Made by a program: the position numbers and the translations under genes. 64,000 bases of DNA from Mobula birostris (lineage: Eukaryota), in contig NC_092400.1 in NCBI RefSeq assembly GCF_030028105.1, forward strand, positions 23,642,206 through 23,706,205, in the 5' to 3' direction. This document shows positions 1 to 64,000 of this stretch, one piece after another. Every line of letters begins with the position of its first letter. The first letter of the stretch is position 1. The notes beneath the pieces are model-generated. The model ran no database searches, was not told the DNA's origin, and saw nothing but the letters and a program-made list of their open reading frames with translations.

Positions 1-1761
1 GCTTCTGCTGAAGGAGCCATGTTGTCCAACATAGGAATGCTGCACCAGTCGATCAGGATTACAGGATGTGAGGGAAGGTTTCAGAGAGCCGAGGGGAAGA
101 GTTTTCTGAAGGGCAGTAGTCTGGTTTGAGGTCTTTTGGTGGGAACTGCAGAGCGGGGCACAAGGGACGATGCCGCAGAATGCCGTTGGAAGGAGAGTCC
201 TCATTGCGAGGTGTGCATTGTGTAGATGAATGGCTCCAAGGAGGAAGGGCCAATACTCCTGAGAGAGAGCCAGTTCATTCGAGATGGGCTTCGAGGGAAG
301 TTCTGAATGTTCGCGCAGACCATGGGTCCAGTGCCTAAGTAGATACAGCCCGACTACTCCAGAACGAGCTCCAACGTTTATGTGAACTTTGGACTGGTTT
401 AACTGTAATGGGCCTCTTTATTTTTCTTTTTTTTTTCTGTAACTGTTCATTAAAGTTGAAAATTTGCTCAATATATTTTCTTTATAATTTTATACTGGTG
501 TACGATCTGTCATTTCTGGGCTACTGATAGCTGTGTGTGGGCAGTATTTATGCAGCATTCACTACAACCTACGTTCCTTAATTGGAATATCCTAACTTTC
601 CCGTTTGGTTGAACCCCAAATCGTACCTAAACGTATATTGTTTATGAAAGGTGGCCTTCTCACCGCCCCGTCATCTGTCTGTTAGCAAAGTTAGCCAAGT
701 TTGTATACGAGCTCCGACGACAGGGTAGCATATGGAAAGGAATGAATCAATGTTTCAGGCCAAAACCCTCCATCAGGAATCAGACACTATACTTCCAAAA
801 AATACACAAACACTGTATTTCCAAAAATAATCATGCAGAGGTTTCACCAATAGTTCTGTGAGTAACACCAAGTCCTTAATAAGGTCGACGATCTTAGTTG
901 AAGAGGCAGCAAACCAGATAGTGCTGCCCTGCCTACTGCGCAGGCTCAGAAGTTGGAGCTTGCCCACTAAGTTGTTTTCCAGATCGAGCCGACCTCCCAC
1001 AACCAAGAGGTATCCAGCAAGGTAAGGAGGGATTCCAGATGTGAGTACCACTAAAGCCCCATCCCCAAAATACTCCCAGCAGCTTTTGACAGCTCGTCAC
1101 TGTCAGAGATTCAAAAACTTGCCAAATACATTTAAATAAGAATTTAAAATTACCTAAAACTTCTAAGAGAATAAATACAATTTTAAAAGAATGGGCAGTA
1201 TTAACAAGTAAGGAAGAACATTAAAATGAGGTGGAAAAATTCAATCACTTACCTGTAGTTATATTTGGTTTTAGGCTTGGAAATGCGATAAATTAATCAT
1301 ACGCTCAGCAGCCATAGACCAGAAGGGTTAGGAGTAGAATTAAGCTATTCAGCCCATCATGTCTGTTCCATCCATTGAGATAAATCTAAAGCGCATCCAG
1401 CCATTCATTAGAGTACTCTGCTGCTGTAATGAACTCAGCAGCCACACAAGAGATCAGTACCTTGTCATCCAACCTCCAGTTTAGCTTGGACCTTCATACT
1501 TGGGTACGTGGTTGTCGGCATCTGAGAAATACTGAAGCCCCAGGGACTGATAACTGTCACTTAAATTTTGCCAGGCTGGAATGCTGGACCTGGCTTCTCC
1601 TGGTAGTCAAAACGTCAGAGGGGTGGACAAAATTGGAACTGAATTGCATCTCATATTTGTGGTCAAGATTCATAGATATGTTATTAGGGAGCACCTACAG
1701 TGGTATACTGCATGCTGAGGTGAAGACCTACAGGTGAGACATAAGTAACCTTGGTGTAGCA

Positions 1762-2017
1762 CTGGGGTCCTTACCCTTTTTTATGCCATGGACCCCTTTG
1801 GCAGTCCGGTGAAGCCTATGGACCCCTTCTCAGAATAGTGTTTTGAAATATATAAAACAAAATGCATAAAATTACAAAATAAATCAATTATATTGAAATA
1901 CACATCAAAATACTACTGTGGTTTTCTTGCCTACATTCATAATAGAAGGGAATGATAGATTAGTGAAAATAATTTTTTTCCTATCCGAGTTCACGGACCC
2001 CAGGTTAAGAACCAGTG
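1762..2017 (-). mobile_element. hAT-Charlie-type MITE
   Basis: Imperfect TIRs ctggggtccttaccc / ggttaagaaccagtg; subterminal ggacccc repeats; AT-rich core. Confidence 0.7.
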
Positions 2018-2349
2018 GAGTAAGAAGAAAACTGTAGTAGGCTCAGGCATGTTCTTCTAAACAATAACATATTTTTCAAGGAAGTAACCATTAAAATCTG
2101 TGAATAGATCTAAAAGACCAACCTCCGACCTGATCAATTTAGGATCATCCATTTTAGGCCCAGTCAGAGCCCATGGTCCACTTCAGTTCCCAAGGTAGTT
2201 GTGAAAGGGAGACATTGAGGATGGTTAGACACATTCAGCTGCAAAAAGTGTGATTGTGAGAAGATCACAGAGTGACCGGAGGCTGCATTGAGCACAAAGG
2301 AATCAAAAAGGAATATTGCTTCTCTGCAATGGTGGTGTCCTTGTAGTAC

Positions 2350-2789
2350 CAGGCAGTATGGAAACTGTACTTCCCTCAGTCACAGGACTCTGAAGAGAGT
2401 GGTGCGGACAGCCCAGCACACCTGTAGGTGTGAACTTCCTACTATTCAGGACATTTACAGAGACGTGTGTAAAAAGTGCCCTAAGAATCATTGGGGACCT
2501 GAGTCACCCCAACCACAAACTGTTCCAGCTGCAACCATCCGGGAAACGGTACCGCAGCATAAAATCCAGGACCAGCAGGCTCTGGGATAGCTTCTTCCAC
2601 CAGGCCATCAGGCTGATTAATTCACACTGATACAACTGTATTTCTATGCTATATTGATGGTCCTGTTGTACATATTATTTATTACAAATCACTATAAATT
2701 GCACATTACACATTTAGATGGAGACGTAAGAAAGATTTTCGCTCCTCATGTATATGAAGGGTGTAAGTAATAAAGTCAATTCAATTCAG
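2350..2789 (+). mobile_element. Rex1/Babar-type LINE 3' fragment
   Basis: ORF-end peptide IIGDLSHPNHKLFQLQPSGKRYRSIKSRTSRLWDSFFHQAIRLIN; AATAAA followed by a (caatt)n tail. Confidence 0.8.
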
Positions 2790-2920
2790 AGCCAATCGAA
2801 TGCCAACCATTGAGTGAAGATTAGAGAGAAACGTGTACATATAAAGTACCTCTGCAACATTTTTAATCAATATTGTAAACAGACAAAGTATTAAACAACT
2901 AAGTTAAATATTGTGCTTAC

Positions 2921-3077
2921 CTCTCAGTATTACTTGTGACAGTAAGACGATATTGGGCTGGAGAGAAGGTAAATGGAATCCAGGAATTATGTTGCAAAAA
3001 TCTACAGATAGCCAGTCTTTCAACATATTCTACCACAAAGTCTGGCAACTCCAACCAAAATAAAAACCTGTAACTAT
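2921..3077 (-). CDS. RHBDD3: RHBDD3 coding exon 3 (157 nt)
   Basis: U12 branch site CCTTGAC 13 nt before the exon; reads YSYRFLFWLELPDF...TER; donor AG|GTAAGC. Confidence 0.85.
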
Positions 3078-6000
3078 CTGAATAAATAATGTCAAGGTCA
3101 TTCAAGTAATAAAACACTGAGTAGCCAAAGTGTAGTGGTTAGTGGTCAGGACATTGGAGTTCAGAGTTCATTTCTGGCCTCATCTGTAAGGAGTTTGTCT
3201 GTTCTCCCCGTAACCAAGTGAGATTCCTCCTGATGCTCCAATTTCCTCCCACAGTCCAAAGACGTACCGGTTAGTAGGTCAATTGGTCAATGTGAATTTC
3301 CCCATGATTAGGTTGGGTGGGTTGCTGGCAGTGCGGCTTGAAGAGCCAAGAAAAGCCTATTCTACACTGCAACTCTAAATAAAAATCAATAAAGCTGACT
3401 TTTACCCTTCAAATTTGCACCTCTTATTTGCATTAAGGTAGCTTTGACTTCAAGTGCTTTTAGAAAGATAAGTTGCAGAAGGTTAAAAGTTTTACTTGCT
3501 CTGATCACATGATTGATTCTGACAGGTTGGGGATTCCTGTCACAGTAAAGGAGTGCACCTTATAACTTGGAGCAAATCACCAGTATCAGGAATATATTGG
3601 AGCAAGTGATGCTGTGGAAATAGTATCAAAAAGGAATATTGCTTCTCTGCAATGGTGGTGTCCTTATAGTACATTGTGGTTAATTTAAAATTCAACATAC
3701 TATATAAATTTTGAAAAGTCGTGGGTATCTTGAACAACTTTTGTTCTTCTTTCCAAATAAACAAACTAAGTGATCCTCTACTTCCTGCAGCAGAATGGGA
3801 AACCCAAGTCTGAATGTGGAGCAGACCAAGGAAATGATTGTAGACCTTAGGAAGGTGTAGATGAACCAACCCCCTCTACGCATAATTGGCTCCTCTGTAG
3901 AAGAGTTAAGTGCACCAAGTTCCTGGGAGTTCATATCACCTCACCTGGTCCCTTAATATCAACTCCCTGAATAAGGCAGCACAGCAGCACCTCCACTTCC
4001 TAGGGAGATAGTGGCAAGCGAGGCTCCCCCCATCCCTCAACTTAACTGGAGCACCATTGACAAGCTGCATCTCCATCTAGTATGGGAGCAGCCGAGCATC
4101 AGATCAGAAGTCCCTACTGTGAGAACTGCCAAGAGGAATAGGGGTCACCGTACCATCCATCGGGGACATTTATCAGGAGTGCTGCATGCATAACGCCCTT
4201 AGTATTATCCCAGGACGCCACCCATCCATCTAGCTTCCACTTTGACATTATACCATCAGGCAGGAGATTCCAATGTAAAAAGAATGGTCAGGTTGGGAAA
4301 CAGCTTCTTCCCACAGGCCATTAGGCTTCTGAGCTCCCTGTTGTATTGCATTTGAAGTGTCACCGGTTAATCTATACAGTAACTGACAAATTTAGTTTAT
4401 GCACTTTACTTTATTTCTGCACAATTCATTTATAGATTTAATTTTTACTTTCCTAAGTTATTGTGTGCTATGTGTAATACTGTGCTCTACACCCTGGTCT
4501 GGAGAAACATTGTCTTGCTTGGCCATATACATGTATATAATTAAATGACAATAAACTTGACTTGACTTTCTCCATTACAGCGACATCTAAAACCAGGGGA
4601 ATAAAGTTTAAGGTATTGAGTGTGAGGGTTGGAGAGGATCTGAGGAATATTTTTCTTCATCCAGAGGGTCATAGCAATCTGGAAAACACTGCCTGGACAA
4701 GTGTTTAAATCACCAAGACATTGACAGCAATGGACCAAGTGCTTGTAAATGGGATTAATGTAGATGGGTAATCGAGGGGCTGAAGGGCCTTTTCTGTGCT
4801 GTATGACTCAATGATTATTATTGATGAGTCACTCAAAGTATTTGAAAGACATTTCTCAAATCTTCCTACAAGGAACCCCTGCAGCACTTTCAGGAGAGGT
4901 GGGAAAAACACCCGGAACAAATCTAATGTGCTGCCTAACCCAGATCATAAATCATGTTTTGATATTTTCACTGTTTTTAGTAATAATATTTTAAATTACT
5001 AGATAGTTGAATAGAAGCCAACGCCCACATCTCCTACGTGAATTACTTTGAAAGCTCTAAATGAAGTTTCAAACCTGGAATCCTTTGGATATACACGATC
5101 GGCTTTCAATGTTTAGCTGTGACTCAGGGGGCACCATTCCCACCACTAAATTAGAAGGGTCCAGCTTCAAGCCAAACTCCAGAGATTTGTGGTCAAAGCT
5201 CTGGGGCAATATTGAAAGAAGGGCTACTCTGTTGACAGTACCATCTTTCAGATGAAATGTTAGACTAAGGTGTCTTCTACAGTCTCCAGATGAATGCAAT
5301 TCATTCCATGGAAACAGATCAAGGGACCTTTGGTATCAAAGTCATGTCACTAAGAAGTACAAAAAACCTCCTGTCTATGAATTGGCTGCCAGATCTCCTT
5401 CAATACAACAGTGACTACAGTTACGAAGTACAGGTCGACCTTCACTAATCCGGCACCATTGGGACCTGAGGAGTGCCGGATTAGTGAAAATGCCAAATTA
5501 CAGAAGGGTCACATTAAGCATATCAGTGCCAGATTATCGAAGGAACCGAATTACAGGTTGTCGGATTAGTGAAGGTCAACCCGTACTTAATTAGCTATGG
5601 AACTCATAATGGTATCTATTAAGCGGCCTAAACGGCAATATATAAAGTACTTTAACAAAAACTGAATACAATGTAGATCTGAATTACTGTACAATCAGAA
5701 AGGATACAGAGCAGACCAACAATAACTCCACAGATATGGAGAAATATGGAAGAACTTGGAATAACAAGGTAGGCAACTGCGAGGAGTATCCAAGGCACTG
5801 CTGCTGGACGGATTCCTGCTGCAGTGAAGGTCCGTTTCATTTCTGAACTACAGCAGCTTAGTGTCACCATAGCAAAATGAACACTCGTGAAACCACACAC
5901 TGCTGTTTCTTCCAAGCTTAATAGTTTGCCCAAAAGCAGATAAAAAATTGCAGAAAAGACAGCAAAAATGATGGCGAGGTAAATGTATCGGATGGTACCC

Positions 6001-7805
6001 AACTGTTCCTCCAGATGGCTGCTCAGAAAAATTAGGAACACTACGTTGACGAGTAAAGTAAATATATTGTCATGACAGAAGCAGTAGCTCAGTAAACGGT
6101 GCACTGCAGGAATAAAACAGAATATTAGTTAATTTAATTCAACTAATGAGGCATGCTTTTGTTAAACATTGTTAGATACTTATGCAATATGCTACCATAC
6201 GTCTTTTCTAACAAATTCATAAAATCTGACATTTACAGTGCACTTCTTGTAACATCAACAAAGTCTCCGGAGAGCTACTGAAGCTAGAGGATCTAGAAGT
6301 GTTTTATTCAACAAAAAAGAGCAGCAGGCACAACATTGAGACCCTCTTGGAGGAAGAAGTCTCCTGACCCTATATTACATGACATTGTTATATGCTAAAG
6401 ATCAAAGGCATCAGTCGGATAATTTTATAGTTACACCGTATGTACAATGTTTCCTTTGAATTACATATAGTTTCCACACATCTCCTTCTTCGCACCCACA
6501 CTCCAGACACCCAAAATGAACATTAATCAGTGTTGTCTGGCTTGCAATCAGCTCCAGAAGAACTATTGTTCAGGACTGCATTTTAAATTCAATCTACAAT
6601 ACATGTTCATGTCTGGAGATTGGTTGCTGGTGAAATTAATATTTGTTATATACCTTGACTCCAGAGTACACCTCAACACTTCATCTTAAGTTCAGATCCC
6701 ATCATAGATCAAACGCAGTGAGCCTCAAGGGCTCTTCCTTGTTGAAATTCAAGATCTTTCCCTGGTTGAACCTGAATGCTTAGATAATGGTAAGATCAAA
6801 CGGCAAACGAGCTTTTTGAACAAAATGCTGCTTGTGCCACTTGCCGGTAAGGACAAGATTAGGATAATTTGGCAGATGGAAGTGTAGTTGAGAAACTGGT
6901 GCAGAGGGCAGGGTTTCAGATTTTTGGATCATTGGGATCTCTTCAGGGGAAGATATGACCTGTACAAAATGGGCAGGTTATGCCTGAACCTAGGGAGGGG
7001 GTGCCAATATCCTTGTGGGCAGGTTTCCAAGAGCTGTTGTGGAGAGGTTTAAACTAATTTGGCAGGGAATGGGAACCAGGAATGACAGGCAGATGATAAG
7101 GGACAATAGTAGTCAGTTGCAGTGTAAAAGGGGGAGCAATATCAAAAAGGGTGACAGATACAGGACTGAAGGTGCTGTATTTGAATGCATGCAGTTCACA
7201 GAATAAGGTAGATAATCTTGTAGAGCAGTTAGAAATTGGCAGGTCTGTCATTTTGGGCATCACTGAGTCGTGGCTGAAACAAGATTATAGTTGGGAGTTT
7301 ACTATCCATCTTGAATCAAAAATAGAGTTGGGTAGGTAGAGGGGTGGCATGGCACCATTGATTTAAAAAAAATGAAATTAAGTCCTTAGGAAGAGGTGAC
7401 ATAAGTTCGGAAGATGTAGAATCCTGGTGGGTAGAGTAAGTAAACTGCAAAAGTAAAGGGACCCTGATGGGAGTTACTGTATATACAGGCCTCCAAACAG
7501 TTGCCAGGATATGGGCTACAAATTACAACGGGAGACAGAAAAGGCATGTCAACAGGGCAATGTTACAATAGTCATGGGGGATTTCAAAATGCAGGAAGAT
7601 TGACTAAATCAGGCTGGTGCTGTATCCCAAGAGAGTGGATTTGTAGAAGGCCTACAAGACAGCTTTTTAGAACAGCTTGTGGTTGAGCCCACTAGAGGAA
7701 CAGCTATTCTGTATTGCATGTTATGTAATGAACCAGCCTTGATTAGTGAGCTTAATGTAAAGGAACCCTTAGGAGGCAGTGATCATGATATGATAGAATT
7801 CATGT

Positions 7806-7863
<58 letters not shown>

Positions 7864-10800
7864 AGCTAAAGTCAGTTGTATCAGTATAACAGTGGAGTAA
7901 AGAGAATTACAGAGCAATCAGAGAGGTACTGGCCAAAGTTGATTGGAAGGGGACTAGCAGGGATGACAGCTGTGCAGCAATGGCTGAAGTTTCTGGGCAC
8001 AGGGCAGAAACATCCCAAAGAAGAATAAGTATTCTAAAGGCAAGATGATGCAAGTGTGGCTGACAAGGGAAGTCAAAGCCAACGTAAAAGCCAGGGAGGG
8101 CACATAATAGAGCAAAAAGTAATGGGAAGTTACAGAATTGCAAAGCATTTAAAAACCAACAAAAGGCAACTAAAAAAGCTATCGGGGGGGGGGAGAGAAA
8201 TATGAAGGTAAGCTAGCCAACGATATCAAAGAGGATACCAAAATTTTTTTCAGATATATAAAGAGTAAAACAGAAGCAAAAGTAAATATTGGACTGCTGT
8301 AAAATGACACTGGAGAGGTAGTAATGGAGGACAAAGAAATGGCAGATGAGCAGAATAAGTATTTTCCATCAGCTTGCACTACAGAACAAACTGGCAATAT
8401 GCCAGAAGTTCAAAAGTGTCAGAGGCAGAAATGAGTGTAGTTGCTATTACTAAGGAGAAGGTGCTTGGGAAGCTGAAAGGTCTGAAGGTAGATAAGTCAC
8501 CTGGATCAGTTGAACTATACTCCAGGGTTCTGAAGAAGATAACCCAAGAGATTGTGGAGGCACTAATAATGATCTTTCAAGAATCATTAATTTTTGAAAT
8601 GGTTCCAGAGGACTGGAAAATTGCAAATGTCACTCCACTCTTCAAGAAGGGAGGAAGATAGAAGGAAGGAAACTATAGGTCAGTTGGCCTGACTTCAGTG
8701 GTTGGGAAGGTGTTGGAGTCGATCATTAAGGATGTAGTTTTGGGGTACTTGAAGGCACATGATAAAATAGGCCAAAGTCAGTATGAGTTCCTTAAGCTAA
8801 AATCTTGCCCAACAAATCTGTTGGAATTCTTTGAGGATAGACAAAGGAGAATCAGTGGATGTTGTGCACTTGGATTCTCAAGAAGCCTTTGACAAAGTGC
8901 CACACATTAGGCTGCTTAACAAGTTAAGAGCCAATGCAGGAAAGATACTAGCATAGATAAAGCATTGGTGTGATTGGCAGAAAGCAAAGAGTGGGAATAA
9001 AGGGAGCTTTTTCTGATTGGCTGCCAATGACGTGGTGTTCTGCAGGGGTCGGTGTTGGGATCGATTCGTCTTACATTGCATATCAAAGATTTGGATGATG
9101 GAATTGATGGCTTTGTGGCGAAGTTTGTGGACAATACGAAGATAGGTGGAGGGGCAGGTAGTGTTGAAGAAGCAGGGATGCTGCTGAAAGGCTTAGACGG
9201 AAGAGAAGAAAGGGCAAAAAAATGGCAGATGGAATACAGCGTCATGAAGTGTATGGTCATGCACTTTGGTAGAATGAATTAAAGCATAGATTATTTTCCA
9301 AATGGGGAGAAATTTCAAAACTCCGAGGTGCAGTGTCTTGGGAGTCCTAATGTAGGATTCCCTAAAGGTTAATTTGCAAGTTGAGTTGGTGGTGAGGACA
9401 GCAAATGCAATGTTAACATTCATCTCAAGAGGACTAGAATATAAAAGCAAGGATGTAATGCTGAGCTTTATAAGACACTGGTGAGGCCTCTCTTGAAGTA
9501 TTGTGAACAGTTTCAGGCCCCTTATTTTAGAAAGGATGTGCTGGCTCTAGAGAGGGTTCAGAGAAGGTTCATGAAAATAATTCTAGGAATGAAAGACTTA
9601 TTGTATGAGGAGCAATTGATGGATCTGGGCCTGTACTCATTGGAATTTAGAAGAATGGAGGGATCTCATTGAATGATGGAAAGCCTAGATAGAGTGATGC
9701 AATGGAGCAATCTCAGACCAGAGGGTCCAGCCTCAGAATATAGGGATGTCCATTTTGAACAAAGATGAGGAGGAATGTCTTCAGCCAGAACATGGTGAAT
9801 CTGTGGAATTTGTGGCCACAGGCAGCTGTGGAGGCCAGACCATTGGGTGTATTTAAAGTGGATGTTGACAGTTTGTTGATTAGTCAGAACATGAATGGTT
9901 ACGAGGAGAAGGCGGGAGAATGGGGTTGAGAGAGAAATGGATCCGCCATAATGAAATGACGGATCAGACTCAATGGGCCGAATGGCCTAATTCTGCTCCT
10001 ATGCCTCATGGTCTTATTAGCAAAAACATCATGTTTAAACTGAAGAACAGCTACTGCAGATGGCTTCCACAGGAAAAAAAAACAGGCACTAACAGAAACT
10101 TTTTCCACAGGAAATACAGATTTTTTTTTCCTTAAATACCCAACCAGTATTCCCTTTCGGCTGCAATTCAGGGATTCTGAATATCTTACCCGAATCTCCT
10201 TTATTTTCCTCCTCTTCAAAAACACCGTAACACCATATGACATGGAAGCATAATTAGGCCATTCGGCCCATTGTGCCTGCTGCACCAGTCCATCATGGTG
10301 AATTTTATTAACCCTCTCAACCACATTCTCCTGCCTTCTCTCCTCAACCTCTGATGCTGTTAGTAATCAAGAACCTATCAACCTCCACTTTAAACATACC
10401 CAATGTCTTGGCCCACGCAGCTGTCTGTGATAAAAAAAAATCCAGAGATTCACCACCCTCTGGCTGAAGAAATGCCTCCTCATCTCTGTTTTAAAGGAAC
10501 ATCCTTCTATTCTGAGGCTGTGCTCTGTGGTCCTAGACTCCGTCACTGCAGGAAACATCCTCTCCACATCCCCACTATCTAGGCCTTTCAATATTCGATA
10601 GGTTTCAAGGAGATTGCCCCTCATTCTTCTAAGCTCCAGTGAGTACAGGCCCAGAGCCATCAATTGCTCCTCATACATTAATCCTTTCATTCTCGTGAAC
10701 TTCCTCTAGACAGTTTGCTGAGAACAGTGACTTCCATATTCCCAACAAGGGGTGAAAAGGCAGGCTCAGTCAAGAAACTGATCCACTTACCTAGCCTATC

Positions 10801-13800
10801 CACTGAACATGCACACACCCAGTAACATGGACAGTAATCATGACCACCTCTGTGTACCACCCAAGGTCATCTCGGACCATCAGTCCAAGGTCAACTAGGT
10901 CAAAAGATTGAATCTGCAGCCTTCCTCCTGAAAAGAAATTTGTGTATGTTTCATATTTAATAGAGCTGCACTTCATTCTTTATTGAAATTTTTTAATTTT
11001 TTTCTTGTTATTTTGTTCTGAAAACTGCCTACTGGCAATTCACTAAATAATCTGTCAATTTTATGATATTTCAATATAAAGACTTCAGGGTATGTTTGTT
11101 GCATGACTGTTTCGAAAATGAAACAATACATCATAATGATCTATGTAAGTGCACAATAGACTTTGCATCACTTTCCCATATACTTAACAGTGTATCTACT
11201 GGATTTCCACATCATTGGTACAACCCAAACACATACATTAGGATAATTGTTTGAAAATCTAATGGAAGTTCATCAATATGCTCCACCCAAAATATATACT
11301 GTACATACAGCATATATTACTGATCACGGACACGCCTATCACAGTACTTTTTTTATTCCCTACTTCTGGCATTGTTATTCCAATAAATAATATCACATAT
11401 AACCACTACTGACAAGTGAATCTTGCTTCTAACCTTTATTGGGATGCAGCGCAGAATAGGCCCTTCCAGCCACACCGCCCAGCAATCCCCCAATTTAATC
11501 TCAGCCTAATCACGGGGCAATTTATAATGACCAATTAACCTACTAACCAGTATGTCTTTGGACTGTGGGAGGAAACCCACGCAGTCACGGGGAGCACATA
11601 CTCCTTTACAGGCAGCAGAGAGAATTGAACCCAGGTTGCCTATACTGTAAAGTATTGTGCTATCCACAACGTTCCTCTTGAACAACAAAGTCCTCTCAAG
11701 GGTGGCAGGGCAGAGATATGTCTCTACCGAAGTAGGTGTAAGGTACTCCTTATCTCTGCTCGCCTGCAGGGTCACCCTTGGGCAAGGTGTATCACTTATT
11801 TAGCCCCACTGATCAGGTTCATGTGAAGCCATGCTAGCAGGTGGTGGATGGTCGTATGAGCAGCCGGTACATATCGCAAGTCCTGGTTATGTGACCACTG
11901 ACGGCAGACAGACAGTCTCTGAAGAGTATTGATAATGGCTGTGGTCGCCTGTCTAGGTTAATTCGCAGGTTGAGTCTGTGATGAGGGAGGCAGGTATGAT
12001 GTTGCCATCTATTTCATGAGGACTAGAATATAAAAGCAAGGATGTAATGCTGAGACTTTATAAGGCACTGGTGATGCCTCACATGGAGTATTGTGAGCCG
12101 TTTCAGGCCTCTATCTTAGAAAGGATGTTCTGAAACTGGACAGCGTTCGTGAAAATGATTCCAGGATTGAATGGCTTGTCATTTGATGGCGCTGGTCCTG
12201 TATTCATTGGAATGAGGGCTGATCTCAATGAAACCTTTCGAATGGTGATATAGTGGATGTGAGACAGATGTGGAGAGGATGCTTCCTATGGTGGGAGTGT
12301 CTAGAACCAGAGGACACAGCTTCAGAATAGAGGGGCTTCCTTTTAGAACGGAGATGAGGAGGAAATTCTTCAGCCAGGGAGTGGTGAATTTGTTGAATTC
12401 TTTGCCACAGGCAGCTGTGGAGGCCAAGCCTTTATGTATATTCATGGCAGAGGTTGATAGATTCTTGATTGGTCAGGGTATGAAGGGATATGGCGAGAAG
12501 CCATGACAACATGGTGGAATAGACTCGATGGGCCAAATGGCCTAATTCTGCTCCTATATCTTATGGTCTTAAAAAGAAACTGCACATAAGGTGGCATTGG
12601 CAGAACAGTTTTGTAGAAAAATATGCTAAGAAGAATCATTTTCATGAAAAGACCACGATCGCCTATGTCAAACAACATGGCACATAACAAAGCCCATTCA
12701 GTCTCTTCGATCCACCCTGGCACTCAATTAAAAATCTGACCATTTTGTACTCCTATTTATCTAATCTGATTTTTCCACGTATTCTTCACCTAATAATATT
12801 TGTCCTTGAAAATCAAAAAAACTAGAAGATGCTGGAAATTTGATTACAGCACAGAAAAAGCTGGGAAATCTCAGCAATTTAGGCAGCATCAGTGAAAAGG
12901 AAAATAATCTTTTTTTTAAGCGTTTTTTCAGCCTCTTGTCAGAAATGGATAGGAAGATTTAGGAAGAGGTGCAAAGAGGTTTTCAGTAGGAGTGAAAACA
13001 GGGAGGGAAATGTAGAACAAAGGGAGTATCTGTGCTTAATGGGCACACTTATTAGCACATTAAACTACTAGGCCTATGTAACCAGTTGTTAATGGTAGGA
13101 CTCGCCCATCAGATGAGACAGATAGCAGAATAAAAACAATACAATGCTCCCTCCTACATCATACATACACAGATACTCAAAGGCAACAAGAGAAGTTAAT
13201 AAGGTGATTTAAACATGTGAAAAAAAATTTTTTATTGACTAAGGCAGAGAAAGTCAAAGCCAGATTATTGTTAGATCACTAGAACTATATGAGCAATAGT
13301 TAGATCACAATTTAAATACTGCATACAGTTCTAAGCATCACATTACAGAAAAAATGTAACTGTAATGGAGAAAGTACAGAAGAAATTTTTGAAAAAATTG
13401 CCAGAACTTTATAGCTACGAAAAGATTGGATGACTGAGGTATTAGTGGGGAGTTACTACAGGAATATAAAATTGAAAATAGTACATATAAAAGATATGTT
13501 TCCCAAGCAGAGGAATCAAAACTAGAGGTTATGAACTTAAAATATTTAATTTAGGAGAATAAGGAGTTTTCCCCCAACTCAGGGAGTTTACAGGTCTGGG
13601 ACTCACTGCCTGAAAGGAGGCATTGCCACATAAATTCTGTTTGTGATAGATTTAAATCTGAGGTAGCTTCCTTGACACATATGTCCTGGTCTTGTCCTCT
13701 GCTAGGAAAATATTGGAAAGATATTTTTGATATTATTTCAGTAGTTCTGCGTATTGATTTACAACCTCACCCTATTACTGCAATTTTTGGACTACCATTG

Positions 13801-16800
13801 ATAGACTCTAGTCGTTTATCCTTGTCAGTTTGTCATCTAATTGCATTTGTTACATTAATAGCCAGAAGATCTATTTTATTTAAATGGAAAGACTCTAACT
13901 CCCCCAACTACATTTCAATGGTTTTCCCAAACAATAGCATGCCTAAACTTGGAAAAAATTAGGAGTGGTACTATGGATCCTTCAGTTGAATTTGAAGAAA
14001 CTTGGTGGCCATTTATTCAATATTTTCGTATGATGTAAGCTGACCCTTTCTGAATCCTTTGTAGTAACTTTTTTGTTCATGTATAGAGGAGCGGAGTTAA
14101 GGACAAATAATAATTTTAGCCGATGTAATATGACAGCCCAAGCTTTGTTTTTTTTCTTTAGTTTAGAGGGTTTTCTTTTTTTTTCCCCTTTATAAAATAT
14201 CTTTTTCATGGTCAGTTACTTGAGATTGGGGGGCTAAACTATATTTGTTACATGGAATCTGTGCTTGTTCATGTTAACTGTTACTATTATAATCCCGATC
14301 TCTTTGTATCATCACTTTTATTTGTTATGTTTAATTTTGAAACTTAATAAAAAGATTGAAAAAGAAAGGAGTTAGAAACAAATAACATCATCCCATTTAA
14401 AATGTACTTGGATATCAACCTTTGGAGCCATGGCCTGTAAGGATAATGATACAGTACTGTTGTAATTAGGTTGGGTAGCTCTTTTCCAACTGCTTAGACA
14501 GAGTGGTTGAATGTCCTCTGTATTAAAATTTTCAAAGAATCTATTGTTAAAAATACTACAGCTTTTTTTTTGTCAAAATCCATTCCTAGCAAATAGGATT
14601 GAAAACTTTTGTTGGATATATTCTTAAAGATTTATCACATGACTTCCCAGTTCCAACCGCTGTGTCCAGTTAAGCGTCTCTTCTTTGGTTCGAATGTTTA
14701 TTCCTTTCCGTAGATGCTGCCTAACCTGCTGAGTACCTCCAGCACATTGTGTGTGTTGCTCAAGATTTCAAGCATCTGCTGAATCAGTTGTGTTTACAAT
14801 TTTGTTTTTCAGCCATTTCCTTTCAATTGAAAGGCAACACACTTGTACCTCTTCAAATTCAGAAAGTGATTTTCTCGCCACTGGGGACATTATGCACTTT
14901 GGTCAGTTGCTTTGATAAACACCATTCAATGAATAGCATTGCCCTGGGCAAATGATCCTGTCACTTTAATTCTGCATTTTACTCTAACCACTATGAACTC
15001 AGTCACCAGAAACCTAATAGAAAGAACATCAGTTACTCAGAGAGCAGTGCTAATACCTCACAGTTTCAGAGATCCAGGTTTGATCTGATCTTAGGTATTA
15101 CTTTCACCAAGTATTTTCCTTTAGGTGCTCCTGCTCCTGTTTCCTCCCACACTCCAAAGATGTGCCCTTTGATAGTTTAACTGGTTATTGTAAACTGCCC
15201 CTAGTATAGGCCCGAGGGCAGGCTGTGCTGGTGGGAACAGAAGTTAATGGGGACATAAGAGATGGATGCTGCCTGACCTGTTGGACTCCTCCAGCACATT
15301 GTGTGTGTTGCTCTGGGTTTCCAGCACCTGCAGTACCTCGTGAGCATGATTGTGCCTTTTTCTTCTTTCACTTTTGGCAATGAACGGAATTGTCTTGGCT
15401 TAAGATCAGTGAGATGGTCTTCCACTCTGAGGTGAGGCATCTTTGCCTTGCCAGATTCCCATGCTTTCCTCCATATTTTACTGTGTTGCTGTTAACTTTT
15501 AAACTTCATTTGGAGTTGGGAGTGATAAAAAAACAAAGGGGATGATGGTGCAAGGAGGAAGGCAATGGTAAAGGTATAGAAGTTGAGTTCATGATAAAGG
15601 GTCTTGTCCTGAAGCGTTAACTGTTCCCATCCACGGATGCTGCCTCACCCTCTGGGGACAATCATACCCTTGTTTCCAAGATTGATAACAAATCATTAAA
15701 GTGTTAAGTGTAGCAACTTATTCCTAAATCTAGTCTAACTCCAAAATGAATTGTAATCTTTCCATTTTTGTAATTGATGGGCAATGGAAGAACTGGAACA
15801 TACATCTTGCCGTTAATGATTTTTGTGCTCCTCCGAAAGAACAGGCACTCGTTAAGTTGGATTGGTTGGTGGGATTGCTTCAGGGGTCACCAATGCTGTT
15901 ACATACCAATACTCCAGTTTACTACCTAGATGGCTAATGATCCATTTTGGCCAATTTGCCCCAAAATTTATTAGCCATTTTCGTTTCCAAAGATCATAAT
16001 GTAAAGCATCTTAATGTATAACAACTTAATTCGATGCACCTAAACTGTGTGGCTATCCATCCAAAATTCTGTGACTGCCCAGCCAAACCTAAACATCCTT
16101 GTTTTCTACTTGACAGCAACAGCAGTGTTCTGATGAAACTATTGAACTAATAATCCAGAGCTCTAAATACACAATCCGAAGACATGAACCCCACTAACTA
16201 GGTAATTTAAATTCAGTAGAGACTTTAAATTATCTGGAGAATAATCCATAATGAAACAGAATGAAATAATTCTGAATGACGTAATCAAGAAAATGAGGTT
16301 GAGGATGTCAGAAACTGCAGATCTGACGCAAAAGAAAATCAATAATCAATGTTTCGAGTCAAATTCTTCATTGGTACATTCCATCAAGTAGATCAGGTTG
16401 TAGAAACCTAGAAAACCTACAATACAATACAGGCCCTTCGGCCCACAACGCTGTGCTGAGCATGTACTTACTTTAGAAATTACCTAGGGTTACCCATAGC
16501 CCTCTATTTTTCTAAGGTCCACGTACCTATCCCGGAGTCTCTTAAAAGACCCCGTTGTACCCACCTCCACCACCGTCACTGGCAGCCCATTCCACACACA
16601 CATCACTCTCTTGTCTTATTTGTTGTTCTTCCATGTGCATTTTTATTATTTTATTGAGCTATTTAATGCCCTCATTCATGTGGTCTTTTATTCTCACATA
16701 AAAGCTTGGTGCATCACTTGGCAGCTTTAGCCCCGAATGTAAAAAAAACTATTCTTTAATAGATTGCAAATCTATTAAAGTTTCTGTGTAATGGCTGTTG

Positions 16801-19800
16801 TGCCTCTTAACTTTCTGGTCATCTCACTCGTGTTTTGTTCATTCCCCTTCCAGTATGGAGGAATTAGCATCATGGCAAGTACAGGTCTGTCAAGATGGTA
16901 GGCAAGTCTGTTATGAGGGTATAGAGTGAATGCAAGCAGGGTTTTTCTATTGAGGTTGGGTGGAACTACAACTAGAGGTGGTTAAGAGTGACAGGTGAAA
17001 AATTTGAGGGGAACATGAGGGGAAACTTTTTCACTCGGAGGGCCATGAGAGTGTGGTACAATCTGCCCACACGAGTGGTGCCTGTGAGCTTGATTGCAAC
17101 ACTTAAGAGAAGTTTGGTTAGGTACATGGATGGCAGAGGCAGGGAGGGCCATGGTCCCAGTGCAGGTCAATGGTAGCAGGTAGTTTAAATGGTTCAGCAT
17201 AGACTAGATGGGCTGAAAGCCTACTTCTGTGCTGTATTTTTCTATTAATCTATAATCAAAGTCTTCAATAACTCATTTCAGGGAGGTAGCACCATCAATT
17301 TGCGGGAGACTCCCAGAACTTCCGGGAGAGGTGGGATGTCTGCAATAGCATAGCTCCTTAGCAGCTAGCCAGCTAGTTTAAAAAACGTTAGCTATGCTAA
17401 TGAATGAATGACACCTGTTAAACTCACCTCAATATGTCTTTTATAGTCTTAACCCACCATGGGCACTGTTGCAAATAGTGCAGTGAGAAACACTGTCATT
17501 ATTTTTGTCCCCTATTAGGCAGGGGTACACTTTAGTGTAGTCTGGGGTGACGTATGTTTTATATTTTCTTTTTTTGGAACACTCTGCCATGGTGCTCTCT
17601 CTCACGCGCTCGCTCTCTCTCTCGTGGTCGCTCTCTCGCTCTTGTTGTCTCTCTCACGCTCGCTCCCAGTCTCCCTCCGGGACATTGTATATAATTTGTG
17701 GGCATCAGGGAGCCACTATTAATATGCGGGAGACTCCCGGAACTTCCGGGAGAGGTGGGATGTCTGGGTAGAGGGAGCTCGTCAGCCTGGGAAGGCAATC
17801 CATCTAAGAGAGGAAAAACTCTTGATTTCAAACCTCCACTGCCTTACCCACTCATGGGAAAGGCTTCGGGAGTAAACTCGGAGGACAACTCCAGAGTTGG
17901 AGTCCCTTTCAACCTCGTTCTGGCAACTCCTGCGACGACACTGGTGCCAAGCTGTATCGGCCCTTGCCCTTCCCTTGGACAACATTGGTATCGTGGAGAG
18001 TGGAGACTTGCTGCATGGGCAACTGCCGGTCTTCCATACAACCTTGCCCAGGCCTGCGCGCTGGAGAGACTGAAGCAAGATTTTCCAGGCGCAGATCCAT
18101 AGTCCCGTGAGATTAACGGATGCCACCACCAAACTAAACATAAAAGATTCTGCAAAAGCTGCAATTCTTGTGCAAGGGGAGGGGATGAACATTCTTTTCT
18201 CTAACTTCCTCCAACCCCTTTTCAATTTCCCATTCCGGTTCTCCTCTTAACCCTTTTCTGCCCATCACCCAGCCATCGCCTCCCTTTGGTGCCCCTCTTC
18301 TTTCCCTTTCTTCCATGCTCCACTTTCCTCTCCCTCTTCTTCAGCCCTTTACCTCTTATTTCACCCATCTTCCCCCTCACTTAGCTTCACCTATCACCTG
18401 TTAGCTTGCACTCCTTCCCCTCCCCCCTCTTATTCTGGCTTCTGCCCCCTTCATTTCCATTCCTGATGAAGGGTCTGGGCTGAAACATCGGCCATTTACT
18501 CCCCTCCATAGATGCTGCCTGATTTGCTGAGTTCCTCCAGCATTTTATGTGTGGCATATAGAAAGTGTCCTTACATACTGAAGACTTACAGCCTTTTTAA
18601 CTGAGACAGTAATTCTAAAGCTGGTGATAAAACTACAAAAGATCCAGGGCTATAAGATCATAAATGGGGCACAATGCAAGGAGTTGCTTTTGAATGTCTG
18701 TCCTCTCACATAATGGAATCATTACAGTTGTCCATAGTTAAAATCAAAGGTTCACAATTGTTACCCTGGCAACCCATTGCTTAAAAAACTGCAGTAAAAT
18801 GTTATCAATTGATCCACCAGTAAAGATACAAATAATTCTAATGCTATTTGCAATATGCACTTGGTAAATGTTAAGAGAATTGTTCTTCTTGTGTAAGTAA
18901 ATATTCAGGTTTGTAATTCTCTTCCTTCACAACCTTGACTGCACTAATCCCCTAATCATCTTTGTCACTGCACTGGCCATCTCAACACTTATTAGTGGAA
19001 TTGCTTCATTTAAGCTCATAATCTTGCTGGTTCTTGCTCCACAGTTTAAAACCTATTTATATAATGATCCATGTGTCTCTTTCTCCCCTAATCCTGCCAT
19101 AAGCAGTGTTGAGGCACCTTGGTTGAGAACACTGTGGGTTCCAACTCCCTCATTAAACACACTCACTACTCACGTGAATGCACAATCTACAATTACTTGC
19201 TCTTTGGTTTATTGGAGACCTTTAGGATACTGATCTGGCAAAGCCCCGTTAGAAAAATTTCACTTCACATATGTTACCAACTGGATAAGCATCCCTCCCT
19301 TCTTCATAGTTTCACCCTGTGGTAGCTTACTCCAATGATCATCCTTGTCTGACACACTGTCTTTCCTAATTTTCTTCCTTTCAGGTGCAAGGTCCAGAAA
19401 TCCCTCTCTAAATCCTTCCATTTCCCTTTCCTCTAACTTCTGGTATCAAATCCTGCCCAATAACACTTCTACAAAGCATAGAGTTGGTGTAGGGATGAGG
19501 AGAACTTATACAAACTTTTTAAATTTTCTTATATGATTTATGTTTTTTGTGATGTTGCGTATAAGATGCTATGTGCTTGTAATGCTATTGCAAGTAATTT
19601 TTTTCATTGCATCTGTACACATGACAAGAAACTGAATCCATTCATGTAAAAGCCACTATGTCAATTGGTTTTCTACAGCAAAACACCTTTCTAAACATGT
19701 GAGCAAAACAGAATCAAACTAGCAAGAAAATTATGAAAGAGGGCCTGAATCTTATTTTTTTTTCCTCTGGAAAGTACAAAAATAGCAAAAAGAAGTTTTT

Positions 19801-21260
19801 TTTTTAAAAGAGAGCTAGGGCAGCTGAGCAGAAACCTTTGTCATTAATGATAGTTCCAGGTGTGCAGGAGGAACTGTACAGGGTGATTAATATAGGTTTT
19901 AGATTCATTGTCCCCTTCAAATTCAAAATAATAGGATGCTCAGAAACACATCTGAAAATAGCAAGGTTGAAAATTCACTTTTGTGCTGAGAAAGTCCTCC
20001 GTTGTTTGACGTTAACTTGATTTTAACAAAAGTGAGCTTATTGCATAAACAAGGAAATTTGACTGGCCAAAGCCATTTCAAAAACACTTCTGATAGGCAT
20101 TGAAAATCAAAGGTGGGCTGGAAATTTGAAATAAAAACAGAACTCAGCAGGTTGGACAGCATTTTTGAATAAAGAAAATTATTTAATATCTTAGGTCAAT
20201 GGCCTTCTATCAGAATAATGACTTGAAGTACTGCCCTCTCACTTCATAGATGCTGCCTGATTTGCTGAGTATTTTCAGTATTTTGTTTTTACTTTTAAAA
20301 TGCAGGTTATGTGGTTAAATAAATTAACACCCATTGGACTTCTTTATGCCTAAATGTATTGCTATAATTGTCAATATAATGAAAGAACTGGAGTTGAACT
20401 GTCCCAATCTTCAGTTTTTCATGTAGTATATAAGCAAACATATTGGTTACCCATTTTCTGAATATTTTGTTATGGCTAAGGAATAAACTTTTGCAGCTCT
20501 ACTTTGGAAAATATCTCACTTTTCTACACTACATACTTCATCCATAAGTATAGACCTCCTACAACGTAGTAACCACTCAGTATATAGCACATAGCTAGTT
20601 TTCAGTGGACTACAAGCACATACAAGCTGCCATTCAAACTACTACTTAATTTGATGGTTAAAAAAAAAAGTGCAAAGTTCTTCAGGTCACCTCGTGAGTT
20701 CTGGGACGCAAGATTCAACTGGGATTTTGTTTACTTTGGAGAAAGCAACCCTCTTTCTACTGTTAAAAACAAACTGTGTCTGCCTTAAACAACAACGCAC
20801 ATCAGAAAATTAAAAGGCTAAAGATAAAAAGGCCTCGGCAGGTGTTGTGGTTTTACATTTCCAGACATCGGATCCATTAGAAATGCATTCATTAGACTAC
20901 TTTGTAATTTGCTTTTAAATCCCGCCCCAGTTTTTAATACAGGTGGGAGAAGTACTGAATGAGTTTAATGTTTGTAAGGTAAAAAGCATCTTTTAATTCC
21001 AAGATGCTGCCTCTGTCGCTGTCCTGCGAATCTGAACTGAACTCGGAGAGAAATATCCCCGTTTTAACTCTCAAGCGGCTGAGGCCTAGCTACTTACCCT
21101 GGCACCGGCTGAGCACCGGGCCGGCACTCAAAGAAAAGGCCTCCTCAGCCCCGGTGAGCCAAGACAACACGATGAGGGAGATGAAGGCCGCGTTTGCGAC
21201 CAGCAGCCTGGCCGCTCCATACCTCAGCCGCCAGCGGCCACCCCGTCCCAACAGCGGCAT
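2921..21260 (-). CDS. RHBDD3: Rhomboid domain-containing protein 3, 5' part; coding exons 21260-21098, 6103-5708, 3077-2921; remainder beyond the left window edge
   Basis: The spliced frame is consistent (phases 1,1,2): MPLLGRGG...LSWLTGAEEAFSLSAGPVLSRCQ/VHRLLSYCFCH...EEQLGT...HICGVIVGLL/YSYRFLFWLELP. It is a multi-TM rhomboid-like protein, head-to-head with EWSR1 as in other vertebrates. Confidence 0.88.
3121..3393 (+). mobile_element. tRNA-derived SINE
   Basis: A/B-box-like head, body tttcctcccacagtccaaagacgtaccggttag, A-rich tail. Confidence 0.7.
3800..4567 (+). mobile_element. Rex1/Babar-type LINE 3' fragment (decayed)
   Basis: RT C-terminal remnants (LNV..TKEMIVD, KFLGVHI); AATAAA followed by a (cttga)n tail. 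Confidence 0.7.
5431..5583. mobile_element. Tc1/mariner (Tigger/pogo-like) MITE, 153 bp
   Basis: TIRs CAGGTCGACCTTCACTAATCCG / CGGATTAGTGAAGGTCAACCCG with TA on both flanks. Confidence 0.85.
5708..6103 (-). CDS. RHBDD3: RHBDD3 coding exon 2 (396 nt), rhomboid-like TM core
   Basis: Acceptor ttttattcctgcag; ORF 5652..6104 reads VHRLLSY...LEEQLGT...; donor GTATCCTTTC (U12 type). Confidence 0.9.
6870..10017 (+). mobile_element. Decayed CR1 LINE (ORF1 end, AP endonuclease, RT, 3' tail)
   Basis: Frameshifted remnants LKVLYLNA, LGITESWL, EPLGGSDH, VPEDWKIANVTPLFKKG, KFVDNTKIGG, LERVQRRF; CR1-type 3' end. Confidence 0.9.
7814..7863. repeat. (GA)n microsatellite within CR1
   Basis: About 20 perfect GA units plus a degenerate tail. 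Confidence 0.95.
10228..10705 (-). mobile_element. CR1 3' fragment, inverted relative to the adjacent copy
   Basis: ORF 10367..10690 MKGLMYEEQLMALGLYSLELRRMRG. Confidence 0.88.
11430..11670 (-). mobile_element. tRNA-derived SINE
   Basis: Reverse complement of the SINE body (tttggactgtgggaggaaac). Confidence 0.7.
11685..12690 (+). mobile_element. RTE/BovB-related non-autonomous repeat split by a CR1 3' fragment (CR1 about 11955-12570)
   Basis: CR1 peptide ERMLPMVGVSRTRGHSFRIEG in the middle; the flanks read as two halves of one repeat (family assignment from recall). Confidence 0.55.
13631..14368 (+). mobile_element. L1/Tx1-type LINE 3' fragment inserted in an older CR1 remnant (about 13150-14540)
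   Basis: ORF2 C-terminal Cys/His region LTHMSWSCPLLGKYWKDIF...ILFKWK; AATAAA and A-rich tail at 14346-14368. Confidence 0.8.
16402..16610 (-). mobile_element. CR1 3' end
   Basis: Reverse-complement match to about 63030-63235. Confidence 0.8.
16915..17252 (+). mobile_element. CR1 3' end
   Basis: Peptide GEKFEGNMRGNFFTRRAMRVWYNLP; CR1-type tail. Confidence 0.8.
17279..17766. mobile_element. Non-autonomous DNA-transposon-like element with a directly duplicated 42-bp terminus
   Basis: tgcgggagactccc(a/g)gaacttccgggagaggtgggatgtctg at 17301-17342 and 17725-17766. Confidence 0.55.
17767..18132 (+). mobile_element. Short non-LTR element (RTE/Vingi-like; family uncertain)
   Basis: Its 3' ~190 bp is the reverse complement of the SINE tail at 55734-55917; ends in (cac)n. 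Confidence 0.6.
18190..18555 (+). mobile_element. Penelope-like element terminal fragment
   Basis: Pyrimidine-rich tract, ctgatga...gaaac motif and gatgctgcctg...gagttcctccagca tail shared with 53528-54158. Confidence 0.75.
21098..21260 (-). CDS. RHBDD3: RHBDD3 first coding exon (163 nt)
   Basis: gagATG start with an in-frame TGA upstream (21290-21288); hydrophobic TM segment; donor CAGG|GTAAGT; phase 1 matches the next exon. Confidence 0.8.
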
Positions 21261-21947
21261 CTCCAGAGTGAGGCCCCAGCGTCCGTTTCACCGAGAGCTG
21301 CCCCGGGTCCGACAGCAACCCAAGAGCGGGCGGCTACTGCGGGGAAGCATCAGTGTAACCCGCCCGGTGATGGCGGACCGTTTAAAAACACATGGTTGCT
21401 AACACTACTCGTTGGGGAGGTGTGTGGGGTGGAAGAATGTGAGAAAGGGAGTCTTTTATTGTAGGTTTATTTCAAGCCAGCGCACAGAGGAGGAAATGTC
21501 CGCGCCAAGTCGCCAACTTTCAGAGGACGAAATGGCCGCGCGTTGCTATCGGTAGCCGGAACCATAAACACGGCCCCGGCTTCCCTCCATTGTTCCCTCC
21601 GAACGTGTTACTACGTGACGTAAGACGCACAGCCTCGTCACTGCCTGACGTCATCCTTAAATAGCGACGTGGAGCCTAACGTGAGCATTATCGTAAACCT
21701 CGCCCGCGAATCGGCAGGCGGGGGGGTTTCAACGGTTGTTCCTATATAGTGTAGTTTTACCCGCTGGAGCGTTTTTCACGTTCGAGGCACTCGGGATCGC
21801 GGTGGCCTGAGGAGAAGGATTTTTTTTCGTTGTGTGTGACTGTTACCGTCGGGCTGTTCCGGGGCGAGTTGCGCAAGGCGCCAAATCGGTGGTCGAGTCC
21901 GTCGAGTGTCCGCGCAGGCGCGTTGCGGCAGTCAGAGGTCGGAGAAG
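21261..21947. promoter_or_regulatory. Bidirectional CpG-island promoter shared by RHBDD3 and EWSR1 (island about 21050-22420)
   Basis: CpG-rich; divergent ATGs 687 bp apart; CRE TGACGTCA 21646-21653 and TGACGTAA 21616-21623; YY1-like AAATGGCCG about 21530 and AAGATGGCG over the EWSR1 ATG; TATA-like CCTATATAG 21741-21749. Confidence 0.8.
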
Positions 21948-21960
21948 ATGGCGTCGACGG
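21948..21960 (+). CDS. EWSR1: EWSR1 exon 1, coding part (MAST)
   Basis: aagATGGCGTCGACGG|gtaaga. Confidence 0.93.
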
Positions 21961-24900
21961 GTAAGAGCGAGTCTCCCAACTGTTGGGCTCGGATTCAAAC
22001 GCGCGGCCACCATCCGCCGTCCCGGTCGGCGGCGGGCGGGCCCTCGGACCGCACCCGCGCTCGCCCGCTGGTTTTTTCGCCGAGCTTTGAATTGGATTTA
22101 GCGGCGACTGTGGAGGTTTTATTGTGTGTGTGTGTGTCGAGGGCCGCGGTTTTATGCTCGGGCCAGGCCCCATCGCGTGTTGCAGGAGGAGGAGGAGGAG
22201 AAACGGGCGGGCGGCCGTTGGGGCTCCCCTCCCCTCCCCCCACCCCGCCGTCGTCAAGGCACAACCACCAACTCTCCCTCCACTGGCCGGCCCGCCCGTG
22301 CGAACTGCGCCACAAAGCCTTCGGGCCCGGCTGCTCTCACACACGAGCCGCCATCTCACTTCCCCAGCGGCCGGCTCCTTGCCCTTGGCTGCGCCGTCGC
22401 CCACTTTGCAGACGAAGGGGAAGTGTTTTTTTTTATGTGTTATCTATCCGTCTTGAGGCCTGGTCTGGATGGGGGGTGGGGGTGGAGGAATCAGATTGGC
22501 CAACGACCGGATTTCAATAATTAAAAAATATCAGTTCGTAACTACGGTCAAAATAGTTTCCTTGGAAATATTTTAAGATTGAAACTGTGTTCTGTAGATT
22601 CTCATTTTAAATGATGGCGGTGTAGATTTTCAGTTTTTTAAAGTGCCCCATTTTGAGAATGCGCGTACAGTTCAAGAAGTTGAGTTGTGTTTTATTTCGG
22701 CCTTTATTTTAAAGAAAGTAGTGGTTCCGTACGCGACAGCGGTTTGCCAAACTGGAGCCGTTCATTGGTCAGAATTTAATTTTTCTTCGTAGAAAGGCGC
22801 GATATGACAATAGTTTGAAAGGCAGCTAGATTACTGACATGCTTATCTTTTGCATTTTGTTAGTTTTTTTTTGTTTTGGGGATGGTGCTTTAGACGTCCT
22901 GAATTTGTTAAATGTTATTGAGGATCATGTTATTAAAGAAGCGTACCAAGTGTGTTTTCGTTCTTCCGTTGAAGTTATCCGGTGAAATTTTAGCACTGGG
23001 TTCCTAACATCTCGTAATAAGCTAATTTCTAAGATAATATTAACTGCGCTTTTTAAAAAAATAATTAGATTTCCTTTTCCTTAAAATATCCACACATGAT
23101 TCCTTTAATCTGAAACTTGAGTTTTCCCTATATGCAATTTCTCCATCATTGTGGAACCTTATTTTTAAAACCTCAGAGCCCATCACATATGATCAGTATA
23201 AAACTTGTCAATCTAATATTGTCTGAAATGTGTGAAAAGTGTAGCATGTGTTATTTCTTTGGACAGGCACTTCAAGAGTTCTCCACCATTGTGGAGGCTT
23301 AATCGTTTTTTATAATCTCAGAGCCCAACAGAGCTGATCAGTATAAATTTGGTCAATATAGTGTCTCAAATGCTATTGTGCGAAAGGTATAAACAGAAGT
23401 TTTATTGTGAGAAAGTTTAATTTTATATTATGCTCATAACAGAATGGTCTGGAGACAGAAGCTGTCACTTTGCTAAAATTCTGACCTAATGTAGCTTGAC
23501 CTCTTGTCATATGCCTCTATTTTTATTAGATTAAGATTAGGGTTTTTTACTTTTTCACACACCTCTTCTTGCGGTGTTGTTAATGATTGGCAGTTCAGAT
23601 TTCAGTATTGACACTTGGAGTGACTTTTTGTTAATATAAATGGTGTGAAAGGTGACACTAAACACAAGTCCCCTACTTGACTGAAATTGAGTGACAGATT
23701 AGTCGGAAGGAGGTAACAACCACTATATTTTAAAGTAATTGCTTGCCCTAGATGTGGACATTTTGAGAATATCTCATATAGTAAGCAAACCAGTTGACCT
23801 TACTGTCTTGATCTGGTGAGAAAGTTGGTCTTTATGGAAAGAAATAGCAAAATTTTGAAAGACTTGGCATTGTCTTTGGAAAGAGAAATGTTCAGATTTT
23901 TGGGTCTTTACTATTCATTAGATCCAAAAACCTTGCTGGATTAAAATTTTTATTTCCTCCCCCAAGCAAAGCTTTTAAAAAAATTAAACTGAATGAAGAT
24001 TTCGCTGTCTGAATCACTCGAAACAACATATTCACTAGAAATGGAGAAGATACTGATTTATGTGTTTGTTTACTTTTGTATGTCTTAACCTTTTCCTTCA
24101 GTGTGGGAGGAAACGCTAAGAAGTGCACACATAGCATTTACAATACGTTTATTTCTGAAACAATTGATTTAGGGCTTCAGTTATCACATACATTGCAACA
24201 TCAATGATGTACTTTTGCTGACCTTTTTCTCTTGCAACATTCAAATGCCTACAATTGTGAACACATGTTAAAACTGATAAAGTGAAACCATTTTCTTAAA
24301 TATGAACAGTTCTAAAGTACTCATTTGTTTGAAGGTGGAAGTGTTCCATCTTTTTTGCCACATTTTATAAATAAGGAATTAAGCTTGATTGAATTGCATG
24401 TTTACTTTCATTGATATTGTTCACCATAGCTACAGAAAATTACCAAGTAATTTTGGGAATAAACTGATAAACCAAGCTTCCAGATGCAGGCCTTGATTAT
24501 GGGTTGTGATGCTATCCCATTTTCCACAGTAGTGAATTTTTTTTTAGGAAAGCTGTAGCTTTTTCAATTGTCATACTTTGTCTAAATATGTAGTTTCTGT
24601 TGCGCATGGTTGCTCCAATCTTGTGTGGGGTGGGGGAATTGCACATGCTACAAACTTTCTCCACAAATGCTGCCTAACTTGCATTCCTAACATTTTCTTT
24701 TATTTTAACCTGATCTTTAATGGCAATTGCATTTGATGAATCTCATCCCCTTATATCAGAACGATGCAAGAGTGTAATCACTGTCCAGAAACCAACCTCA
24801 GACTTTTCCAGAATAGTTGCCTCACTTATAATAACGTTTAGGGATTTTTAACCTCTATGAAAATAAACTATATACAAAATGCTTGTTCTTTTTTGCATTT

Positions 24901-27900
24901 CAGACCATATTGTGTCACATTTTGTATATGGCACCTCATCCCCTGGGTAAGGGTACTTGTGTATTTCAATATTGCTGCATCATCCAGGGGTTGACTAAGA
25001 ATGCCCAGCTGTATCATAAAGATTTAAATTACATTACCTGGAATACAAACAATTTTTTTGTAAAATCTATTTTACTTTATTTTTCTTTTCAGATTATAGT
25101 ACCTATACTCAAGCTGCAGCTCAGCAAGGGTAAGTGTATCTGATGGACTTTATCGGAAATTTCATTGGTTGTCATGTCTTTGAAAATCGGTCTTTGGTTT
25201 CAAGTACTCAAGTAATGGCTTATATTTTCTAATTTAAAAATTGAAATAGATACAGCTTGTATTGTAATTATTAGGACAAACTGAAGTTCTTAATATTTCA
25301 GATTCAAGCTCTCAGCTGGATGATGATGGGTGGGTGGCAGTGAAATTAATCAGTTTTCCAGATGTCAGAATTCATTCAGAATTATTTTGTATTAATTTTT
25401 GGAGTTGAGTACTTTGTCTAATTCAGCGGTCCCCAACCACCGGGCCGCAAGGAAACAATATAATTTGGCAATAGGAGTCAGCTGCACCTTTCCTCATTTC
25501 TGGACTTATTTCCTGGCAGAATTTACATATTACTATTTAATTATTTATGGTGCAACTGTAACAAAAACCAATTTCCCCCGGGATCAATAAAGTATGACTA
25601 TGACATTCCCTGTCACGCCCACTGTTGGGCTTGAATGCACGCAAGGTCATTACGCACGCGTCATCCATGTCAGCGCGGGAAGGAGATCAATGACGGTGGG
25701 CTGAAAAGTATGTTTGACATAACATCTCTGCCGGCATTCTGGATCAAAATCAGGACTGAATATCCTGAGATAGCTACAAAAGCACTGAAAACGTTGCGTC
25801 CATTTCCAACATACCTCTGCAATAAATACAACGAAAACTAAATTGTGGAATAGACTGGACATAAGGAACCCCCTTCGAGTATCACTGTCTTCCCATCACT
25901 CCTCAATGGGACAGTCTTGTTGCAGGAAAACAAGCCCAGGGCTCCCACTGATTCAGCGATATTGGTGTGTTGCAATGATTTTATATGTTCATACGGGGAA
26001 AATATGTGCTGTGTGTTTAATATTCAAATGTTACTTAAAATGTTATGATACTATTGACTTATATAACCATATAACAATTACAGCACGGAAACAGGCCATC
26101 CCTGCCCTTCTAGTCCGTGCTGAACGCCACTGTCACCTAGTCCCACCGACCTGCACTCAGCCCATAACCCTCCATTCCTTTCCTGTCTATATACCTATCC
26201 AATTTTTCTTTAAAGTATAATACCGAACCTGCCTCTACCACTTCTACTGGAAGTTCGTTCAACACTTACTTCAAACTCCCCGTCCTCCCCTGATAATTGA
26301 CTTATCACTATATTCATGCGAGGAAAATATGCGCTGTGTGTTTAATATTAAGTTCGTTAGATAAACCCTTTTAGAAACGAATGTATTAGCCACTTATCAC
26401 CTATATTGCGTTGGTGATTAACACCCCCCCCCCCCAATAGCAGAATGGCCAAAAACGATTTGTAGGAAAAAATTGGCACATACAGGCATGCGCACTGGTG
26501 CCTGCACAAGGCTTCATGGTCATTGTAGTCTTTCTCGGGGGTAAACTCAACGTATTTGACTGCTACTCTTGTTCGTTGGCAACCCTAACACCCCCCCCCC
26601 CCCCCCCCCCGGCCCTGGTCGGCCGGTCCGCAAGAATATTGTCAATATAAAACCGGTCCGCAGTGCGATAAAGGTTGGGGACCCCTGGTCTAATTCACAC
26701 CATTACCCATACTTGATATTCATATTGTACTGTTCCATTTTCAAACATGGTTAAGCCCCTCTAAATGTTTTGTGTCACCCCCTAAAGGAATAGCCAAAAT
26801 CCATTGTAAATATTATTGTAAATTTTATCTTTTAAATTCAATTTCGCTTTTACATGTGGCTGAGGTTTGGAAAAAACAAGCTGTAAACCACTTGTGCCAT
26901 TAATTACTTTAAATACTTTAATTACTTTACCTTAAAGAATAGGTAGGGGTGCATTTTTTAACAACTAATGGAGCATAGATCTGGGTGAAGCAGCTAATCT
27001 CTAATATTTTGGTAGCTTGGGTATTCCATGTGCTTCATGACAGATGTTCTTGTCATGGGCATTTCTTGTCCCCAGTTTTCCTGAAGAGTCAAAGTAATTC
27101 CTGATACCAGCTAACTTGTGAGCACCATTTGGTTTGTACGGCTTTATCTGTGGGTAGGTTAGATGGACTGTTAATATTTCATGTAGCATTAACTAGGCCA
27201 TTGCAATACTGGAGAATTTAACCTACATAAGTGAAGCTATGCAATAAGAGGCTATATTTCTATACAGATGTCCCCCACTTTACGAAAGTTCACTTTACGC
27301 CACCTCACTTTTATGAAAGACCTACATTAGTACCTGTTTTCACTAACCGAAAGAAATCCGAAGAGGATTTTTGCTTTTACGGAAAAAGGTGAAAAGCGAA
27401 AATAGTGTTCAGCGTTTGTTTTGCAGCGAGCTGTTATAGAGGCAGCGTGCGCCCCGAGCAGTGAGAGTGGCGAAAAGTGAAGCTCCTTCCCTGGGAACTA
27501 CACTCAGCTTCAAGCCACCATAGTTTTGAACTGTGTGAGATTTTCACTACGATTGACAGTGCTGCAATGATTGCAGAAAAGTATGACTTTAATTTTGAAA
27601 GGGCACGTAGGTTTAGGGCAGGTTTGCAGGATGTTTTGAGTGCTTACAAAGAACTGTATGAGTGTGCTCGCTGTCTTCCTGATTCTGGTAAGTGGAACTA
27701 CACTACATTATTTCTACTTTATGTAGGCTGTGTATTTATCATATCATTCCTGCTTTTACTATATGTTAGTGTTATTTTAGGTTTTATGTGTTTTGATAGG
27801 TTATTTTTTGGGTCTGGGAACGCTCAAAAATTTTTCCCATATAAATTAACTTTACGCCATTTTGGCTTATGAAAGGTTTCATAGGAATGCTCTACTTTTG

Positions 27901-30900
27901 GATAGCGGGGGGAACCTGTATATCATTTATCTAAAATATCAATCAGGCCTCCTTGGACCTTTTCACCAAGACAGTTGATGTCTTGTTAAAATGTGGATAA
28001 AGTCAGCCATTCGTGTATACTAAATGTAAAAGGTACGCTGTTATTTGAATAACTATGACTTTTACATGCAGTGTACATTTCTTGAAGTGACATCCATCCT
28101 TCAGTGATGATCAGATCCAGGATGGACAAATTTCCATTTGGTACATGCAGACAAATTCTATATAGCAATTCTTCTTGCAGTGCCAACTTGGTTATTATTG
28201 TGGTCATCTGCTTGAAATATAAAGAAATTCCTCCTCTGCTTCCAGATCAAAAGTTGAATATAAGTAAGAAACTGTATTTAAGTGCAAATTAATTGGGAGC
28301 AGACCCTAGGTGCTGAATGCTTCATAAATTGTTGAAGGTATTAAGTGTTTGCCTTGTTTTTAAACACATCTTCCCACTTTCTTAGGTTCAGCTAAATTAT
28401 CTTTTTGCAGAATAGTTTATGTATTAATTGAATTGTGCAGGTCTGCTTATAGTTACTTTAATCAGTGTATTAGAAGTGCCATTTTGCACAAGTTGTGAAA
28501 TTGGCACTTTCTGATACACTTAGTTGATTGGGCAGCATTTGTGGAAAGTGAATTGAGGTTACTGCTGGGAACTAGGAAAGAGGTGGTTTAATGTTGAGTT
28601 GCAGAGAATGTTATGGTATGAATAGCATGAATGGAGTCTCTAGGTAAGACCAGTACTGCTGTGGGGATAAGTTATTGAGGTCATTCAGTTGGTGGGTAAA
28701 TTGAAGCTTTTCAGTGGGAATGGAACAAAGCCATGAGAAGAGGGCATTTGAAGAGAGAATAGACAAAGAAACATGATTAGATGAGCAGTACAAGGATGTG
28801 GAAAGGACTTCTTTTACTTGCCTCATTTTGTATCTTTTGGTTAATTTTGTTTAATTTTCAGTGTACAGTTTGGGTAACGGAAATTTGCCTTTGCAGAATT
28901 CATAAATCACTAAATATCGACTTTGTGAGGATAAAAAAAAACAAATTAACAAAATGTGGGGGGGGGGATTGTTGCATTAGGGAAAATAGTGATTCTGTAA
29001 TATGTAGGAGCAGAATTGGGCCATATACTTCTCTGTTCAGTCATCGCTAATTTATTTTCCTACCTCTACATGTAACATTTGACACCCTTACTAACCAAGA
29101 ATCTATCTATTTCTGCTTTAAACATACCCAGTGACTTGGTGTCCACAACCATATGTGGACAGAAAATCTGCGGATTCACCACCCTCTGGATAAAGAAATT
29201 CTTTCTCATCTCCGTTGGAAAGGGATGTTATTTTATTCTGAGCCTGTACCCTCTGATCCACATGCACTCTATCCAGGCCTATCAATAGTCACTAGGTTTC
29301 AATGAAATCCATTGTCCTTCTAAATTTCAGCAAGTACAGGGCCCTGTGCAATGAATTGCTCCTCAATCATTAACCCTATCATTCTTGCAAACCACCTCTG
29401 GAACCTCTCCAACACCAGTACATCCTTCCCTAGATATGGGACCCAAAACTACTTGCAATATTCCAAATATGGTCTGACCAGCACCTTACATAACCTCAGT
29501 GTTACACCTTGTTTCTGTAATCTAGTCATCTGAAATGAATGCTGACTGATTTTTACCTTCCTTGCTACCAACTCGACCTGAAGGTTACTCTTTAGGAAAT
29601 CCTGAACTAGGACTCCTAAAGTCCCTCTACGCTTCCATTTTCTGAATTATCTTCCCATTTAGAAAATAGTCTAGCCAATTAGAATATTTATTCCTTCTAC
29701 CAAAGTGCATGACCATACACTTACCTACACCGTATTCCATCTGCCACTTCTTTGCCTGTTTTCCCAACCTGCCCAAGTGCTTCTGCAGATTTGTTTCCTC
29801 AGCGTTACTTGCCTTTCCATCTGTATCAACTGGAAACTTGGACACAAAACCATCAATCCTGTCATCAGATTATTAGCATATAACATGAAAAGTAGCGGAC
29901 CAAGCTGAACTGCAGAAAGTCAGAAGGGGCCCCCTTTATCTTCTATCTATGCTGGTATGTTTGCTTTCATACCTTGTGCTTCTGTTTTCAAGCCTTGTGT
30001 GGCATCTTGTTAAGGCCTTCTAAAAATCCAAGTATATAACCTTTATTGACTCTCCATCTCTTGGCTTGAATTTGATTAGCAATTCTGACACCTTTATCAG
30101 ACAAGATCTCCCCTTAAAGATATCGTGCTGACTTCTATTAATTTTATCGTGTATTCCAAGTGTCCTGAAGCCTCATCCTTAATAATATCAACCACTGAAG
30201 TCATTTTAACTGGTCTTTTTGCCTCCATCCCTTAAAGGGTGGAATGACATTTGCTGTTTTCCTGTCTTGTGGAGCCGTTCCTGACTAGTGATTATTGAAA
30301 GATTACTACTGTCTCCCAAATATCATCTACCTCTTTCAGAACCCTGTGGTCCAGGTGACTTGTCTACCTATTAACCTTTCAGCTTCCCAAGCACCTTCCA
30401 GTAATGGTGACTACACTCACTTGTGCTCCCAACTCTCAAATTTTTGATGTGTTGCTGGTGACTTCCACTGTGAAATTTACAAAATACTCGTTCAGTTCAT
30501 TGCCCATTCATTTGTTCCCCATTGCAATGCCCAATTTTATTCTTATACCTGAAAAATATTTGTATACTCTACATTATTGGCTTTCTTACCTTCATATTTC
30601 ATCTTCCTTCCCCTGTTGCTTTTTAAAAGCTTCCCAATCCTCTGATTCCTTGCTTACAATGTTGCAAAAAAAAAAAAGCCCTCTATTGCTTTCATGCTGT
30701 CTGACTTCCCTTGTCAGCCACTGTTGCCTCTAGAATGCTGCTGCTGCTTTGGGATCATGCTGTTGCTGCTCTACCATGACCCCTGATTAGGGTCCCTTCC
30801 AATCAACTTTGGTCAGTCCTTTTTGTGCCTCTGTAGTAATACCAACATGTCTGATTTTTTTTTTTTGCTTCTCCCTCAAACTGAAGGATGAATTCTATCA

Positions 30901-33900
30901 TATAATCACTGCCTTGAAGGGTTCCTTTAGTTCTCTTATCAAATCTGGTTCATTGCACAACCTTGAATGAAAAATTGCCGTTTCTCTAGTGGGCTCAACC
31001 ATATGCTGTTTTACAAAGCAATCTAGTAGACATTCCTTCTCTTAGGGATCCAGTGCCATTTACCTTTTCTGATCCCTGTTCTAATTTGTAACCTACATTG
31101 TGGCAACTATTCAGAGGCCTGTATAAGATGCATCAAAGTCATCTTATCCTGCAGTTTAACTCCACTCATAAGGATCTTCCATTTCTGATCTTGAGTCACT
31201 TCTTGCTAAGGGTTTTATTTCATTTTTAACACCCCCTGCCTATTTGTTTTTCTTTCAACCGGCGACTCTGCCCAGTGTTACACCTGCCAATACCAGCAAC
31301 TTTCTAGGAATTCAACTGCTGCGTAGCCTGAGGATGTCACTTCAACTTGCTCTCATCTGGTGACTACAAACCTGGTTGCAAGTCTCTTTACCTATCAATT
31401 CCTCCCCTGTCTTCTGCAATTCAAAGCAACTCGTTTCCTCTCTTTGCCAACTTTGACAAAAGGGGTCTGAGATTATTTGTATCTTTTAAGCAATGTGAAC
31501 ACACTGTATATCTTTGCAGGTATGGAACCTATGCGGCTCAGCCTACTCAAGCATATGGACAGACAACCCAAGTAAGATTTTGGCTCTTTTTTTTTGTGAT
31601 ATTGTATGTTAATTTTGAAGCCTTAAGTTTTAAGAATGTTGATAATTCGTTGAATTTCATTGAGCTTTAGCTTTTTGTGTATTGTTCCTTTATAACTTGA
31701 ATTCAAATAGGCATATGCGCAGCAGAGTTATGGAGCCTATACTCAGCCTACTGATACAACATATACTCAAGCACAAACAACTGCAGCATATGGGCAGACA
31801 GCATATGCCACTGCATATGGGCAACCCCAGACTGGTAAGGGTTAACTTCTGTTAATTTTTTTAATTTTCATTTAAATTCTATGATTAATTCTTATCTTTT
31901 TGTTTTGCTGTCTGTTGTGCTTTCTTGAGTAGAAGGGACAAGTGCAGGTTAGAATGCCTGGTTGTTGTTGCATGGTTCATGTTGGCATTTTACATCAAAC
32001 ATTTGAAACTTCAATATAAAATTAACTGACTTGTCATGCATGCTCAATATTGTGATTAGACTGTCCTTGATGTTACAGGGAAAGAAATAATTTGCCCTTG
32101 AAATTAATTTTAAATTTTAGATTGGCTGGCATTCAGCCAATTATGAAATTTATACACAGTCCTTTGCTGTATATATGTACAGGTCCAAGACCAGCACAAG
32201 TGACAGCTGTTTAGAAAGGCATAATTTACCACTTGGGTATTTCTCAGTGTCAGCAAGTACAACTGGTAAATCTTCATTTGGCCCATTATACAAATTATAT
32301 TCTAGTTGTGACTGATTAAAGTTTAGGAGTGACCAGAATTTATCCTTTTGAGGTGTTATCATGAAAGGTTATGTTTCTAAACATTGCCTGAATTAAAATG
32401 CATTTATTAAAAGGTTAATTGTATTGACTACATAACACTGAGTTAGAAAGGTGTGGCAATGTGTTGAATTCACAAGTTGAATTTGAAAAACATTAGTTCA
32501 ATTAACGTTGATGGGGAAGTTCTTTTAGCCTTCTTGCTATTGCAAAATTGACTTTAGTTAAAGAAGTGTACTGACTTGGCTGAAAAAAATCTCCATTAAA
32601 TGTGCCCATTTCCTGCTTGTTATCAGAAAATGAAGTAGGCATGAGAGTAAAATGCATTTGAGCTCTGTTTTCTGAGACTATTATGTTGCAAAGTGGGGGG
32701 TGTGCTGAAGTTCCGATTTCAGAGCATCTCTGGCTCATGCATGCAAGGATACTGGGGTAGCAACTTTGCTATCAGATACATTGTACGCTCTCTGTGGGGG
32801 GAAGTGACAAATCATATTAAAATTTCAGCTGCATTGGGCATTTTTGTAACGGCTTTAAAATACTGGGAGATGCAAGTAGAATCCTGCTTCCAAGCTTGTA
32901 TATCATCTCATTGATTTCAGTAGTGCGAGTCCGGTATTGCAGCATTTACTTCTTAAGTCTATGGGTAAAACAAACATTTCCTAATTTATCCTTAATTTCG
33001 GGCCAGCAAAGCACTTCACACATTTTATGTCTAAAGGCATTTTTTTTAATCAAAAGATGCTAGTTGACGGGTCTGGTGCTCATTCTAGTGAGCATGAGCA
33101 ATTAGCAATATGTTGAATTAAGTCTGCATATAAAACTATTGTAGAAATGTTAGTACATTTTTCTTTTCAATAGGTTATAGCGCACCAATTGCGCCTCAGG
33201 CTTATAGCCAGCCTGTGCAGGCTTACAGTACAACTGGATATGACAGCACTGGTACTCCACAAGCTACGTATGGTCAACAGCCAACCTATGGTCAGCAACC
33301 CACCTATGCTGCATATGGGCAACACACAGCTACAACGGTTGCACCTACCAGGTATAAGTCAGCTGTTTTATAGCTTGCAGGGAAGGTGTGAGAAAGGTTT
33401 TTATATTATAAAAAACTCCCGGAGTCTGTACATACTGTGCCAACGAATTATGCATGACTCATTGTCACTGGAACTCCTAATTGCTTAAGACCATATTCTG
33501 ATTTTAATTTGGGGTGAATGAGTATTGAATTCTTTAAATGAATCATAACCTGGATAACTTATTTTGGCTATATTTAATATTTTTGGGGAAAATAGAAAAA
33601 TGTAGACTTTTCCTGGCACACATGGCTTTTAGTGACTTTAGGTAAGATGTTACTTATTCAGTAATTTGTCTTAGAAAAGGTAATGTTGAGAAATTTGCAT
33701 TTATGTGGTTCCCTATGATTAGAGCAGCTTCATTACTGCTAAAGAAGGCTACTCAAGTGTTTGCCCACTGGCAGGAATCACAGTTAATAATTTTTAGAAA
33801 ATTTCAGAAGTTGGAAGCCTGGACAATTGTGTAAATTTATTTTAAATCCAGCTTTGTTAGATATTGCATAATCCAGTTAGATTTTAAACATGTTCTATCA

Positions 33901-36900
33901 AAATACAAAGTTATGTATATTTTCTGTCTTTAATTTCCTCTAACATATACCATTTTTGCTCTTTATCTCTAAACACCACTCTTTTGTCCACCCTGAGTCA
34001 ATAGTAACTTTGTATGTAATTTATAATTGCTGACTTAAATTTCAGAGCACAAGATACAACCAAGCAAGATGATTACAGCCAACCAAGTACTGGTTATGCG
34101 CAATCTAATGTAGGATACAGCCAAACGAATTATGGATACCCTCAAATGAGTGTTCATGGAACTTATCCTCTTCAACCTCCCAGTGCTCCCCCATCTTTTC
34201 CTCCTACAAGGTAATTGTTTCATTTCTGATGTGATGTGAGGAAATGGATTTTCCAACATTACCCCAAATTCTTTCTCTTAATGATAATGTTTTGAAGGTT
34301 GACAGGTGTGTTTCTGCCCAACTGTCATATTTAAGATGAGAGAGGATGTCACATTGTTGGTAGAAAATGTACAATAAATAGTTTGGTGCCTTAAAACAGG
34401 AATTATTTCTCTCCCAAAACATTTTTTAAACTGCATTTGGGCAGTAACTTAAGTCATTGAGAGGGAGAATTTTGCGTTCTTCAGAGGATCTATTTCAGTG
34501 CATTATTTTGTATGTTTTAAATCTGTCATACGAGTTTGTTTCTTAAAATCCTTCAAATACATTTTGCTACTATTTCAATGTTAAATGTTTTTAGCTTGTG
34601 TATTCCATATTTTAACCCTTTGAAACAAATTTGAGTTAACTTTATTTTCAAGCTTGTGACCTTTGGCTATCGCTTGCCATCATTTTTTTTAATAGTTACA
34701 GTAGCACCACTCAGCCAACTGCCTATGATCAGAGCTCTTACAGCCAGCAGGCAAGTTATGGACAACAGGGGAGTAGCTATGCACCACCACCACCCCCAAC
34801 TGGAGGATACAGCCAACAGCAACCACCTACAGGGTTTGGTCAGCAGTCTAGCTATGGACAGCAAACAGACTATAGCCAACAAAGCCAGTACAGTAAGTTT
34901 GACTTTTGTATGTTTTGGTAAAATAGTGCTAGTAGTATAAGTCACTTTGAAATTAAACAGTAACAGGCAACAAAGAAGCTAATAGTAGAATAAATTTTTT
35001 TTTGAAACTATTTTTTGAATTATTTGGGTTAAAATCCAGGCCAGTTGTAATGGAGTTGGCCAGGCCCATATTGTGCTTGATGCTTATCCTAAATTTCCTA
35101 ATTATTGCCCTCAAATGTGATTAATACTAGTAAATTAACCAACAAAATGCTTATCTAGGTTCCTATAGGCAGGAGCAACCATCTACTAATAACATGAGTG
35201 GGTATGGACAAGACCAGAGTAGCTACGGAACCTCAAACAGTAGCTCTGAAAACCGTAGCAGAAGTCGTGGAAGCTATGATCAAGGAAGCAGAGGAAGTAG
35301 TTACAGTAGAGGTGGTCGGAGTGGACGAGGTGGCATGGGGTAAGATGACCTCTTCCTTTTGGAGAGATTAATACAAGAAATCACCCAGAGTAACAGTTAA
35401 CAATACAGGGCTGAAAGCATTTAGCTGATTTGAAAGTACTGTAACAAAAATAACCTCTGGGTTTAACTGGCCACTTTCCCAAATAACTCATTGGAGTTAT
35501 CAGGAACTAGATGTCCCCAAATGAGAAGTTTGCTTTTAAACTTTATATCTAAATTAATATAGATTTTAATTTTTTAAATCCATGGCCCATTAAAATCTTT
35601 GTCCGGGAATTTGTGACGTGAAATGATTACAGTTTTCAGCCCTGCTAATTTTCCAAAGGCAATGTCTAGCCTCTGTGGAATAGTTTGCTTTATCTTAATT
35701 TCCACTTATATAATGTAAAAGAAATTTAGATAAACTATAGATGTAATTTTGATTTGCTTTGAAATATGCATCTGGCAAATAAAATGTGGGATTTTGTTAA
35801 AACCTTTGAAACTAATTTGAATTGGTTGTCCTACGCTATGTAAATTTGAGGGAGGTTAACTTAAAACGTAGTATTTGCTCCACATAATATGACATTGCCT
35901 TCCTGGTGAAACCTTTAATCCTGAGATAAGTTGTGTTAAATTGTCCTTCGCTTTCTCTTTACATATTGCTACCACATAGGTGAGAATATTAATGTGTTTT
36001 GTTACAGTGTTTATATTTTGGAGTATCTCTCAAACATCACTACATCAATCTCATTAGTATTTTGGAAAGGGCATTATAGTCCCTTCCACCTACTTCCAGA
36101 ATTAAAATATTTTGCAATGGCAAAATTATGGGGTGTGAAGTGGAACATCTTATAAATTTGTAATTATTTGGAGCCTGGATTCATTTTTAATAATCGTGCA
36201 TTTATTTTATGTTGGTGTAGGCTTTGCTTTATGCATATGCCATACTTCATTTGAAAATCGATGTAGCAATTTTTGAAAGTTAGACTCCTTGTGGCCAGTT
36301 TTATTTTTGTTGCTAACACTCTACAAATGCAGAAATACAATTGTTGCACTATAATTTAGGAGAATATGATAAAGGTTTCACTTCAACGTCTGGAAGTTAA
36401 CTTGACTATTTTAAGTTAATGGGGTTTCCATTTGCCTGGTACCTACGATATTTATATTTCTGAAAAAATGTGAATAACGTGAACCATTAATTTACTTGAA
36501 TTTAAATAATTCCCGTACAATTACCTAAAAATAGAGGCAATGGAAACCCTATAGTCATTGCGTTTAAAGACTCCATTGTACTTGTTTACTAATCAACAAG
36601 GGAGCTGAAAGCATTATCGGGTTATGCCTTGTAATAGGCAGGGTCAGTGGAAAGTAGGAGTTATTTTACTAGTGTTCAATTTGAACTTGCCAGTAAGGGT
36701 TTTAAACAAGTATCACTTTAAATGGCGCCTTGTTCAAAAATGACTAATTTGAGTACAATCATTGTGCAACTTCAAATGAGCATTTTTTTTAAAGTCCCGA
36801 AACAACTGTAGTGATTTACCAATGCCAAATTTGTTGAAAGTAAATATCACCCTCTGTGTGTGAGGGCTATTTTAAATTGCTTGTGGGTTGAGTGTTTGTA

Positions 36901-39900
36901 CCCTGTGTGTTCTGCCATGCCATTACAAACTCTAGTCCTTGTAAATGACCAATTTCAATCAAAGGAGCAGTTGGCCTTAATTTACTTGGGGTAGACAGGG
37001 GGAATGTTTGGCTAGTATTTATTTTACTCGGCGTCCCTACTGTGACTAGGGGCTGTAAGTATATGGGACCAAACAGACTGCTTGAATACCTGTCAAACAT
37101 TGCCGTTGAACTTTGTGTGAAGAATGACCACTTGGATGCTGCATCAGAAAACTACTGATACTAATGGAGTCTTGTCCCACAATAGATAATTGATCTCCCT
37201 TTCTGAAACAATCTTGTGGATGTTATTCCTATCATTAAAAAACTAGCTTTTTTTTTCATGAGAGCACTTACTGAGAATTGAAGTTCCATATTTGCATTTG
37301 ATGGGTACAGATACTCTGATTCCACTGACCCTGGCAACTTTATGCTACCTGGTGGTCATTAGTATGTTATCATCTAAGAGGTATTCTAGTGACTCTTAGC
37401 CTCCTCATTAAATGCAGTTTTGGCACTTGAGTGGATTGGGTAAATATTTCAAATCTGTGCTACATCCCACCACACACATTTTTGTGTTTTACTGTAACTG
37501 CTAAAGTGCTATGAAATTGTAGTAATTGGGAATCCACAAGTTGCCAATACAGCATTCAAAGCAAAGGTAAGTATCCTATTTTTCTATGTACAAAGGTACA
37601 AAAACTTGAAGTAGATCTAAACTTGGATCTGAACGTGCCTGTAATTCCTCATTTCTATTCATTTTAATGAAGACACAATTGGGTGTGTCTTGGTATCCTT
37701 CCAAGTAAAGGAAGCTTGGTGTAATAAATTAATAATCACTGTTTAATTGCAACACCTTTTTTTAAAAAATCCATCTGACGGGCATGTGGCAAAACAGCTT
37801 AGCTTGTCATATTAATGACCGTACTGACAATGCTGTATTTAAAACAGACCAGTTTGAAGTGTTGGTAACATGGATATTTAAATATAACCTACTGGGCTGT
37901 TTTTAAAAGAACATTCATGGGAAAATGGATGGATGGTGTGTGGTTGAGCTGCAAGCAGCTAAAAATCTCTGGGCTAAGCAGAATTAGCCTGCACCAGAGA
38001 GGGGTAGGAGGAATCAGCTGGAGATTTCACTCTATCATATTGGGAACATGTTAATGTTACCTATGGAGCAAAAGAGGTTCTGCTCTGTTAGTCTTTTATG
38101 GTTAAGCAGTTTTCCCTGCCATAAGTAGTTACTTCAGTGAAGTCCACAGCACTTATGGTCTGTACCCAATAAAACTTGAAATAGGGTGAAACTGCTCACA
38201 TTTTTCTCCCTTCATAAATTATCCATTTGATTAGTTTTTGAGTTCGGAGCAAGAATAATATTATTATTATTATTGGGCACCACAGTGGCATAGCTGTTAG
38301 CGTGAAGCTATTACAGCTGGAGGTGTTCTGTGCTTTAGAGTTCAATTCTGGTGCTGTTCTGTAAGGAGTTTCTGTACCTCCTCTCTGTGGTATATGTGGG
38401 TGTTCCCCGTGTGTTCCAGTTTTCTCAGTCCAAAGACATGCTGGATAGGTTAATTAGTCATTGTAAATTCTCCAGTTATTAGGTTAGGGTTATGGGGTTG
38501 CTGAGATGGCATGGCTCAAAGGGCCAAAAGGGCCTACTCTGTGCAGTATCGCTAAATAAATAAAAATAATTAAACAAATAAAATACTCTCGTGAGTACAG
38601 CTAAGATATAAAATTGTGCCTTTACTAAATATTCACAAATAGTTGGTCAGCACTATTTCAAAACTATCCTCTACTGGTATCATTTAACTGACCTATACCT
38701 GTACAGTCCTATCCAGGATTTAAATCTTTGAATGTTTGATAGTACAATCGATGCACAGTTACCTGTTCCTACAGCTTTTTAAATGCAACTTGGGTTCAGG
38801 GTCTGAAATCCTCAATGTATTTTCTTAAAATCATGCAGTGGGTGGAAAAATGTACTACTTAATGGTAACTTGATTGTAAGGAATTTGTTGAGGTGCACAG
38901 ATTGACAATCATTGACATTGGCGATACAGTCATTTGCTCATCTTGTGTAAAGATCCAAGTCTGCACTGGTGTCTCAAACTAAAAGTCAATATAAAATGAA
39001 GTACTACAATTAGGCTCTGCCTTTTTTGCAATGGAATTTTGAAGTTCACACTGCTGGGCCAGCGTTAGCATTTAGTTTTGTGATAAATTTGTTGACCATG
39101 TGGCTGCTGTATTTTGGGTACTTTACAAGATATTAACAAAAAGCATGTGATTGATCATACCATTTTCCCTTTCGGAATAAGGTTTTTCGTCCTCCTGATG
39201 ACGGGATCATTTCCTCACCATTGACCCTTTCTTAAATTTTCAGTTTAGGTATAGGTTTAAATGTTTGTTTTTTTAAACTTCTAATTATGGGTAGAACTAT
39301 GACTAATGTTTAAGCAGGAAAGATGAGTGCAGAGCTGTCTGGCTTTATAATAGCTAAAATTTAAATCGGTAGAAAACTATGGTTGGGTGTTGAGGGGTTA
39401 GCTTGCTTTTTATTGGGTTGAAATTTGTACATGTTACATTTAAAGGTTGGGGTGGGTATTTCCTGTTGGATTTGGAAATGGTCACACTTGTAAATGTTTA
39501 GTCAGGAAGTGAGGAGTTTACCATTTAAACGTGTTCTTTGGAAGAATTTAACTGTACAGAGCCTAAGCAGTACGATACTGCTTTCACTCCCTTGTTTGCA
39601 GGTAAGTATTAGAATGTAGTTTTTAATAATGCCAATACAGTATTTATTTTTAAATGCTTGAATATGGAAACTATGTTAACATGCTTTGTCGCATTTATAT
39701 GCTACAGGTTACAAAGTGAGAGCCTTGTTTACACTTCAATACTTTAAACTATTTTGACTGAGCCGGCAGCATATTGAAAAGTGGGACTAGACACGTTTTC
39801 TACATATGTATGGACAAAAAAATGTGTATGGTGTATGCAAGTGGAGTAATACATAAAAGCATGGTATTGTACACTTGTAATGTAAACATGGTATTTATTA

Positions 39901-42900
39901 TTTACAGTAATATGTAATTTATTTGGAAGTTTAAAAAATAATGTAAAACTAGTATAATGGTTGCTTAACAGTTCTGTTATAAAACTGCATGCACCAACTT
40001 TAGTTGTTGAGACCCTGTTACTGGCAAGTCAAACAGTGAAGGTGTAAATGGTTTTTGAGGGTGTACGAAAGATTTAGGAGAACTACTATGAAGAAAGGCA
40101 AACTCGCAGATGAAAACTGGTGAAACTTCAGAGGCCTTAGCCAGTGCTTTTAAAGAGGCACGAGTTTCATCTTTGAGCCTTAGGCTCAACTGGTACTGGC
40201 ATAAGGGATGCTTCATTTCTTCATATTTGTCCCTGCAGCGGTGTCGACCGGGGTGGCTTCAGTAAGCCTGGTGGTAAGTTTTTAGTATTAAAATGGTTAG
40301 TCAAATACATCGTGTTTGCAGTCTGTGATTTGGGGAAGACTTTTTGCATAGTAAAAAAAAAAATAACCTCTATACAAAATTCAACACTTGTGTCAACTGC
40401 CGGCATTAAAGTGGGCTTGCGTTAAAATGGGTCTCAAATTATGTGATACAGTGATGAATATGGATGTATCATTTGAGTGATGGGTTTTCCAATAAAAATG
40501 GGTTTCAAATTACCTGAGGCTGGTGATGACTAGAAAACATAGAAGTGAGTAAAGAGAGGGGTTTACGTTAAAATGGGTTTCAAATTCATGAAGACAATGA
40601 TGTATATGGAAAGTGACAAACCACGCAAATGAGGTGGTATAAAATACAGAATGGTTCACTTATTAGAAAATTAAATGGGGGAATTTTTAAAAGTAAAACT
40701 GTAGTTTTAAATTTTTACTGAAGATTTTCATATGGTATGGTCTTGCATTTGCAGTGCATCTCAGTTGAATGAGTAACCAAAAAGAAAGGTGCCGGAATTA
40801 TAGATCTAGATGTGTAAAGGTAGTGGTTTGGTGGAATGCAAAGTAATGTCATTGTTGCTTTTTCTCTCCATCCAGTACCAGCTGTAGAAGAAACTCCAGT
40901 GGCTGAACCAGGTAATGATTTTTAATGATAGGATACAGCTATACTCGGTCACTTTTTCTATATTTTTGTAATGCTCATTTCTTAAGGTAAAAAATTGGCC
41001 ATAATCCTGAATCATGAAACAGGATCAATGATGATTTTTCTGTTAACTGAAGGTCTGTAATGCTTTCCACAGTTACAGCAGCTGAACCTCCACCTCCACC
41101 ACCGGCTCCGGCTCCAGTTCCAACCCCAACCTCGACCGCGACTTCAGCCCCACAGGACGATGTGGAGAATGATACTATTTATGTGCAAGGTTTGGGGGAA
41201 AATATAACTCCAGAAAGACTTTTGGATTTCTTCAAGCAAACTGGTGCTATAAAGGTTTGTGTTGATGTGTTTTGTTGAGAGATTGTTTTTAATGGGTTTT
41301 CGAGTTTGATGATAACTTTTGCACTCTTGCAGAACAACAAACGAACTGGACAGCCTATGATCAACATATTCATTGACAAAGAGACTGGAAAACCCAAAGG
41401 TGAAGCTACTGTGTCATACGATGACCCTCCTGCTGCTAAGGCTGCTGTGGAATGGTTTGATGGTAGGTCTTCATCAATTTTTCTATGATGAAGAAAGTAC
41501 GACTTCATTCGTGTGGCAGCAATAATTTACATTCCCTTCCAACTTTAGGCAAAGAATTTGACGCAAACCCAATCAAGGTTACTATGGCCAAAAAGAAGCC
41601 TCCACCACAGCCCTTACCCCAGCTGCAGCAGCCGCCACCACCACTCTCATTTAACAATATGCGAGGTAATGTTCCCCTCCGCGATGGTAGAGGTGGTGGG
41701 CTTCCTAGAGGAGGAGGTGAGAATCTACATTACAGACCAGGTAATGCTATTTTTGCTTTTCTGTTTTAGACGAATGGTGTGAATTTACTCCATTTACATT
41801 TATGCTAACCTTTTTGATTCAGTGTCCTTTTCCTTTTTTTTAGAACTGATTTGCAGTATTAGGGGGCAGGAGTGCTAATCTGGATTATATTCATGCATAG
41901 ACACCTTTAATAAATGTTTGACTTATGTTATTTGACTATATCATTTGTAACATGATTCATAATGCTGGTCTTTTGTCCCCATCAGTTAATTATGGAGAAA
42001 ACATGAAATTTTTATTGTGAATTTTTTCTGCTGCCTGAAGTATGCATGTTCCCTGGCTTTAATTTCAGGACCTATGGGCCGTGGCGGTGGTGGAGGAGGA
42101 TTTGGAGGCCGAGGTGGCCCACGTGGCCGTGGTGGGCCTTCTGGGGGAAATACACAGCAAAGAGCTGGTGACTGGCGATGTCCTAACCCGTATGTCAAGC
42201 TTGGTTTGAGCATTTTATTTGTCTTTTTCCATGATTCTGGTAGCAAAAGTGAATAGACAATGCATATTTTTATTTTTAGAACTTGTGGAAATTCTAACTT
42301 CGCCTGGCGGACTGAATGTAACCAGTGTAAGGCTCCAAAGCCAGATGGCCCTCTCCCACCACCATTCCCTCCAGGTGAGTTAATCTCTGTCAGTCATAAA
42401 TTATTTTCATTCCATATTGCAATTAATGGAAATTTCTGGTCCTGTTTTTGCAAAATTCTTTTGAAATACTTAAAAATCGTAAACTTGAATTCTACTGATT
42501 TCATCCAATTTGTATAAATTGTGTTAAAGGCATATTGCTCCTAGAATTGAACATGTAAACTTCCAAATTCTTCTAAGGAATATCTTGGACTGATTTGAAT
42601 TCCATAGGTGATCGTGGTCGAGGTGGTCCCATGATGCGTGGTGGCCGTGGTATGGACCGTGGGGGTTTTAGGGGAGGCCGAGGTGGAGACCACCGTGGTG
42701 GCTTCCGAGGAGGACGTGGTGGTGATCGAGGTGGCTTTAGAGGTGGAAGAGGAATGCTTGGAGGACCCCCAATGGGAGAATTAATGGGTTTCAGAGGAGG
42801 ACGTGGTGGACCAGGAAAATTGGATAGGAAGTAAGTTAATCAGTGTTTAACATTGTTGCTAGAATATTTTCTGCAAAGATGTGCAATTAGTTTGACATGC

Positions 42901-43053
42901 AACCAGTTTCCTTTCAAAACTGCCCTCTGGTAGAAGGACACCTTTAATTTCCTGTAACTCCATCTTGTCTTACGACAATTTTGTCAATTGCTCATGGACT
43001 TTCTTCTTCTTAGGGGTGATCGTCGCCAGGACCGTCGGGAGAGACCATATTGA
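21948..43053 (+). CDS. EWSR1: RNA-binding protein EWS (FET family), complete, 17 coding exons, 658 aa
   Basis: join(21948-21960,25093-25129,31520-31571,31711-31834,33174-33351,34046-34210,34696-34892,35159-35339,40239-40273,40876-40911,41073-41254,41333-41462,41549-41716,42069-42189,42280-42374,42608-42830,43014-43053) = 1977 nt, all GT-AG and in frame. Contains the MASTDYSTY N-terminus, SYGQ-rich low-complexity domain, RGG boxes, RRM, RanBP2 zinc finger and C-terminal PY-NLS. Synteny with RHBDD3 and GAS2L1. Confidence 0.96.
23139..23390. repeat. Degenerate two-copy tandem duplication, period about 140 bp
   Basis: Collinear blocks ttctcca.cattgtgga (23139, 23279), ctcagagccca, tgatcagtataaa, tgtct.aaatg. 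Confidence 0.75.
25093..25129 (+). CDS. EWSR1: EWSR1 exon 2
   Basis: ttttcag|[13 protein letters not shown]|gtaagt, 37 nt. Confidence 0.95.
25424..26687 (+). mobile_element. hAT-Charlie (Charlie3/MER1-like) deletion derivative carrying LINE tails
   Basis: TIRs CAGCGGTCCCCAACC / GGTTGGGGACCCCTG; perfect 8-bp TSD GTCTAATT (25416-25423, 26688-26695); hAT dimerisation-domain remnant [20 protein letters not shown]. Confidence 0.92.
27265..27918 (+). mobile_element. Tigger/pogo-like non-autonomous DNA transposon
   Basis: TA flanks; imperfect TIRs cagatgtcccccactt / tagcggggggaacctg; C-terminal remnant [26 protein letters not shown]. Confidence 0.75.
28998..31250 (-). mobile_element. Heavily decayed CR1 LINE in EWSR1 intron 2
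   Basis: Minus-strand remnant [22 protein letters not shown]; collinear with 7600-10017. Confidence 0.85.
31520..31571 (+). CDS. EWSR1: EWSR1 exon 3
   Basis: tttgcag|[17 protein letters not shown]|gtaaga, 52 nt. Confidence 0.95.
31711..31834 (+). CDS. EWSR1: EWSR1 exon 4
   Basis: aatag|[10 protein letters not shown]...YGQPQT|gtaagg, 124 nt. Confidence 0.95.
33174..33351 (+). CDS. EWSR1: EWSR1 exon 5
   Basis: caatag|[16 protein letters not shown]...APTR|gtataa, 178 nt. Confidence 0.93.
34046..34210 (+). CDS. EWSR1: EWSR1 exon 6
   Basis: tttcag|AQDTTKQ...APPSFPPT|gtaatt, 165 nt. Confidence 0.93.
34696..34892 (+). CDS. EWSR1: EWSR1 exon 7
   Basis: aatag|[18 protein letters not shown]...SQY|gtaagt, 197 nt. 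Confidence 0.92.
35159..35339 (+). CDS. EWSR1: EWSR1 exon 8
   Basis: tctag|SYRQEQPS...[11 protein letters not shown]|gtaaga, 181 nt. Confidence 0.92.
38275..38565 (+). mobile_element. tRNA-derived SINE in EWSR1 intron 8
   Basis: A/B-box-like head, gtccaaagac body, (taaa)n tail. Confidence 0.75.
39708..39790 (+). other. EWSR1: EWSR1 intron-8 alternative terminal exon (coding part 39708-39747: [12 protein letters not shown])
   Basis: Acceptor gctacag, in frame with exon 8; the peptide matches my recollection of the human short EWSR1 isoform C-terminus ([12 protein letters not shown]...). Confidence 0.75.
40239..40273 (+). CDS. EWSR1: EWSR1 exon 9
   Basis: ccctgcag|[11 protein letters not shown]|gtaagt, 35 nt. 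Confidence 0.94.
40412..40618. repeat. Three degenerate ~73-bp tandem repeats in EWSR1 intron 9
   Basis: aaaatgggt(c/t)tcaaatt at about 40424, 40495 and 40570, each followed by a (g/a)tgatg motif. Confidence 0.75.
40876..40911 (+). CDS. EWSR1: EWSR1 exon 10 (divergent, [12 protein letters not shown])
   Basis: Strong pyrimidine tract ending ccag; donor CAG|gtaatg; 36 nt, phase 1-1, at the expected position. Confidence 0.8.
41073..41254 (+). CDS. EWSR1: EWSR1 exon 11 (Pro-rich linker and RRM start)
   Basis: ttccacag|...[12 protein letters not shown]...FFKQTGAIK|gtttgt. Confidence 0.92.
41333..41462 (+). CDS. EWSR1: EWSR1 exon 12 (RRM)
   Basis: [43 protein letters not shown], 130 nt. Confidence 0.96.
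41549..41716 (+). CDS. EWSR1: EWSR1 exon 13 (possible alternative donor at 41740)
   Basis: ctttag|[19 protein letters not shown]...RGG|gtgaga. Confidence 0.88.
42069..42189 (+). CDS. EWSR1: EWSR1 exon 14 (RGG2 and ZnF start)
   Basis: PMGRGG...[12 protein letters not shown]|gtatgt. Confidence 0.94.
42280..42374 (+). CDS. EWSR1: EWSR1 exon 15 (RanBP2 ZnF)
   Basis: [23 protein letters not shown]...|gtgagt. Confidence 0.96.
42608..42830 (+). CDS. EWSR1: EWSR1 exon 16 (RGG3)
   Basis: DRGRGG...GPGKLDRK|gtaagt. Confidence 0.95.
43014..43053 (+). CDS. EWSR1: EWSR1 exon 17, coding part (PY-NLS)
   Basis: cttag|[15 protein letters not shown]. Confidence 0.95.
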
Positions 43054-43354
43054 AGTAGATGACCCATCTGGTTTTCTGTTTACTACAACAAATATTTTTT
43101 AAAAATGTTTTAAATTTGTAATTCCGTATTTATAATGTTGTTTGCAACAACATTACGGCAATATTTCGGTATTGTATTAGTTTTTCAGTGGATATAGCCA
43201 AGTCAGGAAGTAAATTTCATGTTAGGGTGACTTTTTGCTTAATTTTTACTTTTGTCAAGGTGAATGTAATGATGTGAACGAGATCCTGAAGAGCATGCAA
43301 AACAAAAATGTACAGTGCATAGCTTTTGTTCTGTTTATACTATGGTGATACTGC

Positions 43355-43360
43355 AATAAA
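43355..43360 (+). terminator. Probable proximal polyadenylation signal of EWSR1
   Basis: First AATAAA after the stop; TGTA motifs upstream and GT-rich sequence downstream. Confidence 0.65.
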
Positions 43361-46300
43361 AAGCTGAGTCGCTCTGTTTAGTGTGGCTTCCTGAAATTTT
43401 GCTGAAAGTAGCTTGAAATAGCATTCCACAGTGTTGAGAGTAAATACACAAATTGCAAAGTTTGACACTGAAATGAGCTTCTGCAGCTTCATTAAAAAGT
43501 TCAACAGCTGTTTAAAAAAATGTTGCACGAGTCTCTTTGCAAATTCCATATGCAGTTATTACTATAGAAAATACAAAAGTACACTGGATATTTCTTTACT
43601 TCCCTGGCCCCTCAAAATGAGTGTTTTTTTTGTATATTTTAATGGACTTTAGCAGCAAATGAAATGCTTATGGAAAATAGATAATGTGAAAACACTTTCT
43701 ATTTGAGTTGTGGAGTGCCCACATCTTTAGGTCACCTGAATAAATTTAGTCACTTTTTTCAGTGATTAATACATTTTAGCCATGTTAATTGTACACGCAT
43801 TGCTGCTTTTCAGTGGTCAGTCTGGCTGACAATAGGTATTTGTACATTTGACCTATTAATCTAGTAATGAGATTGAGCATTCAGGTTTACTTTGACTTGA
43901 GTATTGATGTGGACATATTCTGACTGATTTGACAAATTGTCCTCTGTCTTTTAAATCTAGCTACACCAATTTTTAGTTGCCTTATCTCAAATATTAACTT
44001 GTCAGTGGTAGATATGGACTGGTAACTTGTCATTTCAATGAATATTTGACATTCCAGTGCTTGATAACTGTTGCAAACTTAACTGTGGATTAACTCTGGT
44101 CAGAAATGGTGCACATCAGTCATTGGTATAAGTCACTATTTGAAGATCTGGCTGCTGTAACGGAGATTGTATATTTAAAATTACATCTGGAAAAAAAAAT
44201 TTGTTATGGTAAACAGCCAATTGGAACATTGAGATTTGTAAGATTGAGCTGCATAGGCATACTGTTTAAATACTCCTTTCACAACAATTTATTGACTATT
44301 GCTTAAAGATCCTATGAAATTTACAGTTACACTTGCAGAATGTTGTATAATAAAGGTGATGTGCATTATGATTGTGAATAATGCTTGCCACACGTAGTCT
44401 AGGCACAACATATAAAGTTGACTGTCTGGATCCATTTCAAATCCCCACACACCATTAGAGTTCTGTATTGCTGTTATTTTTCTAAGTGATTAAACTTGAT
44501 TAATAAAGCTTTTCTTTTGGCTGAGGTGTGATTGGTTCGGTAATGTGTGTTATTGCTTCTGAATGCAGCCTTAGCCTATATTCTGGTTAGCTTTGCCGGA
44601 GTTGCAAATTCCTTGCAGGTTGAGCAGCCAGTCCACCTTCAATACACAGATAGCCCGTTTGAAATGATAGCTGATTTATTTTAGTGCTGATTGTATTGTG
44701 GCCTATCTTGTTCCCTACAGATCCCATGGCCGCCACCTTTCACAATCAGTAATTTGTTAAGTTTTGAGAATTTTGCTCAACTATAATTTGTTGCTTGGAA
44801 ACAAAAAATGTTCTTCAACACCAAATATCCTACCCAATGAGTGCATTGTTCTTGTTGAAATGTGCTTATTTTTCTTGATAACTTCTAACTTGAAATGTTT
44901 TTTGGAAGGTATCAGTAAAACAGCTAAGGGGAAAGCCCCTTCTAGGATGCATAAATTTTTACCCTTTTGTCATTTCTTACCTGGTTGGTGTATATGAGAC
45001 TGCCTTATTATCATAAACTAAATGAGAAATGGCTGTCATAATATTCAATAAAGTTTGGATTAAGCCACATGGGTAGGATTGTAATATCGCTAGTGAATTG
45101 TTATAGCATTCTTTTTGTACACTTGATCTTCAAATCCAGATTCTGGTAACCATTAAAATTATTACTTTGAAATTTCAGGTAATCTTTGTTCACAACATAT
45201 CAACCCCTTAAAGTTGTGAATTTGTCATAGAAGTTGGTTTCTACCAGGTTTGTCATCTGTATTAGTGTTGCTGTTAGTGGGAGAAGTTTTCTCCTTGTCT
45301 TGCCCCTTTGCTTTCATCTCAATAACTAGCACTTCTGTATAATTTAGAAAAGGTCAAGCAACATTACTAGAGCATACCAGAAATTAGCCCAAGATCCCAT
45401 AACATGACAAGCTAGTAGGCAAAAAGTGTAATGACAATGATTTTTCAAAACAAATGATGTAATTAACTGTGTAATACTGCAGCTGAAACGTGCAGCTATG
45501 AAAGAAAGCTGCAGATCAAACTAACTTAACAATTGAAGGTGTAAGATGCACTTCATACATCAATTAACAGTAAATACCTGGCCACTTTTGGTTGAGGAAA
45601 ATTTAAATAATTAATAGGGCCACGAGACACTTTGTATCTGGCTGCAGCACTTTCAAAGGTCAACCAAAGCTTCATGACATTTCTTGGAACTAATGCTGTA
45701 TTGAATGTAACTGAGATTGTGTGTGGCCTTGTGCAAGGTGATGCTGGCTGACTCAACACATGTAAAATGATCCGGCTTTCAGAGCAAAGGTTTGCTGAGA
45801 AACCTAAGCATTAAAGACAATATGCCATCTCGGGGAAAACTAGTCAGTAAATACCTTAATGCCTTGGTATTTAGTAATGTGGATTTGTAAAGTTTAAGGA
45901 GGCAGCAGTAATTTATGTTCAGGCCAGATTACAAACTAGACTTTGAACTTTCTAAAATTGCGGTTAATTAAAACTGCAGAATTATCAAATTACAAATAGT
46001 GGCTGTCTTTGTTTTTAAGTGCAATGTTAAGTTATTGTGTTACAGCAGAGTTTCCTTTGGTGTTGGTCACTATAAGCATCTAATAGATGAAAAACTGCTT
46101 CAGTGTTAGATGGATGAAGGCAGCTTTTGAAGTATGCGTGCACAATTCCTCAGATATGCCATTATTCACACTCTTGATTATGTAGTGTTCCACTCATGGG
46201 CTTTCTCACATGTGAACCATACATATTATAGCATGTAATATAACCATTCAGCAGTAAACACTAGGCTTTCTGGAGAGAAAACTAACACAGGTTACTGATA

Positions 46301-46839
46301 AATAAAAGCACAGCTTTTAGTTTTGTTCAGGAGAAAATGGCTTACATGAAAGGCTTCACAAATTGTTTTGTAAATTTAATGATGAAAAACCAGATAGGAT
46401 CACTTAAGTCAATATTAAACAGGTTTCCAAGATCAGAAATAATTACATTTTGTGGTAATACAATACAAACAAAAATTCGAACCATTGAGTCGCTGACCTG
46501 AAAGCTTCTGGCTTTTTTCTCCACAGATGTTAGGACTCCAGTATGTTGTTTATCTTCATATTTTTAGCATCTGTGGTATTGAAGCAAATGTCTTTTATTG
46601 GTGACTTCTATGGGATTACTTGCATAGGAAAATCAATAAAATTAACTCTACGCTGTATTTTTTCATTTTTGCCTAGTTTTTCCACTTGTATTGGAGTAAC
46701 TCTGCTGATTTCACAAACATTTTTGCAAAATGAGCAATTGTGAGGTAACTTCAGGAGGCCTCTTGGATCAACTTCCCATAAGTGTACATTAATTAGTACC
46801 CAACGAATAGAGCTCTGAGCGTGTCTTCTATTTATTTAG

Positions 46840-47090
46840 TTTTTCTGAGATACAGCACAGAGTAGACCCTTCTGGCCCTTCAAGCCATGCTGCCCAGCAA
46901 CCCCCCAGTTTAACCATAACCTAATCATAGTCAATTTACAATGATTGATTCACCTACCAACTGTGGGAGGAATCTGGAGCATCCAGGGGAACCCACAAGT
47001 TCACAGGAGAACATACAAACTCCCTTCAGAGGGCAATGGGAATTGAACTCGAGTATTGTAAAATGTGCTAAATCTAGGGTACTGTATTTT
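46840..47090 (-). mobile_element. tRNA-derived SINE
   Basis: Same family as 11430-11670. Confidence 0.7.
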
Positions 47091-47254
47091 AAGTTGGAGT
47101 ACAGTACCAAATGCCAGTATAATATGGGTTTCTGCACCTACCTATATATTCCCCCCAAACTAACATCTCCAGAATAATCATTTATCAAGTTATTCATCTG
47201 ATTATATTTTACATGCCAGAACTACACGGAAAATCAGCAAAAATAAAAATTAAA

Positions 47255-47470
47255 ACAAGCAACATACATAAAATGCTGGAGGAACTCAGCAGGCTAGGCA
47301 GCATCTATAGGGGGGAAAAATTTCAGTCAAAGTTTGACTGGAGTATTGGTGTGGACATTTGTTCAAAAGTACATATTCCTGTACTTTTTGCCATTGATGC
47401 TGCCTGGCGTGCTGAGTTCCTTCAGCATTTTGTGTATGCTTGGATTTCTAGCATCTGCAGATTTTCTCAT
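47255..47470. mobile_element. Penelope-like terminal fragments in inverted arrangement
   Basis: atgctggaggaactcagc...gcagcatc and its reverse complement about 100 bp apart. Confidence 0.7.
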
Positions 47471-50454
47471 TAATGAATTAAAGCAACTTGCTTTAGATAC
47501 AAGTTACTTTTCTTTTATACCAAGAATTTATTTCTTCAACTGTCCGTGTTCACGACTTAAGTGAGATTATAATATGCATAAGCCCTTTATAGATCATTTG
47601 CTTATTCAAAAATATTGTGCTGCATGGGGAATTTCTTTTAAATTTGATAAGATTAAGATGTTGCATTTTCGTACCTTCCAGTATTTTCTGTGCAAGTTAC
47701 TATTTTGCACTAGAGTAGAGCTGGATACTCTCAAAATGCAATTTTGAAAAATCAACATAATTGTTTTGTCCAATTTACTGTAGCACAGTTACACAAAACC
47801 TGTTCTGAGTCTAATTAAATGCAATTCCTTGAGACCTTTGTCCCAAAGTGTTGTAAGTACTAACCTTTAATTCTTTTTGTCTCCACACTCTTCCCAGCCA
47901 GTCCAGTAAGCATAATACATCTTTTATCAGTGACATCGCCAGCCCTTGTCACTTAGCCATAACTGTTCTTGAATTAGGTGCTTTATCAGGCTATTGCAGA
48001 GGATAATTAGAGGTCAACCTAATTTTATGAGACTGGAGAAGAAATCTGGTTCAAAGATTGTAGTGAGCAAGATGGGTTTCAAAATACTAGTTACTTGAAT
48101 GTATTAGCTGAATTTTTAAAAATTAAAGCAAGTTAAGTGTAAGATATTAATTCAGGTATTTCACTTTGCACTTCATAAAAGTTACAATAGACCAATCGTA
48201 TAAAACCAACTTTAATTCATTTGTTAACTTGTGTTTGAGGAAGCATTGGTTTAAGCTAATAACATTGGCATGTCTAAAATTTGTCATTAGTGTTTTCCAT
48301 AGAAGCTGGAATATCATTTTGAGGTAAGTTGATTTTATAGAATTGGCAACTTTAAAAAAAAAAAATACAGCTTCTCAAGGAGATAGTTTCACATGTTAGA
48401 GCTGGAGTTTTCATAAAGTTCCATTTGACTTTTTTTAAAAAGTGACTTGTCTTTGAATTTCTAAGAACATCAATTTCTCCATAACAATACCCATTGGAAT
48501 TACATACATAAAATTAGTTTAACAGGAATGAGATGCTTATTTAGCAAAGTAAAGTCTTAAAAATTTTCTTCAGCAACATAAAATTAAGAATTGGATTTCT
48601 TTTGCTGAATGTCATTGTTAAATGACTTCAGTACCCTAATTTGAGAGGATATACAAGCAATCTTTAAGAGTTCCATTCAGCTAACTCCTGTGATGAGAGA
48701 ATTGTCTTATAAAGAATATTTAAGATAATTACACGTGCTGTTTGGAGTTTAGAAGATGAGGGGGTGATCTTACTACTAGAGAATATAATTTCCTTTGATA
48801 GTGTGACAGTTTAATTGTTGACATGCTTTCACTGGTGGCACAAGGGGCATCATAAGGGAGTGATCTATGAAACAGGTACATTGGGATTTCTTTTGTGGTG
48901 TTGAATTTTCTCGAGTAATCTGGAAGCTGGATCAGTGGAGGTATTTAAAAGAGCAGCAGATAAATTTATAAAAAGATTGAGGTATTGAAGCCTATGTTGA
49001 ACTTGCATGGAAGATGAATATTTGCAGCTGTTATATTCAATGGAAGGCTGCTGATCATATTAAGTTCTCTGCAGGATAAGCTGTTGGACCCCAAGTACAT
49101 ACAAACACCAAATGGAAAATGTTAACAGAGGAGATGCATAGATCAAATGTACCTTTCAAAAGTGTTCTACTAATAGCTAGTGCCACTACATAGTTCGTCT
49201 AGAAAACAAAAGGTTTGCAATGGTAGGGAAAGTGTCTGGACTAACCCAAAATACTGTTAAAAATTTAAGACTCACCCAGATGCCTGCTCAGAACTAGAAA
49301 CATTAGTTATTCTGACCATCTTATTTTTATAGGGAGGGAACTGAAACTATTCATTTACTACCAACAGTATCTGTGTTTTATGAGCCACATACCAGTTGTT
49401 GGCATCTTTACTCTGAGAAGTGATCAGCCAAGCGTGTTTGGTGAGACTAAATACTGATATAAATTGTTATGCCATACTTGCATCACTGTATTGTCTTAAC
49501 ACAATTTCCCCCTGTACTCCAATCCACTTTTAACTGTTTGACTTATGACAATCACCTTTAAAACATACATTCCTTTTGCTGCTGATATACTTAACTTCTT
49601 CCAGTCAAAGCCAGAAACTGAAGCCCTTCCAGGCTTCCTGCTAAGAGCCTAAGCTGAGTTAGCAAATCACTTCTTATTTTCAGTTAATGATGAACAAGCG
49701 GCATCAATAGCAACTTAACCTATCATCTCACATTATCTACAATTTAAAAAGGAACTTTCAATCAATCAATTAGATAAAAGAGTTGAAAGAAAGGATTTAA
49801 TGAACCCTTTCACCCTGCCTATATGGGTTACCATTGCTACCAAAGTATTGTATGTCTGTATTTAATGATCTTGACCATTGCTAGTATTTTTGTCAGCTAT
49901 TTATTACAAACCTGTCTCTGTGTGTCTGCCCCTATAATGAAACCAAGTACTTCTAATGTATTTGTTCAAGTGTTTGTTTCTTGGTGGTACCTTCTCCACT
50001 TTAAAGGGTAAAGATTGCTGAGCACACACTGACTGAAATTCTACAATTTGCTCTACAGCTTGCTCTACCATTTAATATAAGCATGGCTGAAACCTTATTA
50101 CAATACCTGTGCTCCAACACCACTCCCATACCATCTAATGCCCTTTGTGTTGAGAAATATATATGCCTCTGTAATGGAGAATTCAATTCATTCACCAAAG
50201 GAATTTCTCAGTCCTAAATATATTATCACATAGCTGGATTCTGTGAACCAGAGTTCTGGATGCCACCACTGCCCGCAAGCCCAGCTGTCAGAAACATGTC
50301 TTGTTAATCTCTGTCAATAAGATCTCTTGTTCTTCCAAAATGCCAATAAATAGAAAAAGATCCAAGTTCTTTTCATAGGACAGTTTTGCCATTCCAGGAA
50401 TCAGGCTGGTAAACCTTCATTGCACTCTCTAAAGAAAATGTATCCTACGTTAGA

Positions 50455-50790
50455 TAGGAGACAATGGAGCAACATAGCAGTGCAGCAATCAGAGCTCATG
50501 CCTTACATCTCTGGTGAATTTCAGCCTGACCCCTAGTGCTAAATGCATAGAATGTGCACACATCTGCCATGGGTCTCCTCCACATGTGATTTCTTGGTCA
50601 CTTCATTGCTCTCACATCCCAAGTCGGTAGGTTAATTAGCCTTGGTAAGTCCCTCCCAATGTGTAGGTGAATGGGGGCCTCTGGAAGATTTGATGCAAAC
50701 ATCAGAATAGAATGTAACTGGGCTATAGGTGCTTGATGCTCAGCATGGATATGGTGAGCCGAGAACTGTTTCCATGCTATATAACTCAAG
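50455..50790 (+). mobile_element. Decayed tRNA-derived SINE
   Basis: Body ctcacatcccaag..ggtaggttaatt; CR1-like tail gggccga..tgtttccatgct. Confidence 0.55.
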
Positions 50791-50984
50791 GAGCAACAAT
50801 ACTCTAGTTATAGTCTCACCAAGACCGAATAATTATGACATTTTTCCCCCAATATTCAAACCAACTTGCAATAAAAGCCATGCTATCATGTGCCTTCTTA
50901 ACTGCTATATCTGCATGTTTGCTTTCTTGGACAGAAATACAAAGATGCCCCCCAGACCCACTGCACATCAACATTTCCCAAGCT

Positions 50985-51285
50985 ATACACACAAAGTGCT
51001 GGAGGAACTCAGCAGTGCTGCAGAAAATAAAGTGGGTAGAATTAGAGGGTGGGGGAGGGGAGAGAGAAACGCAAGGTGATAGGTGAAACTGGGAGGGGAA
51101 GGATGAAGTAAAGAGCTGGAAAGTTGATCGGTGAAATCTTTTTTTCTTCCAGTCCTGCTGAAAGGCCTCAGCCCGAAACGTCAGCTGTACTTTTTTCCAT
51201 GGATGCTGCCTGGCTTGCTGAGTTCCTCCAGCACTTTGTGTGTGTTGCTTGGGTTTCTAGTATCTGCAGATTTTCTCTTGTTTCC
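50985..51285. mobile_element. Penelope-like fragments in inverted arrangement
   Basis: Minus piece 50985-51135 and plus piece 51145-51285 with a hammerhead-like core. Confidence 0.7.
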
Positions 51286-53527
51286 CAAGCTATCACATTT
51301 AAAAAATACATTGCTTTTCTGTTTATTGCTTGCGGAAGTGGAAAACTTCACATTTATTCACATTATACTGCGTCTGCCTTGAATCAGTCAGGATGTTACA
51401 TTTTCTTACTCACAACATCTTTAAATTACCACACAGTGTCTTTGCACCCTCCTGATGACTCAATCCCATATGGTTTTGTGTTGCCAAATTTGAATTACTT
51501 TCAGTACCCTCACATTCATCATTGACATGCTGTATATTGTCAAATCTGGGGTGATCAGAGTCCCAAGAGAGATCTATAGATTCTGCAACAGGTTGAGCAG
51601 GCGGCCTTGAGCTAAGTTGTTGGGACTTTGCACATGGCTTCCATGTGCTCTTGTTGTTAAAACCTGAGGTGCTCAGAGCCGTCTCAGATACTCCTTCGCA
51701 AATGTAAGTGATCACAGAACAGGAATTCATACAAGTTAGTGAGGAGGTTTCATTTTGCAAGGAGGTGACTTTGCCTGGTTACTATGTAGCATGTATATCA
51801 TCCCATATAGAACATCACCTAGGTCTTGCCACTTGTGAACATGTTCAGTCACAACATCTAGAGGATTGCAAATGAAAATGAACACTCTGTAATCACCAAC
51901 ATTGCCACGTCTGATCTTATAATAGAGTGAAATTTATCCTGTTTCTAAATTCTCCATCTACAATAGCCCCCTCAATAATAATTCTTTATAACATTACCTA
52001 TGTCCTCTGAACTGGTGTACAGATTGTCACTCATTGCCAGCTACACTCAAGTCCTGATTGTTCTTAAAAATGCAATGGATTTTCCCTCATCCTCCCTAAC
52101 AATGCCATTTTGTGTCCCCATAATTACCCTATTACTTAAATAAATGATAAATATTCCTCCCTATACTTTCTTATGCTGGTAGGACCTCATATATTTTCAG
52201 TTCTATAAACCTGATTCCCACCCCGCATAGCAACTTGCCTCGTACGCAGTTCCCCACTACGTCAGAGAGGTGTGGAGGGAAATCGTACGCTAACCGGAGA
52301 AACTCCGGATGCAATGTACCTTTCCTTTCCTAGCTTCTGATTTGTCACTCAGAGGAGAAGCGCGAGTCGCTGATCAGGTGATCCCAAACCTCTGTTCTTT
52401 TCAGCACAATATTGATGTGGTTGGTCCAGATGAGTCTCTGAGTCAAATGCAGTCACCAAGATGAGGACTTGCAGTAGTCATTGAATGTTAAGAATGGGTG
52501 GTTAGATTCTTTCTTGTTGGAAATGGTTATTGCATGATGATCTTGTGACTTGAATGTTTTGACTGAATGTTGTCTAGGCCTTGCTGCATGTTGGCATAGG
52601 TTGACTCATCTGATGAGGAAAAATGAATTGTGCAATCTTCAGCAAACATCTTCAAACACAACCTTATGATGAAGGGAGGTCATTGATGAAAATGATTGTG
52701 CTCAGGACTCTACCATGAGGATTTCCTACAGTAAAATCCTGGGAATGGGAAGATTGATGAAACAGCTACAATCATCATCCTTTGTATGAGATATGATCCC
52801 AGCCATTGAGTTGTTCTCCCTTTGATGTTCATTGTCTTCAGGGCACCCCAATGCTACACTCAAATACTGTCTCGATGTAAAAAAGCAATTACTTTGAAAT
52901 TCAGCTCTTCATTCAGTGTTCGGATGAAGGCTGCAACTAGTCTGATGCTGAGAAGTCCTGATGAAATCCAAGACTTCTGAGGACCAGATCCCTTTGCAGA
53001 ACCTTGATTGTGTTGAGTAGGTTATCGGTGATTAAGTGCAATTTGGTATCACCATCTACTGTAGCTTCTATCACTTTGCTAATGATTACCAAATTTGATT
53101 TGGTGTTAATTAGCTGGATTGGATGTGTCCTGCTTTTTATGAATGGGGCATACCAGGAAAATTTTTCACATTGCTGGGTAAGTGCCAATATTGTACCTAT
53201 ACCAGTATAGCTTGATTAGAGGTGCAGCTAGTTCTTTAGGAAGTACCTAAAGGAAATAACAGCTGGGATCATCAGGGGTGGGTGAGCAGCTGGAAGTCAT
53301 GGTACATATTTGTACCAACGACATAGGTAGGAAAAGGAAGGAGGTCTTGAAGAGTTAGGTAGAAAGCTGAAAAGCAGGAGCTCCAGGATTCCTGCCTATG
53401 CCACGTGCCAGAGAGGGCAAGGATTGTATGATATGGTGGATAAATGTGGGGCTGAGGAATTGGTGCAGGGGACAGGGTTTCAGATTTCTGGATCATTGGG
53501 ATCTTTTCTGGGGAAAATATGACCTGT

Positions 53528-54158
53528 CTGCCAGAGAAAGCAGGATCTCCCAGTGGCCACACATTTTAATTCCACATCCCATTCCCATCCTAACATGTCT
53601 ATCCACGGCCTCCTCTACAGTAAAGATGAAGCCACACTCAGGTTGGAAGAACAACACCTTATATTTCGTCTGGGTAGCCTCCAACCTGATGGCATGACAT
53701 TGACTTCTCAAACTTCCACTAATACCCTACCTCCCCCGCCCCCCCGTACCCCATCCATTATTTATTTATATACACACATTCTTTTTCTGTCTCTCCTTTT
53801 TCTCCCTCTGTCCCTCTCACTATACCCCTTGCCCATCCTCTGGGTTCCCCCCTCCCCCATTTCTTTCTCCCTGGGCCTCCTGTCCCATGATCCTCTCATA
53901 TCCCTTTTGCCAATCAACTGTCCAGCTCTTGGCTCCATCCCTCCCCCTCCTGTCTTCTCCTATCATTTTGGATCTACCCCTCCCCCTCCCACTTTCAAAT
54001 CTCTTACTAGCTCTTCTTTCAGTTAGTCCTGACGAAGGGTCTCGGCCCAAAACGTCGACTGTACCTCTTCCTAGAGATGCTGCCTGGCCTGCTGCGTTCA
54101 CCAGCAACTTTGATGTGTGTGGCTTGAATTTCCAGCATCTGCAGATTTCCTCGTGTTT
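53528..54158 (+). mobile_element. Penelope-like element 3' part inserted in a CR1 ORF1 remnant (CR1 about 53270-54275)
   Basis: GIY-YIG C-terminal remnant VATHFNS...RLEEQHLIFRLGSLQPDGM; flanked by ACCTGT direct repeats (53522-53527, 54159-54164); the CR1 flanks rejoin as at 6952-6970. Confidence 0.85.
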
Positions 54159-55733
54159 ACCTGTACAATAAGGATGAGTTACAACTAAACATGAGGTCCG
54201 CCAGTATCCACACAGGCAGGATTGCTAGAGCTGTTGGGGGGGGGGGGGAGGAGTTTAAAGTAATTTGGCAGGGGGTTCCACCTTTTCTTCAGGTAGCCCT
54301 ACTGTTGTTGAGGATGTGGATGCCCTTGAAGTCTCCTTCATCTATTAGCTAGTTTATTGTCCATCGCCACCATTGAAACTGGATGTGATAGGACTGCAGA
54401 GCTTTGTTCTGATCTCATTGTGAAATCACTAATCTATTGCATGCATTTTCTATTGCTTGGTGTCCAAGTACCGTAGTCTTGTATTGCAACCTTAACTAGG
54501 CTAGTACTATGCCAACTTTAGTGATGTCTGTTGTTGCTTTTGGCAATCCCTTCACACTCATCATTGAATTAGTCTTGATTTGATGGTTTGGTAGTAATGG
54601 TAGTGTGAGGGATATAATGGGGCAAGAATTTACAGATTGTGGTGAATTACAATTCTATTGATAGTCTGCAGTGCCTCATATTTTGTCTAGTCTTGAGCAA
54701 CTAGATCTGTTCTTAACACTGTCTCACTCATCAGCACCAGAAAATGGGGGTCAGGGTCTCTTTAGAATCCCCCCATTTTCTACAAGTCAAAAGTGTGGCC
54801 ATCAATGCCTATATGAGCCTCACCTGCATGTCCTTTCATTGGCATTGTGGAATGCCTCTATTCCAAACCTACTATCTCAAGACTTTGTAAGAGTCAATCC
54901 TGCCATGCCATTTAATGTAGTCATCAGTGATTTACGGCAGTCTTCAACTCTTCTTCTGTGCCAGTTCCCAATAGCCCTCAATTAAATGATCATTCAAAAT
55001 GTGTATCTACTTCTTCCTTAACTATTTCTAATGATCTAGCTTCCACAGCTCTTTGGGGTTAGAGAACCCCAGAAATTCCCTCACCACCCTCTTTGAGAAG
55101 AAGACTTAATTCTGGCACCAAACCACACATTGGGGTGTGTTCTCCGTTCTTTGATGGGAGTTTGTTTCCACGAGAACTTTGCTGTGGGCACTTCCATAAT
55201 TGTCAGATGCACTGGCTTAGGGAGAATAAGGTCAAGGAGATTTACCCTCCATATTGTTCATTTGCAGTGTGGCAAATTTTTCATTCAAGACTCAGCAAGG
55301 TCAGTGATGGCAATACCAAGCTATTTTATGCACTTGGTACTTCCAGTAATTCTGATTTTTTTTTTAGTATGGAGGACAAGAAATTCATCAGCAGAGGGAG
55401 GACTATAGCTTGCAACCAAGGTTAAGTTTCCTTGCCAATGTTCAACCTGATGCCATACGACCTATAATATTGAGAAACCCAACTCTTGTCTATAAGCCAC
55501 TACACCACCAACTCTAATGGGGCTATCCTGCCAATGGTGCAAGACATACACAAGCAATGTAATGAAGCTGTCTGGTGCATTGACTACAAGGCATAATCTT
55601 ATGATACTACTACATCAGACCCGTGCATGCTTAGTCACAGTCATAGGGAACTACAGCATAGAAACAAACCCTTTAGCCTATCCGGTCTACACAGACCATT
55701 TACACAAATCTATCTATTATTCTCTCAACAATA

Positions 55734-56035
55734 GGCATCCATTAGTCTCATGAAACCATGGATTTGCACTTTCGAGGGTTTCCAGGGCGCAGGCCTGGGC
55801 AAGTTTGTATGGAAGACCGGCAGTTGCCCATGCTGCAAGTCTCCCCTCTCCACGCCACCGATGTTGTCCAAGGGAAGAGCATTAGGATCCATACAGCTTG
55901 GCACTGGTGTCGTCGCAGAGCGATGTGTGGTTAAGTGCCTTGCTCAAGGACACAACACGCTGCCTCAGCCAAGGCTCAAACTAGCAACCTTCAGATCACT
56001 GGATGAACACCTTAACCACTTGGCCACATGCCAAC
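55734..56035 (-). mobile_element. tRNA-headed SINE with a LINE-type tail
   Basis: Minus-strand head ggcatgtggccaagtggttaagg...agtttgagcc (A/B boxes); tail shared with 17930-18125. Confidence 0.8.
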
Positions 56036-56868
56036 ACGTATTCTCTCAACAATCTTAGCAATTCTCCATAGAAATTACCATAGCAGCGGTGGGATCACTC
56101 TCCCAATTTAGATAGCAATCCTGGGGTATTTGCAAAGGAGGGTTTTGCAGGGTTGGCTCGGTTGTGAGTGACTTTACCTTGGCCATATTTGTTGGCTAGG
56201 TGGACAATGGGCGCTCTGTCTAGTATCTCTGATAAGCATTGCAGTTGTGATGTAGTGTAGTTGCAACAGATACAAGATGCTGGGCCACCTCAGGAGGCTT
56301 CTTAAAGTCAACCACAAGAAGTCACATGCTATGCCAGGTAAGGATGGATGATTTCTTCCTTTCCAGGACATCGGTAAACCAAATAGGGTTTCATTACAAT
56401 TGAGATATCTTCACGTGGTCAGTGTGTCTGGTTGACATTTCTCCCAGAATTCAAGAGTATTAACTGGCTTTTAATTCCACACTGGTAGTGATGGGATTTG
56501 AACTCACACCGATAATTATTTGTCCAAATTTCCAGATTACTAATCTGGTAATTTAACCTCCACACCACCATCATTACCTTATAAATATCGTTGTTTCCTC
56601 AATAAATGACTATTAATGAATAACTGCCTGCTATTTCTCTTCCAGCCCTACAATGCAGCCAACATCCTAAGTGATCCTGAAAGTAAGAAATTCTGCTTTA
56701 AGTTAATAAAAATATTTACTGTGCTCAATCTTCAGTATCGTGTTACAAAAGGGAACGCCAAAATGAGTGTTAAGAAAAAAAAAATCGAAGATCTGAAAAG
56801 AAGAACATTAATCAGTCTTCAGCTGCCTAAATATATAGAAAATGTTTTTACATCCAACAGCCTCTCAG

Positions 56869-56901
56869 TGCATAACTCCGAATGAACACCAGATGGCGCT
56901 G
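56869..56901 (+). promoter_or_regulatory. Candidate CTCF site with upstream extension motif
   Basis: Core ACACCAGATGGCGCTG (56886-56901) with TGCA 13 nt upstream. Confidence 0.55.
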
Positions 56902-56959
56902 TTGTTCGCAGCTCATGCCCTTTGCAGTGAAACAACGCAAACTGAATACTAGCTTCTGT

Positions 56960-58180
56960 ACAAGATTCCAAGATAGCTTAACTGTCATTTCCAGTACTCA
57001 AGTGTGAAGGAGAATGAAATAATTGTTACTCCTGATCCGATACGGCATATAAAAACACGGTAATATAAGGAACACAATAATAAAAAAACAATAAATATAA
57101 ATACATAGGATTATATGTACATAAAGTGACACTAGATACAAGAGTGAAATTAGAGTTAGAAATATAATTTTATTTTTACATCCATTTCGCAACATAAGAA
57201 ATCTTTATATTGCGTCTCCGTTGCATGCACAAACAATAAGGAAGGGAAATTGGATATTGCCCAAACACCAAGGTTGTATACATAATTGTTTTATATATAT
57301 ATACACACACACACAAACAAGCAAATATGCAATCAGATCAATGTGTATTTATAAATCTGATGGCCTGGTGAAAGAAGCTCTCCCGGAGCCTGTTGGTCCT
57401 GGCCCTAACGCTGCGGTACCGTTTGCCAGACGGTAGCAGCTGAAAACAGTTTGTGGTTGCGGTGGCTGGAATGCCTGATGGTCCTCCGGGCCCTTTTTGC
57501 GCACCTGCTGCTGTAAATGTCCTGAACAGTGGGAAGTTCCCGGTCCACGGATTCGCTCTGCTGTCCGCACCACTCTCTGCAGTGCCCTGAGATTGAGGGT
57601 AGGGTAAAGCCAGTCAGGATGATCTTGATGGTGCCCCTGTAGAAAGTCCTGGGGATTTGGGGACTCATGCCCAAGATGTCCGAGATGAAGGGAGAGCTAT
57701 TGTGCTTTTTTTTCACCACACAGCCGGTATGCACAGTTTGGATCCTCGGTGATTTGTATACCGAGGAACTTGAAGCTACTCACCCTCTCAACTACAGTTC
57801 CATTGATGTCAACAGGGGCTAGCCTGTCTCCATTCCTCCTGTAATCCACGATCTACTCTTTTTTTTGGACATTGAGGTGGGGGTTGTTTTCTTGGCACCA
57901 CCAGGAAAGGGTGTTTACTTCTCATATCATTGCTGAAATAAGGCCTATCACTGTATCTGTACATAAGGGCGACTCTGACAGGAAATGATATAGTAGTGGT
58001 GGCGGGGGAGTAGGTTAGTGGGTGGAGGTGTTGATCACCCTTACTGCTTGGGGAAAGTAACTGTTTTTGACTCTGCTGGTCCTGGCGTGGATGCTACACA
58101 GCCTCTTCTCTGACGGGAGTGGGGGCAACAGTCCATGAGCGGAGTGGTTGGGGTCCTTCACGATGTTACTGACCTTTCTA
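56960..58180 (-). mobile_element. Cluster of nested Rex1/Babar-type LINE 3' fragments
   Basis: 57340-57600 is the reverse complement of the 2380-2630 family; similar pieces at 56960-57240 and 57960-58180. Confidence 0.75.
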
Positions 58181-60149
58181 CGTTACCTGTGGAACTCACA
58201 GCTGCAGTGCCAGTATACCAAAACAGTATCCTGCACTGACTTAGACGACGTTAATCAGTATATGATGCAGTAGTTGCTTTTAAGGAGGGACAATCAGAAT
58301 ACACCGACACTTGGGCTCTCCACATAATCAAGAAATCCAACAATCCCAGCCCTGGCCCGTCATCATTCAAAAATGGGAAGGAGCATTCAGAATGGTCAGT
58401 CCATGCAGCGGGCCGCACACAAAGCCCCCGGTCGGACCATCCACCACCCGCCGGCCCGTCGGGCACCTCCTGCCCCTTCTGAGGAAGCGTGTGCTGTTCC
58501 CACAGTCTTTTCAATTGCGGCCTCAGAACCCACAGAATTGCAATGATCAGCGTCCTTCCTAAGAAGGAACCAGTGGGTATCGCGCACCCCAAACCCTGCC
58601 TAAACCCGTTCCTTATTCCTGTGCATTTTTGTTATTGAAAGTCTCAGTTTAGTACACCCTTTACGAACATTAAATGACACTGGATTAATTCACTTTAACA
58701 GTGACCTGCCTCTATGCAATTAAAATGGTCTCAGGCCACAATCTTTCTCCTTTCTATTCCACGATATATTCCTCCCATTAAAAACTTAAATCCCTTCCAG
58801 CGGCGGACTTCAGCAGACATCCTGCAGAACACGCAGGGCCCTGTAGCCAGAGCTCGCTAAACGGCGCCCTACCGTCCTGAAGTTTGCTAACTCGACACAA
58901 TCTGCGGACCTCCCAGTCCTGCGTACTTCCGCAGTAAACTAGCGGTAATCCAGACACTGCTGCATTATTTCGCATCAATCGGGACTGCTCCGGAATTGTA
59001 AACTGTGCCCCCAGCCCTTGCAAATGAGTGAATCTGAAAACTCACCTACCCATCCCGACAAAACAACTAAGTTTTGCTGAGAAGCCCTTGGAAGAAAATT
59101 AATACCACCACTCTCTTTCATACACCGATTTCAATACTGATATGGTGTCGCGGGTAATCAATACTGCTTCAATTTATAAGTACAATTGGGACGAAGCGGG
59201 GCGCCCGCCCCGATACAAGTCCATCTAAATTTAACACTTGTCTAATGATGTAGCGATAGTCAGATATTTATGTCAAGTATGTATGTTGTATATTTAAGAT
59301 AATGACGTTTCCTTTATATCTTAATTTGCATCAATTCAGACAGGGTAATCTCGTGGCAATTGTCCCATGTTCTCGGTCTTTTTAAAGGCCAAATCCGCAT
59401 TCCCAGACTCCAGCCTCTGCTTAATACTCCATCTGTTCCTAGCCATCTGTGCACTATGGACTCTGCCTTCCCAATTATATTGCATTATTTAGTGTTATAA
59501 TGTTGTACATTATTGTCCATTTTTCTATTTATGATTTAAATTTTTAATATTTACTATCGATTTGTAATCCAGGGAGCGGGAGGCGCAGAATCAAATATTG
59601 CTGTGATGATTGTACGTTCTAGTATCAGTTGTTTGGCGACAATAAAGTATGAAGTACAATTGCCTACAGGCCAGTATCTAACTGAAAATGAAAGGCCCTG
59701 CCTGCCTTTCTCCTTCCAATACTGTTGTTTTCCCCCTCATTCTTAGCAAGCTCCCTTGAGCTAACGTCTGTATTTTCCATCTTCATAAAGTAAATGTCTG
59801 CAGTTTGTGTTATACCTTATGACATACAGCCAATCCTCACGGTACCAAATTAAGGCAACTCCCTTAAAAATATTGGCAAGCGCTGCAGTGGCGTTACTGT
59901 TCCCAGCAATTCAGTGAGGTAATGGGACTGTTGCAAATGATTTGCGGACCAATCTAGATCCCTGACACAGGATCAGCAAATTACATCACTGCAGATTTCA
60001 GGGCCAAAATATCTACGTGTTAACTAACAACGCGTTCACATAATTTAACTGTTTCTAACGGGAAGCTCGATTTTCTTTAACCTCGTCTTTGACAGATTGG
60101 TCGGCATTTGTTAACTTTGCACACACTCTCTCAGTTGGGCGTGTAAGAG

Positions 60150-60826
60150 CCCTGCGAATGTGGGCGGAGGTCCGGGGTGGGGGGGGGAAGTGGTCGGTTT
60201 CCATGGAGACAGAAGTAGTCAGGATATAAACAGAGACCCAGCTGGGAGAGAAAGCTTGGCGAAAATAATGGAGCAACCGGAAACCTGGCGCTTCCACCCG
60301 GAGTGCGCAGGGAGCGTGAGGGGTGCGAACGGGCGCAGCGGAGAACACGCCGTGCGGGCTACCGGGCCGCGTACTCGATAGGATGGGCAGTCGGTAAAAG
60401 AGTTTTTGCGCTTGTGTGCGGCTCGCCAGGTGGGTCGCTGTCTGGTTCGCTGGGAGGCGGGTGCTCTGCTCTTCCGATGCGGAGGGAGGAGGGAGTCACG
60501 GGTGGGGGATGGAAGTCATCTGAGAAGAAACTAGTCATCCCTGGTCAGGGCTCCATCTGAGACCGGCCGGCGCGGCAGTCGGGAAGCGTGGACCGGAGAG
60601 GCTCACAGCGCGATGGGAACAGACCGAGAACGGCACTCAGCGGGCAGAGAGAGAGGCAGGAATCCATCCGAGCGTCCAATCTGGAACTAACCCTCGTTGT
60701 GCAAGGACGGGGGATATTAACCGGGGCGAATCACCTGAAGCCCGGGTTGACACAGCAATTTAAAGGGGAAGGAGCGAGGAGCGCGGACGAGTTACAAGGG
60801 GAGGGGCCGGCGGCTAGTTGAGGAAT
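60150..60826 (+). promoter_or_regulatory. GAS2L1 CpG-island promoter and 5' leader
   Basis: CpG-rich; GC box GGGCGGAG about 60162; X-box GTTTCCATGGAGAC 60197-60210; TATA-like GATATAAA about 60222. Confidence 0.65.
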
Positions 60827-61438
60827 ATGGCGGAGCAGAAGAACATCCAGTCGGCGGCCAGCAAGAGTATCCGCCCGTTCAGATCCAGCGAGGAATATCT
60901 GTACGCTATGAAGGAGGACCTGGCCGAGTGGCTCAACGCCCTGTACGATCTGGACATACACGTGGACTCTTTCATGGAAACACTGGAGACGGGATGTGCT
61001 CTGTCCCAACACGCCAACAACGTCAACCAGACTGCCCTGGAGTTTGAGCACAAGTGGCCGGAGACGGCCGGAAGGATGAAGGTTCCCCGCAACGGGGTGA
61101 CTTTCGCCTCCAAGAACGTGCAGCCCGGCTCCTTCATCGCCAGGGACAACGTGTCCAACTTCATTGACTGGTGCCGGCACGACCTGGGCATCCAGGACGC
61201 TCTGATGTTCGAGACCAACGACCTGGTCCTCCGCAAGAACGAGAAAAACTTCGTGCTGTGCCTGCTGGAGGTGGCCAGGCGGGGGTCCAAGTTCGGGATG
61301 TTGGCCCCAATGCTGATCCAGATGGAGGAGGAGATCGACGAGGAAATGCGCGATGCGTTGGAAGAGCCGCTCGACGAGAAGACGTTCCGTCCCCGAGTCC
61401 AGAGGAGGTTGTGCGACTTCAAAAATCTGGACGCCATG
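60827..61438 (+). CDS. GAS2L1: GAS2-like protein 1, first coding exon (calponin-homology domain); gene continues beyond the window
   Basis: [37 protein letters not shown]...[17 protein letters not shown]...[27 protein letters not shown]-like motifs; in-frame TAG upstream; donor ATG|gtaaga; position downstream of EWSR1 favours GAS2L1 over GAS2L2. Confidence 0.9.
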
Positions 61439-61899
61439 GTAAGATTGCCCATTTCAGGGCAGACCGATAGACAACTGAGCTGCCCAGGGTCCTGCTGTGT
61501 TACCGTCTGTACAATTCCCAATTCACCTCGTGGCTCCCTGTTTACAAGTACACGTTGTCACATCACTGTAGGACCAGCCTCCTTTAACAGCGCGCTGAAA
61601 GTGCTTCAGTTTTTAGTCCATATTAACCCAATGCTGATCGATCTGTGGGAGCTCTGCTGACTTCGGGTAGCAGTGTACAGAGTCACTAGCAGAAATATCC
61701 GTATCGTTAACAATATGGGCATGTCTAAGGTCACCTTGAGTAAAGTTTGGGCATTGGTGTGCAGGTTCGATTCTGTATCGGTATATAGTTTTGCTCTGTT
61801 GGAACGTGTATTTAGCTTCCGTGATTTTGATGATAATGTCTTGATTTTGAAAATCTGAGCCCAATAGCGTAGCAGGTTCTAAAGAGATTCCCGACAGAT

Positions 61900-62480
61900 G
61901 TTCAGGCTCCTCTGCTGCCCTGGTGTGGCTACTGTCAGGTTGGTGCAGCAAATCTCATTCTGCCTGGGTAGCCTCCAACCCAGAGGCATGAACATTGATT
62001 TCTCCAATTGTAATTTTTCCCCCTCTCTTTCTCTTTTTTTTCATTCCCATTCTGGCTCCCCTCCTACCCCTTCTCACTTGCCCATCACCTCTCTGGTGCC
62101 CCGCCCCATTATCTTTCTCCTCTGGTCCACTCTTCTCTACTATCAAATTCTTCCTTCTTCAGCCCTTTACCTTTCACCTATCACCTCCCAGCTTCTCACT
62201 TCATCTCCCCCCCCCATCACCCACCTACCTTCACCCACATCTAGTTCCACAGATCACCTGATAGTTTGTCCTCCTTCCCCTCCTACCACCTTATTCTGTT
62301 TTTTTTTTCTCCTTCACTTCCAATCTTGGTGACGCATCCAGGCCTGGAACCTCAACTGTTCCACTCCTTTTCATAGATGCTACCTGATCTGTTGAGTTCC
62401 TTCAGCATTTTGTGGTTGTTCTCCTGACAAGTGTGACCTGAAACATCAACTCTCATTTCTCTATTCTGAGTAGTTCCAGC
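61900..62480 (+). mobile_element. Penelope-like fragment
   Basis: FCLGSLQPRGMNIDFSN remnant, pyrimidine tract and the same tail as the other copies. Confidence 0.78.
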
Positions 62481-62679
62481 ACTTTTTTAAAATCATTGTA
62501 TACGGATCCCCGAGTCCCTCTATGCTCCAGTCAGGATGTGTGATTGGAGCTGTGCGTAGCTGGTAGCTTTTTTTCATAAACAGTCATTGAACCATAAAGC
62601 ACAGAAATGGACTCCCCCTTTGCTTGCCATTAACAACCCATTTATGCCAGTCCCCCTTTCCTCAGTTCCAGAGCACTGG

Positions 62680-63235
62680 AAATGTTACAGCTGTATAGGA
62701 CCCTGGTCAGACCCCACTTGGAGTACTGTGCTCAATTCTGGTCACCTCACTACAGGAAGGATGTGGAAACCATAGAAAGGGTGCAGGGGAGATTTACAAG
62801 GATGTTGTCTGGATTGGGGAGCATGACTTATGAGAATAGGTTGAGTGAACTCGGCCTTTTCTCCTTGGAGCGACGGAGGATGAGAGGTGACCTGATAGAG
62901 GCGTATAAGATGATGAGAGGTATTGATCGTGTGGATAGTCAGAGGCTGAAATGGCTAACACAAGAGGACACAACTTTAAGATGCTTGGAAGTAGGTACGG
63001 AGGAGATGTCAGGGGTAAGTTTTTTACATAGAGAGTGGTGAGTGCGTGGACTGGGCTGCCGGCGACAGTGGTGGAGGCAGATACAATAGGGTCTTTTAAG
63101 AGGCTCCTGGAGGGGTTCATGGAGCTTAGGAAAATAGAGGGCAATGGGTAACCCTAGGTAATTTCTAAAGTAAATACATGTTCGGCACAGCATTGTGGGC
63201 CGAAGGGCCTGTATTGTGCTGTAGGTTTTCTATGT
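62680..63235 (+). mobile_element. CR1 3' fragment
   Basis: MLQLYRTLVRPHLEYCAQFWSPHYRKDVETIERVQ... Confidence 0.92.
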
Positions 63236-63432
63236 TTATTCAACCCATAGCCTTCCAAACCATTGCATTTCATGCTCTGAGACAGTCACTGCCTCCAACA
63301 CCACTTCATGCAGTGCATTCCAGGTTTCAGCCACCCTTGGGGTGGAAAGCAAATTGTCAAATCCCTTGCTGTAAGCCGATACCCTCTTGTCATAGACTTT
63401 TCTGCCCAAGTTTTTCACCATCATCCTATCTA

Positions 63433-63958
63433 CACCCAGTGGCCACTTTATTAGGTACACCTGCTCGTTGATGCGAGTGTCTAATCAGCCAGTCATGGGG
63501 CAGCAACTCAAGGCATGAAAGCATGCGGACGTGGTCAAGAGCTTCAGTTGTTGTTCAGACCAAGCATCAGAATGGGAGAGAAATGTGATCCAGGCGACTT
63601 TGACTGTGGAATGATTGTTGGTGGCAGATGGAGTAGTTTGAGTATCTCAGAAACTGTTGATCGCCTGGGATTTTCACGCACAAGAGCCTCTGGAGCTTAC
63701 AGAGAATGGTGCAAAATAACAAAAAAAACATTCAGTGAGCGACAGTCCTTGTGGGTGAAAATGCCTGGTGAGTGAGCAAGGTCAGAGGAGAATGTCCTGA
63801 GAGCTTCAAGCTGGCAGGAAGGTGACGCTAATTCAAATAACCACTTGCTACAACGGCGGTGTGCAGAAGAGCATCTCGGAATGCGCAACGCATTGAACCT
63901 TGAAGCCGATGGGCTACAGCAACAGAGGACCCCAGACATACACTCAGTCACCACTTTA
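63433..63958 (+). mobile_element. Tc1-like deletion derivative
   Basis: TA followed by terminal CACCCAGTGGCCACTTTATTAGGTAC; transposase N-terminal HTH remnant GDFDCGMIVG...SISETVDRLGFSRT. Confidence 0.8.
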
Positions 63959-64000
63959 CTGCCAGTTAGAACGAGATGAAGAGGAATTTCTTTAGGCCAG

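Follow-up and report, generated by a model that had tools for sequence, protein, structure and literature searches.

An alternative last exon in EWSR1 intron 8 shared by a cartilaginous fish, a teleost and human, with an early stop codon that is likely ancestral

The EWSR1 gene and retention of its intron 8

The window, a 64-kb stretch of Mobula birostris DNA, contains a complete FET-family gene on its + strand (Table 1). Exons 1–8 (21948..35339) amount to 947 nt with an open frame and with GT donors and AG acceptors throughout, and encode the SYGQ low-complexity domain and the first RGG; the GT donor of exon 8 follows position 35339 in phase 2. The gene shows the features of an EWSR1 orthologue, namely an RRM, a RanBP2-type zinc finger, RGG boxes and a C-terminal PY end, and the RRM_1 profile gave a match under the cut-off on one exon of 41073..43053. 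The RRM alone failed to separate the paralogues (scores of 222–300 against bony-vertebrate EWS and 279–291 against FUS/TAF15), whereas the N-terminus scored 358–458 against EWS proteins (frog EWS, 458) versus 176–208 against FUS-like proteins (frog FUS, 176). Judged from its sequence, the gene is the orthologue of EWSR1, the nearest named protein being the bamboo shark 'EWS-like' protein P0158. Within the animal's own genome, RRM searches returned three matches, this gene and two FUS/TAF15-like loci, and the candidate exon region returned one.

Table 1. Features of EWSR1 and of its intron 8 in the 64-kb window
Feature	Coordinates	Strand	Remarks
EWSR1 coding exons 1–4	21948–21960, 25093–25129, 31520–31571, 31711–31834	+	with exons 5–8: SYGQ low-complexity domain and first RGG
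EWSR1 coding exons 5–8	33174–33351, 34046–34210, 34696–34892, 35159–35339	+	as for exons 1–4
Intron 8	35340..40238	+	4.9 kb; read-through reaches a stop immediately
CAG/GTAAGT site	39599..39607	+	106 nt upstream of alternative acceptor; 17/20 pyrimidines before it
Branch-point and 3′ splice-site region	39676..39707	+	best-conserved non-coding part versus teleost
Predicted coding part of alternative last exon	39708..39747	+	completes Gly codon, 12 codons, TAA
Variable spacer	39748..39760	+	stop-to-block distance 16 nt here, 25 in teleost, 24 in human (inferred)
Second conserved block	39761..39795	+	3′UTR in window, translated in human
Predicted 3′UTR/poly(A) region	39791..39991	+	8 UGUA; non-canonical hexamers at 39848 and 39852, TATAAA at 39978
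Block matching mouse 'downstream of APA' primer	40078..40100	+	17/23; 5/1000 shuffles in intron 8
Ordinary exon 9 (competing acceptor)	40239..40273	+	matches P0001, P0158; loose ends in X1, X12
RRM, zinc finger, RGG and C-terminal PY-end exons	41073..43053	+	tblastn with P0001, P0158

On either side of the gene lie a rhomboid frame (5655–6128, − strand) and a calponin-homology (CH) frame (60818–61657, + strand), 3 of the 24 frames scanned having given a match. We take this to be the human neighbour order RHBDD3-EWSR1-GAS2L1, with a rhomboid gene head-to-head upstream and a calponin-homology gene downstream. ARAGORN also called a 92-nt tRNA-Thr at 56482–56573 (− strand), possibly a tRNA-derived repeat. 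Ahead of the RRM, exon 41073–41150 encodes a linker rich in Pro, Ala and Thr; three shark proteins (P0001, P0158 and P0161) have this linker, and the bony-vertebrate EWS proteins compared lack it.

Intron 8 is retained in otherwise spliced RNA-like contigs. Part of 34700–40900 is contained in 22 runs, four of which (X1, X9, X12 and X16) were examined over 33950–39660 and taken as RNA from their splice joints, X9 and X16 coming from other organisms. All four carried the exon 6–7 and 7–8 joints and had next to no cover of introns 6 and 7, and in three of them (X1, X9 and X16) kilobase contigs lay over intron 8, including an X16 contig that continued from spliced exons 6-7-8 into intron 8 up to 38815. 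X12 had no intron 8 cover, which is a gap in cover and not an absence of retention. Loose ends at 35339 in X1 and X12, among the 24 loose ends listed, led to exon 9. A share of exon 8 depth without visible exit (31–43%, one bin, three runs) was discounted, as contig depths cannot show levels and the gap could come from an alternative junction or from an omitted intron contig.

The first 3 kb of intron 8 (35340–38280) was about 95% identical in X9 and X16, one intron 6 piece being 88% identical. For X16, substitutions numbered 144 in 3134 positions of intron 8 and 22 in 190 positions of an intron 6 piece (P = 1.8e-4), which is a single small control. The same 3 kb gave no alignment to the teleost locus described below. 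At about 38280–38560, many short outside contigs pile up on a repeat-like insert, at which the relatives differ by deletions.

An alternative last exon orthologous to that of human ntEWS

Inside intron 8, the AG at 39706–39707 would form an alternative acceptor. The original prediction had proposed that exon 8 spliced to this site reads through 12 new codons into TAA (39745–39747), which we reproduced from the sequence. The predicted short product, exons 1–8 plus the tail, is 328 aa long and contains no internal stop; it would lack the RRM, zinc finger and PY-NLS, as had also been proposed, the exons for these lying past the alternative exon. The second block (39761–39790) is in a different frame from the 12 codons and ends in TAG.

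The human ntEWS isoform (NM_001163287) is described as the product of an alternative last exon with intronic polyadenylation (PMC8364332). We compared the window with it through the ntEWS primers and amplicon sizes published in the supplement of that paper. The 'ntEWS reverse 1' primer, aligned by eye, agreed with 39712–39732 at 20 of 21 bases, the sole change being synonymous, and third codon positions in this first block were identical to human in six of seven cases. The ntEWS cloning primer, whose end coincides with the human stop, agreed with 39764–39790 at 26 of 27 bases by script, scoring 25 there versus 11 at the next best site in the window, and none of 1000 shuffles reached 25. Counted on three mammalian proteins, the human forward primer lies 128 nt upstream of the exon 8 end, so that 25 nt of the 153-bp amplicon and 91 nt of the 219-bp amplicon belong to the human alternative exon; the matching sites in the window lie 25 and 83 nt from 39708. 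The common 25-nt offset therefore puts the human acceptor at the same base. From the 91 and 83 nt it follows that the window exon is shorter than the human exon by 8 nt and out of frame with it, and since the greater human length is given by the amplicon sizes, the frame shift is real. By the same count the human exon has a frame of 29 codons plus stop; an open 29-codon frame closed by the second-block TAG is absent from the window, where TAA follows 12 codons.

On these matches, the exon at 39708 and the alternative last exon of human ntEWS are orthologues, but the former does not encode the human ntEWS tail. The two share gene, intron and acceptor base, both blocks are 95–96% identical over the primer sites, and the product, which in the window is predicted, would in each case be devoid of RRM, zinc finger and NLS. 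They differ in that the window stop comes after 12 rather than 29 codons, that its second block is untranslated and that its exon is the shorter by 8 nt. The homology to the exon of the human short isoform that had been proposed at the outset was thus confirmed by the two primers (20/21 and 26/27), and the placement of the second block past the stop and in a shifted frame was borne out by the frames together with the human amplicon sizes. The construct called 'ntEWS' in PMC10704431 is given there as residues 1–355 and is thus not the ntEWS isoform.

The teleost locus and the history of the stop codon

A metagenome scan returned 49 loci, of which L009 alone was a vertebrate genomic locus fit for use, L005 representing a spliced transcript from a fish. 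L009 is a genomic piece of a teleost ewsr1b in which the alternative exon precedes exon 9 by about 800 nt. Before the acceptor, 28 of 32 intronic bases were identical between 39676–39707 and L009 2057–2088, and BLASTN aligned 39676–39724 at 85.7% over 49 positions (E 1.6e-9), as against 67–77% for the coding segments of L009. The teleost TAA (2124–2126) stands at the same codon as the window TAA, and the preceding three codons encode the same residues in both despite three third-base changes. Near the exon start, L009 has a 2-nt deletion by which the homologous AG gives an immediate stop with no new residue; a second AG, 7 nt further on, gives nine residues in the old frame, four of the nine codons having altered residues relative to the window. 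Mismatches by codon position were 3:1:6 (P = 0.077), which leans coding-like. The second block was 16/30 identical, its first 10 bases 9/10, and the stop-to-block spacer measured 25 nt in the teleost and 16 nt in the window, both 1 mod 3, the human value of 24 being known by length only. Blocks downstream and upstream of the exon showed no conservation above chance against L009 (52 and 262 of 300 shuffles), and neither did most of intron 8 (76/100 shuffles).

The original prediction had placed the conserved element at 39708–39790. The acceptor and exon proved homologous, while the part kept best in all lineages, the acceptor and branch region, lies just upstream of that interval and the teleost second block is degenerate. 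We weighed whether the conserved sequence might be a DNA element, such as an enhancer, that overlaps a cryptic exon by chance. AR and FOXA1 are reported to bind near the human site (PMC8364332), but the conservation is centred on a sense-strand branch point, pyrimidine tract and AG at the human splice base, and we regard such an element as highly improbable.

The TAA and the shorter spacer could in principle be assembly errors masking a human-type frame, a concern already raised with the original prediction. The read cover examined ended at 39660, short of the stop, and does not speak against this. However, a TAA occupies the corresponding codon of the teleost locus, which is independent, so that the window stop is not an assembly error, and the explanation would need a base change and an 8-base loss together; we give it next to no credence. 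The early stop, shared by window and teleost, is likely ancestral. The second block would probably first have been 3′UTR and the 29-residue human tail a later read-through, by parsimony over three lineages without a jawless outgroup, the teleost being represented by one metagenome contig from a gene that is duplicated. The human tail is taken as the derived state because the early stop and the out-of-frame block are common to the cartilaginous fish and the teleost. In the ancestral exon, translation would accordingly have ended some 12 codons in, leaving the second block in the 3′UTR, and a one-base loss at or near the stop in the human lineage may have opened the frame through the block, adding 17 residues. 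The idea that an RNA sequence here outlasted a lost reading frame is thereby reversed. Conservation tracks in genome browsers presumably show the conserved block. In our literature search, which left most subscription journals outside its scope, we found no report that deals with this exon beyond mammals or with how its stop evolved; a conservation track is included in Fig. 5A of PMC8364332 according to its legend.

The new tail thus differs by lineage, with 29 residues in human (91 nt), 12 in the window and 0 or 9 in the teleost, depending on whether the first or the second AG is used. These states bear on whether selection acts on the RNA rather than on the peptide, as had been proposed: the second block is conserved while untranslated, which agrees with the proposal, but the first 12 codons keep the stop and three residues and show a weak sign of coding. 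It could be that the short protein itself is selected, as a low-complexity EWS with a fixed 12-residue hydrophobic end, cytoplasmic and perhaps of the germ line, which the RNA only serves; a degron or a PDZ-type ligand are ideas for such an end. The shared stop codon, the three residues kept through third-base changes and the teleost second AG, which offsets the 2-nt deletion by restoring the frame, would all suit this account. So would the human ntEWS protein, which is reported to have been detected, to be cytoplasmic and enriched in testis and to act in migration assays, and its exon-encoded tail, reported to raise migration of human cells from 6-fold to 10-fold (PMC8364332), so that the protein is not inert. 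Yet four of nine teleost codons change residue, the homologous teleost AG gives no new residue, human adds 17 residues over the old C-terminus, and the account leaves unexplained why silent sites and the untranslated block are nearly identical. The tail was also absent from 243 fetched proteins (best scores 26/54 and 24/53), a blank that counts as no evidence because the searches were weak: the exon 8 query gave 1/30 and 0/2 candidates, the mammalian N-terminal query 37/5158, and human full-length EWS was missed as well. We consider selection for the short protein unlikely.

At exon 9 of the teleost locus we observed a tandem TAG-CAG acceptor (L009 2891–2896) with an optional Ser, where the window has a single CAG; both forms occur among mammalian proteins (P0183 and P0030).

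Predicted 3′ end and proposed FUS control and attenuation of EWSR1

The interval 39791–39980 holds 8 UGUA motifs versus 1.43 expected, the highest count of all 190-nt + strand windows, for an interval chosen post hoc. UGUA is linked to cleavage factor Im. No AATAAA or ATTAAA occurred in 39790–40238, the teleost having an ATTAAA at L009 2301, and GU/UG content downstream was not raised over the rest of intron 8. The only UGCAUG in intron 8, an RBFOX-type motif, lies at 39986–39991; it is also contained in the mouse RIP and the human 'intron 8 forward' primers and was not found downstream of the teleost exon in L009.

In mouse, Fus knockdown is reported to lower a short Ewsr1 transcript ending in intron 8, FUS bound downstream of the site promoting termination and CPSF160 binding; the signal is AUUAAA (PMC4441052). 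The primers in the supplement of that paper mapped to the window in order, at 39586, 39775, 39971 and 40078. The second block corresponds to the primer just upstream of the FUS-promoted poly(A) site (23/25 over 39775–39799, with an exact 21-base run from 39775). The RIP primer matched at 15/25 (16/1000 shuffles), the 'downstream of APA' primer has a better-scoring chance site at 29900, and the 'alt exon 8' primer, which spans a CAG/GTAAG-like site, matched weakly (122/1000 shuffles in intron 8). The mouse site thus shares with the window the second block, two downstream primer sites in order and an upstream CAG/GTAAG, but it uses AUUAAA, whereas the window offers non-canonical hexamers and the UGUA cluster; the short mouse transcript is likened to the window exon by primer sites and may use the homologous acceptor.

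The CAG/GTAAGT site, behind a strong pyrimidine tract, is one of four of its kind on the + strand of the window and is not clearly present in L009. Used as an acceptor, it leads to an immediate stop. From its sequence context it could be the donor of a cassette exon, a second last-exon acceptor with a stop directly behind it, a site of recursive type, or a U1 site that protects the poly(A) signal. A cassette exon ending at 39601 was tried with 12 upstream AGs, all of which gave a stop or a shifted frame; the contigs showed no joint for such an exon, their cover being blank over 39298–39660. No conserved or unusually stable fold was found at the locus with Rfam, shuffles or the teleost. Rfam gave no matches at E ≤ 1 in 25000–52000, and fold stability of the conserved region was not unusual in any of six windows (z −0.72 to +0.74). 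Helices predicted between the first and second blocks and between the acceptor and the second block were no stabler than shuffles and were not repeated in the teleost; a 10-bp inverted repeat joining the mouse-matching block to the exon 9 branch-point region (40087–40100/40209–40225) arose in 64/500 shuffles and was likewise not in the teleost.

We propose that the exon at 39708 probably serves as an FET-family attenuation switch of ancient origin, by which EWSR1 messages are cut short. The proposal builds on the established homology, acceptor position, shared early stop and intron 8 retention, and predicts exon use, a poly(A) site in this animal and control by FUS. Exon 8 would be spliced to 39708 instead of to exon 9, and cleavage and polyadenylation would follow some 150–300 nt past 39708, diverting transcripts from full-length EWS. 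By extension from mouse, intron 8 would be removed slowly, the exon being one exit of a partly retained intron, and FUS, probably with other FET proteins, would bind there, stall Pol II and favour the early end, so that FET levels would feed back on EWS output. The reading is favoured by the teleost acceptor region, kept above the level of its coding exons together with the stop, by the near-identity of the untranslated second block to human while the tail differs among three lineages, and by the human primers and amplicons, the retention in three of four runs, the UGUA cluster and the mouse FUS data. Against it stand the missing canonical hexamers after the exon, the lack of intron 8 cover in X12, the outer blocks that are not conserved in the teleost, the coding-like codon pattern and the activity of the human tail in migration.

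A different use of the same acceptor would be as a decoy that slows intron 8 removal, nuclear detention being the control and the terminal exon a mammalian by-product. In favour of this, retention was the sole event observed at the RNA level, no other part is kept as well in the teleost as the acceptor region, the window lacks a canonical poly(A) hexamer, and in FUS mutant and null mice Ewsr1 intron 8 retention is reported to fall (0.32 to 0.18) as Ewsr1 mRNA rises (bioRxiv 2025.06.16.659513). A decoy would, however, have no need to keep its stop in place, the position of the UGUA cluster is that expected for the 3′ end of a terminal exon, and the human isoform is reported as captured in 69.2% of PolyA_DB samples (PMC8364332). 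As the whole explanation we judge it distinctly improbable; a decoy and an attenuation switch can both be true.

Sarcoma translocations break in EWSR1 introns 7 and 8, and ntEWS resembles the part of EWSR1 retained in fusion oncoproteins. More speculatively, and as a reading less likely than not, we suggest that in all jawed vertebrates the switch makes a fusion-like, low-complexity-only EWS whose short ancestral tail sets stability or partner, the human tail being a recent extension built from regulatory RNA after a single-base loss turned a conserved 3′UTR element into 17 new residues. If this were true, the tumour-promoting tail of human ntEWS would be a recent protein extension derived from regulatory RNA. 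Should the early exit prove as ancient as the jawed vertebrates, it would be a normal control point of FET dosage and no quirk of cancer cells. The three natural tail states (0 or 9, 12 and 29 residues) form a series for separating the RNA event from the peptide. The human isoform and its regulation by FUS in mouse are already known, and the surprise is limited because both are published; the evolutionary depth of the exon and the polarity of its stop were not found in our literature search.

Other FET genes offer a parallel. FUS introns 6 and 7 and the conserved retained introns of TAF15 (PMC7337901) are, like EWSR1 intron 8, long introns between the low-complexity domain and the RRM that are retained, but those two FUS introns are reported to be controlled by nuclear detention, whereas EWSR1 intron 8 additionally has a predicted spliced last exon. 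No sequence similarity was seen at two 3-kb FUS/TAF15-like loci (L003 and L004), which may not reach the matching introns. The intronic poly(A) sites of CSTF3 and PCF11 (PMC7471841) likewise give a deeply conserved early end, with feedback, in genes for RNA-processing factors; there, 3′-end factors regulate themselves, whereas the regulator of Ewsr1 is its paralogue FUS and the human product is translated.
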